Source of the DNA: Phycisphaerae bacterium
GTDB taxonomy: Bacteria > Planctomycetota > Phycisphaerae > UBA1845 > JANYLN01
NCBI GenBank assembly: GCA_041687575.1
Contig: JAWLBS010000002.1
Span: forward strand, 1 to 55,737
Direction of reading: 5' to 3'
DNA: 55,737 bases
The notes below the pieces were generated by a model that saw only the letters and a program-made list of their open reading frames with translations, had not been told where the DNA came from and made no database searches. Positions within the stretch are counted from its first letter, which is position 1, and each line of letters opens with the position of its first letter. Both the position numbers and the translations under genes were made by a program. Below, in pieces: positions 1-55,737 of this stretch.

Positions 1-651
1 TTTGGCCTGTTACGTCTGGCCGGTTTGCCGCCGCTGGTGTCTCTGGCCGCGGGAATCCTGCTGCTGGATCTGAGTTTTTACTGGTGGCACCGGCTGAACC
101 ATGTCTGGCCGCTGTTGTGGCGGTTTCACAACGTGCATCATATCGATCCGGACCTGGATTCCACGACCGCGTTCCGTTTCCACGCTGGTGAGATCGCGTA
201 TTCCACTGTCTTCCGCGTGGCGCAGATCGGGTTGATCGGTCCGAGCGCATTGACGGTTGTCGTGTACGAGTTGGTATTTCTGAGCGGCACTGTGTTCCAT
301 CACAGCAACGTGCGGCTGCCCGTTGCGCTGGAGCGGGCGCTTAATCTTATCTTTGTCACTCCTCGTATGCATGGCGTCCACCATTCCGTGATTCGCGACG
401 AAACCAATTCGAATTATTCGGTCGTTTTCCGCTGGTGGGACATGCTGCATCGCACCCTGCGTCTCAACGTGCCGCAGGACAAGATCCGTATCGGCGTGGC
501 GGGATACACGCGCCCGGAGGACAACTCGCTGGTTTCGGTGCTGGTGCTCCCGTTCAGGCGGCAACGTGATTACTGGCGCATGCCGCAAGGCGGCGAGTCG
601 AGGATCCGGACGGAATGGAACCCGGATGGACGCGGACGCATGGCCGGATGA
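1..651 (+). CDS. Fatty acid hydroxylase / sterol desaturase-family membrane protein, 5' end outside window
   Basis: The frame is open from base 1; the listed ORF 25..651 starts at a TTG with no upstream stop. Histidine boxes HRLNH, HNVHH, HHSN and MHGVHHS are typical of the di-iron FA_hydroxylase superfamily. Confidence 0.75.
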   Translation, partial: FGLLRLAGLPPLVSLAAGILLLDLSFYWWHRLNHVWPLLWRFHNVHHIDPDLDSTTAFRFHAGEIAYSTVFRVAQIGLIGPSALTVVVYELVFLSGTVFHHSNVRLPVALERALNLIFVTPRMHGVHHSVIRDETNSNYSVVFRWWDMLHRTLRLNVPQDKIRIGVAGYTRPEDNSLVSVLVLPFRRQRDYWRMPQGGESRIRTEWNPDGRGRMAG

Positions 652-678
652 TAGTGGCCCGGGTGGTGAGGGGTGTTG

Positions 679-1251
679 ATGAAAACGCGTGAGAGCGGCA
701 TGCCGGATGAGTCGATGTGGTCGGGCTTCTTCTCGCCGGAGCAGACGCTCGTGAAGCTGGGTCTGACCGGTTCCTGTTGTGATGCCGGCGACCTTGGCTG
801 CGGCTATGGTACGTTCAGCATTCCCGCCGCACGTATCGTTCGGGGCACCGTCTACGCCCTGGACATCGAGGCCGAGATGGTTGAGGCAACCGCCCGAAAG
901 GCCAGACTGGCGGGCCTGAACAACGTTCGCGTCGAGGGGCGGGATTTCGTGGCCCACGGTACGGGGCTCGCCGACGCCAGCGTCGATTACGTGATGCTGT
1001 TCAATATCCTGCACTGCGAGCAGCCGGAGGTGCTGTTGCGCGAGGCCTATCGCGTGCTTTCGGCCGGCGGGCGACTGGGCATCATGCACTGGAATTACGA
1101 CCCGGCCACGCCGCGCGGGCCGTCGATGGCGATCCGCCCGCGACCTGAGCAGTGCCGCGACTGGGCTGAGCGCGTCGGTTTCCATCTGTACGTTCCCCGA
1201 AAAATTGACTTGCCGCCATATCATTACGGCTGGGTCATGGAGAAACGATGA
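679..1251 (+). CDS. Class I SAM-dependent methyltransferase
   Basis: SAM-binding motif I DLGCGYGTFS followed by YALDIE. The ATG at 679 is preceded by GGTGAGGGG. The stop overlaps the next start (ATGA at 1248). Confidence 0.8.
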   Translation: MKTRESGMPDESMWSGFFSPEQTLVKLGLTGSCCDAGDLGCGYGTFSIPAARIVRGTVYALDIEAEMVEATARKARLAGLNNVRVEGRDFVAHGTGLADASVDYVMLFNILHCEQPEVLLREAYRVLSAGGRLGIMHWNYDPATPRGPSMAIRPRPEQCRDWAERVGFHLYVPRKIDLPPYHYGWVMEKR

Positions 1252-2021
1252 ACGACCTGCCCCTTCTCAATCACGCTTTGAACGAGACGACGGCCTTCCG
1301 CCCGGAAGGGCTGGTCGAGGCCGTACGCCAACAACGAGGAGCGGGTAGTGGACCGATCCCGCCACTGGGCGTTCTGGAATTCGATGGCGACCTGACGGAC
1401 AAGCTCGTCGCACGAGGCGAGGTGCGTCGCTGCGAGGACTGGCCTTGCTTCCACACGGAAATGTGGCTGTGGCCAAAGGATAAGCCGCGTTGCGGCATCG
1501 TGGCTCGCACGATCGGTGGGCCTTATGCGGTGCTCATCGCCGAGCAGATGGCGGTGTGCGGGGTAAAGGTGGTGGTGGGACTGGCATCGGCGGGTCGCAT
1601 CGGAAAATCGCTGCCGCTGCCGGGGATCGTCATCGCCGACGAGGCCGTGCGCGACGAAGGCACTTCGCTGCACTACCTGCCGTCTGCTGCGACGGTGCGG
1701 AGTGATCCCGGATTGGCCGGAATCCTGGCCGACGCGGTGCAGCCGATCGATCTGCCCGTCCGGCGGGGACTGGTCTGGACGACCGATGCCCCGTATCGCG
1801 AAACCCGTTCGCAGATCGACTATTGGGCGTTACGCGGGGTGCTGGCCGTGGAGATGCAGGCCGCCTCTCTGTTCGCCTTCGGCCAGGCCCGTGGCGTATC
1901 AACCGGCCTGATCGCTCACGTCACCAACGCGATCGACCATGAGGGCGAGCCGTTCCACAAGGGGCCGGACGACGCGGACTTTCTTCTCCTGCAGGCAATA
2001 GCAGGTTCCCTGACGTCATAG
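1248..2021 (+). CDS. Nucleoside phosphorylase, PNP/UDP family 1 (uridine-phosphorylase-like)
   Basis: Family pattern VVVGLASAGRIG ... GIVIADEAVRDEGTS ... LAVEMQAASLFAFG. Translationally coupled to the methyltransferase. Confidence 0.65.
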   Translation: MNDLPLLNHALNETTAFRPEGLVEAVRQQRGAGSGPIPPLGVLEFDGDLTDKLVARGEVRRCEDWPCFHTEMWLWPKDKPRCGIVARTIGGPYAVLIAEQMAVCGVKVVVGLASAGRIGKSLPLPGIVIADEAVRDEGTSLHYLPSAATVRSDPGLAGILADAVQPIDLPVRRGLVWTTDAPYRETRSQIDYWALRGVLAVEMQAASLFAFGQARGVSTGLIAHVTNAIDHEGEPFHKGPDDADFLLLQAIAGSLTS

Positions 2022-2443
2022 ACGGCGGGCGTTTGCTTTCCGGGCTTTCGTCGGATCGGGAATGCGCCGGTCGGTGGGCTTCGGCCGAGGCAGGTCAGAT
2101 ACATCGGCTGTGGCTGATTATCGCAAATGCTGAGGGGATGGATGTACCCTCAATCGTCGATCGATGCCGGCGAGGACGATGTGCCGGCCTGCCAGGACCT
2201 CAGGAACGTGACGCTGCCAAAGGTATTGGAGATGCCCTCTGCCGAGCTGCGAGAGACCTGGCGACTTCCTTGAGACTGGGGCCATAGCATCAGACAAGGT
2301 ACGAGTGGATTGCGGTGCGATGCGGCAGGATGCGGACGCCCCGTTTTGCAGCGGGATGGCCGCAGACGCAGTACCCCCGTAACGCGCACACATCCAAAGG
2401 CCTCTGCGGTGGCCCGGTGGCCTGAAGAACCGAGGAGGCAACG

Positions 2444-3829
2444 ATGGAGGCGGACAAGTACGAGGTCCTCATTATCGGTTCCGGGCAGGGCGGAAACCCG
2501 CTGGCTACGGCCTTCGCCCAGGCTGGTCGCCGGACGGCAGTGATCGAACGCGAGCATGTCGGCGGGACCTGCGCCAACGAGGGCTGTACGCCGACGAAGA
2601 CGATGATCGCCAGCGCGCGTGTGGCGTATCTGGCCGGGCGTGCGGCAGACTTTGGCGTCCATACCAATGGGTCCCGGACCGAATTGGCGATTGTGCGGCA
2701 GCGCAAGCGTGATGTCGTATCGCTTTGGCACGAGAGCGGTGTGCGACATCTGCAGGATGCCGGGGTCGATCTGATCTGGGGCGAAGGCGTATTCGCCGCT
2801 CCGCACGAGCTGGAAATCCGTCTCAACGACGGTGGCAGCCGAAGGTTGACAGCCGAAACCATCATCATCAATACGGGCAACCGTCCCGCAGTGCCGCCGG
2901 TGCCGGGTCTGGACCAGGTGCCGTTTCTGAATTCGACAACCATCATGGAGTTGGAGGATGCGCCGGAGCACCTGATCGTGATTGGTGGGGGATATGTCGG
3001 CCTGGAATTTGGCCAGATGTTCCGCCGGTTTGGAAGCCGCGTCACGATCCTGCAGCGGGGTGGGCATCTGCTCAACCGCGAGGATCCGGACATCGCCGAG
3101 GCGGTGCGGGAGATCCTCGTGCAGGATGACATCGACGTGCGGCTGCATTGCCATGCATCACGGGTGTCGAAGCGGAATGGGAAGATTCATCTTGAGGTGA
3201 ATGGGTCGGGTGGGTCCCGGATCATCGAAGGGTCACACGTGCTGGCTGCCGCTGGCCGACGTCCGAACACGGACCGGCTGCAGCTGGACAACGCCGGTAT
3301 CGCGACGGACGACCGCGGTTACATCCGAGTCAACGAACGGCTGGAAACCGGGGTGGAGGGAATCTACGCAATCGGCGACGTCACCGGCGGGCCGCAATTC
3401 ACGCACATCAGCTACGATGACTTCCGCATCCTGCGCACCAACCTGATCGATGGTGGGTCCGCTTCCGTCGCCAACCGCATCGTACCCTACACCGTTTTCA
3501 TCGATCCGCAGCTGGGGCGGGTCGGACTGAGCGAACAGGACGCCCGCAAGGCCGGCTACAAGGTGCGTGTGGCGAAGCTGCCGATGACATCGGTGGCACG
3601 GGCCATTGAGACGGACGAGACCCGCGGCTTGCTCAAGGCGGTAGTGGATGCCGAGAGCGATCAAATCCTCGGGGCGGCCGTGCTCAGCGTAGATGGTGGA
3701 GAGCTGGCCGCACTGATCCAAGTCGCCATGATGGGTTCCTTGCCGAGCAGGGCCCTTCGCGAAGGTATCTTCACGCACCCGAGTTTTGCCGAGTCGATGA
3801 ACCGGCTGTTCGGTACGTTTACCGACTGA
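2444..3829 (+). CDS. Class I FAD-dependent pyridine nucleotide-disulfide oxidoreductase (mercuric reductase / dihydrolipoamide dehydrogenase-like, no NmerA domain)
   Basis: IIGSGQGG FAD motif, redox-active disulfide GGTCANEGCTPTK, second dinucleotide motif VIGGGYVGLE, and C-terminal dimerisation region FTHPSFAE. GAGGAGG RBS upstream of the ATG. Confidence 0.85.
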   Translation: MEADKYEVLIIGSGQGGNPLATAFAQAGRRTAVIEREHVGGTCANEGCTPTKTMIASARVAYLAGRAADFGVHTNGSRTELAIVRQRKRDVVSLWHESGVRHLQDAGVDLIWGEGVFAAPHELEIRLNDGGSRRLTAETIIINTGNRPAVPPVPGLDQVPFLNSTTIMELEDAPEHLIVIGGGYVGLEFGQMFRRFGSRVTILQRGGHLLNREDPDIAEAVREILVQDDIDVRLHCHASRVSKRNGKIHLEVNGSGGSRIIEGSHVLAAAGRRPNTDRLQLDNAGIATDDRGYIRVNERLETGVEGIYAIGDVTGGPQFTHISYDDFRILRTNLIDGGSASVANRIVPYTVFIDPQLGRVGLSEQDARKAGYKVRVAKLPMTSVARAIETDETRGLLKAVVDAESDQILGAAVLSVDGGELAALIQVAMMGSLPSRALREGIFTHPSFAESMNRLFGTFTD

Positions 3830-3978
3830 TACGAATGTCTTGTTGCAGGCCATGGTTTCGCTGGAAGGGGATCGTCGTTACTGCCTGGCCAACCCGCAGG
3901 TTCTCCAGCGTGATCTCCGGCAACCGTCAGAACAGGTGGAGATCGACGGGCAGGGCTGACGACCGCAGGAGGTGTTGG

Positions 3979-5282
3979 ATGGGCAACGCTTCGCCCATTG
4001 TGGCGTATCCGCCGATCGAGAAGCACGGGCTGATCGGGGATCGCCGGACGGCGGCCCTGGTCGCGGCCGATGGCACGCTCGACTGGCTCTGCCTGCCGAA
4101 CTACGACGATGCCCCGGTGTTCGGATCGCTGCTGGACGTCGAGCAGGGCGGCTTCTGGCGGTTCGGCCCCAGCATCCCGGCGCTCGGTGAACAGCGGTAT
4201 TTCCGCAACAGCGCGATACTCAGCACGCTCTGGTCAGGGCCCGGCTGGCAGCTGGAACTGACGGATTTCATGCCGCAGCCCCGGTCCGACCGTCCGAGCG
4301 ATCAACAGGGGCGACGCGTTGTCATCCGCCAGTTGCTCTGCCGTCGGGGGCAGGTCGACTGCTCGATGCGGCTGGCCCCGCGCGACGACTTTGGGCATCC
4401 TGCCCGGGTGGAGACGGGCTCGGATGGTCTGCAGATGGCGGTCGGGCCCCATCGCCTGGGACTGTGGACAAGTTTCCCCGTCCAGGCCACCGGTGACACC
4501 GTGGGGGCGGATTTGGCACTGCGGGTCGGTGAGCCGGCGTGGATGGTGCTCGACCTGGACGCGTCTTCTGCGCGGTGGTCGGCGAAGGCGGCGCAGGATG
4601 CCCTGGATGCCACCCGTGAGTATTGGCAGAACTGGCTGGGCTAACTGGGGTATGTCGGTCCGCACAGCGCAGGTGTGCGCCGCGCATCGCCAGGCGCACC
4701 GGCCGGGCAGCCGAAGCAGAGCGTTGGCTGCCGGTGATGGAGGAGATCCACAGCGAGGTGATGACCCGCCGCTGGAGCGAAGATCGGCAGTCTTTCCGGC
4801 AGCAGTACGATACCGATACGCTGGATGCATCGGTGCTGCTGGCTTGCGTAATGGAGTTTCTGCCGCCGGACCACCCGCGGATCGTCTCGACGGTCCAGCG
4901 GATCGAGGAGTCGCTGACGATCGACGGGTTCGTGCACCGCTATGAACCGGAGGCGACACCGGACGGTCAGGCGGTACCGCTGGGTGAGCACGAGGGGGCC
5001 TTCCTGGCCTGCACGTTCTGGCTGGCAACGGCCTGGGCCAAGGCGGGCAGACCGGACCGCGCGGAGGCGGTGCTCGACAGCGTCGAAGCCATCGCCGGAC
5101 CGGTCGGGCTGCTGGCCGAAGAAGCCGATGCCCGCACCAGGACGTTCCTGGGCAACACACCGCTGCTGTTCAGTCATGCCGAATACGTACGAGTGGCGCT
5201 GGAGATCGCCCAGGCCCGGCTGACCGGCAAGGTGCAGCTGGCGATGGGCAAGGCCAAGCGATGGATAAAGAGTGGGAAATGA
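3979..5282 (+). pseudogene. Glycoside hydrolase family 15 (glucoamylase/trehalase-like) gene with an internal deletion and frame break
   Basis: N-terminal part (3979..4644) reads YPPIEKHGLIGDRRTAALVAADGTLDWLCLPNYDDAPVFGSLLD and ends at REYWQNWLG-stop. C-terminal part (ORF 4623..5282, another frame) reads EGAFLACTFWLATAWAKAGR ... LLAEEAD ... LGNTPLLFSHAEY. Roughly 200+ aa of the catalytic (alpha/alpha)6 core expected between the two parts is absent. Confidence 0.7.
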
Positions 5283-5487
5283 GGATCACTGAACAGCCAG
5301 AAGGAGCAGCAGATGAACCCGAGGAACCGGGCGTTCTGCGTCTGGTGCCTTCTGGCGACGGGGGCGACCTTTCCCACATTGCCCTTGGCGCTGAGCGAGG
5401 CCATGCAGGTGCTGCGCAGCCGGCAACCGAGCAAGTCATCCGTTGCTGCCGGGCTCAGGCCGGAGAGGGCGCGGCGGTTGACCCGCC

Positions 5488-6540
5488 TCAGCGGCTGGCT
5501 GCGGTCCTAGCGGCATCCGCGTAGAAGCAGCTCGGGCCGTGCAGACACTGCCAGTCGGCCTCGGCGAGGACGGCACGACACTGCGGGACGGTCATGCCCC
5601 GGCCTTCCTCCGTCCGCTCGTGTGTATCGCGCGGATTGGCGCCGCGTTCGGCCCACATGAGGTTGGCGCCGGCGACGGCCCCGAGGACATTGGGCTCGTG
5701 GGTGCAGTGGCCGGCGATGGTCAGCGGCAGCACCACGCGTGTCACAGCCAGGATATGCGCCATCCGCAGTTCGCTGACCTGCCCGTGGCGTGCGAGCTCC
5801 GTGCCGGGGATCGGGATTCGCCGGGCCGCGCCGGAGTAGGTCGGCTGAACGTCTCGGGTGATCAGCAGCTTTTCCACCAGTTCGGCCGTCGTGTGCTCCG
5901 GCCCGACCGGCTCGAGGCAGGTGCCCACCGACAGGCCCGCTTCCTTTGCCGCCCGGAAGGTGTCAACGCGCCGGGCAACCGGGATCTTCGTGACCTCGCC
6001 TTCTCCCAGCCGTACTGCATGGTACACGCCGGCGAATCCCGCGGCCGACAGCTCCTTCGCCTCGTCTACGTTGAAATCGCCCACGTTGGCAATCAGCACC
6101 GTTTCCGGCTGCAGGGCCTGGCGCACTGCGGCGCCATAGTCCAGGAAGCGGCGGAACGGGTACTGCCCCGTGGCCATCAGGAACACGGCATTGGCCCCGT
6201 CGCGTTCGAACTGCAGGCACTGCTCGATCACGTACTCGGGAGGGAACTCCTTGCTCTCGGTGAATACGTGGTTGCATTCGGCGAACGCACAGAACAGACA
6301 CTGGCGCGGGCACGGGCCGACATTCACCGCGATCTGCGCATGGACCTCGGCCTTGCCGTTGCACGCCATCCGCGACAGTTCTCTCGCCGCCGCCATCAAC
6401 AGGGCCGATTCGGCTGACGGCAGCGGGATCTCGAACAGTTCGCCGATCCGGTTCGCGTCCGTGACGGGACGCCCTTCGAAGGCCGCATCCACGGCATGGC
6501 TCACAGATGGACGCACCCGAGCAAAAAGTGATTCTGACAT
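5488..6540 (-). CDS. Radical SAM protein, BioB/ThiH/HydE-like
   Basis: CxxxCxxC cluster motif CPRQCLFCAF about 75 aa from the N-terminus. The 350-aa TIM-barrel-sized protein has a GGAGA RBS upstream. Confidence 0.8.
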   Translation of the reverse strand: MSESLFARVRPSVSHAVDAAFEGRPVTDANRIGELFEIPLPSAESALLMAAARELSRMACNGKAEVHAQIAVNVGPCPRQCLFCAFAECNHVFTESKEFPPEYVIEQCLQFERDGANAVFLMATGQYPFRRFLDYGAAVRQALQPETVLIANVGDFNVDEAKELSAAGFAGVYHAVRLGEGEVTKIPVARRVDTFRAAKEAGLSVGTCLEPVGPEHTTAELVEKLLITRDVQPTYSGAARRIPIPGTELARHGQVSELRMAHILAVTRVVLPLTIAGHCTHEPNVLGAVAGANLMWAERGANPRDTHERTEEGRGMTVPQCRAVLAEADWQCLHGPSCFYADAARTAASR

Positions 6541-6777
6541 TCCTGGGTCTCCCGAGTGCTATGCATATTCCCGTTCCGGTTGCCCTGCAAGCAGATACGC
6601 ATCCGGCGGTTGGCACAAGTATAGGCGCCCATCAAGCAAGACGCGCGGCTTGCTTCGGAGCAGATTGCGGTCCGGCTGCCCGGCTGACGAACTGATCGCC
6701 GCTGCGGAGCAAACCGCCGCACAAGCCAGCGGCGGGAGTGAAACATTGGTCATGACACAGACGCGGAGGTCGCAGAC

Positions 6778-7377
6778 ATGCACGTGATTACAGGAACACC
6801 GGATACGCGGACGGAGCACAATACGAATCTCGCGATGCTGGGCGCCATGGTCAGCATGGCCATCCCGGCGGCAATCGCCGTCGCAGGCGTGTCCATGCGC
6901 GGCTGGGACGCCATTGGCTGGACCGGTGCGATCGTCTGGGGCATCGTCGCCACGGCCGCCTTCACCTTGTTCTCCATGATGGGCAAGGCGATGGGCATGA
7001 CACGAATGGATCTGGCGGATCTGATGGGCAGCATGTTCGTTCAGCCGCACACCGGCGCATCGCGGATGATCGGCCTGACGGTACACCACGTGAACGGGGC
7101 GTTGCTGGGAATTGGCTACGCCTATTTCCTGGCCCTGACGGCACTGCCGGCTGGCTGGCTCACAGGCCTGCTGTGGGGCGTCATTCTCACGCCACTGGCC
7201 ATGCTGCTGATGTCTTCCATCGGGGCGGTCCATCCGGCCATCCGGGCGGGCCAGCAGGATGATCCCGGCACAGCGGGAACCAACTTCGGCAAGATGACGC
7301 CCATGGGCATGCTGCTCGGCCACCTGGTCTACGGCGTGGTGCTGGGAGCCTTGTACGCCGCCGTGCCGCTGTCGTGA
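6778..7377 (+). CDS. Polytopic membrane protein of unknown function
   Basis: About 5 hydrophobic segments (for example AMVSMAIPAAIAVAGV, IVWGIVATAAFTLFSMM, LLWGVILTPLAMLLMS). GGAGG RBS 9 nt upstream. No family recognised. Confidence 0.6.
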   Translation: MHVITGTPDTRTEHNTNLAMLGAMVSMAIPAAIAVAGVSMRGWDAIGWTGAIVWGIVATAAFTLFSMMGKAMGMTRMDLADLMGSMFVQPHTGASRMIGLTVHHVNGALLGIGYAYFLALTALPAGWLTGLLWGVILTPLAMLLMSSIGAVHPAIRAGQQDDPGTAGTNFGKMTPMGMLLGHLVYGVVLGALYAAVPLS

Positions 7378-7514
7378 CAGATTGCCGGCAACCACTGGCG
7401 CCGTACCGGCGAACACTGCTTTGGCTGCACGGCCGGGGTGGGGTCGTCCTGCGCTGGGGCGATCGTATGAACCTGGTAGTATGACTCTGTAGCGGATGGC
7501 AAGGAGGTCGGACA

Positions 7515-9035
7515 ATGCCCGAGACAGCACAGATCATCCCGCAGGACCGTTACAACGCCGAGTTGATCTCCAACGTCCACCCGGCCGATTGGATCAACCC
7601 CGAGCCCGCGAAGCGCTACAACCTGGTCGTGCTTGGGGCGGGTACCGCTGGCCTGGTGACCGCCGCCGGGGCCGCCGGCCTGGGCGCCAAGGTGGCCCTT
7701 GTCGAGAAGCACCTGATGGGCGGGGATTGCCTGAATGTCGGCTGCGTGCCCTCCAAGGCCGTCATCCGATCCGCCCGGGTCTATGCCGACGTCCGCGACG
7801 CCGGCGACTATGGCGTCCACGTGCCCAAGGGCGTGGAAGTGGATTTCCCGGCCGTGATGGAGCGGATGCGCGGGCTTCGCAGCTCGATCAGCGCGCACGA
7901 TTCGGCCCGGCGGTTCCGCGATCTTGGCGTCGACGTATTCCTGGGCAGCGGCCGATTCAGCGGGCCGGATGCCATCGAGGTGGAAGGAAAGACGCTGCGT
8001 TTCGCCAGGGCCGTCATCGCCACCGGCGCCCGAGCCGCCGATCCGGGCATTCCAGGGCTTTCCGAGGCGGGCTACCTGACCAACGAAACGGTCTTCAACC
8101 TGACCGAGCGGCCGCGGCGCCTGGCGGTGCTGGGATCGGGCCCGCTGGGCTGCGAGCTGGCCCAGGCCTTCTGCCGACTGGGCTGCGAAGTGACGATCAT
8201 CGAGCGGGGTCCACAGATCCTCTCGAAGGAGGACGCCGACGCCGCCCGGATCGTGACGGCGGCCATGCGCAAGGATGGCATCGCCTGTCGCCTCGATACG
8301 ACCGTCAGCCGCGTCAGCACCTCCGGCACCGGAAAGATCCTTCACCTCAAGGGGCAACAGGGCGAAGACACTCTGGCCATCGACGAGATCCTCGTCGGGG
8401 TCGGCCGACAGCCCAACGTCGAGGGCCTTGACCTGGAGGCGGCCGGCGTTGACTATGATCCGCGCAAGGGCGTGACCGTGGACGATCGGCTTCGCACGAG
8501 CAACCCACGCATCTTTGCCGCCGGCGACGTGTGCCTCAAGCACAAGTTCACGCACACGGCCGATGCGACGGCGCGGATCGTGATCCAGAACGCCCTGTTC
8601 TATGGTCGCAAGAAACTCAGCAGCCTGATCGTGCCCTCGAGCACGTACACCGACCCGGAGATTGCCCACGTGGGGATGTATCCACGCGAGGCGCAGCAGC
8701 GTGGCATCGAGATCGACACCATCACTGTGACTTTTGATGATGTGGACCGCGCGGTGGTCGATGGTGAGGAGCAGGGCCTGCTGAAGATCCACGTTCGCAA
8801 GGGCACGGACAGCATCGTCGGGGCGACGATGGTCGCCCGGCACGCCGGCGAGATGATCAGCGAGATCACCCTGGCGATGGTCAACAGGATCGGGCTCGGC
8901 CGCATCTCCAGTGTCATCCACCCGTACCCGACGCAGGCCGAGGCGATCCGCAAGGCCGCTGACGCCTACAATCGCACGAGGTTGACGCCGTTTGTCAAGA
9001 AGATCTTCGCCCGCTGGCTCGCCTGGACACGGTGA
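7515..9035 (+). CDS. Class I FAD-dependent pyridine nucleotide-disulfide oxidoreductase (mercuric-reductase-like paralog)
   Basis: VVLGAGTAGL FAD motif, redox disulfide GGDCLNVGCVPSK, and VLGSGPLGCELA NAD(P) motif. Strong AAGGAGG RBS at 7501-7507. Confidence 0.85.
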   Translation: MPETAQIIPQDRYNAELISNVHPADWINPEPAKRYNLVVLGAGTAGLVTAAGAAGLGAKVALVEKHLMGGDCLNVGCVPSKAVIRSARVYADVRDAGDYGVHVPKGVEVDFPAVMERMRGLRSSISAHDSARRFRDLGVDVFLGSGRFSGPDAIEVEGKTLRFARAVIATGARAADPGIPGLSEAGYLTNETVFNLTERPRRLAVLGSGPLGCELAQAFCRLGCEVTIIERGPQILSKEDADAARIVTAAMRKDGIACRLDTTVSRVSTSGTGKILHLKGQQGEDTLAIDEILVGVGRQPNVEGLDLEAAGVDYDPRKGVTVDDRLRTSNPRIFAAGDVCLKHKFTHTADATARIVIQNALFYGRKKLSSLIVPSSTYTDPEIAHVGMYPREAQQRGIEIDTITVTFDDVDRAVVDGEEQGLLKIHVRKGTDSIVGATMVARHAGEMISEITLAMVNRIGLGRISSVIHPYPTQAEAIRKAADAYNRTRLTPFVKKIFARWLAWTR

Positions 9036-9045
9036 TATCCGATCG

Positions 9046-10587
9046 ATGACTGCCGGTGATACACAGCAGGAAGACTCACACCAGGTCGCAAGGCCGACTG
9101 GCTCGGCCGCGACCGCACAGCATCGCATCCGGCGAGATGCTCCGCACACCGCATGGGGTTCGAGGATTGCGCTTCGGGCCCCGAACCCGCTACTGCTTGG
9201 AACTGGCGGCATCCTGCTGGCCTGTCACCTGATCGTGGCGACGGTCTCATCGCAGTTCGGCGATGAGACGGATCCTGCGGCGCGCCCGGTCCTGCCGCTG
9301 GTGGCGTTGCTGTCGCTGGCGGGCATCGCTTTCCTGGTCGTTGCAGGCCATCTGCTGCATCGACGGTTCAAGCGTGCGGACCTGATCTGGGTGATCGGGC
9401 TGGGTCTGCTCATGCGAATGGTCCTGCTGCCGTCGGCGCCCGTTCTGGAGGATGATTACTACCGCTACCTGTGGGACGGGGCGGTCGCCAGCCGCGGGAT
9501 CAGCCCGTACGCAGTCAGTCCGCAGCAGGTGCGGCAGGCCGCACGGGATGCGGGCGACATCCCGCCCGCCCTGCGGGACCTGGCGCAGGAAGGCGGGGCT
9601 GTGCTCGACCGCGTGAATCACCCCTGGATCCGAACCGGCTATCCGCCGGTTGCGCAGGCGGCGTTCGCGATGGCACACCAGCTGCGGCCGTGGAGCATCG
9701 CGGCCTGGCGGATCATCCTGCTGGGCGTCGACCTGGTAGTCCTGGTCCTGCTGCTTGCGCTGCTGCGCGCACTGGCGCTGCCGGCCATCTGGTCGACGAT
9801 CTACTGGTGGAACCCGCTGCTGATCAAGGAAACGTTCAACTCTGGGCATATGGACCTTCTGGCCGTGGCGTTCGTACTGGGGGCGGTTCTGCTTGCGGTG
9901 CGCAAACGGTACGTCCTGAGTGGGGCGGTGCTGGCGATCGCAGTCGGCGTCAAAATCTGGCCAATCGTCCTGCTGCCGGTGCTCCTGCGCCCGGTCGTGC
10001 GGGAGCCAGCCAGGTGGGTGCCTGCGGCGGCGGTGTTCCTCGTGCTCGCTGGGGTGCTCGTGTTGCCGGTCGTCTCAGGATCGCCGACTGACAGCGCGTA
10101 TGCGAACTACTCGATGCGCTGGCAGAACAACGCGGCCGCATTCCAGGTGCTGTTGGGCCTGGCCGAGACGGGACATGCGGCGCTGGGCTATTCGCCCCAC
10201 ACCGTGCAGAGGACCGCCCGCATCCTGACGGGAATCGTGTACGGGGCATTCCTTTTGTGGCTCGTCCGCAAGCCGATCCCGAACGGGCGAAACATGCTGG
10301 ACCGTTGTCTGCTGGCGACGGCAGGCATGTTCCTGCTCAGTCCGACGGGGTTTCCGTGGTACTACGTGTGGATGGTGCCGTTTCTGGCCCTGCGGCCGCG
10401 GGCATCTCTGCTGCTGCTCACGGCCCTGCTGCCGCTATACTACTTGAGGTATGACCTGGAGCCGCGCGGGCAGATACATGTCTTTGAGGCGTGGGTCGTC
10501 TGGGCCGAGTTCCTGCCGGTCTGGGTTCTGCTGGCGTGGGAGTGGTACAGGGGCGCTGGCTGGGCTGCAGTGCGAGTGAGAGCATGA
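9046..10587 (+). CDS. GT-C-fold polytopic membrane glycosyltransferase (DUF2029/GT87- or PIG-M-like)
   Basis: More than 10 predicted TM segments. First-loop acidic motif LEDDYYRYLWDGAVASRGISPY followed by GYPPVAQAAF. Start chosen at the ATG at 9046 to avoid overlap with the upstream gene; the start is uncertain. Confidence 0.6.
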   Translation: MTAGDTQQEDSHQVARPTGSAATAQHRIRRDAPHTAWGSRIALRAPNPLLLGTGGILLACHLIVATVSSQFGDETDPAARPVLPLVALLSLAGIAFLVVAGHLLHRRFKRADLIWVIGLGLLMRMVLLPSAPVLEDDYYRYLWDGAVASRGISPYAVSPQQVRQAARDAGDIPPALRDLAQEGGAVLDRVNHPWIRTGYPPVAQAAFAMAHQLRPWSIAAWRIILLGVDLVVLVLLLALLRALALPAIWSTIYWWNPLLIKETFNSGHMDLLAVAFVLGAVLLAVRKRYVLSGAVLAIAVGVKIWPIVLLPVLLRPVVREPARWVPAAAVFLVLAGVLVLPVVSGSPTDSAYANYSMRWQNNAAAFQVLLGLAETGHAALGYSPHTVQRTARILTGIVYGAFLLWLVRKPIPNGRNMLDRCLLATAGMFLLSPTGFPWYYVWMVPFLALRPRASLLLLTALLPLYYLRYDLEPRGQIHVFEAWVVWAEFLPVWVLLAWEWYRGAGWAAVRVRA

Positions 10588-12599
10588 GAGATTTTGCCAG
10601 GATCGGTGTCGTCATCCCGGCCCTCAACGAGGAGCAGGCTATCGGGCAGGTGCTGGCTGCCATCCCCGATTGGGTCGATGAGGTCGTCGTCGCCGACAAC
10701 GGTTCGACCGATCGCACCGCACAGGTCGCACAAGCGTACGGCGTGCGTGTGGTCCACGAGCGGCGTCGCGGCTACGGGGCGGCTTGCCTGGCGGGGATCG
10801 CGGCGCTGCATGCCCCGAACATCGTCGTGTTCCTCGACGGCGACTTCAGCGACTATCCCGGGCAGATGGCGTCGCTGGTCGATCCGATCCTGGCCGGCCA
10901 GGCGGACATGGTCATCGGCTCGCGGGTACTGGGCGAGCGAGAGGCCGGTGCGCTGACGCCGCAGGCCCGCTTCGGCAACTGGCTGTCCTGCCTGCTGATC
11001 CGTGCGTTCTGGAAGACTCGTTACACGGACCTGGGGCCGTTCCGGGCGATTCGGCGGCAGACGCTGCAGCAGCTGGACATGCAGGACCCGAACTACGGCT
11101 GGACCGTCGAAATGCAGATCAAGGCGGCACAGCGGGCCGTGCCGACGCTGGAGGTGCCCGTCAGCTACCGCCACCGCATCGGCACATCGAAGGTCTCGCG
11201 AACCGTCAAGGGTTCGTTTCTCGCGGGGGTCAAGATCCTTTGGATGATCTTTCGGGCCCTGCTGGAGCCGCGCCCCAGCCGGGCGCGAGTCGCGCGGCAG
11301 CGGCTGATCGTCTTCACGCGATATCCCGAGCCCGGCAAGACCAAGACGCGGCTGATCCCGGCGCTGGGGCCCGACGGGGCCGCTGATCTGCACCGCGAGA
11401 TGATTGGCCGTTGCCTGCAGGCGGCGAAAGATGCGGCGCGACGGCGGCCGGCTGCCGTGACGGTGTCGTTTGCGGGCGGCGACCAGGAGCGGATGGCCTC
11501 CTGGCTCGGACCGGGTCCGGACTTCGTACCCCAGACACAGGGCGACCTGGGCCGGCGGATGCACGATGCCTTTGTGCACGCGTTCGCGCGGGGTATTGAG
11601 CGGGCGGTCCTGATCGGGAGCGACTGTCCCGGCATCAGGCCCGAGATTCTCACCGCCGCGCTGGATGCACTGAACCGCTGCGACGTCGTGTTCGGCCCGG
11701 CCATCGACGGAGGATACTACCTCATCGGACTGCGAAGGCCCGTACCGGAGCTGTTCGCCGATATGCCCTGGAGCACCGAGAAGGTACTGACCGAAACGAT
11801 GCAGAGGGCGCGCGACCTCGGCCTGTCGGTCCGCCTGGTGGCGAGCCTGCAGGACGTGGACCGGCCGGAGGACCTGCGGGTCTGGCAGGCGGTGCAGGCG
11901 CACCGGCCAGCTGCGAGCCCGGAGCGGATCTCGGTGATCATCCCGACCGTCAATGAGGCCGGACGACTGCCGATCGCCGTAAGAAGCACGTGCGGTGACC
12001 CGAACGTCGAGGTCATCGTTGTCGACGGCGGCAGCACGGATGACACCGTCGCCGTCGCACAGGCCACCGGTGCACGGGTCTTGACGGTTGCATCTGCGAA
12101 CCGGGCCCGGCAGATGAACGTCGGCGCCGCGTCTGCGACGGGCAATATCCTGCTGTTCCTGCACGCGGATACGCGATTGCCGGGGCGATACGGCGAACAC
12201 GTTCGCAGCACCGTGCGCGAACCGGATACGATCGCGGGGGCCTTTCCGCTGCGCCTGGATTCGAACCGCCCCGGGCTGAGGATCATCGAACGGCTGGCGA
12301 ACTGGCGGTCGCGCCGCCTGCAGATGCCCTATGGCGACCAGGCCCCGTTCGTCCGCGGGGAGGTCTTCCGGGCGCTCGGCGGCTTTCGGGAAATGGTGCT
12401 GATGGAGGACTTCGTGCTGATGGCGCAGTTGCGCCGGCTCGGCCGCGTGCGGATCGCCGATGCGCCAGCCGTCTCGTCTGCGCGACGATGGCTCGAACTG
12501 GGTGTGCTGCGAACCACGCTGATCAACCAGGCGGTGATCGCAGGCTATTTGGCAGGAGCGTCGCCGGAGACGCTCGCCCGCTGGTACGGTCGGTCGTAG
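10584..12599 (+). CDS. Three-domain fusion: GT2 (DPM1-like) + DUF2064/TIGR04282-like + TIGR04283-like GT2
   Basis: Domain 1: GVVIPALNEEQAI ... VVADNGSTDRT ... FLDGD. Domain 2: LIVFTRYPEPGKTKTRL ... IGSDCPG ... GPAIDGGYYLIG. Domain 3: ISVIIPTVNEA ... VVDGGSTDDT ... RARQMNVGA ... FLHADTRLP ... PYGDQAPFVR ... LMEDF. The start ATG overlaps the upstream stop (ATGA at 10584). Confidence 0.85.
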   Translation: MRDFARIGVVIPALNEEQAIGQVLAAIPDWVDEVVVADNGSTDRTAQVAQAYGVRVVHERRRGYGAACLAGIAALHAPNIVVFLDGDFSDYPGQMASLVDPILAGQADMVIGSRVLGEREAGALTPQARFGNWLSCLLIRAFWKTRYTDLGPFRAIRRQTLQQLDMQDPNYGWTVEMQIKAAQRAVPTLEVPVSYRHRIGTSKVSRTVKGSFLAGVKILWMIFRALLEPRPSRARVARQRLIVFTRYPEPGKTKTRLIPALGPDGAADLHREMIGRCLQAAKDAARRRPAAVTVSFAGGDQERMASWLGPGPDFVPQTQGDLGRRMHDAFVHAFARGIERAVLIGSDCPGIRPEILTAALDALNRCDVVFGPAIDGGYYLIGLRRPVPELFADMPWSTEKVLTETMQRARDLGLSVRLVASLQDVDRPEDLRVWQAVQAHRPAASPERISVIIPTVNEAGRLPIAVRSTCGDPNVEVIVVDGGSTDDTVAVAQATGARVLTVASANRARQMNVGAASATGNILLFLHADTRLPGRYGEHVRSTVREPDTIAGAFPLRLDSNRPGLRIIERLANWRSRRLQMPYGDQAPFVRGEVFRALGGFREMVLMEDFVLMAQLRRLGRVRIADAPAVSSARRWLELGVLRTTLINQAVIAGYLAGASPETLARWYGRS

Positions 12600-12682
12600 T
12601 CAGCGTCGACCGGTTCGTGCCGCGGTACAAGGTCCGACGGGACCGTTGTGTCGGCTTCCACCAAGACGAATTGCCGCTTCGC

Positions 12683-14344
12683 CTATCCTGCCCGGTCCCC
12701 GTTCTGCACGCTGTTGAGTGCCCAGTCGTAGTCCAGCCAGCGGATCTGCGGCACATCGCCGGCCTCCAGCGAATCGTGCAGTCGCGGGGCGAATCGGGCG
12801 GCGTATTTCAGCACCGAGCCCACCGCCTGCTCGAAATCGCCCGCATACCACTTGTACAACGGGGTCAGGCCGACGATCTGTTCATCGGACTTGAAGCGGA
12901 ACCAGCGGGCATGCCTGTGGACGTACTTCGTCTGGTCCTCCAGCTGCGAGTCCAATCGGTCGGCCGTATACGCCTCATCGCGTAGCGGTGGACAGCCGAC
13001 GGCCGCGCAGACCAGCGCAAAGTGGATCCGCGGTTCCTCGAAGTGCGGCCGGATCTGCTCGTGCTCTATGTCGTTGAGGCTCCAGACGTGGCCGCCGACG
13101 TTCCATCGCCGATCTTCCCACCGCTTGTCCGCTGGGATGTCCTTGATTGACTCGACCGGGTAGTACTCCAGGATCAGCTGCAGCGTGAAGGCGTTGTAGG
13201 CGTTGATCAGCAGGGCAAGCTTCTCGTCCCGGCCCATCTTCTCGAAAGAGGCTTCTGCTACGGAGTCGATATACCTTCGCAGGTCAGCCGGATTCGCGCT
13301 GAGCCCCTGGTAGTCGACCCAGCCGCCCTCGCGCACGAAGCGCTTCAGCATGGCGTCATATGTCGAATGATCGAAAGCAGGCCCGCGGGGCTTTTCCGCG
13401 TACGTTTCGGTCATCTTGACCGGCGGCGGACCGAACAGGCCCGCGATGGCGTCCTGGTTTGCCCAGGCGGCACCTGTACCAACGACAAAGGCAATGGCCA
13501 CCACGGCAGCGGCGACCGTGCTCCATGACCTGCGCCCCTTTTCTGCTGGCTCTGCGGCTTCTTCGGACGCTGCCGCGGTCGCCAGTTCCGGCCTCTGCCG
13601 GGCCATCGCCCGCCGGGCCAGACGCGTCACGTACCAGGTCACCACGGCTGTCGCCAGCAGACCCACCGCCAGCAGCACCCACTCCCATACGCTCCGCTGG
13701 CGGGCCTCGCCGCCGGCGGCAACCAGGCCCGCTCGCCCGGCGTAGCCCAGGTACACGTACAGGAACGTGCCTGGCAACATCGCCAGCCAGCTGATCAGCA
13801 CGTATGGCCAGAAACGCACGGCCGTCAAGCCAAACAGATAGTTGCCGATGCTGAAGGGCACCAGCGGCGACAGCCGAAGCAGCCCGACGACCCGCCAGCC
13901 GCCCTGGCCGATCGCACTGTCGATCGCCCCGAACCGCGGATACTGCCGGGCCTTGTTCTCAACGGTACCTCGAGCCAGGTACCGTCCGATCAGAAACGCG
14001 ATGGCCGCGGCCGTGGTCGCCGCAAGCGATACCACCAGCGTCCCGATCCAGAGCCCGAACAGGGCCCCAGCCGCCAGCGTCAGCACCGAGCCCGGCACCA
14101 GCAGCACCGCCGCTGCGACGTAGCCGAGACCGTAGACGAACGGCCCCCAGAACCCGATCTGTTCCACGTGCGAAGACAGCGCCGCCACCGCCCGGCCCAC
14201 CGGCAACACCCGGACCATCACGATCAGGCAGCCCACGATGACAAGAATGGATATCCAGCGCACCCACTTCGCCCACCCCACGTTTTCGGCACGACTCGCC
14301 GGCGTCGCTCCGACGTCTCGGGATTCCCTCTCGGTCGAGTTCAT
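12683..14344 (-). CDS. Fusion of a TVP38/TMEM64 (DedA-related) membrane domain with a C-terminal DUF547 domain
   Basis: N-terminal half has multiple TM segments with the TVP38-like RLSPLVPFSIGNYLFGLT motif. C-terminal half shows the DUF547 pattern LALLINAYNAFTL ... HFALVCAAVGCPPLR. Start set at MNSTERE (14344), preceded by GAGGAGG. Confidence 0.8.
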   Translation of the reverse strand: MNSTERESRDVGATPASRAENVGWAKWVRWISILVIVGCLIVMVRVLPVGRAVAALSSHVEQIGFWGPFVYGLGYVAAAVLLVPGSVLTLAAGALFGLWIGTLVVSLAATTAAAIAFLIGRYLARGTVENKARQYPRFGAIDSAIGQGGWRVVGLLRLSPLVPFSIGNYLFGLTAVRFWPYVLISWLAMLPGTFLYVYLGYAGRAGLVAAGGEARQRSVWEWVLLAVGLLATAVVTWYVTRLARRAMARQRPELATAAASEEAAEPAEKGRRSWSTVAAAVVAIAFVVGTGAAWANQDAIAGLFGPPPVKMTETYAEKPRGPAFDHSTYDAMLKRFVREGGWVDYQGLSANPADLRRYIDSVAEASFEKMGRDEKLALLINAYNAFTLQLILEYYPVESIKDIPADKRWEDRRWNVGGHVWSLNDIEHEQIRPHFEEPRIHFALVCAAVGCPPLRDEAYTADRLDSQLEDQTKYVHRHARWFRFKSDEQIVGLTPLYKWYAGDFEQAVGSVLKYAARFAPRLHDSLEAGDVPQIRWLDYDWALNSVQNGDRAG

Positions 14345-14586
14345 GATCAATCGCCTCCTCGGCTTGCCACCCGCAACAGCCTCCACATCCGAGCCACCTG
14401 TTGCGAGAGAACCTTCGTCGGGATCATAGCTGGGGCGGTTATCTGCCGCATACCAGCGGATCCTGTCGATGAGTCAGGCCGATCGGTCGATCCTTACGAA
14501 TGCAGCGGAAGAAATGCCTGGCTGTATCACGACCGCGACAGATCAGGCGTACGAGCGGACGGTTTGCGACAGACCTTGGGGCGCAT

Positions 14587-14862
14587 TCACTTCCCGCCGC
14601 GCAATGCCTCCTTGATCCGCGTGCGGGTTTGCTCGGGCAGGGGGTGTCTCCGGCCGTTCAGTTCCGCAAAGCGGTCCTGCTCATAGTTCCGGTCGCTGTA
14701 CCGGCGGCGGACCAGCCGATGAAGCATCTCGACCTGACGCTTGTAGCCGCTGCAGGCCGAACACATCATCAGGTGCAGGCGCATGCCCATCCGCTGCCAG
14801 ATCGACAGCCGATGGTCAAGCCCTTCCGAGACCAGCCTTGCAACCTGCTTGCACGACAACAT
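14587..14862 (-). CDS. Anti-sigma factor, zf-HC2 type (91 aa)
   Basis: H-x3-C-x2-C motif HLMMCSAC. The start MLSCKQV overlaps the stop of the upstream ECF sigma gene by 1 nt (TGATG). Confidence 0.7.
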   Translation of the reverse strand: MLSCKQVARLVSEGLDHRLSIWQRMGMRLHLMMCSACSGYKRQVEMLHRLVRRRYSDRNYEQDRFAELNGRRHPLPEQTRTRIKEALRGGK

Positions 14863-15474
14863 CAACGGTTCCTCCGGGACGATTCGCCGCCTTCGGTGTT
14901 CCGCCGGAACCAGCGATTCTCCAGGCAGTCCCGCAAGCGGGCCCGAGCCCGATGCAGCATCACCCACAGATTGGTCTGCGTGACGCCCACAACCTTACAC
15001 ACTTCCGCGGAATCCACATCGTCCATCGTCCGCAGGGCGGAGGCCTGGGCCATCTGCTGCGGCAACGCCGCCAGGCACTCCTCGAATGCCGCCCAGAACT
15101 CCTCCCGCTGCAGCAGCGCCGCCGGATCGCCCCCCCACTTGTCCGGCGGGTCCGACCACATGCCCCGCTCATCGAACCGCCCTTCGATCCGCGGGTCGGC
15201 CGCCTCGACCTGCCCCGTCGGCCGCTGTCGACCGGCCCGCCTCAGGTAATCCAGCATCTTGTGCCGCAGGATGCCGATCAGCCAGGTCCGCGGTGACGAC
15301 TCGCCCCGGAACGAGTCGATGGCCCCCCCCCCTCGCAGCCAGGAACGTCTCCTGCACCAGGTCCTCCGCCGCATGCCGCTCCCGCACGCGCAGGAGGGCA
15401 TAGCTGAACAGGGCATCGCCGTGCTCGTCTACCCACGTCCCCATGTCCACCCGTTGGTCGGGCTCCCAGTCCAT
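14862..15474 (-). pseudogene. ECF-type RNA polymerase sigma factor interrupted by a frameshift in a G10 (coding-strand) homopolymer
   Basis: Region 2 (HGDALFSYALLRVRERHAAEDLVQETFLAA) is in ORF 15169..15570. The rest (AIDSFRGESSPRTWLIGILRHKMLDYLRR ... region 4 VCKVVGVTQTNLWVMLHRARARLR) is in ORF 14862..15416, one frame away. The frames switch at the C10 run 15323-15332. Strong GGAGGTGA RBS before the ATG at 15474. Confidence 0.75.
15323..15332. repeat. C10/G10 homopolymer inside the ECF sigma coding sequence
   Basis: Read directly: ggCCCCCCCCCCtcgc. Nine G on the coding strand would give an uninterrupted sigma ORF (…LAARGGAIDSFRG…). Confidence 0.9.
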
Positions 15475-15881
15475 ATAGTGCCTCACCTCCTTGGCAACAG
15501 AACCTGCACGTGACGGCTTCCATTGCGACAATCTTAGGCCAATCGCATCCCGCAGGGCGGTTGAGTTCATTGCCTTGCTAAGGCTTGCGCTTCTGCATCA
15601 ACATTGGATGTGTCGCGTATTCATGGCAAGAGCATCAACGCTTGGTAAGCGAGCACAGACTGGCCCCGGTAGTCGATTATTTTCAGTTCGTAATCTGCAG
15701 ACACGCCCTGGATCAGAAATCGCTTGCCGCAGAAGCCCCCGCAGATGGCTTTCTCCAAATGAATCTATTCAAGCCAGGACCCGGGCCAGATCGGCCACCG
15801 GCAGGGCCGTGATCCGCAGACTTTTCCTATCTTCATGCATGTTGGTCATAAATCGTACGTATCTGCCAGGATTAGCGTTAC

Positions 15882-16208
15882 GTGGCCTTGAGGTTCCTCG
15901 CAACACATGGCTCACATGGGGTCATGGCAACCAACCACAAGCGAGGGACACAGATGAACGCGAACCAGATGACCTTTGGCGTAGAGATCGAAACCGGCCA
16001 GGCCGCCTCCAACAGCGACCTGGCCCGCCGGCTGAAGATGGACCAGTCCTACATTGCCCGCACGATCCGCCTGACCTCCCTCGCCCCGGCCATCATCGAA
16101 GCCATCCTCGCTGGCCACGAACCCGATGGATTCTCTCTGCTGGCTCTCCGACGCAACCTGCCGCTGCTGTGGGACGAACAGCGGCAAACTCTCACGGGCA
16201 ATGATTAG
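15882..16208 (+). pseudogene. Probable remnant of a recombinase/ParB-like C-terminal HTH tail
   Basis: The segment SDLARRLKMDQSYIARTIRLTSLAPAIIEAILAGHEPDGFSLLALRRNLPLLWDEQRQ resembles the HTH-plus-LAPDIVEAILDG tail I recall from a subset of serine-recombinase-family proteins. No catalytic domain precedes it. It sits in a lower-GC patch. Confidence 0.3.
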
Positions 16209-16244
16209 CAAAAGCAACTCGCTCTGGCTTCTTGCTTCCGAGCC

Positions 16245-16544
16245 CTACGGCGTATCCGTTCGACCTGTCTCAACTGGCAGCCGCGCCAGGACGAGCCCTT
16301 CGAAATCGACGATGGCACGGCTGGGATCGCCGATGCTGCGGATGGCGAAGCCCTGCTCGCTGCGTTCACTGTGGATCAGGACGGCGCTGCCGAAGCGCAG
16401 CCCCTTCGCCACCTTCTCCCAAAGCAGATCCCGCACGCGGGCCGAGACCCGACCCACGAACACGCCCGCCTTCGGCTGGATCAGCCACCGCGTCAGCTCA
16501 CCCCGCAGTGACGGAGTCACCCTCTCCAGGATCAGAATTGTCAT
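16245..16544 (-). CDS. cas2: CRISPR-associated endoribonuclease Cas2, type I-E
   Basis: MTILILERVTPSLRGELTRWLIQPKAGVFVGRVSARVRDLLWEKV matches the Cas2e pattern (…ENVPPRLRG.L..WLLE.RAGVYVG..S..VRE..W…). At 99 aa the length is right for the family. Confidence 0.85.
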   Translation of the reverse strand: MTILILERVTPSLRGELTRWLIQPKAGVFVGRVSARVRDLLWEKVAKGLRFGSAVLIHSERSEQGFAIRSIGDPSRAIVDFEGLVLARLPVETGRTDTP

Positions 16545-17010
16545 CGCTGTCCCTCTCCCTGCTGCTCAGGCTCGATAGATCGTCCATCTTGAGGATCTGC
16601 CCGATCGGCAGCTCCGCCGCAATCGTCGCCGGCTGCCACCAGTCGGCGGGCATGGCCCCGCCCGCGGCGAACTCGTCCGGCGCCTGCTGCTCGGCTGCCT
16701 CGACTTTCAGGACCTTCCGGATATCCGGCAGGACCCGCTCGACCAGCCGCTCTGCAGAGAACCGGTCGCGACAGGCCAGCCTCACTTTCCGCTCGATGCC
16801 GCCGACCTCCGCCGCCGCGATCGAGAACGCCAGCAGCACCGTCATCTCCATCTTGTACAGGTCCGCCACGTCGTACACGAACGACAACTGCTTGCCCGTG
16901 TGGATGAACCCCAGGGCCGGGGAGTATCCGCCCGACAGGATCGCCGCGTGCACCAGGCCGTACAGGCAAGAGTTTGCCGCCGACAGCGCCCGGTTCACCG
17001 GGTCGGCCAT
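16498..17010 (-). pseudogene. cas1: 5'-truncated cas1, type I-E (C-terminal ~170 aa only)
   Basis: NRALSAANSCLYGLVHAAILSGGYSPALGFIHTGKQLSFVYDVADLYK … VRLACRDRF matches the C-terminal half of Cas1e, including the catalytic His/Asp region. The upstream ~135-170 aa are absent because the tadG-like stop codon lies only 45 nt away. Weak homology may extend ~20 nt upstream of the listed Met. Confidence 0.85.
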
Positions 17011-17054
17011 GTCCCAGGCGTTTGCAGGGACGTCCTGACGCAGTGATGTACCGC

Positions 17055-18425
17055 TTACTCCACCAGGTACGACACGTGGGCCAGGACGTCGTCCCGGCCG
17101 CGGTAGGGGATCGTGATGTCGCCCGTGCCGTTGATGTCGAGAGTGTTGACGATGATCTGGTTGCCCATGTTGAAACTCGTGCCGCGTGCCCAGAGCTCGG
17201 CCCCGGGCAGATAGAGCGTACCGGTGAGCTTCGTGTCATGCGTGCCGACCATCCGCGCGCCGTTGTGGTTGTCGCGGGCCTGCCAGATGCTGATGCCGCG
17301 ATAGGTGTCGGCCGCGGGGAAGTAGCGGCCGGCGTCTTCGGCGGGCAGCGTCGGCGGAGACAGTTCGATATTGCCGTTGCCTCCGAGGTCGATGCGTCCG
17401 CTGCCGACGATATGCAGCATCACGCCGTTGGCGATGAGGTTCCCGCCGGTCATGCTCAGCCCTTCGCCGTCGAGGATATAGATCCCGGGGGTGAGCGTCA
17501 GGGTGCCGCCCTGCATGCGGATGCCGCCGGAGAAGTAGTGATAGCCGTCGCTGGTCCCGCTCGTCGGGGAGATCGTGACGGATGCCTGGTCGTTCAGCCA
17601 CAGGGAACCCTCGTCCTGGAGCCCCTGGCTGAGCAGTGCGTCGAGGTCGGGTTCGGGCACGTCGCCGAGCGGATCGGCCACGGGCGCGTCGATCGGGTGG
17701 AGGCGCGACGGGTCAAAGTCAACGGCCCCTCGGATCACGTTGCCGCCGACGAGGTCGACCTGCGGCGTGCGGATCTTGGGTCTGCCCCTGGCGTGGAAGG
17801 CACTGCCCGCACTCGAGTTGACCACGCCGCCGCCATGGATGCTTTCGAAGGTGGTCGTCCCGCTGAATTTCACCGCCTCCGGGGCGTCGCTATCCAGTAC
17901 GCTCCAGGCGTAGCCGGGGGTAAAGCGTTTGACAGCCAGGGCGGTCCGCTGGACGTCGACGCTGGTTACGCCGAACATCGGGCCGAAGAACAGCGGCAGC
18001 GCGCCGTTGGGCGAGCCGGACGTGAGGCGTGCGGTTGCGCGAACGGCATTCGGATACTCCGCGTTCGGCAGAAAGATCCTGCTTGCGGTGTCGTATCGCC
18101 CGACGATGACATCGCCGCCGTCGAGGTCGAAGCTGACCGCCGTGCCGTGCGCATAGTTCAGCGAACCAATGCTGCTCGCCGCCGTGCGGGCCTGCTGGCC
18201 CGTCTCGTCGAGCAGGACCTCGTGCGCCCCGGCCAGGGCGGCGGCGTCGGCGGCGTTCTGCAGCTGATGGCGGACCAGCATCGTGTAGCCGACGTCGATG
18301 GCCAGGCCGGTGACCCCGACCAGCACGACCATGAGCACCGCGACCCAGACCAGCACAACCCCCCGTCGCTTTGTCAGATGTGAGGATCTCCCGCCACGCG
18401 TTCGAATACTCGTGCGCTTTGTCAT
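17055..18425 (-). CDS. tadG: TadG-like Flp pilus assembly protein (TadE/G-like N-terminus)
   Basis: The N-terminus RRGVVLVWVAVLMVVLVGVTGLAIDVGYTMLVRHQLQNAADAAALAGA is the typical TadG pseudopilin-like anchor. Divergent from flp. Confidence 0.75.
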   Translation of the reverse strand: MTKRTSIRTRGGRSSHLTKRRGVVLVWVAVLMVVLVGVTGLAIDVGYTMLVRHQLQNAADAAALAGAHEVLLDETGQQARTAASSIGSLNYAHGTAVSFDLDGGDVIVGRYDTASRIFLPNAEYPNAVRATARLTSGSPNGALPLFFGPMFGVTSVDVQRTALAVKRFTPGYAWSVLDSDAPEAVKFSGTTTFESIHGGGVVNSSAGSAFHARGRPKIRTPQVDLVGGNVIRGAVDFDPSRLHPIDAPVADPLGDVPEPDLDALLSQGLQDEGSLWLNDQASVTISPTSGTSDGYHYFSGGIRMQGGTLTLTPGIYILDGEGLSMTGGNLIANGVMLHIVGSGRIDLGGNGNIELSPPTLPAEDAGRYFPAADTYRGISIWQARDNHNGARMVGTHDTKLTGTLYLPGAELWARGTSFNMGNQIIVNTLDINGTGDITIPYRGRDDVLAHVSYLVE

Positions 18426-18848
18426 CTGATTGCCCCTTGTACCCTGTTCCCGCTGGGCCCCGCATATGGCTTGCCTCCGGCCGACTCGCCCGGAAGCGGC
18501 GTGTCGTACAGTATTATTTTATCCTGTAAATGCGCGGTGGCTACCCGGCTCGGCCAGGACGTTCGGCGGCGGCATGTCGCCCCGGCTGGACAGGCTGGAT
18601 CTCAGTCCTCCCGCAAAAAGTTCGGGGCAACTTGCCTTTGGCGAAAACCAGCCTATCTTTAATCTAGTTGCACTTCCTTATGGGTTTTGACTGGGTCGAG
18701 CAGGCGCAAGCGCCTGGTGGACCAGGGGCAGGGAAGCAAGTCAGTCCGAGTCACCATGCGTGTTCGTTGATTCTGTGATGATTGTACAGGTCGGAGTTGT
18801 TTCGTTAGGCCATGCGCCAACATCGGCGCTAACAAGGAGGAGCGCGCT

Positions 18849-19016
18849 ATGACGCTGCTGAAGAGGTTCTGGAAGGAAGAGGCGGGGTTGGAGACTGTGG
18901 AGTGGGCGATCCTGGCGGCGGTTATCAGCGGTGGAGTGATTGTAGCCGCTGGAGTGATCGGGGGATTCGTTCAGGATCGCTTTACCACCCTCCAGGCGGA
19001 CATTGAGGCCTCTTGA
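18849..19016 (+). CDS. flp: Flp family type IVb pilin (55 aa; below the ORF-track size cutoff)
   Basis: My translation is MTLLKRFWKEEAGLETVEWAILAAVISGGVIVAAGVIGGFVQDRFTTLQADIEAS. It contains the Flp motif (G/ETVEWAIL followed by a hydrophobic stretch). AAGGAGGAG RBS at 18834-18842. It lies immediately upstream of the prepilin peptidase. Confidence 0.75.
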   Translation: MTLLKRFWKEEAGLETVEWAILAAVISGGVIVAAGVIGGFVQDRFTTLQADIEAS

Positions 19017-19048
19017 CGCCTAATTAGTCTGAACTTGTCGGGTGTGCC

Positions 19049-19615
19049 ATGCTGAGCATTGGATTCAGCAACCAAATCATGCTGCTGCCGTGGGGTGTCG
19101 TGATCGGCGCCTCACTGGCAGCGGCCGTTTGGGACTTGCGGTCCCGCCGGATCCCGAATCGCCTGACGGTGCCCGTATGGGTAGCCGGGCTGGCGTGGGG
19201 GCTTTGGACGGACGGACTGGCGGGCGCGGGCGACAGCCTGGCGGGTTGCCTGCTGATGGGCCTGCCGTTCGTGCTGCTGTTCGCCCTGGCCGGAGGCGGG
19301 GCGGGTGACGCCAAGCTGATGATGGCGCTGGGAACGTGGCTTGGCCTTCATGATGGAACACTGGCCATCGTAATGGTCTGCATGGCGGGAGCGGTGATGG
19401 GGCTGGCCTGGGCCGTCGTGCGTGGCCGCGCCCACATGGTAGCGGCGAATCTCGGGCGGATCGGCTGGTCGGTCTGGTTCTGGCGGATGGGGCATGGTGA
19501 CGCCCTTGAGGCGGGTCGGCCGGTGTCGCCGACGGATGCAACGGCGTTTCCGTACGGCACTGCCATTTTGGCCGGCGTGGTGCTGGCGACGGCGTGGAGG
19601 GTTGCGTGGCCATAG
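19049..19615 (+). CDS. cpaA: Prepilin peptidase CpaA/TadV (A24 family)
   Basis: RRIPNRLTVP and GGGAGDAKLMMALGTWLG aspartyl-protease motifs, with multiple TM segments. Confidence 0.85.
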   Translation: MLSIGFSNQIMLLPWGVVIGASLAAAVWDLRSRRIPNRLTVPVWVAGLAWGLWTDGLAGAGDSLAGCLLMGLPFVLLFALAGGGAGDAKLMMALGTWLGLHDGTLAIVMVCMAGAVMGLAWAVVRGRAHMVAANLGRIGWSVWFWRMGHGDALEAGRPVSPTDATAFPYGTAILAGVVLATAWRVAWP

Positions 19616-20013
19616 CCATCGGACACAGAAAAAGATATCGCCGCGGGCTGGCGCTGGTGGAGATGGCGCTGGTGCTGCCGCTGCTGCTGATGCTCACGCT
19701 GGGGGCGATCGAGTACGGGTGGATGATGCTCCGCGCGCAGGAGCTGACCAACATCGTGCGACATGCAGCGCGGCTGGCGTCGCTGCCGGATGCGACCAAC
19801 GCAAGCATCGAAGCGGAGGTTCAAAGCCGTGCGTCAGGCACGGGGCTCGGCACGCCGTCGATCACGATCTCGCAGAACGTGGCCTCGCTGCCGCCGGGAG
19901 AGCCTTTTACCGTCGAGGTGCGCGTTCCCTATACGTCGCTGACGCAGTTTGGATTGTTGCCGGTGCCGGAGCGGCTGCGGAGCGAGATGACCATGGCGAA
20001 AGAAGGGGCGTAG
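19594..20013 (+). CDS. tadE: TadE-like pseudopilin
   Basis: RGLALVEMALVLPLLLMLTLGAIEYGWMM is the TadE N-terminal signature. Starts at a GTG. Confidence 0.75.
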   Translation: MEGCVAIAIGHRKRYRRGLALVEMALVLPLLLMLTLGAIEYGWMMLRAQELTNIVRHAARLASLPDATNASIEAEVQSRASGTGLGTPSITISQNVASLPPGEPFTVEVRVPYTSLTQFGLLPVPERLRSEMTMAKEGA

Positions 20014-20221
20014 GGGCTGGCTGGCGGCGTGGTGCCGCTGGCGTGCGAGGGCAACGGCAGACAGGTGCAAGCGGGTACAGGTCGCACGGCCCTGCTGCGG
20101 AGCAGGACCGCGGGACCCGGACTCGGGAGCATCAGGGCCGGGGTCCAGGGAATCGAGGGCGTGGGTTGTGAATCGTGCGGGGGGCATCGCCGGTCGGCGA
20201 CTGCTTTGAGAGGAGACTGTC

Positions 20222-21205
20222 ATGAGGTTTTCCGTTGTCATCCTGCTGGTGCTCGGCGTCGCGGCGGCGGGCGCGGCGGCGATGCTGCTGGCGGCGTCAC
20301 GGGCGAAGGCGGCGCCGCAGACGAGCGCAGGCGCCGACGTGCAGATCGTCGTCGCCGCCAGGCCGCTGGATGCCTTCACTGTCGTCCGGTCGGACTGCGT
20401 GACGACGCGCACCCTGCCGGCGGCCGACGCGCCGCAGGGCTGCCTGAGCGATACGGCGCACGTGATCGGCAAGGCGCTGCGGGTGCCGATGGCGGAAGGG
20501 GAGCTGTTCACGCGGGACTGCTTCGCCACGGACAATTCGCCGCAGAGCGTCGCTTCGAAGCTGCTGCCGCCGGGCAAGCGGGCCAAGGCGGTAGCCCTGT
20601 CCGACGACGCCGCGATGCACGGATTGCTCTACCCGGGCTGCATGGTGGACGTGCTGTGGGTCTTCAACAGCCGGGTCGCCAGCAACAATCCAACCTCACG
20701 GACGCTCCTGGAGAACGTGCCGGTGCTGGCGGTCGGGCGGGAGACGGCCCTGTCTTCGGAGAATGCCCTGGAAGATGCGCTGTCCCCCAGCAGTCGCTCT
20801 CGCAACCGAAGCCTAGTCACGCTCCTGGTGGACAGCCAGCAGGCCGAAGCGCTGCAGCTGGCGATGGACCAGGGATCGATTTCGCTGGCGTTGCGCAACC
20901 CGACGGACGCACTGACCGTAGCGCCACCGCCGATGTCCCTGAGTCGCCTGACGGGCGAGTCCTTCTCGCTGGACGCGGCCGCGGAGGCGATGAAATCGCT
21001 GCTGGCGGCCGTCGGTCAGATGGGCAAGGGCTTCGGTGGCACACAGGGCGGAGTGGCTCCAGCGCCAGCGCCGGCTCCGCAGCTCAAGGAATGGGAGACC
21101 ACCATCATTCGCGGCGGCCAGAAGACCGAGACCGCGAAATTCGTCATTCCTGCCGCCGAGGCGCCGTTAAGCCCGGTGGCAAGATCAGTGAGTCCACCGT
21201 TGTAA
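20222..21205 (+). CDS. cpaB: Flp pilus assembly protein CpaB/RcpC
   Basis: N-terminal TM anchor followed by a SAF-like segment (VVAARPLDAFTVVRSDCV). Its position before the secretin fits CpaB. Confidence 0.8.
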   Translation: MRFSVVILLVLGVAAAGAAAMLLAASRAKAAPQTSAGADVQIVVAARPLDAFTVVRSDCVTTRTLPAADAPQGCLSDTAHVIGKALRVPMAEGELFTRDCFATDNSPQSVASKLLPPGKRAKAVALSDDAAMHGLLYPGCMVDVLWVFNSRVASNNPTSRTLLENVPVLAVGRETALSSENALEDALSPSSRSRNRSLVTLLVDSQQAEALQLAMDQGSISLALRNPTDALTVAPPPMSLSRLTGESFSLDAAAEAMKSLLAAVGQMGKGFGGTQGGVAPAPAPAPQLKEWETTIIRGGQKTETAKFVIPAAEAPLSPVARSVSPPL

Positions 21206-21277
21206 GCGTCGCCGCAAAGTTCCGGTAGCGTGCGGGGCTACAGTGGCCTCGCCTCGCCATCGACAACAGGAGTAACC

Positions 21278-22840
21278 ATGAATACCATGCGACGGACGGC
21301 GGGCTGGTTCATGTACCTGGGCGCAGCCGTGTTAAGCACCGCAGTACCCGGGGCCATGGGTCAGCAGGAACCAGTTTCGATACAACACGCGGCCACCGAA
21401 ACGATCGCCGTGACGCTGGGGCAGAGCCGGCGTGTCGAGGCCTCGTGGCCCGTCAAGCGGGTGGCGGTGACGAACCCCCAGATCGCGGACGTGCAGGTGC
21501 TCACGCCCCGGCAGGTGCTGATCCAGGCACGAGCGCCGGGCTCGACCGACGTGCTGCTCTGGAGCGAGCAGGAGCAGGTCCGACAGATCCGCGTGAACGT
21601 CGACATCGACGCCGAGCGGATCCGCCAGGACCTGCAAACCATGTTCCCCGACGGCCGCATCGACATCCGCCAGACGGGCGAGGTCGTGGCAGTGACCGGG
21701 CAGGTCGCACGGGCCTCGCAGGTCGAGCAACTGCACACGTTCCTCGACGCGCTGGGGGTCAAGTACGTGGATATGACCACGCTGGCGGGCGTCCAGCAGG
21801 TGATGCTGCAAGTCCGCATCGCCGAGGTCAGCCGCACGGCGATCCGCACGCTCGGCTTCAACGCCTTCGGCACGGGCGACGACTTTTTCGGCGGGATCTC
21901 GGTCGGGCCGTTCGGTGGCACGCCGATCAACCCGGTCTCGATAGGGCCGCCCGCGGGAGCCCTGGCCGGAAGAGACGTGCCCTTCACGTTCAACGCGGAC
22001 GTGAACATCAGCCCGGCTGTCACACTGTTCGGCGGGTTTCCCGACGCCGTATTTGAGTTCTTCCTGCAGGCGCTGGCGGAGAACCAGTACCTGCGGATTC
22101 TGGCCGAGCCGAATCTCGTCGCCCTCAGCGGCGAGGACGCCCACTTCCTGGTCGGCGGCGAGTTCCCCATCCCGGTGGTGCAGGGCGGTATCCTGGGCGC
22201 GGCGTCGGTGACGATCGAATACCGCGAGTTCGGCGTGCGGCTGCGGTTCCGGCCGGTGGTGACGGGAGACGGGTCGATCCGGCTGAAGGTTGCACCGGAG
22301 GTGAGCGAACTGTCCGATGCCGGGGCGGTCGAGATCCAGGGCTTCCGCGTGCCGAGCCTGGTGACTCGCCGGGCCGAAACGACGCTGGAGCTCAAGGACG
22401 GGCAGACCTTCGCAATGGCGGGTCTGCTTCAGCGGCGGAGCCTGGCGCGGGCGTCGCGGGTCCCCGGGGCCGGCGATATCCCGATCCTGGGCGTGCTGTT
22501 CCGCTCGGTCCGCTATACCGAAGGCGAGACTGAATTGGTGGTCCTGGTACGGGCGTCGCTGGTCGAACCCATGAACCTGGCGAGCATGCCGCCGGCGCCC
22601 GGCATGTCGCACGTCGTGCCGAACGACTGGGAGCTGTACGGCCTGGGGCAGCTCGAGGGGGAGGCTTCGCGAACCGCGGCCGCCCAGCAGGTCGAGTGGG
22701 TCCGCGACTTGGGGCTCGACCGGCTCAAAGGGCCGGGGGCCTGGCAGGGCTACCAGGTGTTGCCTGAGATCGACACCTCGGGCGTATCGCCGCTGATGAG
22801 GACTCCGGCTGCGCCCTCAATCGACGACACGTTGGAGTAA
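21278..22840 (+). CDS. cpaC: Tad secretin CpaC/RcpA
   Basis: Signal peptide, BON-like N region, and secretin core (GGEFPIPV … TLELKDGQTFAMAGLL … GDIPILGVLFRS … ELVVLVRASLVEP). Start set at the ATG at 21278 after AGGAG. Confidence 0.85.
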   Translation: MNTMRRTAGWFMYLGAAVLSTAVPGAMGQQEPVSIQHAATETIAVTLGQSRRVEASWPVKRVAVTNPQIADVQVLTPRQVLIQARAPGSTDVLLWSEQEQVRQIRVNVDIDAERIRQDLQTMFPDGRIDIRQTGEVVAVTGQVARASQVEQLHTFLDALGVKYVDMTTLAGVQQVMLQVRIAEVSRTAIRTLGFNAFGTGDDFFGGISVGPFGGTPINPVSIGPPAGALAGRDVPFTFNADVNISPAVTLFGGFPDAVFEFFLQALAENQYLRILAEPNLVALSGEDAHFLVGGEFPIPVVQGGILGAASVTIEYREFGVRLRFRPVVTGDGSIRLKVAPEVSELSDAGAVEIQGFRVPSLVTRRAETTLELKDGQTFAMAGLLQRRSLARASRVPGAGDIPILGVLFRSVRYTEGETELVVLVRASLVEPMNLASMPPAPGMSHVVPNDWELYGLGQLEGEASRTAAAQQVEWVRDLGLDRLKGPGAWQGYQVLPEIDTSGVSPLMRTPAAPSIDDTLE

Positions 22841-22849
22841 GGGGGGGGG
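22841..22849. repeat. G9 homopolymer between the cpaC stop and the cpaE start
   Basis: Read directly: gagTAAGGGGGGGGGtgctATG. The run occupies the RBS position of cpaE. Confidence 0.9.
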
Positions 22850-22853
22850 TGCT

Positions 22854-24011
22854 ATGGTGGCTGGAAATGGCGACGTGCTGGTCATGACAGCCGAGCCGGA
22901 CGTAAAGGCCGTCGTCAAAGCCGCCCTTGGCGGCGATGAGCGGTGGGGACAACCGCAGGCCTGCCGCAGCCTGATCGGACTGACCGATCATCTGGAACGG
23001 TACGGAGCTGCCGTGGCGATCGTGGACGTCGATCCGGACCCGCCGCGCCTGCTGGGCGATCTGGATCCGATCGTCGTGCGGTTTTCCGAGACGCGGTTCG
23101 TGCTGATCGCGGACCGGCCAACAAGCGAAGTGGTCGTCGATGCGATGAGGATCGGCGCCCGGCACGTGCTTGACAAGGCGCTGCTGCCCACACAGCTGGT
23201 ACCCGTGCTGAACCGTCTGGTGCCGGCCAGCCGAGCCGATGCCGCGGGTACCGGTGCAGTGGTGACGGTGCTGTCGGCCAGCGGCGGCTGCGGGGCGACG
23301 ACCATCGCGATCAATGCGGCCGGCGAACTGTGCGAGCAGCAGGGCGATTCCTCCCTGCTGGTCGACCTCGACGTCGCCAGCGGCGGGGTCGCCCTGGCGC
23401 TGGGGCTGCGGGGACGGTGCGGCATTGCCGACGTGCTCGCGCACGCGAGCGGGCCGGACCCGGATCTGGTTCGTTCCAGTGCCGTCAGTGCCGGCGCGTT
23501 GAGCGTGCTGCTGAGCCCGGCGAGCGTCAATTTCGCCTGGCCGCGGCCGCTGGTCTGGGAGAACCTTTCGGCGGCGATGACCGCGTGCCGTCGGGCCTTC
23601 GCATGCACGGTGGTCGATGCGCCGCGGGTGCCCTTGCCGGTGGCGGCGACGCTGGCGGCGGCCAGCCGGGTCACGCTGATCGTGATGCAGCTGAGCGTGA
23701 AGGACCTGCAGATCGCCCGCGGGCTGCGGCAGGGGCTTTACGAGCACGGTGTGGCTCCCGAGCGGGTAATCACACTGGTCAACCGCTATCGTCGCCGCTA
23801 CAGCGAGATTGGCCTGGACCAGGCCCAGCGGGCACTGCAGGGCAACCATATCGAACTGGTCGGCAACGACTACAGAGCCGTAAGCCGCAGCATCAACTTC
23901 GGCCGGCCCCTGGCCGAGGTTGCGCCGCGCAGCAGCGTCCGCAAAGACCTGCGCAAGCTGCTGGGGCGGCTGGCGCCACAGCTGGCGCAAGGAGGTGTGA
24001 ATCATGGCTGA
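22854..24011 (+). CDS. cpaE: CpaE/TadZ-like pilus localisation protein (receiver-like N-domain + ParA/MinD-like domain with a degenerate Walker A)
   Basis: VVTVLSASGGCGATTIAINAA is an atypical P-loop without the Lys. Its position between the secretin and the ATPase fits CpaE/TadZ. Confidence 0.75.
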   Translation: MVAGNGDVLVMTAEPDVKAVVKAALGGDERWGQPQACRSLIGLTDHLERYGAAVAIVDVDPDPPRLLGDLDPIVVRFSETRFVLIADRPTSEVVVDAMRIGARHVLDKALLPTQLVPVLNRLVPASRADAAGTGAVVTVLSASGGCGATTIAINAAGELCEQQGDSSLLVDLDVASGGVALALGLRGRCGIADVLAHASGPDPDLVRSSAVSAGALSVLLSPASVNFAWPRPLVWENLSAAMTACRRAFACTVVDAPRVPLPVAATLAAASRVTLIVMQLSVKDLQIARGLRQGLYEHGVAPERVITLVNRYRRRYSEIGLDQAQRALQGNHIELVGNDYRAVSRSINFGRPLAEVAPRSSVRKDLRKLLGRLAPQLAQGGVNHG

Positions 24012-25356
24012 CGACAAAGGCGGGAGCGTACAGATACAGGTGCCCGGCGGCGGCAGCCGCAATCCGCAGGACCTCAAGGCCCATGTCCATCGCCGGCTCC
24101 TGGAGACGCTGGATCTGAGCGAGGCCCAGCGGATCCCGTTCGACCAGCTCCGTCGCGAGTGCAGTCTCCGGGTGGACATGCTCCTGAACGAGCAGCAGTG
24201 GCCGCTGTCGGCCCAGGAGCGGCGCGAGGTCGTGCAGGACGTGCTCGACGAGGTCTTCGGGCTCGGGCCGGTCGAGGAGTTTCTCCGCGACCCGCACATC
24301 AGCGACATCCTGGTCAACGGCCCGCGCCATGTCTACATCGAGCGGCAGGGCTGCCTGGAGGAGACCGACGCCACCTTTCGCGATTACGGCCACCTCATGC
24401 AGGTGATCCAGCGGATCGGCAGCCGGGTCGGCCGGCGCATCGACGAGAGCATGCCGATGCTCGACGCGCGCCTGGCCGACGGCAGCCGCGTCAACGCGAT
24501 CATTCCGCCGCTGGCGCTGGACGGCCCGGCGATGAGCATCCGCCGTTTCGGGACGATCGCCATGACGAGCGAGCAGCTGACCGAACTCGAATCGATCATG
24601 CCGGAGATGGCGACGTTCCTGGAGGCGTGCGTCCGCTGCCGGATGAACCTGCTGATCTCCGGCGGGACCGGTTCGGGCAAGACGACGCTGCTGAACGTCT
24701 TGTCGCACTGGATCCCCGCCCACGAACGCGTATTGACGATCGAGGACGCCGCCGAGCTGCAGCTGCAGCGAAAGCACGTGGTCCGGCTGGAGACCCGTCC
24801 GCCCAATATCGAGGGCCGCGGCGAAGTCACCCAGCGCGACCTGCTGCGCAACAGCCTGCGAATGCGCCCGGACCGCATCATCATCGGCGAGGTCCGCGGC
24901 GCCGAGGCCCTGGACATGCTCCAGGCGATGAATACCGGCCACGAGGGCTCGATGACGACCGTCCACGCCAACAACGCCCGTGACGCGCTTCGTCGCACCG
25001 AGAACATGGTCTCGATGGCCGGGCTGAACTACCCTGTTCACGCGATCCGGCAGCAGATGGCCAGCGCGCTGAACATCCTGGTGCACCTGTCGCGGATGAC
25101 CGGCGGGCGCCGCCGCATCGTCGACGTCGCGGAAATCACCGGCATGGAGGGCGACGTCGTCTGCCTGCACGACCTGTTCAAGTTCGTTCAGACGGGCGTG
25201 GGCGAGGATGGTCACGCCAAAGGCCATTTCGAAGTATGCGGCGTGCGGCCGCGTGTGCTGGAGCGGCTCGAGGCCGAGGGCATCGAGTTGCCGACCGACT
25301 TCTTCCAGCGCCGGCAGGTGCCGCTGAAGTCCACGAGGAGGACCGGCCATGCCTGA
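24004..25356 (+). CDS. cpaF: Tad secretion ATPase CpaF/TadA
   Basis: Walker A LISGGTGSGKTTLLN, Walker B/Asp box RIIIGEVRG, and His box MNTGHEGSMTTVHAN. Confidence 0.9.
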   Translation: MADDKGGSVQIQVPGGGSRNPQDLKAHVHRRLLETLDLSEAQRIPFDQLRRECSLRVDMLLNEQQWPLSAQERREVVQDVLDEVFGLGPVEEFLRDPHISDILVNGPRHVYIERQGCLEETDATFRDYGHLMQVIQRIGSRVGRRIDESMPMLDARLADGSRVNAIIPPLALDGPAMSIRRFGTIAMTSEQLTELESIMPEMATFLEACVRCRMNLLISGGTGSGKTTLLNVLSHWIPAHERVLTIEDAAELQLQRKHVVRLETRPPNIEGRGEVTQRDLLRNSLRMRPDRIIIGEVRGAEALDMLQAMNTGHEGSMTTVHANNARDALRRTENMVSMAGLNYPVHAIRQQMASALNILVHLSRMTGGRRRIVDVAEITGMEGDVVCLHDLFKFVQTGVGEDGHAKGHFEVCGVRPRVLERLEAEGIELPTDFFQRRQVPLKSTRRTGHA

Positions 25357-26344
25357 GCAGTTGCGGTCGCTGCAGGCTCTGCACGATCTGGATCTGATCG
25401 CCGCTATCGCCGTGTTCGTGCTCGTGCTGGCGATCTGGATCATGGCGGTCACGCTGTGGCACATGGGCGTGGCGTCGCGCGAGCGAAGGATCGACGCCCG
25501 CCTGATGATGCTCGAACCGGAGGAGGAGCAGCGCGTGCTGCGGCTCTGGCGGGACGGGCGCGACGAGGTCACGCACGTGCCGGGCGGCTCGCGGCTATCG
25601 CCGCTGCAGGTCGTCGACCGGTGGCGGCGGGAGGCGGGCTGGGAGATGCCGCTGAGCAGCCTGGTGCTGGCCGAGGTCGGCGCGACGGTGCTGCTGTTCG
25701 TGTTCGCCCTGACATGGACCGGTTTCCTGCTGGCGGCGGTGGCTTCGGCCGCCGCAGTGCCGCTGGTGACCTGGATCTGCATGAAGCGAGCTGCAGCCGG
25801 GCGGACGATGATCTTCGAGACGCAGTTTCTCGATGCGCTGCAGCTCGCGGCGCGGTCGCTGCGAGCGGGTCATCCGCTGCTCGGATCGCTCCAGCTGGTT
25901 TCCGAAGAGATGCCCGCGCCGGTCGGCGCGCTGTTCGGACGAATCTGCCAGCAGCAGGCGCTGGGCCTGGACCTGCCGGGCGCCCTGCGCGATGCGGCCG
26001 ATGACTCCGGCAGCGACGAGATGAAGCTCTTCGCCACGTCGGTCTCCATTCAGATCCGCACCGGCGGCAACCTTGCGGACCTGATGGACCGGCTGGCGGA
26101 GGTGATCACCGAACGGATGCGGCTGGCGCGGCGCGTCCGCGTGCTGACCGCGCAAACGCAGCTGAGCAAGCGGGTGCTGCTGGTCCTGCCCGTTTTGACG
26201 TTTGCGGGGCTGAGCCTGCTGAACCCCGATTACATGGAACCGCTCTACCGGACGAGCCTCGGGCACAAGATGCTGCTGGCCGGCGGGGCGGCGATGCTGC
26301 TGGGGACGGTGGTGATGAACCGAATGGCGATCATCCGGTACTGA
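25349..26344 (+). CDS. tadB: TadB (T2SS-F-like inner-membrane platform protein)
   Basis: T2SSF-type domain (LDALQLAARSLRAGHPL … ) with TM segments. Overlaps the cpaF end. Confidence 0.8.
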   Translation: MPEQLRSLQALHDLDLIAAIAVFVLVLAIWIMAVTLWHMGVASRERRIDARLMMLEPEEEQRVLRLWRDGRDEVTHVPGGSRLSPLQVVDRWRREAGWEMPLSSLVLAEVGATVLLFVFALTWTGFLLAAVASAAAVPLVTWICMKRAAAGRTMIFETQFLDALQLAARSLRAGHPLLGSLQLVSEEMPAPVGALFGRICQQQALGLDLPGALRDAADDSGSDEMKLFATSVSIQIRTGGNLADLMDRLAEVITERMRLARRVRVLTAQTQLSKRVLLVLPVLTFAGLSLLNPDYMEPLYRTSLGHKMLLAGGAAMLLGTVVMNRMAIIRY

Positions 26345-26368
26345 TCGCCGGGTGTACGAGGTGCAATC

Positions 26369-27268
26369 ATGACGGAGATTCTGGTCCCGGTGCTGGTTTT
26401 CGTCGGCACGGTCGCAGTCGGGGGAGCGGTGGTCGCGGCCCGGGCGGCCCGGACCGAACCGCTTCACGCCCGGCTTCGCGGTCTGGAGATGGAGCCGACG
26501 GCCGCGCCGCCGAGGCGGTCGCGGCTGGCCGAGGCATTGGGGTGGATCGGCCGCTTCGTTGCCTCTGGCGGGACGAGCCGCCCGCTCGGCGAGGAGTTGA
26601 ACCGGGCGGGTTTCCACGGCGAGGCGGCACCGGTGGTGTACCTGGGAGCCAAGGTGCTTCTTGCGGCGGTGGGTCTGCTGGGCTTTGTCGCGATCGCAAT
26701 GCCCATGGAGATCGCCCCCGCGTTGAAGACGTCCGGGGCGATGCTCGCGGCAGGTGCGCTGTTCTTCGTGCCCAACGTGTTCGTGCGGGTCCGCCGCCAT
26801 CAGCGTAGCGCGGAGGTCCGGCGGGCGCTGCCGGACGCGGTGGATCTGCTGGAGGTATGTGTCAGCGCCGGCATGGGGCTCGACATGGCCTGGAACGTGG
26901 TGTCCGACGAGATCCGGCGCGTCAGCCCGGTGCTGGGCGATGAGATGGCCCTGACGAACCTGGAGATCCACCTGGGCGCGCCGCGCGTCGAGGCGATGCG
27001 CCACCTGGCCGAGCGCACAGGCGTCAGTGAGATCGGTTCGCTCGTGGCGGTGCTCGTGCAATCCGAGCGGTTCGGCACGAACGTCGCCGATGCACTGGGG
27101 GCGTTCACCGGCTCGATGCGCGAAACCCGCGGGTCGATTGCGGCGGAAGCGGCTGAGAAGATGGCCGTCCGCCTGATCTTCCCAATGGTTCTGTTCGTGT
27201 TCCCGGCGATCTTTGTTGTCACGGTCGGTCCGGCGGCAATCACACTGATCGATGTCTTCAGGAGATGA
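26369..27268 (+). CDS. tadC: TadC (T2SS-F-like inner-membrane platform protein)
   Basis: LPDAVDLLEVCVSAGMGLDMAW … T2SSF pattern. A paralog of the upstream gene. Confidence 0.8.
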   Translation: MTEILVPVLVFVGTVAVGGAVVAARAARTEPLHARLRGLEMEPTAAPPRRSRLAEALGWIGRFVASGGTSRPLGEELNRAGFHGEAAPVVYLGAKVLLAAVGLLGFVAIAMPMEIAPALKTSGAMLAAGALFFVPNVFVRVRRHQRSAEVRRALPDAVDLLEVCVSAGMGLDMAWNVVSDEIRRVSPVLGDEMALTNLEIHLGAPRVEAMRHLAERTGVSEIGSLVAVLVQSERFGTNVADALGAFTGSMRETRGSIAAEAAEKMAVRLIFPMVLFVFPAIFVVTVGPAAITLIDVFRR

Positions 27269-27271
27269 CCC

Positions 27272-27802
27272 ATGCAGACGGCAGGACGAGGCAGCAGACT
27301 CGTGGCGGTTGCGGTCGTGACGCTGGCCGCGGCGGCGGGCTGCGACAACGGCAAGGAGCGCGTGGCCCGGCCGCAGTACGATCCGCAGACGGTGGACCCG
27401 TGGCTGGTGGAGGTGTCGTCGGACCTGGCCGTCCAAAACGCGGTGATCCGTCAGCACACACTCTATCCCTATCATTTCGTGGAATATGGGGCCGTGCTGA
27501 ACGAACTGGGCGAACGGAATCTCGCGATCCTCATCGAGCACTACCGCCGGCATCCGGGCCCGGTCAATGTGCGCCGGGGAGACGCCTCCGACTCGCTCTA
27601 CGCCGACCGGGTCGCCACGGTCCGTCAGGCGCTGCAGGACGCGGGCGTGGACGTGGAACAGGTGGCAGTTGCCGACCGGTTGCCCGGCGGCGACGGCCTG
27701 CCCGGCGAGCAGGTGATCCGGGTGTCCCGGGCACCTCAGGGGGCCGGCGCGGTGCCCCCGCTGGCCCCGCTGGGCTTGAGCATCGAGGGCCTGCAGCAAT
27801 GA
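27272..27802 (+). CDS. Tad-locus lipoprotein of unknown family (CpaD-position)
   Basis: Lipobox VTLAAAAGC. Sits 3 nt after tadC, and its stop overlaps the next start (ATGA). No family recognised. Confidence 0.55.
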   Translation: MQTAGRGSRLVAVAVVTLAAAAGCDNGKERVARPQYDPQTVDPWLVEVSSDLAVQNAVIRQHTLYPYHFVEYGAVLNELGERNLAILIEHYRRHPGPVNVRRGDASDSLYADRVATVRQALQDAGVDVEQVAVADRLPGGDGLPGEQVIRVSRAPQGAGAVPPLAPLGLSIEGLQQ

Positions 27803-28584
27803 GGCCTCGGACGCTGACATTGTGGCTGCCGGCGCTGGCGGCTGTGGGGCTCGTGCTGACTGTCGGATGCGGTCGGCAAGCCGCCCACCCCGCAGGGCAG
27901 AAGATCCAAACCGCATCCCTGGACGATTCGGACTGGCAGATGGGCCTGGATCGCCAGCCGACGGCCACGACCTGCTACGCGATGGCGCGGGTGATGGCGG
28001 CGCAAGGCAGGGACGCCCCCGCGGCGACGCTCTTGCAGCGGGTGCTGCAGATGGAGCCGGCCTACATGCCCGCCAGGGTCGCACTGGCGCAGGTGTACCT
28101 GCGGCAGCGTCAGCCCGAGCATGCAATGACGACGTTGACCGAGGGGCTGGCGCTGGCGCCTGACGACACGGTCCTGATCAACGACGTGGGAATGGTGCAT
28201 CTGTGGTGCGGGCGGCTGGCTGAGGCGCTCGAATCGTTCAGCCGGGCGGCCTCCCTGGCCCCGACGCAGGCCCGCTACCGCGCCAACCAGGCGATGGTTT
28301 TGGGAATGCTGGGGCGGTACGAAGAGTCGTTCGACGCATACTGCCGCGTGCTGTCTCCAGCTGACGCGCATCACAATCTGGCTGTCCTCTGTGAGGCCCG
28401 AAACGATCCCGAGCGGGCGAAACTCGAACGGCGGATGGCCTTGGCCGTGCAAAAGAGCGGGCAGCCCGGGCAGCGGGGGCGGTTCCTGGCCTCGTCGAGC
28501 CAACCGGCCGAAACTGCGTGCGATACGCGCCCAGCCGAACCGGCGAGCGCCACGCAGCCGGGGGCGGAGACATCTTCGCAGTGA
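27799..28584 (+). CDS. tadD: TPR-repeat lipoprotein, TadD-like
   Basis: Lipobox LVLTVGC, then 4-5 TPR-like repeats (ATLLQRVLQMEPAYMPARVALAQVYL…, EALESFSRAASLAPTQARY…). The true start lies inside the listed ORF 27265..28584. Confidence 0.7.
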   Translation: MRPRTLTLWLPALAAVGLVLTVGCGRQAAHPAGQKIQTASLDDSDWQMGLDRQPTATTCYAMARVMAAQGRDAPAATLLQRVLQMEPAYMPARVALAQVYLRQRQPEHAMTTLTEGLALAPDDTVLINDVGMVHLWCGRLAEALESFSRAASLAPTQARYRANQAMVLGMLGRYEESFDAYCRVLSPADAHHNLAVLCEARNDPERAKLERRMALAVQKSGQPGQRGRFLASSSQPAETACDTRPAEPASATQPGAETSSQ

Positions 28585-28618
28585 GGGCGGCCGAGCCGTG
28601 TTGTTCAGTCGGTCCGGC

Positions 28619-28785
28619 TTGCCCTCGCCCATCGGGGCTTCGATGATCGCCAGCCCGGGCTCTACCTCCACATCGGCGGCCTGCTCTGTCGCGGCCTGGA
28701 TAGGCCGGGGTTGGTAGCCGGACCAGATCTCGGTGAAGGCCGTACGATCCGCAAAGGTCAGTGGCGCCAGTCGCGTCATCAACAC
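28619..28785 (-). pseudogene. cas3: cas3 (type I-E) fragment covering ~56 aa up to helicase motif I
   Basis: FADRTAFTEIWSGYQPRPIQAATEQAADVEVEPGLAIIEAPMGEGK parallels the E. coli Cas3 segment I recall as GYQPRQLQ…APGLTVIEAPTGSGKTE. Homology stops right after GK, 35 nt from the tadD stop. Confidence 0.6.
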
Positions 28786-28939
28786 AGTGTGCCCACAGGG
28801 GGTGGGCGGGTTCGACTTCGCTCACGTCGCAGCAGCCTGACTGCCCAAGCCGACACGATTCATTCGCGTTCCTCGGAGATGAGAGTCGTAGTGTACGACC
28901 AATCTGCAGACTTTGCCGAACAGCTCGATCATCCCTGCG

Positions 28940-29484
28940 TCAGCGAGGCCCGCTGACGCAGTTCGACGGCGAGAGCGTCCGGTTGTGACCGTCGCCCGTC
29001 TCCCGTGCGATGGCGGCGGGAAGCTCATCAGCCAGGGCCGCCCCGACCGAAGCCAGAGGGATTTCGCGTCGCAGCAACTCGACCTGGCGGGCCCCGTCGA
29101 CAGTCCGCACGTCCAACCGGACCTTGGGGGCGGCACCATCGGATGGGCCAAGGACTTCAGAACTGCCCTCGACGAGGAAGGGCACCGTACGGTCGACAGC
29201 GTCGGAACCTGTCAGTTCCAGTTCCCGGCGGATGGCACGGGCCTCTTCCATCTCAATGACAGCGGTACCGGCAAGCGGGGACAATGCGTTGCCGGCAAGC
29301 CACATGAACGCCCCTGGTACCGGTCGTATTCATGCGTGAAGTTCCGGCAGGCGAACGGCGAGATGCCCGACTGCTGCAGCACGGGCGACGACAGCACCGC
29401 CCAACGGTTGTACGGCTTGGCGGCTGGACCACCTGCAAGCGAGCGGCCGTGTGCCGCCATCGGCATCAGCCCAGCCAGTATCAC
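28940..29484 (-). pseudogene. Decayed fourth copy of the giant-paralog N-terminal module (internal deletion + frameshift + truncation)
   Basis: One frame gives KPYNRWAVLSSPVLQQSGISP|FACRNFTHEYDRYQG. After a 1-nt shift near 29305, the next frame gives LSPLAGTAVIEMEEARAIRRELE … VPFLVEGSSEV. Compare copy A: YTRWAILSSPELQESG … VCRNFTHDYDRYQAGF … PGVAVIETEQARSIRRENE … LPLFVEGEYEI. Confidence 0.6.
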
Positions 29485-29641
29485 GCAGCAGACGGTCCGG
29501 TGGTCGAAAGCATCGGGCACTCCTTGTGCGGCTGCAAAACGGTTGCGGCAACCACCAGGCCGCGTCACGCTTCGGCAGATCGCTCCGCCAGCGAACGTGC
29601 GGGACCTCGACCGGCGGTTGCCGCGCGACTTGCCGCTGCCG

Positions 29642-30715
29642 TTATTGGCTGTCAGCAGTGGTGTCCTTGGGTTTGTCCGGTAGCGTGTCGGCCAGGTGCT
29701 CGAGCAGGCGGATCCCGAGCGTGCGGCCAGTCTTCTGCAGGGCGGTCTTGCCGGCGATGTTTTCGGCCAGGTCGACCGCGCGGAGCGTCGCCTTGTCGGC
29801 GAAGACGGTCTTGCCGTCGGCCGGGCGGACCGCGCGGAGCTCGGTGCGGGCGGCGCAGGAGACCAGGTTGCCGATGCGGGCGGCGTATTCGCTGAAGGCC
29901 TCGCCGACGATGGCCAGATCGACACCAGGCAGCGGCTTGCCGCGACCACTGCTGGTGGCTGCACTCCAGCCGGCCAGGTCCTGCTCGGCGACATCGACGA
30001 CTTTGAACCCGCACGCCAGCAGCATGTTCTTCAGCTCGGTCTGCACGGCCGGGTCGATGGGCCTGGTGGGCATGGGGGTGATGTGCCGCTCGGTGACGAC
30101 GATCGCGACGGTCGGCAGCTGCTTGCCCGCCAGGCGCTGTTTGAGCTGGGGCAGCGGATCGGGGGTGATGTCGTCGCGGGCGACCAGCTTGTTGCCGCGG
30201 GTCATCAGCCGCTCGGAGACCTTCTCGACCAGGTCCATCATCATATCGCCGATGTCGCCGCCGGCGCCGCCCTTGACGAGCACGCCCTCGACCAGGCTGG
30301 TCTCGGTGCCGATGAGCTTGGCGGTGACGAACATCTTGTCGCCGAGCGGGAAGGCCTTGCCTGTGATGATCACCTTCGCCCCGACGAGCTTGCCGATCTG
30401 GATGGACTGCTCGGTGCTGACGGCGCCGGTCAGGGTGAGCTCCTGCTCGGTAAGCAGCCGGTCGAGAGAGGCGCGGTCGACCAGGGTGAACTCGCCCAGG
30501 CCGGACAGCGCGGCCGTCAGCAGCTCGGCGATCTGCCTGCCGAGCTCGGGATTGCCCGCCGAGGCGGCGTCGAAGTCCAGCACCGCCACAGGGATGCCCG
30601 TAACGGGCGGGGCGACGGGCTGACTGGCTGCACCGGGCGTCTGCGCGGTTGCGGCGGCATTCAGGCCGAACTGCATGACGACTGCGACCAAAGTTGCGAT
30701 GGCGGCACGTTTCAT
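29642..30715 (-). CDS. Exported two-domain protein with a CsgG/LpoB/FlgO-like pattern
   Basis: Signal peptide MKRAAIATLVAVVMQFGLNAAATAQ. Core pattern IPVAVLDFDAAS … LGRQIAELLTAALSGLGEFTLVDRASLDRLLTEQEL … IGKLVGAKVIITGK, with a second similar alpha/beta domain. Start overlaps the upstream stop (ATGA). Confidence 0.6.
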   Translation of the reverse strand: MKRAAIATLVAVVMQFGLNAAATAQTPGAASQPVAPPVTGIPVAVLDFDAASAGNPELGRQIAELLTAALSGLGEFTLVDRASLDRLLTEQELTLTGAVSTEQSIQIGKLVGAKVIITGKAFPLGDKMFVTAKLIGTETSLVEGVLVKGGAGGDIGDMMMDLVEKVSERLMTRGNKLVARDDITPDPLPQLKQRLAGKQLPTVAIVVTERHITPMPTRPIDPAVQTELKNMLLACGFKVVDVAEQDLAGWSAATSSGRGKPLPGVDLAIVGEAFSEYAARIGNLVSCAARTELRAVRPADGKTVFADKATLRAVDLAENIAGKTALQKTGRTLGIRLLEHLADTLPDKPKDTTADSQ

Positions 30716-31743
30716 CTGGCACCTCCCGGCAGCGCGATGACGGATGGCGCTGCCTTTTTCTGCGGAACGGGTTCAGGCCGGCGCTGGCTCGGTGGCGGCG
30801 TCGGCTCGGGTCGGGTAACAAGGTAATCCAAAGAGTTGCGCAGGAACAGCTGGCTGCGCGGGTCGTCCGTCCAGTCGCCAAAGGGCATCTGGCACAGCAC
30901 CAGCCGGCCCTTGCCGTCGCTGCGAACAACGAGCAGGGCGTCGGTGGGCACGGGCTCTTCGCCCGGGGTCTCGCGGGGCCAGCCGGCGACCACGAGGGCG
31001 GCTTCGTCGGCCGGCAGCTGCAGCGCCCAGAGGTTATCCTGCCCGAGCAGGAAGCTGCGCAGGGCCTGCCGGTCGAACTGGTGCAGCAGCGGGTGCTCGA
31101 GGTCGTACTCGATCCGCTGGGGCACCGGCCGGGCCAGCAGCGGGTAGCCCGCCAGCCGGTCGCGAACCTGCTGCTGGAACACCATCACGCTGCCGCCGCC
31201 GGTCACCTGGCCGAGCAGCGCGGCTTGCGCGAACGTCCGGTCGCTGATCCGGCCGGGGCCGACCAGGACAATCTCGGCCCTGGCGAACGCCAGCTGGTCG
31301 CCCTGTTGCACCCGGGTAAAGGCGATGCCGGCCTGCTCAAGGGCGGCGGGCAGGCCGTCGGAACTGTCCCAGACGACGAGCCGGCGGCCGGCCAGCCGCT
31401 GCTTCACGCCGGCCAGCAGGTCTTGCGGGTACGCATGGATCGTCTGGCTGCCGCGAGCGATCTCGCGGTCGTTGGCGAGCAGGCGCCAGTCCCACTGAAA
31501 CGCCGTGGGCACGCGAACCTCAGGCAGCGTGATGCGGATCGTGCTGGGCGGGTTGGCCGGATCGACCGCGACTACGCCGCTGGCCACGCCGATAGTCCCG
31601 AACGACAGGTCCCACGCCAACGCAGCCCGCGGCAGGTCGGCGTCGATCGCCCAGCGGGCATCGATCGTGCCGGTGCGGCCGCCGAACCAGTAGCCCTGGT
31701 TGCTGAGCACGAGGACCAGGATGGCACCGGCGGCGGTCATCAT
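30712..31743 (-). CDS. Membrane-anchored protein of unknown function (343 aa)
   Basis: N-terminal TM segment AAGAILVLVLS. Coupled by ATGA overlaps on both sides. No family recognised. Confidence 0.6.
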   Translation of the reverse strand: MMTAAGAILVLVLSNQGYWFGGRTGTIDARWAIDADLPRAALAWDLSFGTIGVASGVVAVDPANPPSTIRITLPEVRVPTAFQWDWRLLANDREIARGSQTIHAYPQDLLAGVKQRLAGRRLVVWDSSDGLPAALEQAGIAFTRVQQGDQLAFARAEIVLVGPGRISDRTFAQAALLGQVTGGGSVMVFQQQVRDRLAGYPLLARPVPQRIEYDLEHPLLHQFDRQALRSFLLGQDNLWALQLPADEAALVVAGWPRETPGEEPVPTDALLVVRSDGKGRLVLCQMPFGDWTDDPRSQLFLRNSLDYLVTRPEPTPPPSQRRPEPVPQKKAAPSVIALPGGAR

Positions 31744-32666
31744 TTCGGCTCCGCAGAAGAGGCCCGACTGAAGGCGATCTTGATCTGGTATTCGCCCGCC
31801 GAGGTGACCATCTGCCCGGCATTGAGCACGTCGCCCGGTCGGGCCTGCAGGCTGGTCGCGATCGCCGCGAGGGCCTCGCTGGGCTGGTTGAGCTTGAGCA
31901 GCTCCGCCCAGAGGCTCAGACGCGGGTTGTCCCCGGCCGTGGTGCCGATGTGGTAGCGCAGGTTGTGGCCGCTTGTGATGGGGACGGTCAGTTCGGCAGT
32001 CTGGCCGGCCACGACGACGAGATCGGCGTTGGAGACGATCGCGTCATTTTTCAGGACGGTCAGGCGAAGCAGCAGCAGCCGTGTCCGCATGGTCAGCGGG
32101 GCGGGAGCCAGCCCGACGTCGGAGGTGTGTTCGCCCGTGAGCATCCAGCTCGCCCGCTCGTCGAACGAGGCCGAGACCTGGTCGAAGGCCCGGACCTGCT
32201 GAGCAATCTCCTGGTCGGTGAACCGCAGGTTGGCGGAACTGGGGTTGGTCGGCGTTTCGGTCGTCATGCCCGAGACCGTTGCGACAGGGCGGCTGCCGGC
32301 GGATCGGGCGTACAGGCCCCAGCCGATCGCTGCCAGCGCCACCGAGGCGGCCAGGGCGGCGATCCGCAGAAACGGCAGGATGCGCGGACGCGGTTGCCAT
32401 GCGGCAGTCTGCGCGGCCGTCTCTTCCAGGTAGTCGGCAAGCCGGTGCTGGAAGGCGTCCCAGCCGAGTGCGGGCTCGGCCGATTCACTGGGCATGCCGA
32501 TCGTGGCGCGGAGGCGGTCGTAGTCGGCCAGTGCCTTGCGGCAGGCGGGGCAGTCGGCGGCGTGGGCGAGGATCCGGGCAAACCGGTCGCGCTGCCCCTG
32601 GTCCCAGTCCGTTTCCAGGAGGGCGGTCTGAATCGCGTCGCAGGTGAGGGGTTCGTGCGGCATCAT
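31740..32666 (-). CDS. Anti-sigma factor, zf-HC2 type with a TM segment and a ~190-aa extracytoplasmic domain
   Basis: H-x3-C-x2-C motif HAADCPAC, and TM segment ILPFLRIAALAASVALAAIGWGLY. The start ATG overlaps the sigma stop. Confidence 0.75.
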   Translation of the reverse strand: MMPHEPLTCDAIQTALLETDWDQGQRDRFARILAHAADCPACRKALADYDRLRATIGMPSESAEPALGWDAFQHRLADYLEETAAQTAAWQPRPRILPFLRIAALAASVALAAIGWGLYARSAGSRPVATVSGMTTETPTNPSSANLRFTDQEIAQQVRAFDQVSASFDERASWMLTGEHTSDVGLAPAPLTMRTRLLLLRLTVLKNDAIVSNADLVVVAGQTAELTVPITSGHNLRYHIGTTAGDNPRLSLWAELLKLNQPSEALAAIATSLQARPGDVLNAGQMVTSAGEYQIKIAFSRASSAEPK

Positions 32667-33184
32667 GCTTCCACCTGTACATCGATCAACAGCTCTCGCA
32701 GCCGGCTCAGCCCTTCGTGCAGGCGGCGCGAGACTTCCGAAGCACTGCAACCGAGAAGGTCGGCGACCTCGTTGCCCTTCAGGCCGTTCATGGTCCGCAG
32801 CACGACGACGAGGCGGACCGGTTCGGCCAGTTGCGTGAGGGCCTCCTCGACGACGGGCCGCAGGAGGGGCTCAGGACCGCCGTGGTGCATTTCGGCCTGC
32901 TGCCGGCAATCGGCGTGGACCTTCTGTTCGGTCTTGCGCCGCCGGGCGATCCGCAGGCTCTCGTTGACGACCACGCGGGCGATCCACGGCCGCAGAGCCC
33001 CGGCGTCGCGGATACTGTCGCGCTGCTGCCACGCCTTGAGCAGGGCCTGCTGGCAAACATCCTCTGCGGCGTGGGCGTCGCGCAGGACCCCGTACGCCAG
33101 GCGGAAGAACAGCCGGCTGTGCCGGGCGATCTGCTCGGCCAACAGCGACTTCCAGTAGATGTCGGGCGCCTCGCGTCCGTTCAC
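32663..33184 (-). CDS. ECF-type RNA polymerase sigma factor
   Basis: Region 2 LAYGVLRDAHAAEDVCQQALLKAW … PWIARVVVNESL, and region 4 GLKGNEVADLLGCSASEVSRRLHEGLSRLR. GTG start after AGGGAG. Confidence 0.85.
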   Translation of the reverse strand: MNGREAPDIYWKSLLAEQIARHSRLFFRLAYGVLRDAHAAEDVCQQALLKAWQQRDSIRDAGALRPWIARVVVNESLRIARRRKTEQKVHADCRQQAEMHHGGPEPLLRPVVEEALTQLAEPVRLVVVLRTMNGLKGNEVADLLGCSASEVSRRLHEGLSRLRELLIDVQVEA

Positions 33185-33508
33185 CGACAGACTCCCTCAC
33201 GTTGTTGCTACCTACAGGATGCACGAGCGGGGGGGATTTTTCCAGGGAATGGGCGGGATGGTGCTGCGGCAGGAGGGCGACGGTGGTTGTCGGCCGTCAG
33301 AGGGCGGGGCATATCTGTGGGACGAGACCGTCGTCGGCTGCCACCTGTGACCCGGCAGAATTCCTGTATTGTTTCCCGCAAATCCGCTATGCTTTGCGCA
33401 TCCGGATGGGTAGACAAGGTCGTGCCGGGAGCGCTCTGCGCGGGCAGGGCCCCGGGCAATCCGACACGTTTGTGATGATTTGCATCTCCAGAGTTCCGGG
33501 AGTCGCGC

Positions 33509-36500
33509 ATGCGCTTGATGTTGCTCACTACGATCGCCGCGGCAATGGCTGTCTTGTATCTGCCCGGTCCGGCCAGCGCCGGCGAACCGTACACCCGCTG
33601 GGCGATTCTGTCGTCGCCCGAGCTGCAGGAGTCCGGCCTGGCGGACCTGGTGACGGCCGAACTGTCGCAGGTGAAGGGGGTGCAGCTCGTCGAGCGCGAC
33701 CAGTTGGCGGCGGCGATGAAGGAGCTGGAGCTGGATGCCGTGCTGGGCGAGGCGGATGTGCGAGCGCGGCTGCGACTGGGGCGGCTGGTCAAGGCGGATG
33801 CGCTGATCGTCCTGACGACGGTCGCGGTGGCCCCGGAGGCATTGACCGAACAGCCGATAACTCCAGATGCGTCGGCGCTGACCGAGCCGGCCCGGCAGGC
33901 GGATCCCCTGGTGAGCACCGGGCAGGGCCGTCGCCGGCCATCGCGGTCCAGAACGTTCATCAAGATCGTGATCGCGGACTGCCAGCAGGGGGCCCGGCTG
34001 AGCATCGACTTTATCGCGCGCGAGCCGTCGCAGGAGGCCGACGCATCGCGTCGGGTGGTCCAGGCGGTCGAGCGGGCCCAGAGGCGGTTCCCCTCGGGCA
34101 TCGAGAAGGTGATCGGCCTGTCGCACTTTGTCTGCCGCAACTTCACGCATGACTATGACCGGTACCAGGCCGGCTTCGCCTACCTGCTGGAGAGCGGACT
34201 TTCGCGCATGCCGGGGGTGGCGGTCATCGAGACGGAGCAGGCCCGGTCGATCCGGCGCGAGAACGAGATGGCTGGCGACGACGGCGTCGCGCGGGTGCTG
34301 CCGCTGTTCGTCGAGGGCGAATACGAGATCGCCCGAACCGATGGCAGCGGCACAGAAGTTGTGACCATCGAGGTCCGCGTCCGTGACGGGGCCGGCCGGC
34401 AGCGGACGATCCGGCGGCAGGCCCTGGCAATGGCGGCGGCCGCCTCGTTCCTGGCATCGGAGTTGCCGGGGCAGGTCCTGGATTCGGCGGGGGCGTCGAG
34501 TCAGCCGTTTACGCCCGCCCAGCAGTTCGAGGCACTGGTGGCCAGGGCGGAGGCCTTCGCCCTGCTCGGCTCGTTCGAGGAAGCGGCGTGTCTGCGGGAG
34601 GCCGCTCTGCTGTTGGACCCGGACGCGTCGGACCAGCGGATCAAGGCGGTCGAGGAGTACACGCACACCGTCTGGGCGCCGCTGCCGGACGAGGTGAGCA
34701 AGTGGTGGGTCAATGAAAAGGCGTACCAGTCCGCCTGTGCGCATCGCATGGGGTACTGGCGGCTGGCGCTGGAGCACCTGGAGCGGGTGGTGGTGAACCA
34801 GAAGCTGGATCAACTGGTCGCTTTGCGCCTGGCCCGCAACCTGCTGTCCGAGTATCGGCACGCGGCGAAGGAGCAGTACGCCAGGTACGAGGATCTGCCA
34901 GCCATCGAGCAGGTGCGCCGGGCATTCCTGCTGAAGGTCTATCCCCGGATCCTGGACCTGCCTGTCCCGCAAATGGGGAAGGTAAAGCCCGCATATGCCA
35001 GGTACTTGCTCTATGGCTCGTGGAATGCGTTTCTTTTCGATGCTGCGTTCGCACCCTTTGCCGGAGAGCCTCTGGATATCTCGCGAGACGGCGACTTTAT
35101 GCTGCAGATTCTGAGAACGACGCGGCCGGACATTGGCCCCCCAAGCAGGAGTTGCATGATCTGCCTTGACAGGATCTCAGGGGCAGCCGTCGCCAGGGAG
35201 GATGCGCGGGCGGGATGGCTCGATTTCATTGACAAGCTGGCCAACTCGCAGGTGCCTCAGCGTGACCTGCTTGTCCGCTACTGTCGTCTCGTATACAAAA
35301 CCGCGTACTTCCACTCGCATCCGGATTCGGTCGATGCTGGTGCCTTGGCCGATGCTGATGCCCTGGTTGCCGATGGGAAGGCCTATCTGGACACTATTGA
35401 GGTCAGTTCTCATGCGCTCTTTATTACGAAAGTGGAAGGCTTGCGGGATATGCTGCAACGTTCTGTGAAACTCCAGGTGGGAGCAGAATCCGCAGCCTCT
35501 CAGCCTCCAGTGGAACCCGCCGCCACCCAGGCGTCTGATGGACTGGTCAGCCGGTTACGCTTCGTGCCGGTGGAGCTGAGGGTTCGTGAAGGGGACAGAC
35601 CGGATCCTCTCAACCAGCCCCTCCAGGAGATGTTCGACCACGTCTGGCGCTGCACGGATTCGCTCGACGTCTTCACCTCGCAGAGACGCGCCTACCTGAT
35701 GCGGACCCGGGGCCTGCTCGAGCCGCTCGCCCCGGATGAGGAGTACCGCGCCATGGATGTGAAGTGGGACGGGCGGTTCATCTGGATCGCCGTGCGGGAA
35801 AAGGGGCTCTGGGTGTTCCGCTCCGACGGGCGGCGACTGGCGCAGATCGGCGAGGCACAGGGGTTGCCGCCGATTGAACGCGATCGCGCTATCCCCGTGC
35901 GCCTGCACCCCCTCTCCCCGGGCCGGGTCCTGGCGATCGGCAATTACGGGCTGCACCGGCGGACGTGGTGCGCGGCGATTACGCTTGATAACGACGAGGC
36001 GGCCGTCAGCTTGATCTACACCGCCAAACGGGTCTTGCAGGAGCGGGAGGACCGCGAACCGTTCAGCCGAAGCCTCGATGTGATCTTCGTCCCGACCTGG
36101 CTGCTGCAGTGCCCGGACCCGCAGGACCCATCGCGGCAGGTCCTGCTTGTCGGCAGGCCGATCTTCCAAGACCCGCGCCGCCGGCAGGGGCCTGCCCTGC
36201 AAATCGATCTGCAGACGCTGAAGGTGTCCCTGACAGACTATGACGCACCATACGATGGTTTCTCGGCCGGGGGCGGGGTCTGGAGGATCTTCTCGTGGCA
36301 CCAGCCAAAACGCAGTGTGTTGTCCCAATGGCGCGGGCCGGGGAATGCCAACGAGCAGGACAAGATCTGGCGGACCCTAACGGAACTGCCGAACACCGAA
36401 TGCGCGCCGCCGTACTTCACCAACCAAACATTGCTTTGCGGAGACTGGCTGGTATGGAAGCGGGTCGCGTGGTCCCGTGTGAATATCAAGACAGGCCAGT

Positions 36501-36733
36501 TCGAGTGGCTGAATAAAGGGCTGTTGCCCGAGGATCGCCGCTTCTCCCATAACGGCATCTCCGGCCACTACGGCATTCTCTGCTGGGGCAGCTCGGTGTC
36601 GCAACCAGTGTACCAGGTCTTCGTCGAGGATTCGCCGACCATCCCGCTCGACGCGTGGGCGAACTTCGACCCGGATCTGGCTGTTCCCAGGCCAGTGCGT
36701 CGGAACCAGAACAAGCGAGAGGCCGACAAATGA
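33509..36733 (+). CDS. Giant exported modular protein, paralog A (1074 aa, one module)
   Basis: Signal peptide MRLMLLTTIAAAMAVLYLPGPASA. N-domain has RWAILSSP, LVERDQLAAAMKELEL and GRLVKADALIVL. It is followed by a helical TPR-like middle and a propeller-like C-terminal third (WDGRFIWIAVREKGLWVFRSDG…GLPP). Confidence 0.8.
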   Translation: MRLMLLTTIAAAMAVLYLPGPASAGEPYTRWAILSSPELQESGLADLVTAELSQVKGVQLVERDQLAAAMKELELDAVLGEADVRARLRLGRLVKADALIVLTTVAVAPEALTEQPITPDASALTEPARQADPLVSTGQGRRRPSRSRTFIKIVIADCQQGARLSIDFIAREPSQEADASRRVVQAVERAQRRFPSGIEKVIGLSHFVCRNFTHDYDRYQAGFAYLLESGLSRMPGVAVIETEQARSIRRENEMAGDDGVARVLPLFVEGEYEIARTDGSGTEVVTIEVRVRDGAGRQRTIRRQALAMAAAASFLASELPGQVLDSAGASSQPFTPAQQFEALVARAEAFALLGSFEEAACLREAALLLDPDASDQRIKAVEEYTHTVWAPLPDEVSKWWVNEKAYQSACAHRMGYWRLALEHLERVVVNQKLDQLVALRLARNLLSEYRHAAKEQYARYEDLPAIEQVRRAFLLKVYPRILDLPVPQMGKVKPAYARYLLYGSWNAFLFDAAFAPFAGEPLDISRDGDFMLQILRTTRPDIGPPSRSCMICLDRISGAAVAREDARAGWLDFIDKLANSQVPQRDLLVRYCRLVYKTAYFHSHPDSVDAGALADADALVADGKAYLDTIEVSSHALFITKVEGLRDMLQRSVKLQVGAESAASQPPVEPAATQASDGLVSRLRFVPVELRVREGDRPDPLNQPLQEMFDHVWRCTDSLDVFTSQRRAYLMRTRGLLEPLAPDEEYRAMDVKWDGRFIWIAVREKGLWVFRSDGRRLAQIGEAQGLPPIERDRAIPVRLHPLSPGRVLAIGNYGLHRRTWCAAITLDNDEAAVSLIYTAKRVLQEREDREPFSRSLDVIFVPTWLLQCPDPQDPSRQVLLVGRPIFQDPRRRQGPALQIDLQTLKVSLTDYDAPYDGFSAGGGVWRIFSWHQPKRSVLSQWRGPGNANEQDKIWRTLTELPNTECAPPYFTNQTLLCGDWLVWKRVAWSRVNIKTGQFEWLNKGLLPEDRRFSHNGISGHYGILCWGSSVSQPVYQVFVEDSPTIPLDAWANFDPDLAVPRPVRRNQNKREADK

Positions 36734-39700
36734 GGGCGCTGCACGCAGTACGGATTGTCTTGTGGATTGCTCTGCTACCCGCGGGCGCTTTCGCGGCCGA
36801 ACCTGATTCGGGCCTCTCTCGCTGGGCAATCATCGCAAGCCCCGACGCCCGGGCCGACGGAATGGATGACCTGTTGACGGCCGCGATGAGCGAGCAGGAG
36901 GGGCTGTACCTGCTGGAACGCGACCGCTTGGAGGCGCTGCTGGACGAGGCCTCCCTGCAGCAGGTGCTGGGGGGCGACGACGTGGCCGGCCGGCTGCGGG
37001 TGGGCCGGCTGCTGCGGGCCGATGCGCTGATCCTGCTGCGGGTCGAGGCGAATCCGGCCGCCGCGGCGAGGGCGGCGGATCGGGAGGATGGATCGTCGCC
37101 GGTGACGGACGATCGTAGCCAGGCGCCACCGGCAGCAGCCAATGGCAGCAAGGGACCGCCGACCGCCGGCGCAGACGGCGGGGAGGCGTCGGCCGAAGGC
37201 GGCGCGGCAGACGTGCCCGAAAGGCTGCTCCGCGTGGTCATCAGCGACTGCCGGCAGGGCGCCCGGCTGCGGACGGAATATCTCCCCTACCGGCAGGAGG
37301 ACGTGCCGGAGCTGGTCGGCCGGATCGGGCGGATGGTCCGCCAGGTCCGCGAGCAGTTCCCTGCCGGCGTGCAGCGGATGATCGGGGTGGCCCCGCTGGT
37401 GTGCCGCAACCTGGTCCACGACTACAACCAGTACCAGGACGGCTTCGCGCAGCTGCTGGGCAGCGCCCTGACCTCGCCGGGCACGGCGGTGATCGAGGTG
37501 CAGGAGGCCCGGGCGATCAGTCGGGAACGGGCCCTGCCGGGCGAGGCGGGCATCCAGCGGGTCGTGCCGCTGCTCGTCGAGGGCGAGTACGAGGTGCTGC
37601 GGCCGGAGACGGCGGCAGCGGCGACTGGACCTGCGGGCGTAGTGCCAACCGCTGCAAAGCCTGCAACCGAGGGGGCGGCGGCGACAGAGCCTGCTGGACA
37701 GGGGGCAGATGCGACAAGGCCTGCGGACGATGCGTCGGCCACCACGCAACCCGCTTCCAACCTTGCTTCGCGGGGCGAGCCCCATGTACGGCTGTCGATC
37801 CGGCTGGTGCGCGACGACGACGCGGTGCAGGCCCTGGACACAACCCTTCCGCTGGCACTGGCGGGGCAGTTTTTCGCCCAGCAGGTTGCGCCAACCATCC
37901 TGAAGGCGACCGGTGGTGCGGGGGCGGCTTCCCTTTCCCCGCAGGTCCAGGCTACGCGTCTTGGCGCTCGCGCCGAGACCTTCTCGCGCCTGGGCATGTA
38001 CCGCCAGGCGATCGGCCTGCGCGAGGCGGTGCTGCTGATCGACCCGGACGCCCACGCCCAGCGCGTGGAGCTGCTGGATGACTATGTGCAGGACGTGAAA
38101 GTGCCGCTGTCGCAGCAGCCGGAATTCTTGCGAAACGCCCATCGCCGCAAGCCGCTGTCAGCAGAGATGGTGGCCGCCCACGACGCCTGGTGCGCCGCGA
38201 GGGTCGGCCTGTTCCAGTGCTGCATGAACCACCTGGAGTACCTGGTCCGTCACCGCGGGGTCACGCGTCGTGCCGCGGTGTTGCTGACCGACGCGATATT
38301 CCGTATCGCCCCCGCGGTGGCCAGGGAGCACCTTGATCGGGTCCGGCCGCTGCTGACCCCGCTCGAGCCGCAGAAGAAGCGGTTCCTGGCGGAGGTCTAC
38401 CCGCAGATCCTCACGCTCGACGTGGAGGGCGACGATGCCGGCGCCCGCAGCCTCGCCAAGAACCTGGCGACGCATCACTGGCGGGGAACGCTGATCGACT
38501 GGTGCTTCTTTCGCTTGGACGGCCTGACGGCTGGCAAGGAGGACCTGGACTTCGCCTTTGAGATGCTGACGGCGACGCCGGCCGCCCACAGCGCGCGGTT
38601 CCTGGGCCTGGCCGGCCTCATGAAGTGGCAGGAGATGGCCCTGCAGCGCATTCCCTACTCGGACCCCGGCACCAGCGGTCGGATGGGCGACTCCGCGGGA
38701 TGGCGATACACGCACGAGGAGTACCTCGACTTCTGCCAGCGCCTCGTCGGGACGGCCAAGCCTTGGCTCGTCATATACGGGCGTTACGGGTTGCTGGAGC
38801 GGGCGTTTGCCAAGGCGAGCCCGGCCCGACAGGTCGACCAGGAGATGCTCGCCGAGGCAGATGCCCTGGTGGACCTGTATATCGATGTTCAGAAACGGTC
38901 CGGCAAGTCCTACATCGTCCGCGACGACGATATCATCCAGCTGCGCGACCGAATCCGCGAGGCCCTGGCCGATACGCCGATCGCCGCGCCGGCGGCCGCG
39001 GCTTCACAGTCGGTGACAGTGGCTTCCGCGGGGGTGGCGGATCGGCCGGACGAGCAATTGGGCGAACCATACCTGCCGCAGGTGCTCTATCGGCCGATCG
39101 ACATTTCGGTTGAAGCGGCGGCAAAGCTGAAGGGCCCGAAAACGCCCTACACGTCTTCTGCGAACGAACCGTCGAAACCGCTGCTGCCCGGCAAGCGCCT
39201 GCGGGTGCGGCAGTGCGGTCCGGACGTGGATGTCTATTTGACCACGGAGACCGTTGCCATCATGCGGCAGAAGGGGCGCCTGGAGGTGGTCTACCGCGAC
39301 GAGCGCGGCCGCGTCAGTGACGCCTGCTGGGACGGCGAGCGGGTCTGGGTGGCGTCGGTGGGGGACGGGTTGTTCGTACTGACCCCGGACGGGGACGGGT
39401 TTCACCTCGCTGATGAGAACATCCCGTATTCGTGGATCGACGTCCATCTGCAGCCTCTGGGGCCGGGTCGGGCCCTGGCGGTATTCCTGTACAGCGAGAC
39501 GTTCCGCCTGCAGGTGCTGCTGCTGGAATCGACCGGGCGGAAGCTGCGGGTCCGGCCGCTGCCGGTCGAGCCGGCGCCGTCGGCGCCTGAAGAACGACGC
39601 GACTCCGACAGGCGATGGGACCAGTGGTATCCGCCGCTGTCGTGCGTGGTGCATGCGGCTGGCACGGATCCTGTACTGCTGATCGGCGAGCGCAACTCCC

Positions 39701-42700
39701 GGGCGCCGGGTCTGCCGCTGGCGGTCGACATGGAGACCCTGCAGGTCGCTCCGGCTGACTGGGGGCAGGGCCCGGACCGGTTGCTGTACAGCTCGGGCGA
39801 GGCCCTCTGGGGGTGCACCGGCGGCCAGCTCTACCGCGGCGTGTGTCCGGCAGGGACCCCGCTGCGCGACACGCGGTGGGAGGTGGTCTACGATTGGCCG
39901 GCCTTGCATCCCCAGTATGGCTACGGCAGATCGATCACGCCATTCCGCGTGGTCCGTCCGGAGGGCGACGGGGTCTATGCCTACTGCGGACAGTGGTATC
40001 GGATCCAGCCGGGCGGCATGTTCCACGAGCTAATCGAGCCAATGCCGGTCGGCGGCGAGCGGCCTCGCATCGAGGTCATGCGCTGCGTGGATAGCGCGTA
40101 CTATGGCAAGCTCCTGCTGGCCCGGGACGATCGGGTCTGGCAGGTCGAACTCCGGGAACCCCGCCGGCCCGCGACCGGGCCGGGCGAGCCCCTGCGCTGG
40201 GCGGTCCTGACCGATTCGATCGGCCGCGAGTACGGCATGAGGAAGTACTTCGCCGACGGGTTGCCGGATGCCGCAGGCTCGTCCTCGCCGCCGATCTACA
40301 TGCAGGTGGATCTGAAAGACTTCGAGGCCGCCGCAGCCGATGGGTTCGCCGTTCGCCGCGGATTCGCTGGCGCCTGTCGGGCGGACCTGCTGCTGATCGT
40401 CCAGGACTACGAAGTCGACGCTTCGGAATCGTCCAACCGGTGGGGCGTCGCCGAACAAGGGTATCGACTCTCCGTCTACGACGGCCGCACGGGGATTCGC
40501 CTGCTGACGGAGAAGGCGGCTGCTGTGCGCAACAAGATGCAGGAGCGGATGCAAGGGGCTGCCGCCGTGCTGCGCCGGCTGGTCACGCAAATCGGCGGGC
40601 GCCCCGTCCGCGTGGTGGGGGTTGGGCCGCTGGAGACGGACGACACGTTCAACCAGAGCCTGTCCGCGGGCGTAAGCGAGCTGCTCGCCCTCATGACGTC
40701 CAGCCGTACGGACGCGATCTCTATCGACCCGCAGGAGGTCCGACCTGCACTGACCGAGAAGATCGAGTCGGCGGCGGGGCGCTGCCAGGTTCACCCGGTC
40801 CTGGTCGAGTTGGCATGTACTGCCGGCCAGCAGGATGAGGAGCAGCAGTCCTTGGCGATCCGATTGCGGATCCGGGATTCGCAAACCGAGCGCTCGGCGG
40901 ATCTGTCCGGCTCGCCGCGGGAGGTGCTGCTGCAGGCATGGCGGGAGATGGTCGATGCCGCGCCGCACGGGCACGCGTACCCTGACGAATCGAAAGCCCT
41001 CGACGACGCCCTGCAGGTCCTGCTGGCCAGGGCCGGGCAGTGCATCGAGCGCGAGGATCGCGAAACCGGCTGTGCCATGCTGGAGGCGTACCTGCTCGTC
41101 CGGCCGGACGCAGCCGACGTCCGCGCGCAGTTCCTCCTGGAGCAGGGGGCCCTGCTGGCGACGCCGCCGGCGTGGCAGGTACGCAAGCAGCGGCCCCTCG
41201 CCGAGTACCAGCGATGGACGCGCCGGCAGGCGGATCGCTGGCAGGCGATGGTGCAGCAGTACCGGCTGGCGCTGCGCCGCGACCAGATCAGTTTCGAGTC
41301 GGCCGGGCGGCTTCTCGACATGGTCATGGACCTGCCCGGGGCGACCGGCTGGGGACGCGATCTCCCCTTGGTGGCCGACCAGCGGCGACGCCTGATCCTG
41401 GAGGTCATGCCGCTGATCGAAGGGCTGTCTCATTCGGACGACCGGAATCGGTACGCCGGCCGGTTCCTGTACGCGTACCTGCTGAATCAGGCCGTCAGGA
41501 CACCGTCAGGGCGATACACCCGCGAGGACCTCTCGTGCATCCTCCGCCTGATGACGGACGTGTTGCCGGGGGTCTTCGGTGCGGCCCTGCCTGAACGTCT
41601 GGCGCAAAGGGACCCGTGGCCCGGCGTGGACGAGGCTTGCCAGCGGGAGTTTCTCCACTCCCTGCTCACTTCGAAAGCCCCGGCCGCCGTCCTGATGGGC
41701 AGGTGGGCCGGCCTGTGCCGGCGGTACTATGCAAAGCAGTTCGACCAGGTCCTGCTGCAGGACATCGATGTCCTGGCGGCCGACCACCAGGCGTTCCTGA
41801 AGACCAGCCCCGACAACAGGAGTCCCGGCGACCTTGGCGGCGATCTGCAGGCGCTGCGCTGGCGGGTAGAGGCGGGGCTGGCGGGCAAGGTCACCGCGAC
41901 GAGCCCGCCGGTGTTCGCCGCGACAAGGACGCTGGGGCCCCAGATCGAGTTCCACCCGATCGACCTGCGGGTCCGCCGGCTTTCCGGCAAGACCGTGCCG
42001 TTCGAGGAGGTAGCCAGAGAGTTCCCCGTTGTCCACCGGTTCCGTGCCAGCCGGATGCATCTCCATCGGTGCGATGACACGACCGACCTGCTCTACAGCC
42101 GGCGGCACGTGCTGGTGATGCGGCAACCGGGGCTGGCCGACGAGGTGTTCGTCGATGAGGGCGACTCGATCACGGACGCCTGCTGGGACGGCCGGAACAT
42201 CTGGGTTGCATACGGAAAGCAGGCGCGCATCGCTGTCATCTCGGGCGATGGAAAGCGTGTCGGCGAATTTGGCGAACCGCAGGGACTCCCGCCGGCTGAC
42301 AAGGCCCTGCTGCTGTGCCCGCTCGGACAGGGGCGGGTCTTCGCCTGCGGTGCATTCGGCGAGCCGGTTCGCTCGTGGTGTGCGGTCCTGGACCTGGCGG
42401 GCCCCGGCGTGCGGGTCCTTCACCGGGCGACCGGAGTGGTGGATCCGCGCACCAGCCAAGGGCAGATGACCTACGGCGGCACCGACGAAGAGAAACGCCG
42501 GAGACTCGAGGGGCCTCCGATCGACACGGCCTTCTTTCCCATCTGGCTGCTGCCGTTGACCCGACCGGGGCAGAGCGCTCCCGAGGCGGTGCTCGTCGGT
42601 CGCAGCCCAAACGACAACGGCCTCAGCAGCATCTGGCCGCTTCGGGTCGACCTGGACGGGGACGTGTCGTGCTTTGACGTGCAGTACGATTTCCCGCTGC

Positions 42701-43197
42701 CGCACAGTCTCCGCCGTATCGCCAGCGGGGGGTACCTGTGGGCGACCGGCGGCTCCTCGATGTGGCAGTGGGCAGGCCCGAATCGCCACTGGCCGGACGG
42801 GCTCGCCTGGCGACAGGTGCTCCAGCGCCGCCTCTGGAGCGCGTCGCAGCTGACCAACCAAAGCGTTCAGACGGGCGAGACGGTCCTGCCGCTGGGCGAT
42901 CGCGTGTACGTGGCTGGCTGCAAGGTACTCCACGTCGAAAACCACAGGGCAAGCGCCATCGGCACCGCCTGGGCCGCGTGCGATCCGGCCGAGGCCACGT
43001 GCCGGCTGCTGTTGCCGGCGCCGCTCGAGCAGGGAGGCATGGGCGGCATCAGCGTCCACTACGGGCTTGTCGGCTGGGGGTGGGATCGCCGCGCGGCAGC
43101 ATCTCAACAAGAAATCCAGAGGGGCGGCGACCCGAAGCCCCCGCCGTTCAGGCTGTACCGCGTGACGGTGGGCGACGAAGGGGAGCCGGGTCCATGA
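36730..43197 (+). CDS. Giant exported modular protein, paralog B (2155 aa, two modules fused)
   Basis: The start ATG overlaps the stop of A (ATGA). Signal peptide MRALHAVRIVLWIALLPAGAFA. Module B1 begins SRWAIIASP. A second module begins at LRWAVLTDS near 40190. Both modules end in propeller-like regions (CWDGERVWVAS…, CWDGRNIWVAY…). Confidence 0.8.
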   Translation: MRALHAVRIVLWIALLPAGAFAAEPDSGLSRWAIIASPDARADGMDDLLTAAMSEQEGLYLLERDRLEALLDEASLQQVLGGDDVAGRLRVGRLLRADALILLRVEANPAAAARAADREDGSSPVTDDRSQAPPAAANGSKGPPTAGADGGEASAEGGAADVPERLLRVVISDCRQGARLRTEYLPYRQEDVPELVGRIGRMVRQVREQFPAGVQRMIGVAPLVCRNLVHDYNQYQDGFAQLLGSALTSPGTAVIEVQEARAISRERALPGEAGIQRVVPLLVEGEYEVLRPETAAAATGPAGVVPTAAKPATEGAAATEPAGQGADATRPADDASATTQPASNLASRGEPHVRLSIRLVRDDDAVQALDTTLPLALAGQFFAQQVAPTILKATGGAGAASLSPQVQATRLGARAETFSRLGMYRQAIGLREAVLLIDPDAHAQRVELLDDYVQDVKVPLSQQPEFLRNAHRRKPLSAEMVAAHDAWCAARVGLFQCCMNHLEYLVRHRGVTRRAAVLLTDAIFRIAPAVAREHLDRVRPLLTPLEPQKKRFLAEVYPQILTLDVEGDDAGARSLAKNLATHHWRGTLIDWCFFRLDGLTAGKEDLDFAFEMLTATPAAHSARFLGLAGLMKWQEMALQRIPYSDPGTSGRMGDSAGWRYTHEEYLDFCQRLVGTAKPWLVIYGRYGLLERAFAKASPARQVDQEMLAEADALVDLYIDVQKRSGKSYIVRDDDIIQLRDRIREALADTPIAAPAAAASQSVTVASAGVADRPDEQLGEPYLPQVLYRPIDISVEAAAKLKGPKTPYTSSANEPSKPLLPGKRLRVRQCGPDVDVYLTTETVAIMRQKGRLEVVYRDERGRVSDACWDGERVWVASVGDGLFVLTPDGDGFHLADENIPYSWIDVHLQPLGPGRALAVFLYSETFRLQVLLLESTGRKLRVRPLPVEPAPSAPEERRDSDRRWDQWYPPLSCVVHAAGTDPVLLIGERNSRAPGLPLAVDMETLQVAPADWGQGPDRLLYSSGEALWGCTGGQLYRGVCPAGTPLRDTRWEVVYDWPALHPQYGYGRSITPFRVVRPEGDGVYAYCGQWYRIQPGGMFHELIEPMPVGGERPRIEVMRCVDSAYYGKLLLARDDRVWQVELREPRRPATGPGEPLRWAVLTDSIGREYGMRKYFADGLPDAAGSSSPPIYMQVDLKDFEAAAADGFAVRRGFAGACRADLLLIVQDYEVDASESSNRWGVAEQGYRLSVYDGRTGIRLLTEKAAAVRNKMQERMQGAAAVLRRLVTQIGGRPVRVVGVGPLETDDTFNQSLSAGVSELLALMTSSRTDAISIDPQEVRPALTEKIESAAGRCQVHPVLVELACTAGQQDEEQQSLAIRLRIRDSQTERSADLSGSPREVLLQAWREMVDAAPHGHAYPDESKALDDALQVLLARAGQCIEREDRETGCAMLEAYLLVRPDAADVRAQFLLEQGALLATPPAWQVRKQRPLAEYQRWTRRQADRWQAMVQQYRLALRRDQISFESAGRLLDMVMDLPGATGWGRDLPLVADQRRRLILEVMPLIEGLSHSDDRNRYAGRFLYAYLLNQAVRTPSGRYTREDLSCILRLMTDVLPGVFGAALPERLAQRDPWPGVDEACQREFLHSLLTSKAPAAVLMGRWAGLCRRYYAKQFDQVLLQDIDVLAADHQAFLKTSPDNRSPGDLGGDLQALRWRVEAGLAGKVTATSPPVFAATRTLGPQIEFHPIDLRVRRLSGKTVPFEEVAREFPVVHRFRASRMHLHRCDDTTDLLYSRRHVLVMRQPGLADEVFVDEGDSITDACWDGRNIWVAYGKQARIAVISGDGKRVGEFGEPQGLPPADKALLLCPLGQGRVFACGAFGEPVRSWCAVLDLAGPGVRVLHRATGVVDPRTSQGQMTYGGTDEEKRRRLEGPPIDTAFFPIWLLPLTRPGQSAPEAVLVGRSPNDNGLSSIWPLRVDLDGDVSCFDVQYDFPLPHSLRRIASGGYLWATGGSSMWQWAGPNRHWPDGLAWRQVLQRRLWSASQLTNQSVQTGETVLPLGDRVYVAGCKVLHVENHRASAIGTAWAACDPAEATCRLLLPAPLEQGGMGGISVHYGLVGWGWDRRAAASQQEIQRGGDPKPPPFRLYRVTVGDEGEPGP
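36908..37485 (+). repeat. Direct repeat copy 1 (578 bp, identical to 43372..43949)
   Basis: Compared line by line by eye with no mismatch seen. The duplicated antisense ORFs in the track (36830..37129 = 43294..43593; 37142..37381 = 43606..43845) give identical peptides. Confidence 0.9.
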
Positions 43198-44018
43198 GGA
43201 TGGCATTCGTGGTGTGGGGCGTCTTGTGTACCCCCTTGCTGCCCGTCGGCGCTTTCGCGGCCGAGCCGGGTTCGTCCCTGTCGCGTTGGGCGATCATAGC
43301 GAGTCCCGACGTGCGGGTCGATGGACTGGACGATGTGCTGACGGCCGCGCTGAACGAGCAGAAGGATCTCGACCTGCTGGAACGCGACCGCTTGGAGGCG
43401 CTGCTGGACGAGGCCTCCCTGCAGCAGGTGCTGGGGGGCGACGACGTGGCCGGCCGGCTGCGGGTGGGCCGGCTGCTGCGGGCCGATGCGCTGATCCTGC
43501 TGCGGGTCGAGGCGAATCCGGCCGCCGCGGCGAGGGCGGCGGATCGGGAGGATGGATCGTCGCCGGTGACGGACGATCGTAGCCAGGCGCCACCGGCAGC
43601 AGCCAATGGCAGCAAGGGACCGCCGACCGCCGGCGCAGACGGCGGGGAGGCGTCGGCCGAAGGCGGCGCGGCAGACGTGCCCGAAAGGCTGCTCCGCGTG
43701 GTCATCAGCGACTGCCGGCAGGGCGCCCGGCTGCGGACGGAATATCTCCCCTACCGGCAGGAGGACGTGCCGGAGCTGGTCGGCCGGATCGGGCGGATGG
43801 TCCGCCAGGTCCGCGAGCAGTTCCCTGCCGGCGTGCAGCGGATGATCGGGGTGGCCCCGCTGGTGTGCCGCAACCTGGTCCACGACTACAACCAGTACCA
43901 GGACGGCTTCGCGCAGCTGCTGGGCAGCGCCCTGACCTCGCCGGGCACGCGCAGGCTGGCGTGGCACGCTCGGCGACTTGCCTTTTGTGAACGAAGCGGA
44001 AGAGGTCCTCGGCGGTGA
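43194..44018 (+). pseudogene. Truncated paralog C (274 aa; only the N-terminal ~250 aa of a module)
   Basis: The start ATG overlaps the stop of B (ATGA). It has its own diverged signal peptide and first ~60 aa. It is then nucleotide-identical to B for 578 bp, and homology ends abruptly at 43949, followed by 23 unrelated codons and a stop. Confidence 0.7.
43372..43949 (+). repeat. Direct repeat copy 2 (578 bp, offset 6464 bp from copy 1)
   Basis: As for copy 1. The flanks diverge on both sides: about three-quarters identity upstream, and unrelated sequence downstream. Confidence 0.9.
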
Positions 44019-44518
44019 CGGCTGGCGGCAGTTGTCGGCCCGCGATGCCCCATGGGACCAGCAAAATGCATCTTTCGAATTGGTCTGCGACCAAAGATGG
44101 AGCTGCGTTGTAAGGTTATAGATGGCAATGTTTTACGTACACTTGGACCTCTCTCTTGGTGCGACCAAGGAAAGAGAGATCCGGGCGGCAAATGAGAGAC
44201 GATATCCGTAACGAAGGGGGGAAAACCGGAGTAGTCGCGATCAAGGAGACTGGCGGACGACACTGGCAAGCATATTTCTCAAAGCCTTTGTGAATAGGGA
44301 GTTAACGCGATCACCGGCGGGCGGGCAACCTGTGGACTGCACAGGCCAGAGACCCTTCCGCCGGCGGGAGGGTACTGGAGCAGACGGTCCAGCCAACGAA
44401 ACCATCTGCATTCTCAGTTGCAGTGAGGGCCATGGCTACTGCCATGCCCGTACCCGATGCAAGCTTATGAGCGCTATGGGGCCTGTCGTGGATGACGATT
44501 CCGAGTCAAACCGCTCAC

Positions 44519-46381
44519 CTATGATCCGGGCGCAACCCCGATTCGGTCGGGAGCCGAGGCGGCGTACCGGGCGTGTCGGCCCGCAAACTCTATCTCCGCC
44601 GTCACCGCCCCCGCAAGGGCAAATCGTATGGTGGCAGGCGGATCGCCCGGTGCGAAGGAGATCCCCAGAGTCACTCCTGCATCGTCTTTCTGGACGTCAA
44701 AAGATGCCTTGCAGTCGGAGGCTTTACCCTCTGCCAGGCCGGCGTGGATCACCGTGAGAAAACAGTCTCGCTGTGCGGACACCCGCGGCGAGATCTCCAG
44801 CCGCCAGCAACCGACCTCATCGTGCCCATGTTCGGGAGGAAGATTGGCCCCGCGGCCGTCAGGCATCGGGTCGACCCACCACTCGTATCCCTTGCCTCCC
44901 AGTGCGCGGACCTGGCGTTTCCCGGGCAGCAGCGGCCAGACAGTGATCCGGCCCCGGCCACTGCGGAACCGGAACGGTCCCTCGGCCGGCAGCCGCCGCC
45001 GCCCAGGTTGCGTCTTCCGCCAGCGCCCGCCGCTGCGGTACAGCGGGGCATCCATCGTGTGCAGCAGCCATGTCTTGGCGAACTCCTCACGCGTTGCCTC
45101 AACGCGATCGAAGATCACGATCCAGTCAGGCTTGAGCAACACGATCTGCCGCACGGCCTCCTCCACCCGGCGAGAGGGATTGTCGCCGAGCCCTGACCAC
45201 GGCCAGGTATACGCCGGGGTGGCGTCGCCCGCGATGTAGTCGAAGGCCGGCGACGACTCGAACGCCAGCATGGAGCCCACGTTGAACTCATTCTGGAGCT
45301 GGGCTTGGCGTTCGACCGACAGGGGGGTGTGCGGCTCGCCCGTTCGTTCGTGCGGCGGGGAGTAACTGACGGTGACGATCCGCTGCCCGCCATCGTTGGC
45401 CACCGGCTGCCCGAAACGCCCGAGCCAGTACGGTTCGCTGTCATTGCGGACGAGGATGCAGTTGTGGGCCAGCGTGCGGGTGGCGTAGTGCGGCCGGTGC
45501 GGCACGTGGTAGTGCCCGCCCCCGGAGTCGATCGCCAGAGGGCCGCCGCGAAAAACCGTGAAGCTGCCGTGGTCGAGGTGGTTGTGCCACCCGCCGTGGC
45601 GTCCACACCGGAAAGTCAGCAGCGTGGCGTCCTCGTCCCAGCCGCTGCGCAGGATCGCCACGCCGTCGAGCAGTTCGGAGGCAGGCAGGAGCTCGATGCG
45701 AGGGTGGCGGCCGATGCTGGCGGGCTGCGGTTGGGCGTCCGGCCGAGCGCACAACAGGGCGTGGACCGGCAGCGGACCGAAGGTCTTCGGGGCAGTCGAT
45801 TGCAGCATGGCGGCAAAGTCCGGATGCGGCCGGCGGGCGTGCAGGTGCAGCAGGCTGTCAGCCATCCTGCCGAACAGCCCGCCCGGGTAGGCATCGCCGA
45901 GGTAGACCGTCCGCCCGTCCGGCCGGAAGATCTGGAGGATGGCCTCGCCGGCCCTCTGGAGTTCGGGCCATACGAGGCCGCCCTGCATAGCTTCGCCAGC
46001 CGCGGCGGGGGCCGCCGACTGCCAGAAGGATGCCATCTTGACAACTTCCCAGCTATCAACGGCCATGTAGCTGCCCGTAGCCTCCTGCATGCAGCAGGCC
46101 CCGCGCCCGCCGTTTTCCCGCAGGGCCGCCGTCAGGCAGCGGGTGAACGGCTCGACCGCGTGGAAGTCCTGGAAGAAGGGGCCCTCGACCCGCAGGCCGG
46201 TGAAGTGGAGCTGCCGCATCGTTCGCAGGAGCGTGCCGTCCTCAAGGTCCGGAAGGTCGTCGCCGATGGCCAAGCCTGATGCCAGCACGCCCGCCTGCAG
46301 CCCCAGCGAGTAGTTGTGCCAGTCCTCGAGGATGTACCGGCCGCGGAGGTCATCCCATGCCCGTCGCCCGGCAAAGAGCAC
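44519..46381 (-). CDS. Heparinase II/III-family polysaccharide lyase-like protein
   Basis: C-terminal domain pattern GRHGGWHNHLDHGSFTVFRGGPLAIDSGGGHYH … HNCILV. The 5' end is uncertain (see findings). Confidence 0.75.
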   Translation of the reverse strand: MLFAGRRAWDDLRGRYILEDWHNYSLGLQAGVLASGLAIGDDLPDLEDGTLLRTMRQLHFTGLRVEGPFFQDFHAVEPFTRCLTAALRENGGRGACCMQEATGSYMAVDSWEVVKMASFWQSAAPAAAGEAMQGGLVWPELQRAGEAILQIFRPDGRTVYLGDAYPGGLFGRMADSLLHLHARRPHPDFAAMLQSTAPKTFGPLPVHALLCARPDAQPQPASIGRHPRIELLPASELLDGVAILRSGWDEDATLLTFRCGRHGGWHNHLDHGSFTVFRGGPLAIDSGGGHYHVPHRPHYATRTLAHNCILVRNDSEPYWLGRFGQPVANDGGQRIVTVSYSPPHERTGEPHTPLSVERQAQLQNEFNVGSMLAFESSPAFDYIAGDATPAYTWPWSGLGDNPSRRVEEAVRQIVLLKPDWIVIFDRVEATREEFAKTWLLHTMDAPLYRSGGRWRKTQPGRRRLPAEGPFRFRSGRGRITVWPLLPGKRQVRALGGKGYEWWVDPMPDGRGANLPPEHGHDEVGCWRLEISPRVSAQRDCFLTVIHAGLAEGKASDCKASFDVQKDDAGVTLGISFAPGDPPATIRFALAGAVTAEIEFAGRHARYAASAPDRIGVAPGS

Positions 46382-46622
46382 CAGCTTGGCGGCGTGACGG
46401 AGCAGGCCGCGTCGCCGCCACCAGTCGTGCAGCCAGCACCAGCCGTAGGCGATACGGTTTCGATCTTACTCGGCATCGATGGTTCCGCAATGACTTCCCC
46501 GGTCGGTACCGGTCCCAGGGCCTTGGCCACAAGCGGCCTCATCGCCGTGTGCACCTGCGTATCTTCCTGTTCGTCAGCGGGCGTTCGGCTGTTTGGCCAA
46601 TCCTGGCGAACGCTCGTTGTGA

Positions 46623-48266
46623 CTAACCCTTAAGGATGAGCCGCCGGGCCTGCGGATCGATGCCATAGTCGCGGAAGTTGAGGGAGACCGCCACGAAATC
46701 GTCCCGCTGGCGCTGCAGCTCGACGATCTGCTTGAAGTCCTGACGCCTGGTGTAGATGGGGCCGCGCTCGCGCACCGCCACCGGGAAGCCGCCGTCGTGG
46801 GCGAACAGATAGACGTACGGGGACAGGATGGCGCGCATGGGCGCGAAGTCGAAGACCGCCCGGTCGCTGCCCTCCCGGACGTGCTCGCCGACCTGCAGCC
46901 GGCTCGGGTCTGTGCCGTAAGGGGCAAAGCCGGCCATCCACTGCATGGACCGCTCCGTCGGCGTCTCCGAAGTTAATAGCAGCCCGGGATGGCGTCTGCG
47001 CAGCGTGTTGAAGATGATCTCCAGGCCGGTCCGGGTGTTGCCGTTGGCCGGGTCGTTCGGCTGGCCGTCGATGGAGTCGAACATGAAGCCGTCCACCCCC
47101 AGGCCGACCAGCCGGCTGAGCCCCTTGAGCACGTGCTCGCGCCAGGGCTTGTAGTTCGGGTTGAGCAGGCCGATGGGAATGGGGAAGGCGTATTCCCGTC
47201 CCGCCGCCGGCCAGTGCGCCTCGCGCCAATAGCCAGTGCGGATGATGGCGGGGAAGAACTTCTCGCGGTACTCGCGCAGCGTCTTGTCGAGCATATAGAC
47301 GCCACTGTGCAGGACGACGCGGAAGCCCCGGTTGTGGGCCGTGGCACACAGGCGCTTGAGCCCCGTGTCACCACCGTTGCGCCGGCCGGTCTCATACAGG
47401 CCGTTGCGCGGTCCGTAGCCGTCGTCCCAGCCCATCAGGTAGAGCATGGTATCTCGCGGCGCTCCGATCCGCTCCAGTTCCGCCGTCACCCGCTCGACGT
47501 CCTGGAAGCTGTGGCACTGGGTGCCGTCGTTCTTGATCAGCCACAGGCCGATGATGGAACGGGTCCGGTGGAACCAGGCCGGGATGTTGGGGTTCTGCTC
47601 CCGCGGCGGCAACTTGAACTCGCGCCCGATCCAGCGGCCGTAGTCGGCGGCGGCTTCCTCGAAGGAGTCAAAGATCTCGATCTCGACCGGCGGCAGCCAG
47701 CCCGTGCGCTGCGGATAGGGCGACTTGACCTCCCAGCGCCAGTTGAGCGTCCAGCCCTGCTTCTCTTTCACGATCGTGCCGGCGGTGTAGGCTTCACCGA
47801 CCTGCCACTTGCAGGCGAAGCGCAGCACCTTGTTCTTCCACTTGAACATCACCAGCTTCAGACAGCCGTACGTCATGTTGTTGCGCAGCACCAGGCCGGG
47901 GGCGGTCGAGGCCGGGTAGTGGACCTGCCAAGCCCAGAGCGAGGTCCCCCTGGGCAGCTTCACCGAAAAGCCTATCTCGTCGATGCCGAGGTTGTGATGA
48001 ACCTTCAACGCAGCCCGCATGGAGACGGCGACGGCCCTGCCTCTGGGGGTGAGCTTGAACTCGCCGCGGCGTTTCTCGTCCTGGAGCCGTCCCGACACAG
48101 ACTTCGTGCCGCGGTGGAACTTGCAGACCGGCACTTGCTGTCCAGACTGGATGTACCAGTTGATGGGCGTGGTGTGCCGGGCCGGGCCGAAATCGAATGT
48201 GATAGCCTTCCCACCTTCAAGGGTGCAGAATGGTCTGTGCGGAGAACCGGTTTCCTCGTGTTTCAT
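46623..48266 (-). CDS. Putative glycoside-hydrolase-like TIM-barrel protein, family not recognised
   Basis: The 547-aa ORF is protein-like in composition. LVGLGVDGFMFDSIDG resembles the G(V/I)DGFR.D nucleophile strand of clan GH-H/GH-D barrels. MGWDDGYG and the Trp-rich N-terminal beta domain also fit. Confidence 0.55.
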   Translation of the reverse strand: MKHEETGSPHRPFCTLEGGKAITFDFGPARHTTPINWYIQSGQQVPVCKFHRGTKSVSGRLQDEKRRGEFKLTPRGRAVAVSMRAALKVHHNLGIDEIGFSVKLPRGTSLWAWQVHYPASTAPGLVLRNNMTYGCLKLVMFKWKNKVLRFACKWQVGEAYTAGTIVKEKQGWTLNWRWEVKSPYPQRTGWLPPVEIEIFDSFEEAAADYGRWIGREFKLPPREQNPNIPAWFHRTRSIIGLWLIKNDGTQCHSFQDVERVTAELERIGAPRDTMLYLMGWDDGYGPRNGLYETGRRNGGDTGLKRLCATAHNRGFRVVLHSGVYMLDKTLREYREKFFPAIIRTGYWREAHWPAAGREYAFPIPIGLLNPNYKPWREHVLKGLSRLVGLGVDGFMFDSIDGQPNDPANGNTRTGLEIIFNTLRRRHPGLLLTSETPTERSMQWMAGFAPYGTDPSRLQVGEHVREGSDRAVFDFAPMRAILSPYVYLFAHDGGFPVAVRERGPIYTRRQDFKQIVELQRQRDDFVAVSLNFRDYGIDPQARRLILKG

Positions 48267-48651
48267 GACTGCTCCTCGCGTTTAGCGAAAGGAATGTCAA
48301 AGGCACAACTCTACATGGACCCTGCGAGACAATCCACGCACACGAAGCCACGAGCCATACATGCCACACAGGGTCGCCGAAGTCGCCGTCGCTTCGGGTT
48401 CCGGCAGCATCCAGCAGTTCAACCGCGTCTTCCTCGTTGACCGGGTGCTCGCCCCCCGGTTGCCGCATCCAGGGCCACCGGGACGGAGCGAACGCGGCCG
48501 CTGCAGGCCCCTTGGCCCAGGCCGCAACGACCGGACAGGCCTGGCTCGTTCCCTGCGACCGCGATTCGGTGCCCGGCCGTCCCGCTTTCCGGGGCGTAAG
48601 GCCGGTCGACGGCTCCTTGACGCGGCGCCGCACGGTGGGTAGTCTCCCGCC

Positions 48652-49371
48652 ATGATTATGTCCGACATAAAAAGGCCGGCTCCGCCGCGCGGGGCCGCGG
48701 CAAAGGTGCTCGGCTGGATCGAGGGCCACATCCGCGAGCAGGGGCTCGGCATCGGCGATCCGCTGCCGGGTGAGATGGAGATCGCCCAGCAACTGGGGGT
48801 CGGCCGCTCGTCGGTGCGGGAGGCGCTGGGCGCGCTCAAGACGCTCGACCTGGTCGAATCTCGGCGCAAAGGCGGGATCCGCCTTGTGCGCGACCCGGTA
48901 TTGCTCGAACTCCGCCACTATTTCGCCCGCCGCCTCGACAGCCCCGAGCAGCAGGCCGAGGCGATGGAGTTCCGAGCCGCCATGGAGTGGGGGCTCGGAC
49001 CGCTCATGCTCCGCAAGGCACGGCCGGGCATGGTTCACTCGCTACGGCGGATTGTCGAAGAAATGGAAGGCTCAACCCCGACTTGGGATGAAATTGCGGA
49101 TTGCGAGATCCGCTTCCATTCCGGCCTGACCGCGACCTGCGGCAATCGGCTGGCAGTCCTCTTGTCGCACCTGTACGAACCCGTCTTCGCCCAGACGAGG
49201 ACCAACAAGCCAACTCCCGCCGACGTGGCCGAGTGGGTGAGAGTCCATCGCGATCTCGTCGAGCCGTTGGCCCGACGCGACGAGCGCGAGTTCCTGGACG
49301 CGCTGCGCGCCCACACGCACGGCTACATGCGGTTGGCCGGCCGGCGCCTGCCCGGGAGACGCAAAGCATGA
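48652..49371 (+). CDS. GntR/FadR-family transcriptional regulator
   Basis: Winged HTH LPGEMEIAQQLGVGRSSVREALGALKTLDLVESRRKGGI, with a C-terminal all-helical FCD-like domain. Confidence 0.85.
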   Translation: MIMSDIKRPAPPRGAAAKVLGWIEGHIREQGLGIGDPLPGEMEIAQQLGVGRSSVREALGALKTLDLVESRRKGGIRLVRDPVLLELRHYFARRLDSPEQQAEAMEFRAAMEWGLGPLMLRKARPGMVHSLRRIVEEMEGSTPTWDEIADCEIRFHSGLTATCGNRLAVLLSHLYEPVFAQTRTNKPTPADVAEWVRVHRDLVEPLARRDEREFLDALRAHTHGYMRLAGRRLPGRRKA

Positions 49372-49686
49372 AACCCGGCATCTTCCGCCCCACCGGCGGC
49401 TTGGTGCGATCGGCTCGGCGCACAGCAAATCTGGCAGATCCGGCTCGTTTCGGCCTGCCGGATTCCCCTTGTCGGGATCGACGGGCTGTGCTCGATGCTG
49501 TGCCATGGAACCGCCCATGGCAACGAGGCCGCGCGAGGCGGGCAGGCGATGCGGTCTGGTGCCGCTACCGCCGCTGCAAACGGTTTGATCACGATCCAGG
49601 GACAAGGTGGCGAGGTTCCGGAACCGCATCCGAGTCGCGCAACAGGAGTTGTTTCGTTACCTTCCTGGAGTCGAGGGAACACTCTC

Positions 49687-50751
49687 ATGCCATGCCAAGA
49701 CGGATGGGCCGCTATCAACCTCGAGATGCCGCGCCGCGTGCCGCGCACGGAGTACTCAGCCGACGCGTATCACTGGGACTTGATCAAGGCTGTGACCGGC
49801 AGGGATGTGCGTGGTGCCTCCGCGGCTGAGCGTCAAGCGGCCAGCCTGGCCTTCAAGCGAGCCTGGAAGTACGATTTCGAGTGGTCTGTCCTGGTCCATG
49901 GCGATGTTCTGGCCAGACGGCACACGAACATGGGCCACGCCGATTACGCCGAAGGGGGCGCCGACCGCCAGGCCGCCGGCTCCTGCCCGTTCGAGGATCC
50001 CGAGGAAGTCCTGGGGCTGAACTTTTTCGCCACGTACGGGACCATCGACCAAGCCGAATGGACCCGGAAATTCGAGCAGCACTACCGGGCGCAGGCCGGG
50101 CACCCCGACTGCGACTGGGTGTGCATGACCGGCATCTACGTGACCCTGCTCTCCGGCCTCATCGACATCCTCGGCTGGGACATGCTGCTGCTCACGGCCG
50201 GCACCGACCCGCAGGGGTTCGGAGAGGTGGCCAACCGCTACGCCGCCTGGATCCAGCAGTACTTCGACGCCCTGGGCAGGGCGGACGTCCCCCTGGTGAT
50301 GATCCACGACGACATCGTCTGGACCTCGGGCCCTTTCATCGCCCCCGACTGGTACCGCCGGTACGTGTTTGCCAACTACCGCAAGCTCTTCGCGCCCCTG
50401 CTCGCTTCCGGCAAGAAGATCGCCTACACCTCCGACGGCAACTACAGCATCTTCTTGGACGACGTCGTCGCCTGTGGTGTGCACGGGCTCGTGATGGAGC
50501 CGTCCACCGACATGCACGCCTTCGCGGAGAAGTACGGCCGGAGCCATTTCTTCATCGGGAACGTGGACACCCGTGTGCTGCTCACCGGCAGTCAGGCCAA
50601 GATCCGCGGCGAGGTTGAACGCTGCATGGCGATCGGCAAGAACTGCCCCGGCTTTTTCCTGGCCGTGGGCAACCACATTCCGGCCAACACCCCGGTGGAG
50701 AACGCACTGTACTACAACCAGGTTTACGAAAAGCTCAGCGTCCGGAAATAG
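49687..50751 (+). CDS. Uroporphyrinogen decarboxylase (URO-D)/MtaA-like family protein
   Basis: The N-terminal INLEMPRRVP and C-terminal GFFLAVGNHIPANTPVENALYYNQVY patterns are typical of URO-D-like proteins. Start set at MPCQDG inside the listed ORF 49495..50751. Confidence 0.6.
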   Translation: MPCQDGWAAINLEMPRRVPRTEYSADAYHWDLIKAVTGRDVRGASAAERQAASLAFKRAWKYDFEWSVLVHGDVLARRHTNMGHADYAEGGADRQAAGSCPFEDPEEVLGLNFFATYGTIDQAEWTRKFEQHYRAQAGHPDCDWVCMTGIYVTLLSGLIDILGWDMLLLTAGTDPQGFGEVANRYAAWIQQYFDALGRADVPLVMIHDDIVWTSGPFIAPDWYRRYVFANYRKLFAPLLASGKKIAYTSDGNYSIFLDDVVACGVHGLVMEPSTDMHAFAEKYGRSHFFIGNVDTRVLLTGSQAKIRGEVERCMAIGKNCPGFFLAVGNHIPANTPVENALYYNQVYEKLSVRK

Positions 50752-50776
50752 CCGCTCTTTAGCGAAAGGGTTTCGT

Positions 50777-52780
50777 ATGCGTCAGTCCGATCTTCGTTTA
50801 CGCCAGGTCCACCTGGACTTCCACACCCACCAGTCGATCACCGGCATCGGTAAGGATTTCAAGCCAGAGGAGTTTGCCGATACCCTCGAAAAGGCCCGGG
50901 TCAACTCCATCAACCTCTTCGCCCGCTGCCACCACGGCTACGTTTACTACCGCTCGAAGGCTTTCGCCCACATCGTGCACCCGCACCTTGAGGGCGACCT
51001 GCTGCGCGAGCAGATCAAGGCGCTGCACGCCCGCGGCATCCGTACCCCCATCTACATCACGGTCAAATGGGACCAGTTGACTGCCGATGCGCATCCGGAG
51101 TGGCGCATCCTGGATGAGAATGGCGTGCCGCGCGGAACGCCGCTCAATGCCGCCGGCTTCTACCGTCCGTTGTGCCTGAATTCGCCCTATGTCCCATGGC
51201 TCAAGAGCTTCGTCCAGGATGTGCTGGACAACCTGCCTGTTGATGGCCTGTGGTTCGACATCGTCTTTCCCGATGCCTGTTCCTGCCGTTTCTGCCGGAG
51301 GGAAATGATCGAGCGCGGCATGGATCCGGCCAACGCCGCGGATCGCGACCGCCTGGCACTGGAAGTCATCGACCGTTTCCGCCTCGACATGACCTGTTTT
51401 GTGCGCAAGACCAACCAGGATTGCCAGATCATCTACAACGCCGGACACGTCGGCCCGGCGATCCGCTCATCTGTCGCCGCCTTCACCCACCTGGAACTCG
51501 AAAGCCTTCCTGGCGGCGGTTGGGGTTACCTGCATTTCCCGGTCACCGCCCGTTATGCCCGCACTCTGGGACTGGACATCCTGGGGATGACCGGCAAGTT
51601 CCATACCTCCTGGGGCGATTTCCATTCGTTCAAAAACCAGGCGGCGCTGGAGTACGAGTGCTTCACCTCGGTGGCGCAGACCGCCGCCTGCAGCGTCGGC
51701 GACCAGCTCCACCCCGACGGCAAACTCTGTCCGCACACGTACCGCCTCATCGGATCGGTCTACCGGCAGATCGAGGCCCGGGAACCCTGGCTTACCGGCG
51801 CAAAGGCCGCCACCGAAATCGGCGTGTTCACCCCCGAGGAATTCGAGACACATATGTCCGGCCACACCGGCATCTCCAGGGCGGTCCAGGGCGCCACGCG
51901 TATTCTGCAGGAAGGCCAGCACCAGTTCGACATCCTGGATTCCCGCGCCAACCTCAATGGCTACAAGCTCCTGATTCTGCCTGACTGCATTCCGCTTGCC
52001 CCCAGACTGGCGCGCAGGTTGGAGGCGTTCGTCAGCAAAGGCGGAGCGTTGCTGCTCACTTTCTGCTCGGGACTGGATCCCGAAGGCAGGGATTTCGCCC
52101 TGCCGCAGATGGGCGTGCGGTTTCTGGGCGAGGCGCGGTTCGAACCGGATTTCGTCATACCCGAGGGCGCACTTGGAGCTGGCCTGCCCGATACCGAACA
52201 CGTCATGTACAGGCGAGGCGCTCACGTCAAGGCTGTCGGCAGGGGCAAGGTCCTCGCCCAAGTCGTGGCGCCTTTCTTCAACCGGACCTGGCGTCACTTC
52301 TGTTCGCACCAGCATGCCCCCAGTTCGCGCAAGCCGGTCTACCCGGCGGCTGTGCGGAACGGGCGGGTCATCTACCTGACCCACCCGGTCTTTGAAGGCT
52401 ACGCCCTCCACTCCCCGCTGTGGTACAAACGGCTCGTCCTGAACGCGATCGACATGCTGCTGCCCGAGCCGATGGTTCGCATCCACGGGCCGTCGACCCT
52501 GACCAGCAGTGTCACGTACCAGCGGAAGGAGCGGCGCCATCTGCTGCACCTGCTGCACTACATTCCGCTGCGGCGGGGCGAGGCGTTCGAAGTTATCGAG
52601 GAAGCCACTCCGCTGGTGGACTTGCCCGTTTCGGTCAAAGTGGCGCAGCCGGTGAAGCGGGTCGTCTGCCAACCGGAGGGGACCGAACTGGAATTCAGCA
52701 GCAGCGGTGATCGCATCGAGTTTCGCGTGCCGGCCCTGAAGGGCTATCAGATCGTCGCGCTGGAAAACCGGAGCGCGTAA
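50777..52780 (+). CDS. GHL6-type putative glycosyl hydrolase with a beta-galactosidase-trimerisation-like domain
   Basis: LRQVHLDFHT … VNSINLFARCHHGYVYYRSK is the GHL6 pattern. It is followed by a class-I-GATase-like middle domain (YKLLILPDCIPL). Start at the ATG at 50777 inside the listed ORF. Confidence 0.65.
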   Translation: MRQSDLRLRQVHLDFHTHQSITGIGKDFKPEEFADTLEKARVNSINLFARCHHGYVYYRSKAFAHIVHPHLEGDLLREQIKALHARGIRTPIYITVKWDQLTADAHPEWRILDENGVPRGTPLNAAGFYRPLCLNSPYVPWLKSFVQDVLDNLPVDGLWFDIVFPDACSCRFCRREMIERGMDPANAADRDRLALEVIDRFRLDMTCFVRKTNQDCQIIYNAGHVGPAIRSSVAAFTHLELESLPGGGWGYLHFPVTARYARTLGLDILGMTGKFHTSWGDFHSFKNQAALEYECFTSVAQTAACSVGDQLHPDGKLCPHTYRLIGSVYRQIEAREPWLTGAKAATEIGVFTPEEFETHMSGHTGISRAVQGATRILQEGQHQFDILDSRANLNGYKLLILPDCIPLAPRLARRLEAFVSKGGALLLTFCSGLDPEGRDFALPQMGVRFLGEARFEPDFVIPEGALGAGLPDTEHVMYRRGAHVKAVGRGKVLAQVVAPFFNRTWRHFCSHQHAPSSRKPVYPAAVRNGRVIYLTHPVFEGYALHSPLWYKRLVLNAIDMLLPEPMVRIHGPSTLTSSVTYQRKERRHLLHLLHYIPLRRGEAFEVIEEATPLVDLPVSVKVAQPVKRVVCQPEGTELEFSSSGDRIEFRVPALKGYQIVALENRSA

Positions 52781-53005
52781 CGCGCAAGGATAGCGTCAAG
52801 GAGATCAGGGAATGACCGGCAGGAAGAATGTCGTGGCAACGAGCATGACTGAGGCCAAGGAATGGAGGAGGCCGTGGAACCAGGCGCCGAACGAACCAGC
52901 AACAGAAGGAATGGAAACATGACCGACACGCTCTGTTGCGAGGATCACAGCCATGCGGGGTGTTCGGGTTGTGCGAACGGTACCGCCGGGCTTGCTTTCA
53001 TCGGG

Positions 53006-55737
53006 ATGGCAGGCGGACGCAAGAAGCGTCTGCCTCGTTTTACGGCTGGGCTGAGGCTGGCTGCCACGGCGCTGCTCGCACTGGTCGTCGTGAGCCTGAC
53101 CGCCTGTCGCAACCCATCCGCGGGTATCGACAGGCACCGGCCGACTTCCAAAGGAGAGGAAATCATGCCCCCCAAGCGTGATGACACCGCGACGCGCATC
53201 GCCAGGGCACTCGGCGTGCCGGCCGCGACCTTCGCGGTTCTGCAAGAGCCGGCGGCTCTTGCAGAACCGGACCTCGCCGCCTGGGGCAGGCCGCTCGCCT
53301 TCCTGGACCTGACCGGGTTCGGCGACGACCCGCCGGTCGAGACCCGTGGCTACTTGGCTACGGATGCCAACTGCATCTACATGGCCATCCGCTGCGATGA
53401 TCCAGTCGCAAAGGAGATCACCTCTGTCCCCGTGCCGCCGGACGGCAATGTCTGGGCCGGGGACTGCGCGGAGTTCATGCTGCTGCCCGGCTACGACCCG
53501 CAGCAGCCTTACTATCACTTCGCCGTGAATCCAGCCGGCAGCCTCTACGACGCCAGGGGCAAGGACAAGGCCTGGGACAGCGGCGCCGAGGTCTTCACGA
53601 CCATCGACGTCACCGGCTGGCTGGCCGTGGTCCGGGTGCCCCTGAGCGCGCTGGGCGTGAAGGAGGGCGAGGCGCCCGCGATCTGGCGCGTGAACCTGTA
53701 CCGCAGCCGCCCGGCCCGCGCCGGTGCCGCAGCCCTGGACCTCGCCTGGTCGCCGACGGTAAGCGACCAGAACCACATTCCCGCTCGCTTCGGCCTCGCA
53801 TCCCTGGAACACGGGCGTGCGCCCGACGCGGCGGCGCTGGAGGCGTGGCTGGCGAAGGAAGACTTGCAGTGGGGCCGCAACCCGCGACCGGCGATGAAGA
53901 CCGATCCGAAGGCCGGAAGCCGTTCGGCGTACGACGCGATGCTCGCGGATCTGGGCACGCTGCCGTTCTCGTTCGCGTATGACGGGACGGTCTGCAACGG
54001 TTTTCCGGCCGAGACCTTCCGGCAGGTCGAGCACCGCCGTTCGGTTCAGGGCAAGAAGGAAATCAACCTGTTCGTGCTGAAGGCGGGCGATCTGCAGGTG
54101 ACGGTGGACACCGCCTTCTACACGGGCTACGGGGCCTACGAGTGGACGGTCTGGTTCGAAAACACCGGTACGCGGAATTCGGGCGTCATCAGCGACATGC
54201 GGGCGGCGGACATGACCTTTGCCGGCGAACGTCCCGTGCTGAAGGGGATCCTGGGCGACCACAAGAACCTGTACCGTCCGTACGTGCGGGATCTGGACCA
54301 GGCGCCGGTGCACTTCCGCTCGGAAAAGGGGCGCCCCACCCACATCTGGTTCCCTTATTTCAACCTGGAACACGGCGACGGCGGCGTGCTCATCGCCCTC
54401 GGCTGGGGCGGAACCTGGGAGGCGCGGTTCAGCACGGACGGAAGCGGGCATACGCGCTTCGTCGCCTCCGGTACGAACGACCTGTGCACCTACCTTAAGC
54501 CCGGGGAGAAAATCCGGTCCCCACTGATGTCGTTCCTCCCGTACACGGTGCGTGACGAGAACCACGCCACCAACCTCTGGCGGCGGTGGTTCCTCGACTG
54601 CAACCTGCCGAGGCTCAACGCCAAGGGCGAACCCGTCAAGCCCTTCAGCACGACGTGGCTGGCCGGCGACACCGGAATCCGCAACTCCGACGGGAGCATC
54701 TCCGAGCGCCACTTCACCTGGCGGCCGTCGATGGAGAAGATGTTCAGCGAGGGCATCAAGTTCGACTACCGCTGGTTCGACGCCGGCTGGTACTGCGCCC
54801 CGGATGGCAGCACGGTCGAGAGCGACTGGGCGGGGACCATCGGCACGTGGGAGATCGATCCGGCCAAGTGGCCGGGCGATTCGTTCCGCGAGTCCGTAGA
54901 CTTCGCCCACGCCCACGGGATGAAGACGCTCGTGTGGTTCGAGCCCGAGCGCGTCACGCACGTGGACGACCTGGTGGAGAACTGGGGCTACCAGCGTGAG
55001 TGGGCTATCGAAGCCGGGGGCGCCGTCATCAACAACATCGGCGACGACGAATGCTTCGAGTGGACCCTCGGCCGCATCCTGGCCTTCCTGAAACGCCACG
55101 ACGTGGACATGTACCGCGAGGACAACAACAGCAACCCGCGCGCGGCCTGGGACGCCCTGGCGGCCCGCGAGGGCGATAACCGCACGGGAATTGTGGAGAA
55201 CAAGTCCGTGGTCGCGCACTACCGCCTGTGGGACCGCATCATCGAGTTCTGCGCGCACAGCGGCAAGGACACCTTCGTGGATTCCTGCGCCAGCGGCGGC
55301 GGCCGCAACGACCTGGAGTCCCTGCGGAGGGGCATCCCCCTGATGCGCAGCGACGCCGACCGCACGACCACCGCGCTGCGGCTTTCCATGGGGACGGCGT
55401 TCAACCGCTGGGTGCCGTTCCAGGGGGCGAACACCGTCGAGCAGTCCGAACAGCTGGCGGTCGACGCCAGGCGAGACGTTTACACCTTCCGCGCCTCCTA
55501 TACGCCCATCCTGAACCTCTCCGCCCAGTGGACGCAGAATCCCAGGACCGATTTCGAACTGATCCGCTTCGGCCTGCGGGAGTGGGAGACGGTGAAGGAC
55601 TACCTGCTGAAGGACTTCTACCTCTTGACGCCCTGGAACGGCCCGACGGACAAGACGCATTGGACCAGTTACATCTACTTCGACCCGGAGAAGGACAGCG
55701 GCGTGCTGTTCGCATTCCGGATGGAGGAGGCGAAGGA
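53006..55737 (+). CDS. Lipoprotein with a CBM9/DOMON-like N-domain and a GH36-like alpha-galactosidase domain; 3' end outside window (not in the ORF track)
   Basis: I translated this frame by eye from 52919 to 55737 and found no stop. Lipobox LALVVVSLTAC follows MAGGRKKRL (ATG at 53006); an alternative ATG at 53165 has a GGAGAGG RBS. CBM9-like segment: YMAIRCDDP … GDCAEFMLLPG … YYHFAVNPAGSLYDARG … WRVNLYRSR. GH36-like segment: KFDYRWFDAGWY … GMKTLVWFEPERV … DMYREDNN … DSCASGGGRNDLESLRRGIPLMRSD. Confidence 0.7.
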   Translation, partial: MAGGRKKRLPRFTAGLRLAATALLALVVVSLTACRNPSAGIDRHRPTSKGEEIMPPKRDDTATRIARALGVPAATFAVLQEPAALAEPDLAAWGRPLAFLDLTGFGDDPPVETRGYLATDANCIYMAIRCDDPVAKEITSVPVPPDGNVWAGDCAEFMLLPGYDPQQPYYHFAVNPAGSLYDARGKDKAWDSGAEVFTTIDVTGWLAVVRVPLSALGVKEGEAPAIWRVNLYRSRPARAGAAALDLAWSPTVSDQNHIPARFGLASLEHGRAPDAAALEAWLAKEDLQWGRNPRPAMKTDPKAGSRSAYDAMLADLGTLPFSFAYDGTVCNGFPAETFRQVEHRRSVQGKKEINLFVLKAGDLQVTVDTAFYTGYGAYEWTVWFENTGTRNSGVISDMRAADMTFAGERPVLKGILGDHKNLYRPYVRDLDQAPVHFRSEKGRPTHIWFPYFNLEHGDGGVLIALGWGGTWEARFSTDGSGHTRFVASGTNDLCTYLKPGEKIRSPLMSFLPYTVRDENHATNLWRRWFLDCNLPRLNAKGEPVKPFSTTWLAGDTGIRNSDGSISERHFTWRPSMEKMFSEGIKFDYRWFDAGWYCAPDGSTVESDWAGTIGTWEIDPAKWPGDSFRESVDFAHAHGMKTLVWFEPERVTHVDDLVENWGYQREWAIEAGGAVINNIGDDECFEWTLGRILAFLKRHDVDMYREDNNSNPRAAWDALAAREGDNRTGIVENKSVVAHYRLWDRIIEFCAHSGKDTFVDSCASGGGRNDLESLRRGIPLMRSDADRTTTALRLSMGTAFNRWVPFQGANTVEQSEQLAVDARRDVYTFRASYTPILNLSAQWTQNPRTDFELIRFGLREWETVKDYLLKDFYLLTPWNGPTDKTHWTSYIYFDPEKDSGVLFAFRMEEAK

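What the first reader, a model, noticed from the sequence alone, without database searches (positions are those of the whole stretch)
16245..28785. A complete Tad/Flp pilus locus sits where the core of a type I-E CRISPR-Cas locus should be
On the minus strand there is a 56-aa cas3 piece ending at helicase motif I (28619-28785). About 11.6 kb further along are the C-terminal half of cas1e (16498-17010) and an intact cas2e (16245-16544). The canonical I-E order is cas3-cse1-cse2-cas7-cas5-cas6e-cas1-cas2. Here everything from cas3 motif I to mid-cas1 is missing. The gap is filled by tadG(-), flp, cpaA, tadE, cpaB, cpaC, cpaE, cpaF, tadB, tadC, a lipoprotein gene and a tadD-like gene (17055-28584). 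The ends of this block lie within about 35-45 bp of the cas fragment ends. This looks like a one-step replacement of the interference module by a pilus island, or insertion followed by deletion. I saw no integrase gene and no obvious terminal repeats.
Basis: partly seen in the sequence, partly recalled or inferred. Interest (0 to 1): 0.7.

Follow-up and report, generated by a model that had tools for sequence, protein, structure and literature searches.

The report
Decayed CRISPR locus split by pilus genes
A planctomycete (class Phycisphaerae) from sediment carries the last scraps of a type I-E CRISPR-Cas immune locus on either side of its complete, class-typical Tad pilus gene cluster; it is a clear example of an immune locus decaying in several steps, not a new kind of mobile pilus island.

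Summary
cas2e is intact (16245-16544, minus strand). The 3' half of cas1e is present (16498-17016). A 51-residue Cas3 piece ends exactly at helicase motif I (28618-28770). A complete 12-gene Tad/Flp cluster (17055-28584) lies between them, and both junctions are 40 bp or shorter.

The "one-step replacement by a pilus island" reading is not supported, for four reasons:
- The Cas3 piece is internal. Its HD nuclease domain is also gone, and about 190 bp further on lies a frameshifted stump of a different gene. In relatives that gene is the giant gene that follows the CsgG-like gene.
- The leader and CRISPR array are gone, and no Cascade gene remnant survives anywhere in the window.
- So there are four novel junctions, which need at least three events.
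- The Tad cluster has the same gene order and boundaries as in other Phycisphaerae. Its composition matches the rest of the contig. It has no integrase, tRNA or terminal repeats.

Best reading: multi-step decay and rearrangement of a I-E (or I-E-derived) locus around a Tad cluster that looks native. A close precedent exists in Cutibacterium acnes type I strains, which keep exactly cas2 plus the 3' end of cas1. Interest is modest.

The parts
28618..28770 (-). Internal remnant of cas3 (51 codons: the linker before RecA1 plus helicase motif I, ...LAIIEAPMGEGK). The HD domain and everything after motif I are absent.
   Evidence: Cas3 hits at motif I only; coding-phase GC signature of this frame; no HD-domain similarity upstream
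28585..28617 (.). Junction J2: from the stop of the TPR lipoprotein gene to the end of Cas3 homology (33 nt).
   Evidence: no repeat or terminator
27799..28584 (+). TPR lipoprotein (TadD-like), the last gene of the Tad cluster. It has a lipobox (LTVGC), and its C-terminal tail is about 26 aa longer than in the L027 homologue.
   Evidence: TPR families; frame; same position in L022 and L027
27272..27802 (+). 176-aa protein with no family hit. A 173-178-aa gene occupies the same position in Phycisphaerae Tad loci.
26369..27268 (+). tadC (T2SSF platform protein)
25349..26344 (+). tadB (T2SSF platform protein)
24004..25356 (+). cpaF/tadA secretion ATPase (T2SSE)
   Evidence: E 4e-63
22854..24011 (+). 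cpaE/tadZ-like ParA/MinD-family protein
   Evidence: weak CbiA/ParA hits, below the Pfam cut-offs; conserved position in relatives, with AAA_31/CBP_BcsQ hits
21230..22840 (+). cpaC/rcpA secretin
20222..21205 (+). cpaB/rcpC
19594..20013 (+). tadE-like pseudopilin
19049..19615 (+). cpaA/tadV prepilin peptidase (A24)
18849..19016 (+). flp pilin
   Evidence: PF04964 E 1.8e-5, below the gathering score; same position in relatives
17055..18425 (-). tadG-like gene, divergent from flp. It is full length, with the native C-terminus SYLVE.
17017..17054 (.). Junction J3: from the tadG stop to the start of Cas1 homology (38 nt).
   Evidence: Unitigs from an independent sediment sample (X1) overlap across 17012-17031 and run on into tadG. 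No terminator-like site.
16498..17016 (-). 3' half of cas1e (equivalent to residues 170-342 of the L001 Cas1). The N-terminal domain, and with it the first catalytic acidic residue, is missing. The frame is open throughout.
16245..16544 (-). Intact cas2e
   Evidence: 70% identity to the L001 Cas2
16209..16244 (.). Junction J4: only 36 nt separate the cas2 stop from the stop of a convergent gene. Leader and CRISPR array are absent. In related loci the array starts roughly 100-500 nt after cas2.
15954..16208 (+). 84-aa HTH protein, convergent with cas2. It matches the C-terminal half of a phage 'recombinase' family.
   Evidence: phrog_14161, positions 69-138 of 143, E 2e-20; weak ParB-type HTH; coordinates
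28771..28963 (.). Junction zone J1: unassigned 193 nt between the giant-gene stump and the Cas3 piece.
   Evidence: no family hit in either long open frame of the minus strand
28964..29424 (-). Frameshifted stump of a 'giant' gene, covering roughly residues 24-430 of proteins that run from about 1000 to 2180 aa. In relatives this gene follows the CsgG-like gene directly.
   Evidence: tblastn: L028 giant residues 200-275, E 1.5e-11; window paralogues match in two frames; 113 long proteins match the 121-aa ORF, most at about residues 190-330; operon structure in relatives
29642..33184 (-). Intact upstream part of that operon: ECF sigma factor, anti-sigma factor, a 343-aa protein and a CsgG-like protein.

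Best explanation
This is a dead type I-E (or I-E-derived) CRISPR-Cas locus in a Phycisphaerae genome. It has been reduced, by several independent breakage, deletion or rearrangement events, to three collinear scraps: a 51-codon internal piece of cas3, the 3' half of cas1e, and cas2e. The organism's complete Tad/Flp pilus cluster now lies between the cas3 scrap and cas1'. That cluster has the architecture typical of the class and a composition that matches the rest of the contig.

Shown:
- The identity of the scraps.
- The absence of the Cas3 HD domain, the rest of the helicase, all Cascade genes, the Cas1 N-terminal half, the leader and the array.
- The completeness of the Tad cluster.
- Four novel junctions: giant-gene stump | cas3 piece | Tad | cas1'-cas2 | HTH gene.

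Inferred:
- The Tad block, from this genome or a close relative, was joined into the cas operon by illegitimate recombination or rearrangement.
- Non-functional DNA on all sides was then trimmed back to the borders of functional genes by ordinary deletion bias. This would explain why every junction is tight.
- At least three events are needed.

Function today: the Tad cluster presumably builds Flp pili for adhesion. The cas scraps cannot give immunity. cas1'-cas2 lie directly downstream of tadG on the same strand, with no terminator-like site between them, so they may be transcribed passively.
For: - Scraps identified.
- No other cas remnants in 55.7 kb.
- No array or repeat. Related loci do have arrays after cas2.
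- Giant-gene stump, and the operon structure in relatives.
- Tad genes.
- Identical Tad architecture in four other Phycisphaerae contigs with different neighbours. A permuted version appears.
- TadG is full length.
- Composition looks native (r = 0.983, GC 0.676).
- No terminal repeats, tRNA or integrase in the block.
- The left junction is seen in unitigs from an independent sample.
- Precedent for the same remnant (cas2 plus the 3' end of cas1, array deleted, two deletions) in C. acnes: PMC3316620.
Against: - cas1' (173 codons) and cas2 (99 codons) have no frameshift or stop, whereas the giant-gene stump is frameshifted. Long neutral decay would be expected to damage them too, so either the cas inactivation is recent or cas2 is still under selection.
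- No close relative was found (best TadG hit 45% identity, best CsgG-like hit 58%). Neither an ancestral intact locus nor an empty site could be shown, so the order of events is inferred.
- The right junction (28585-28617) is not spanned by any independent contig.
- Both ends of the Tad block lie within 40 nt of the terminal stop codons. Deletion trimming explains this only after the fact.
Confidence: 0.65

Rival explanations
1. A horizontally acquired Tad 'pilus island' replaced the interference module, from cas3 motif I to mid-cas1, in a single recombination event.
For: The cas3 piece and cas1'-cas2 are collinear and in canonical order, and both junctions are tight. Tad loci are known to move horizontally, and a mobile Tad element is documented in C. 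acnes (PMC3316620).
Against: A single event does not explain the missing HD domain, the giant-gene stump or the missing leader and array. The block's composition cannot be told apart from the rest of the contig. It has no integrase, att site, tRNA or repeats. Its architecture is the one typical of this class.
Confidence: 0.12
2. The cas3 scrap is older than the Tad event. The ancestral locus was a Cas5-HNH type I-E variant. That family has mostly lost cas3 and sometimes keeps cas3 remnants nearby. On this view the Tad block displaced only cse1 through mid-cas1, next to a cas3 relic that already existed.
For: The closest relative of the surviving Cas1' and Cas2 (L001: 61% and 70% identity) is a Cas5-HNH locus with no cas3 in the 342 nt of contig upstream of cse1. 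L009-L015 are the same variant, with up to 4.4 kb upstream lacking cas3. The literature reports cas3 remnants or truncations near such loci (PMC10910872). This would explain why the piece lacks an HD domain.
Against: Canonical I-E loci that contain cas3 (L006, L007) are nearly as close (54% Cas1 identity, against 55% for the HNH loci L009-L015). No cas3 relic was found upstream of cse1 in the HNH loci fetched. cas5 is gone from the window, so the defining fusion cannot be checked.
Confidence: 0.15
3. Assembly chimera. The contig joins pieces of different genomes or strains, and the junctions do not exist in any cell.
For: The window is a metagenomic contig. It contains several truncated genes and a homopolymer frameshift. 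The right junction is not independently spanned.
Against: Unitigs from an independent sample overlap across the tadG/cas1' junction at 97-99% identity. The junctions share no repeat that could mislead an assembler. Composition is uniform across the junctions. Four chimeric joins that happen to preserve the canonical cas order and strand would be an unlikely accident.
Confidence: 0.05
4. The 'cas3 piece' is a chance P-loop-like similarity. Only cas1'-cas2 are real remnants, and they simply lie beside the Tad locus after an ordinary deletion of the upstream cas genes.
For: Each single hit is weak (E about 1e-3 to 3e-4). Pfam found nothing, and the word-based protein search found nothing.
Against: Three independent libraries all put the same 35-50 residues at the same Cas3 position, ending in the I-E-typical EAPMGEGK. 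It is the only such hit in the window. It lies on the same strand and on the expected side of cas1-cas2, and it retains a coding GC-phase signature.
Confidence: 0.06

Closest known systems
Remnant I-E locus of Cutibacterium (Propionibacterium) acnes type I strains (PMC3316620)
   Same: Type I-E. What survives is cas2 plus the 3' end of cas1. cas3 through the 5' end of cas1 and the CRISPR array were removed by separate deletions. A Tad locus is also part of that story: intact I-E arrays carry spacers against a mobile Tad element that is found in the CRISPR-negative strains.
   Different: There the Tad locus sits on a separate mobile element, not between the cas scraps, and no cas3 piece is reported. 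Intact and empty sites are known from sister strains there, whereas none could be found here.
Cas5-HNH type I-E variant loci with lost or vestigial cas3 (Altae-Tran et al. 2023, PMC10910872)
   Same: The nearest relatives of the surviving Cas1' and Cas2 belong to this variant (L001; also L009-L015). The paper notes cas3 remnants or truncations near some such loci.
   Different: Those loci keep a working Cascade-HNH and an array. Here Cascade, Cas5 and the array are all gone, so membership cannot be tested.
Tad/Flp pilus locus ('widespread colonization island'; the Caulobacter cpa and Aggregatibacter tad systems; from my own knowledge of the literature, and the TFF-superfamily survey PMC6668835 listed)
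   Same: Full gene set: flp, prepilin peptidase, TadE/TadG pseudopilins, CpaB/RcpC, secretin, TadZ/CpaE, TadA/CpaF, TadB, TadC and a TPR lipoprotein.
   Different: Nothing unusual in the locus itself. It is the version typical of Phycisphaerae, with a divergent tadG and an extra gene of about 175 aa before the TPR gene.
Escherichia coli phylogroup B2 strains lacking the I-E cas genes (from my own knowledge; not checked here)
   Same: Lineage-wide loss of the I-E cas operon, leaving short relics at the locus.
   Different: No unrelated operon is nested between the relics.

Membership tests
Functional type I-E CRISPR-Cas locus | Cas3 with an HD nuclease domain and a complete SF2 helicase | tested here: not met
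   Only 51 residues around motif I survive. No HD or later helicase similarity was found.
Functional type I-E CRISPR-Cas locus | Cascade genes cse1, cse2, cas7, cas5 and cas6e | tested here: not met
   tblastn with the five L001 proteins finds nothing below E 0.2 anywhere in the window.
Functional type I-E CRISPR-Cas locus | Full-length Cas1e | tested here: not met
   Only model positions 169-269 of 269 are present, equal to L001 residues 170-342.
Functional type I-E CRISPR-Cas locus | Cas2e | tested here: met
   Full-length match, 75.7 bits against a cut-off of 33.15; PF09707, 106.9 bits.
Functional type I-E CRISPR-Cas locus | CRISPR array of 28-29-nt I-E repeats downstream of cas2 | tested here: not met
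   No repeat family, tandem repeat, I-E repeat pattern or Rfam CRISPR-DR hit. Related loci have arrays.
Tad/Flp pilus locus | Flp pilin and its A24 prepilin peptidase | tested here: met
   PF04964 E 1.8e-5 (below the gathering score, as in relatives) and PF01478 E 4.9e-16.
Tad/Flp pilus locus | TadA/CpaF ATPase and the two platform proteins TadB and TadC | tested here: met
   T2SSE E 4e-63; T2SSF twice.
Tad/Flp pilus locus | Secretin RcpA/CpaC and RcpC/CpaB | tested here: met
   PF00263 plus PF13629; PF16976 plus SAF.
Tad/Flp pilus locus | TadZ/CpaE ParA-like localisation protein | tested here: inconclusive
   The CbiA and ParA hits fall below the Pfam cut-offs. The gene is in the conserved position, and its orthologues in relatives hit AAA_31/CBP_BcsQ.
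Tad/Flp pilus locus | Minor pilins TadE and TadG, and a TPR lipoprotein (TadD-like) | tested here: met
   PF07811, PF13400, PF09977. TPR families plus a lipobox. Orthology to TadD itself was not tested.
Genomic island / integrative mobile element | Integrase, transposase or relaxase inside or at the border of the block | tested here: not met
   All 12 genes of the block are Tad genes or their conserved partner. The only recombinase-like gene is an 84-aa HTH protein about 850 nt outside the block, beyond cas2.
Genomic island / integrative mobile element | Terminal direct or inverted repeats, or insertion next to a tRNA gene | tested here: not met
   One shared 8-mer, which is fewer shared words than chance predicts. 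No long repeats. The only tRNA call lies inside cpaC and has no Rfam support.
Genomic island / integrative mobile element | Composition different from the host | tested here: not met
   Tetranucleotide r = 0.983 against the rest of the contig; GC 0.676 against 0.655-0.668. The outlier is 14400-16244, not the Tad block.
Cas5-HNH type I-E variant | HNH nuclease fused to Cas5 | not testable with these tools
   cas5 is deleted from the window. The fusion is present in the nearest relative, L001 (PF09704 plus PF01844).
Cas5-HNH type I-E variant | cas3 absent or vestigial | tested here: inconclusive
   cas3 is vestigial here, but that is equally expected from general decay of a canonical locus.

The most novel reading that the evidence does not exclude
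The arrangement may record a conflict between CRISPR immunity and a transferable Tad cluster, as seen in C. acnes, where I-E spacers target a mobile Tad element. On this reading an incoming Tad-bearing DNA from a related Phycisphaerae was targeted by the resident I-E system. The lineage that survived was one in which the Tad DNA recombined into the cas operon itself, destroying interference in the act of integrating. A weaker variant of this idea: the still-open cas1'-cas2, transcribed by read-through from tadG, has been kept for a function other than immunity.
Probability: 0.06. Interest if true: 0.6.

Novelty: new member of a known kind. Interest (0 to 1): 0.3.

Why it matters
The window gives a well-resolved picture of how a CRISPR-Cas locus dies in an uncultured planctomycete: scrap by scrap, at four junctions. 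The surviving remnant (the 3' end of cas1 plus cas2) is the same one seen in C. acnes. That raises the question of whether this particular remnant recurs for a reason, such as a breakpoint hotspot or retention of cas2.

It is also a warning for automated CRISPR-Cas calling. An orphan cas1/cas2 hit next to a large operon can be misread as a new association between cas genes and a cargo.

It does not reveal a new mobile element or a new defence mechanism.

Tried and rejected
1. The word-based protein search with the 69-aa Cas3 piece found no candidate; that search was wasted.
2. An exact look-up of the window's Cas2 found no record.
3. HD-domain relics upstream of the Cas3 piece. tblastn with four Cas3 proteins and NCBIfam scans of the two long open minus-strand frames found nothing. 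A tempting 'PLWAHCVDD...' string at 28778-28804, which resembles a Cas3 N-terminus, has no statistical support (E > 30) and was dropped.
4. The + strand ORF 28913-29683 first looked coding from its GC3. This is the shadow of the minus-strand giant-gene stump.
5. Terminal repeats or microhomology at the two inner junctions: none beyond chance.
6. Terminators or promoters at the junctions: none.
7. Synteny with relatives, to find an intact locus or an empty site. The nearest homologues are only 45% (TadG) and 58% (CsgG-like) identical. Their contexts show the ancestral operon forms, but no cas genes next to Tad or next to the CsgG operon.
8. cas3 relics upstream of cse1 in Cas5-HNH loci: none.
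9. Protospacers in the window for 157 spacers from related arrays: only background matches of 17 nt or less.
10. Read support for the right junction: no independent contig spans it.

Full report
**1. What is there**

The window is one whole metagenomic contig of 55,737 bp, GC about 67%. Runs that share its 31-mers are sediment metagenomes. The best protein relatives are named Phycisphaerae or Planctomycetes, so the source is a Phycisphaerae-class planctomycete.

On the minus strand, cas2e (16245-16544) is intact. It matches the Cas2e models over their full length (TIGR01873 E 2.4e-21; PF09707 E 5.9e-31).

The overlapping ORF 16498-17010 matches only positions 169-269 of the 269-position Cas1e model (E 1.5e-40). 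The Cas1 of a Phycisphaerae MAG locus (L001) aligns from its residue 170 to its end with 17016-16501, at 61% identity, E 6e-66, with no frameshift. The His and Asp of the C-terminal catalytic domain are still there (GFIHTG, YDVADLYK; read). The N-terminal domain is absent, and with it the first acidic catalytic residue. That last point rests on established knowledge of Cas1 (E141/H208/D221 in E. coli).

**2. The cas3 piece**

The minus-strand frame at 28618-28770 reads LAPLTFADRTAFTEIWSGYQPRPIQAATEQAADVEVEPGLAIIEAPMGEGK.
- Pfam finds nothing.
- NCBIfam gives Cas3 PRK09694, positions 282-315, E 1.2e-3.
- In the PDB the best of 177,635 sequences is I-E Cas3 4q2c, residues 306-340 (E 9e-4). The T. 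fusca Cas3 entries align at 260-314 and 280-334.
- Four I-E Cas3 proteins taken from metagenomic loci hit the window only here (L006 residues 268-315, E 2.9e-4; pairwise E 3.5e-7 to 0.014).
- The frame keeps a coding-type GC phase over 28580-28820.

I accept it as a genuine relic. It is an internal piece, however. Homology stops right after GEGK, and on the other side there is no HD domain.

**3. The Tad cluster**

All the named genes are confirmed: tadG(-), flp, cpaA, tadE, cpaB, cpaC, cpaE-like, cpaF, tadB and tadC. They are followed by a 176-aa gene and a TPR lipoprotein gene. The TPR gene really starts at 27799, with a lipobox.
- TadG is full length and ends in the family's own C-terminal motif.
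- The TPR protein is homologous to its L027 counterpart up to about residue 233, then carries a tail about 26 aa longer.
- The gaps to cas homology are 38 nt (17017-17054) and 33 nt (28585-28617).

**4.

(a) Downstream of the CsgG-like gene (29642-30715, -), relatives carry a giant gene of 1464-2180 aa in the operon ECF sigma, anti-sigma, ~345-aa protein, CsgG-like, giant. In the window only a stump survives at 28964-29424(-).
- It matches L028 giant residues 200-275 (E 1.5e-11).
- It matches the window's own paralogues in two different frames, so it is frameshifted and internally deleted.
- The 121-aa ORF within it matches 113 long proteins, most of them at about residues 190-330.

The Cas3 piece begins about 190 nt beyond this stump.

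(b) After cas2 there is no leader and no array. Only 36 nt separate the cas2 stop from the stop of a convergent 84-aa HTH gene (15954-16208). That gene matches the C-terminal half of a phage 'recombinase' family (phrog_14161, E 2e-20). Related loci have arrays starting roughly 100-500 nt after cas2. No I-E-like repeat exists anywhere in the window.

(c) No remnant of cse1, cse2, cas7, cas5 or cas6e exists in the window.

There are therefore four novel junctions. One deletion makes one junction; an insertion or an inversion makes two. So at least three events are required.

**5. Is the Tad block a foreign island?**

The evidence says no.
- Its tetranucleotide profile correlates with the rest of the contig at r = 0.983, and its GC is 0.676. 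The compositional outlier is 14400-16244, to the left of cas2 (r = 0.871 against a size-matched null of 0.94 ± 0.02; GC 0.62).
- The same 12-gene architecture, with the same end genes, occurs in other Phycisphaerae contigs next to unrelated neighbours: an acetyltransferase and FtsH in one genome, LigD in another. A permuted form also occurs.
- None of the nearest TadG homologues has cas genes beside it.
- The block contains no integrase. The one tRNA call lies inside cpaC and has no Rfam support. The two junctions share fewer short words than random pairs of segments.

**6. Is it real?**

In a different sediment sample (X1), two unitigs at 97-99% identity overlap across 17012-31. One continues into tadG (to 17161) and the other into cas1' (to 16931). 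This supports the left junction independently. The right junction is not spanned by any independent contig. No repeat is present that could mislead an assembler. I put the chimera reading at about 5%.

**7. Mechanism**

The best-supported reading is multi-step decay. A I-E-type locus lost function. The Tad block, from this genome or a close relative, was joined between cas3 and cas1 by illegitimate recombination or rearrangement. Flanking non-functional DNA was then trimmed back to the borders of functional genes. That DNA comprised most of the giant gene, the cas3 5' end, and the leader and array.

The joining step and the order of events are inferred. No relative close enough to show the ancestral site was found.

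A point that does not fit neatly: cas1' and cas2 are still open (272 codons in all), while the giant-gene stump is frameshifted. So the cas inactivation may be recent, or cas2 may be retained. No terminator-like site separates tadG from cas1'-cas2, so passive co-transcription is possible (inference).

**8. A modifier worth stating**

The closest relative of the surviving adaptation genes, L001, is a Cas5-HNH type I-E variant (Cas5 with PF01844 HNH). It has no cas3 in the 342 nt of contig upstream of cse1. L009-L015 are the same variant, with up to 4.4 kb upstream lacking cas3. Altae-Tran et al. report that most such loci lack cas3 and that some have cas3 remnants nearby (PMC10910872). The HD-less Cas3 scrap could therefore predate the Tad event. 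Canonical loci that contain cas3 are almost equally close (54% Cas1 identity against 55% for those HNH loci), and cas5 is gone from the window, so this cannot be decided here.

**9. Comparison with what is known**

In C. acnes type I strains, the I-E locus was reduced by two deletions to exactly cas2 plus the 3' end of cas1. The intact I-E arrays of type II strains carry spacers against a mobile Tad-locus element that is present in the CRISPR-negative strains (PMC3316620).

The window therefore belongs to a known kind: a decayed I-E locus with the same remnant. What is unusual is that a Tad cluster lies between the scraps. The C. acnes precedent makes a scenario of conflict between CRISPR and Tad conceivable. 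Nothing here tests it. 157 spacers from the related arrays have no protospacer in the window, and those arrays come from distant organisms in any case.

**10. Verdict**

- Observation: confirmed.
- Interpretation: partly supported.
- Novelty: new member of a known kind.
- Interest: 0.3.

Noticed in passing
window 15954-16208 (+): An 84-aa HTH protein, convergent with cas2 (36 nt between the two stop codons). It matches positions 69-138 of 143 of phrog_14161 'recombinase' (E 2e-20) and, weakly, ParB-type HTH models. It lies in the only compositionally deviant stretch of this neighbourhood (14400-16244: GC 0.62, tetranucleotide r = 0.871). It may be a relic of the element or event that removed the leader and array.
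   Followed up: partly
window 15323-15332 (C10 on +, G10 on -), inside the ECF sigma gene 14862-15474 (-): The sigma-factor gene is split by a +1 frameshift in a 10-nt homopolymer; nine bases would restore the frame. This could be a sequencing error, a pseudogene or a phase-variable tract. A G9 run also sits at 22841-22849, between cpaC and cpaE.
   Followed up: partly
window 43194-43949 (+) versus 36655-43197 (+): Right after the 2180-aa giant gene comes a second, truncated copy of its N-terminus: 92% amino-acid identity to residues 26-277, and a DNA repeat 36757-37056 / 43221-43520 at 88% identity, spaced 6464 nt apart. With the 1074-aa paralogue at 33509-36733 and the stump at 28964-29424, the window holds four members of this family, two of them truncated. 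Paralogue-driven rearrangement may be common in this neighbourhood.
   Followed up: partly
L001 3343-4464; L009-L015: The nearest relatives of the window's Cas1' and Cas2 are Cas5-HNH type I-E variant loci (a Cas5 domain plus a C-terminal HNH). No cas3 is present in the upstream sequence available, which is as much as 4.4 kb in L009. L001 comes from a Phycisphaerae MAG.
   Followed up: yes
window 16410-16560 and 16631-16781: A salt-lake metatranscriptome run (X6) holds two 151-nt unitigs that are 95-96% identical to cas1'/cas2, and nothing else from 12000-31900 at comparable identity. So a near-identical cas1-cas2 exists, and is probably transcribed, in another setting, possibly as part of an intact locus.
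   Followed up: partly
window 16680-16931: In sample X1 one unitig departs from the window to the left of 16931. Another joins 16680 to 16814 through 16 unrelated letters, but only 24 nt lie on the shorter side of that joint. This is weak evidence that population variants differ inside the cas1' remnant, which would mean decay is still going on.
   Followed up: no
window 22069-22157 (-): ARAGORN calls an 89-nt tRNA-Leu(GAG) inside the cpaC secretin gene. Rfam finds no tRNA at its gathering threshold. This is most likely a false positive, not an integration site.
   Followed up: yes
L022 11552-14206: In one Phycisphaerae relative an LigD (NHEJ ligase/primase) gene lies directly next to tadG. 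This shows that at least that relative in the class encodes an end-joining enzyme of the kind that could make junctions without homology.
   Followed up: no

Follow-up and report, generated by a model that had tools for sequence, protein, structure and literature searches.

The 55,737-nt stretch of DNA analysed here (the window) carries one copy of a real, conserved and previously unnamed gene cluster, found almost only in Planctomycetota among named sources, that combines a dedicated stress-type sigma factor with very large proteins predicted to be exported, which are probably binding scaffolds rather than enzymes. Its core is a four-gene operon encoding an ECF sigma factor, a single-pass anti-sigma factor, a two-domain protein of 343 aa and an exported protein of 357 aa. 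To this core are attached one to several genes for large exported proteins, each of which starts with a common double alpha/beta domain and runs on into repeat architectures of a protein-binding type. Because all members have the same specific double domain at the N-terminus, along with a specific regulatory core of four genes, the cluster is a defined system, not a loose architectural class. An earlier sequence-only reading had seen here an ECF sigma-linked array of giant modular paralogs, a candidate undescribed envelope system, and this overall interpretation is supported. The local copy consists of the following features:

28964-29472, minus strand: decayed paralog D, an N-domain gene remnant matching the family HMM
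29642-30715, minus strand: gene for the 357-aa protein, exported, with a double alpha/beta domain
30712-31743, minus strand: gene for the 343-aa protein, an uncharacterised family
31740-32666, minus strand: anti-sigma gene, 308 aa
32663-33184, minus strand: sigma gene, an ECF (group 4) sigma-70 factor of 173 aa
33218-33239, minus strand: candidate ECF-type promoter of the sigma operon, AAATCC-N12-GCATC
33380-33402, plus strand: candidate ECF-type promoter of the A-B-C operon, AAATCC-N13-GCATC
33509-36733, plus strand: paralog A, 1074 aa
36730-40194, plus strand: paralog B, module 1, with signal peptide, N-domain, helical region and propeller
40195-43197, plus strand: paralog B, module 2, with N-domain, helical region and propeller, and no signal peptide
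43194-44018, plus strand: paralog C, a truncated copy of 274 aa

All seven open reading frames lie where the earlier reading had placed them, all five of the ATGA overlaps that it described at gene junctions are present, and GC content by codon position is that of real genes across the open reading frames (GC3 of 0.81-0.90). Its call of an ECF sigma factor also stands, as the protein matches the Pfam domains Sigma70_r2 (3e-13), Sigma70_r4_2 (2.5e-8) and Sigma70_ECF (1.2e-5), and scores 71.4 bits against the NCBIfam model TIGR02937 (cut-off 42.9). Having regions 2 and 4 only, in 173 aa, it belongs to ECF group 4, defined by a length of ~170-200 aa and by regions 2 and 4 without region 1.1 or 3. 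Its cognate anti-sigma gene is directly downstream, the two overlapping by ATGA, and, by a count from the locus tables, 12 other loci also have a gene at this anti-sigma position downstream of sigma.

The anti-sigma factor had been read as a zf-HC2 protein. It has a cytoplasmic HxxxCxxC motif (H35-x3-C39-x2-C42, plus C9) and one hydrophobic transmembrane helix (residues 95-120); PF13490 gave no match to it at E<=0.1, two orthologues were sub-threshold at 0.04-0.06, and the NCBIfam ‘anti-sigma’ model matched weakly (2.5e-4). The histidine and cysteine motif is kept in the close clade, whereas the distant clade lacks those residues. By contrast, the ~190-aa periplasmic domain can be aligned across both clades, as was done for eight loci; it is specific to this cluster and matches no described family.

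This arrangement is similar to those of rpoE-rseA-rseB-rseC and FecI-FecR-FecA, with a group-4 sigma factor translationally coupled to a single-pass HxxxCxxC anti-sigma factor with a periplasmic domain, and with two further, apparently co-transcribed accessory genes after the anti-sigma gene. It also resembles autoregulated ECF operons, in having a candidate promoter in front of the sigma gene itself. Unlike in the rpoE- and Fec-type operons, no described family is matched by the 343-aa protein, by the 357-aa protein or by the periplasmic domain of the anti-sigma factor, and the linked genes are arrays of ~1000-aa repeat-scaffold proteins; unlike FecI-FecR-FecA, there is no TonB-dependent transducer. 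The searchable literature yielded no paper linking ECF, CsgG and Planctomycetes, and no described ECF group with a CsgG-like neighbour.

The two divergent operons are separated by the intergenic region 33185-33508, within which the motif AAATCC-N12/13-GCATC faces each of them, the plus-strand candidate promoter pointing to A from ~105 nt upstream of its ATG. The motif was defined after the fact, from the very sequences in which it was scored, and has only two matches in the whole window, both intergenic. It recurs upstream of the orthologous sigma gene in locus L032, with a near-match in L036, and is absent from the more distant clade. A common promoter-like sequence on both sides of this region fits the proposed sigma control.

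The linkage of giant proteins to the sigma, anti-sigma and CsgG-like genes, claimed from this one locus, was found elsewhere from either starting protein. Starting from the 343-aa protein, the order sigma, anti-sigma, 343 and 357-like was found in seven of nine loci, with large N-domain proteins then following in six of those seven (L032, L033, L034, L037, L038 and L040, but not L036). Of the 20 distinct loci reached from a giant protein, 11 have an adjacent sigma gene. The genes are closely spaced (4 nt apart in L008, for example), which indicates co-transcription. Giants can nevertheless exist outside the cluster, as family loci L001, L004 and L019 have no sigma gene in view within 10-kb flanks. 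In many independent assemblies, two to four or more paralogs of ~1000 aa stand in tandem at one locus, and the arms of these proteins vary, with LRR extensions in some members, ankyrin in L033 and TPR in L035.

The same linkage could be read in the opposite direction, with the 343-aa protein, the 357-aa protein and the giants serving upstream of the anti-sigma factor as sensors of ligands, or as co-receptors, in the periplasm, and the main regulon lying elsewhere in the genome. Different ligands would be caught by the variable arms and signalled to the periplasmic domain of the anti-sigma factor, much as RseB acts on RseA, or FecA on FecR. The four-gene core does recall the layout of the rpoE-rseA-rseB-rseC operon, which is well established; the anti-sigma periplasmic domain is cluster-specific and conserved together with the other genes; the variable repeat arms resemble ligand-binding modules; and the cluster contains no enzymatic output protein. 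Yet sensors are normally needed in small amounts, and a locus with an array of ~1000-aa paralogs, two to four or more in number, is a better fit to structural or binding proteins. The giants in L001, L004 and L019 are without a nearby sigma gene, and the common promoter motif suggests that giants are an output of the sigma factor, although feedback would still be compatible with this. We consider this sensor reading rather improbable.

The preferred reading, in which the giants are the scaffolds that the sigma factor controls, draws on their architecture. One module is common to A, to each half of B and to C: a signal peptide is followed by a double alpha/beta N-domain, then by an all-helical solenoid and finally by a beta-propeller. 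In A, the signal peptide is followed by the N-domain at residues ~28-326, with a disordered insert at 110-145, the helical solenoid at 336-662 and the propeller at 683-1040, in an AlphaFold model with a pLDDT of 82 and a pTM of 0.80. The motifs RWAI, LVERD, GRLxxADAL, DCxxGARL, CRNxxHDYxxYQ, AVIExxEAR, PLxVEGEYE, LREAxLLxDPDA and WDGxxxW, picked out by the sequence-only reading, are all present, and are no chance occurrence, since 68 homologues in other organisms conserve them. The WDG...W motif had been described as repeated within a module, but occurs once per module. The export claimed for the giants is likely, given the signal-type hydrophobic N-termini of A, B and C, which are also found in the 357-aa protein and in other family members. 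At E<=1e-3 the family comprises 3093 cluster representatives (946 at E<=1e-30), and 142 of the top 155 members have the domain order N, H, C. The N-domain is the most conserved of the three, at a mean pairwise identity of 36%, with 28% for the propeller and 22% for the helical region.

The helical region had been called TPR-like. The model of A predicts an alpha-solenoid with 15 long helices between residues 336 and 662, but A and B match no TPR family at E<=0.1, and TPR matches, all weak, occur only in two N-only paralogs elsewhere. The proposed C-terminal propeller agrees with both the AlphaFold model, with ~30 strands across residues 683-1040 (pLDDT mostly 80-98), and Foldseek; going by the strand count, it would have roughly seven blades. 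All of the top Foldseek matches of A are generic propellers (BamB, TolB, DPP4, WD40, Sec12 and the clathrin NTD), at E-values of ~1e-4 to 1e-5. That the module falls outside any characterised family is likewise upheld, with no confident assignment from Pfam, NCBIfam, PDB, PADLOC, Foldseek or the searchable literature: the module has no PDB sequence match, and A and B match no Pfam or NCBIfam family except that the N-domain partially matches CsgG, at sub-threshold to borderline scores.

These propeller matches raise the question of whether the giants are divergent envelope-integrity or outer-membrane-biogenesis factors, duplicated in planctomycetes, with the sigma factor an ordinary envelope-stress regulator. 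TolB consists of an N-terminal alpha/beta domain and a six-bladed beta-propeller, and BamB of an eight-bladed propeller. The giants share with both proteins a Sec-type signal and a periplasmic site, which here is predicted, and share with TolB an alpha/beta N-domain preceding a C-terminal propeller; BamB (8pz2_B at 4.8e-5, and 5ljo_B) and TolB (7mx5_B at 1.8e-4) were among the best Foldseek matches, and the 357-aa protein has weak TolB_N and LpoB matches in Pfam. However, sequence identity is 10-12%, and TMq is at most 0.21 (0.16 for TolB, a likeness at fold level only), with generic WD40 and DPP4 propellers scoring equally. The NCBIfam TolB model (TIGR02800) scored 14.3 bits against a cut-off of 343, and Pfam found no PD40 or PQQ repeat families in A or B. 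Unlike TolB, the giants have a second alpha/beta subdomain and an inserted solenoid of ~330 residues between the N-domain and the propeller. No tol-pal or bam genes are adjacent, and multiple copies, pseudogenes, variable arms and sigma linkage are uncharacteristic of a housekeeping factor. Such a housekeeping role is unlikely.

The giants also resemble modular TPR, ankyrin, LRR and WD40 scaffold proteins, being built of a solenoid and a propeller with no enzyme family detected, and tending to multiply as paralogs, swap domains, fuse and decay. They are distinguished from that broad class by sharing one N-terminal double domain and a four-gene regulatory core. Searches of Pfam, NCBIfam and PADLOC found no enzymatic family in any component of the cluster, and PADLOC defence-system models gave no matches for five proteins at E<=0.01.

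The giants’ double alpha/beta N-domain also exists on its own, as the 357-aa protein, whose first subdomain is CsgG/LpoB/TolB_N-like. This protein aligns with the N-domain over its full length and matches the N-domain HMM (E=5e-5), and its first subdomain shares with every giant the motif A..L.D.L...L.....LVER..L..L..E..L......G.L.GA. The likeness between the two, first seen by eye over part of the domain, is hence real and extends to the whole of it, with Pfam CsgG matching both. In the 357-aa protein this match (2.6e-10) spans residues 41-120 and model positions 10-97 of 210, accompanied by weak TolB_N, FlgO and LpoB matches. Orthologues occupy the same position in 12 other loci (L008, L010, L020, L022/L025, L024, L032-L038 and L040), and the CsgG match is above the gathering threshold for the protein and its orthologues. 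Partial CsgG matches are also found in B, C and several paralogs elsewhere, but across the 357-aa protein, orthologues and giants they reach at best 4e-15 and cover model positions ~10-105 of 210 only; the uncovered part presumably includes the channel-forming hairpins of the CsgG structure. The best sensible PDB sequence matches at this region, LpoB (E=0.29) and CsgG (E~1), are not significant.

This protein had been described as exported and CsgG/LpoB-like. A signal-type N-terminus, with a hydrophobic segment at residues 4-24 and the signal peptide MKRAAIATLVAVVMQFGLNAAATAQTP, bears out the first part, and the CsgG match over its first ~80 residues the likeness; its identity as a CsgG-type component does not stand. 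As a CsgG channel it is rejected, given the partial model match and the absence of a lipobox and of csg neighbours. LpoB was rejected as well, at 14 bits against 110.6 for NCBIfam TIGR02722 and 16.6 against 22.3 for Pfam LpoB. The lipobox cysteine is absent from MKRAAIATLVAVVMQFGLNAAATAQTP and from most orthologues, an LIGC-type sequence occurring only in L010 among those read, and no csgA, csgB, csgE or csgF is found among the neighbours in the window or related loci. Hence the protein is akin to the CsgG/LpoB/TolB_N/FlgO superfamily in the motif and Pfam matches of its first subdomain, but differs in that only ~80 residues match, most copies are without a lipobox, the domain occurs as a tandem duplicate joined to a solenoid and propeller, and genes for curli, PBP1B and Tol-Pal are missing from the context.

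These observations also bear on a scheme like curli secretion, in which the giants would reach the surface through a CsgG-type outer-membrane channel formed by the 357-aa protein. The above-threshold CsgG matches of the protein and its orthologues, and the signal peptides of the giants, speak for this, but a match that never passes model position ~105 of 210 and the missing lipoprotein cysteine do not. Furthermore, the protein aligns to the soluble N-domain of A, which has no long hairpins in the AlphaFold model, the putative substrates are large, folded and multi-domain, and no genes resembling csgE, csgF, csgA or csgB are nearby. Such a channel is very improbable.

The 343-aa protein had been thought membrane-anchored, but contains no hydrophobic segment that qualifies as an anchor or a signal peptide, its N-terminal hydrophobic run being modelled by AlphaFold as the first strand of a beta-sandwich. 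The model (pLDDT 93.8, pTM 0.89) predicts an Ig-like beta-sandwich followed by an alpha/beta domain, and Foldseek matched the beta-sandwich only, to GH2 Ig-like and macroglobulin-type domains. There is no Pfam, NCBIfam or PADLOC family for this protein, and every named one of its 52 homologues is ‘hypothetical’. No signal peptide can be recognised in the proteins of this clade, but distant homologues do carry one.

The local copy is in flux, with B a fusion of two modules, C truncated and the canonical downstream paralog decayed. In B, two complete modules are joined in frame, the second beginning at residue ~1156 (nt ~40195), with its RWAV motif only ~12 residues past the last part of module 1. 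Domain HMMs recover N, H and C from both (4e-89, 7e-107 and 4e-83 in module 1; 7e-61, 2e-81 and 1e-107 in module 2). Module 2 is without a signal peptide and more diverged, at 24% identity to A, and the mutual identity of A, B1 and B2 is only 24-31%. C, which had already been called truncated, is indeed an N-domain copy that ends abruptly: a signal peptide and ~250 residues of N-domain give way to unrelated sequence. Its identity to B is 71% over the first 178 nt and 100% over the following 578 nt (43372-43949 = 36908-37485), after which the likeness stops abruptly, and the family HMM found no remnant downstream. D adjoins the previously described locus on its outside, at the site downstream of the 357-aa gene that is canonical for a paralog. 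It contains inverted repeats of the RWAI and CRNFTHDY regions of A, and matches the family HMM at profile positions 14-47 and 167-186 in one frame and 190-302 in another (E=1.3e-30), which implies an internal deletion, a frameshift and the loss of the helical and propeller parts.

Such a structure might instead reflect mis-assembly of a metagenomic contig across paralogs, creating the array, or at least the double length of B and the truncation of C. Identical tracts with abrupt ends, like the 578-nt B/C tract, can cause chimeric joins, and the window is one whole 55,737-nt contig. However, tandem arrays recur in many independent assemblies, A, B1 and B2 are too different at 24-31% identity for an assembler to confuse, the B1/B2 junction is in frame and within unique sequence, and coding statistics are uniform across the open reading frames. 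We regard an artefact as barely credible.

As a whole, the best explanation of the cluster is a sigma-controlled periplasmic scaffold docked through the common N-domain, to which we would give an even chance of being correct. An envelope signal would release the sigma factor from the anti-sigma factor, and the freed sigma factor would drive both its own operon and the divergent A-B-C operon, as inferred from the operon structure and the common promoter-like motif. The common N-domain may be a docking or oligomerisation module, since no other part of the family is as well conserved and since the core also encodes it as a separate protein. The 357-aa protein and the large paralogs could use it to assemble in the periplasm or on the inside of the outer membrane. 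As putative non-enzymatic scaffolds, the paralogs may then bind envelope or imported macromolecules with their variable solenoid and propeller arms.

The sequence-only reading of this locus described two divergent operons, and every open reading frame was found where it had been placed:

32663-33184, minus strand: ECF sigma factor
31740-32666, minus strand: anti-sigma factor
30712-31743, minus strand: 343-aa protein
29642-30715, minus strand: 357-aa protein
33509-36733, plus strand: giant protein A (1074 aa)
36730-43197, plus strand: giant protein B (2155 aa)
43194-44018, plus strand: truncated giant paralog C (274 aa)

GC content is ~0.62-0.70 in 2-kb windows across the entire window, and the GC3 of 0.81-0.90 across the locus ORFs is the bias of genuine genes; as had been claimed, all five gene junctions read ATGA. 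The first minus-strand gene does encode an ECF sigma factor, with Sigma70 regions 2 and 4, and a match to the ECF superfamily model above the cut-off. A second ECF-type sigma gene (14862-15416, minus strand), with Sigma70_r2 and r4_2, is unrelated, its product sharing ~27% identity with the cluster's sigma factor. The next protein had been assigned as a zf-HC2 anti-sigma factor: the H35-x3-C39-x2-C42 motif is present, as is a single hydrophobic helix at residues 95-120 followed by ~190 residues, but Pfam zf-HC2 gave no reportable score, and remained sub-threshold in two orthologues. Signal-type hydrophobic segments open A, B and C, as had been read, and likewise the 357-aa protein, while none was found in the 343-aa protein. 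No component of the cluster matched an enzymatic family, and a defence-system reading was dropped, as a PADLOC search gave zero matches.

The giant proteins share a module in which an N-domain is followed by a helical region and a C-terminal beta-propeller (N-H-C). A, each half of B, and the beginning of C can be aligned with one another, and with outside homologues at 24-31% identity over their whole length. The motifs first read in these proteins fall in conserved columns when 68 sequences are aligned; R87, G161, E251, D754, G755 and W759 never vary there, and W31, A32, Q220 and W753 hardly do. The AlphaFold2 model of A built on this alignment is confident (mean pLDDT 82.1, pTM 0.80). Its signal helix is followed by the two consecutive alpha/beta subdomains of the N-domain (~28-195 and ~196-326; residues 110-145 form a disordered insert), then by fifteen long helices (residues 336-662), and about thirty beta-strands (residues 683-1040). 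With the whole model as a query against the PDB, Foldseek returned only beta-propellers, all weakly (TMq <= 0.21), including BamB (4.8e-5), TolB (1.8e-4), DPP4, WD40 proteins, Sec12 and the clathrin N-terminal domain. Hence the model and structural matches show the propeller and helical calls to be right, but the likeness of the helices to TPRs is not supported at the sequence level, as no TPR sequence model matched A or B. The BamB and TolB matches also bear on the alternative that these are divergent TolB/BamB-like envelope housekeeping factors, which is improbable; the module was tested for TolB membership and rejected. The view that it belongs to no characterised family was borne out, there being no Pfam or NCBIfam model for it except a partial N-terminal match, and none of A, the 357-aa protein and the N-domain profile significantly matched a PDB sequence.

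Conservation across the N-H-C family is highest in the N-domain (36% mean pairwise identity) and lowest in the helical region (22%), with the propeller between (28%). The second N subdomain contains a conserved loop, (S/C)(R/K)NLxHDYDHLQ (A residues 209-223), in which Q220 is retained by 67 of 68 sequences, D217 by 61 and H214 by 53. Neither the 357-aa protein nor B's second module has this loop, which is a possible ligand-binding or metal-binding site.

The size of the family is known from an exhaustive HMM search over 1.84 billion cluster representatives, rather than from a word-indexed homology search, which found nine proteins with A and the same nine with an 11-sequence profile. The exhaustive search identified 3093 proteins at E <= 1e-3, 1742 at E <= 1e-10, and 946 at E <= 1e-30; the best 150 matches all had E values below 1e-159, and nearly all spanned most of the profile. 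The order of N-domain, helical region and propeller was found in 142 of the 155 best representatives, and 67 of the 155 carried an extra C-terminal extension of >150 residues, made up of leucine-rich repeats (LRRs) in four aligned members. The matches in genomes came from Phycisphaerae and Planctomycetaceae MAGs.

The description of the 357-aa protein as CsgG/LpoB-like holds as a partial domain likeness, but not as identity with a CsgG channel or membership of LpoB. Its match to Pfam CsgG (2.6e-10) is above threshold, and extends over model positions 10-97 of 210 only; TolB_N, FlgO and LpoB also match, more weakly. The same CsgG stretch is matched by C (21.3 bits, barely over the 20.8-bit cut-off), by B under that cut-off (15.9 bits), and by several paralogs at other loci. 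A likeness of this protein to the N-domain of the giants had been noticed, and the 357-aa protein and its orthologues in fact align along the entire two-subdomain N-domain. As the alignment spans both subdomains, the 357-aa protein is a free-standing copy of the giants' N-domain. Neither the N-domain profile nor the 357-family profile had a significant match among PDB sequences, the top sensible matches of the latter being LpoB (0.29) and CsgG (~1), at E values of 0.3-1.2 over the same ~80 residues. The CsgG match raises the alternative of a curli-like channel plus its substrates, which is very improbable. The protein is no CsgG channel: its match stays within the first half of the model, it lacks a lipoprotein cysteine, and its gene has none for curli in the neighbourhood. 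Membership of LpoB was likewise tested and rejected.

The 343-aa protein has no Pfam, NCBIfam or PADLOC family, and its 52 homologues, from Planctomycetales and Phycisphaeraceae MAGs, are all 'hypothetical' where named. One member of the 343-family cluster P0162 is labelled as a Porticoccaceae (Gammaproteobacteria) MAG, all others being Planctomycetota; this label is probably a binning error, the alternative being horizontal transfer. The AlphaFold model of the 343-aa protein is very confident (pLDDT 93.8), with an N-terminal beta-sandwich (9-105) and then an alpha/beta domain (120-310). Foldseek recognised the sandwich alone, through Ig-like domains of GH2 enzymes, macroglobulin domains and a CBM. 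The membrane anchor ascribed to this protein has to be withdrawn, as the hydrophobic N-terminus is the first sandwich strand in the model; homologues of a more distant clade carry an evident cleavable signal peptide ahead of the same strand.

The core of sigma factor, anti-sigma factor, 343-aa and 357-like proteins recurs with the giants from either starting protein, confirming the linkage on which the proposal of a dedicated system depended. Searches started with the giant protein, in part through a seven-sequence alignment, recovered 20 distinct loci, in 11 of which an ECF sigma gene adjoins the family gene (L007, L008, L010, L014, L016, L017, L020, L022/25, L023, L024 and L013, whose contig carries the core further upstream). 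Several of the remainder are too short to tell, and L001, L004 and L019 have long flanks with no sigma gene. With the 343-aa protein as an independent start, nine loci were inspected. Seven (L032, L033, L034, L036, L037, L038 and L040) show the order of sigma factor, ~300-aa protein, 343-aa homologue and CsgG-like ~350-aa protein, with the sigma and CsgG-like calls being those of precomputed Pfam annotation of the gene lists. Large N-domain proteins follow the core co-directionally in six of these seven, the exception being L036. L035 is without a sigma gene, and L039 is degraded. At L039, a 440-aa product with sigma-70 r2/r4 (8612-9934) lies directly upstream of the 343 homologue, and may represent a fusion of sigma with anti-sigma factor or an error of gene calling; the gene for the 357-like protein is in two fragments, and IS110-family transposases are nearby. 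The anti-sigma periplasmic domain is alignable across both clades.

The cargo downstream of the core varies, and includes N-H-C giants and N-domain proteins with other tails. At L033, a close relative of the window's cluster, it consists of ankyrin-repeat proteins of 584 aa and 1746 aa (12151-19158), and the ankyrin-rich 1746-aa protein keeps the CsgG-like N subdomain. The presence of an exported ankyrin-repeat protein behind this core is unusual for bacteria. The cargo of L035 has a small CsgG/FlgO-like domain plus TPR.

The window's own cargo has several peculiarities:

28964-29472, minus strand: decayed paralog, at the position where giants stand in most loci
36908-37485: tract of B identical to C
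43372-43949: tract of C identical to B

At most loci, the giants stand behind the 357-like gene and share its strand; here, intact A and B stand on the divergent side of the core, an arrangement also seen in the short locus L023. The decayed paralog retains profile positions 14-47 joined to 167-186, then a frameshift, then 190-302 (E=1.3e-30), and nothing further. B is two complete modules fused in frame, with about a dozen residues between the end of the first propeller and the second RWAV motif at residue 1156, and no signal peptide on the second module; none of the 155 best family representatives has a double module. C is indeed truncated. It shares 71% identity with B over its first 178 nt and 100% over the next 578 nt, after which the similarity ends abruptly, the ORF stopping 23 codons on, and no family remnant was found downstream. 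This pattern looks like gene conversion plus deletion, or partial duplication, with a chimeric assembly join at the 578-nt repeat being possible. That an assembly artefact explains the tandem array, or at least the double length of B and the truncation of C, is scarcely credible.

The 324-nt intergenic region between the operons carries two candidate promoters:

33218-33239, minus strand: AAATCC-N12-GCATC, ~35 nt upstream of the sigma start
33380-33402, plus strand: AAATCC-N13-GCATC, ~105 nt upstream of A

The motif was spotted by eye and checked afterwards. These are its only two matches in the entire 55.7-kb window, both intergenic; shuffled windows contained a mean of 0.29 matches, and at least two in 4 of 100, a statistic that is post hoc, as the motif was noticed in these same sequences. 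Partly independent support comes from L032, where the orthologous sigma gene has the same motif upstream; L036 has a version one base shorter, and L033 a weaker one. The motif was not found upstream of distant-clade sigma genes, and an automated dyad search of four sigma upstream regions produced only a doubtful TCTGCC/GCCGA pair. On sequence grounds, the motifs would fit an autoregulated ECF promoter driving A-B-C as well, and the operon structure and common motif suggest that the sigma factor may control both operons.

The flanking genes were also surveyed:

17055-28584: Tad/Flp pilus gene set, directly upstream of the locus
17055-18425, minus strand: TadG-like gene
~28618-28800, minus strand: short open stretch between the TPR gene and the decayed paralog, reading PRPIQAATEQAADVEVEPGLAIIEAPMGEGK
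44519-46381, minus strand: heparinase II/III-like protein, downstream of the locus
50573-52780, plus strand: GHL6 / beta-galactosidase-trimerisation-domain protein, downstream of the locus

The plus-strand Tad/Flp genes encode RcpC/CpaB, a secretin, a CpaE-like ATPase, a CpaF-type T2SSE ATPase, two TadB/C-type T2SSF proteins and a TPR protein. A functional tie of the cluster to this operon was rejected, as zero Tad genes accompany the cluster at other loci, and hence the adjacency is probably coincidental. The short open stretch resembles the N-terminal Walker-A region of a DEAD/DEAH-type helicase, and is apparently a gene fragment. Polysaccharide degradation of the heparinase II/III-like and GHL6 types is typical of planctomycetes, and no link between these downstream genes and the cluster was seen.

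The chances are about even that the cluster encodes a sigma-controlled periplasmic scaffold. CsgG, LpoB and the TolB N-domain are periplasmic parts of envelope machines. The N-domain may serve as a docking or oligomerisation module, given that it is the best-conserved part of the giants, free-standing in the core, and from a superfamily of envelope-machine parts; the arms, of solenoid, propeller, LRR and ankyrin types, may serve to bind other macromolecules. The cluster proteins might instead be sensors acting upstream of the anti-sigma factor, an alternative that is rather unlikely. Beyond the scaffold itself, it is conceivable, though rather unlikely, that the cluster encodes a distinct envelope apparatus, specific to the phylum and not described before. 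The 357-aa protein and the giants would then contribute CsgG-fold double domains that oligomerise, forming a platform in the periplasm or associated with the outer membrane; the interchangeable arms (solenoid, propeller, LRR and ankyrin) would extend from it. This platform would be made on demand under the dedicated sigma/anti-sigma switch, with the anti-sigma periplasmic domain and the 343-aa protein reading out an envelope signal.

The ECF sigma/anti-sigma frame and the individual folds are of already known kinds; no description of the module family, the 343-aa family, the anti-sigma sensor domain or their conserved combination was found in the family libraries and literature searched. The analysis delimits a family of ~1000-aa exported proteins that is widespread, together with its five-component cluster, and provides three domain-family candidates for curation, namely the N-H-C module, the 343-aa family and the anti-sigma periplasmic domain. 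The family is an example of one docking-type domain combined with interchangeable binding arms. It is experimentally tractable, as its regulator can be recognised and there is a candidate promoter, and overexpression of the sigma factor or deletion of the anti-sigma factor should turn the cluster on in a cultivable carrier. The planctomycete cell envelope is atypical and poorly understood, with unusual macromolecule uptake and an enlarged periplasm having been reported, and a very large share of the genes of these bacteria are hypothetical. A modular arm-swapping scaffold, if true, could tie to this uptake and enlarged periplasm. If the products form a physical envelope assembly, planctomycete cell biology would gain a new component; if they form none, the cluster would still be a well-delimited ECF regulon.
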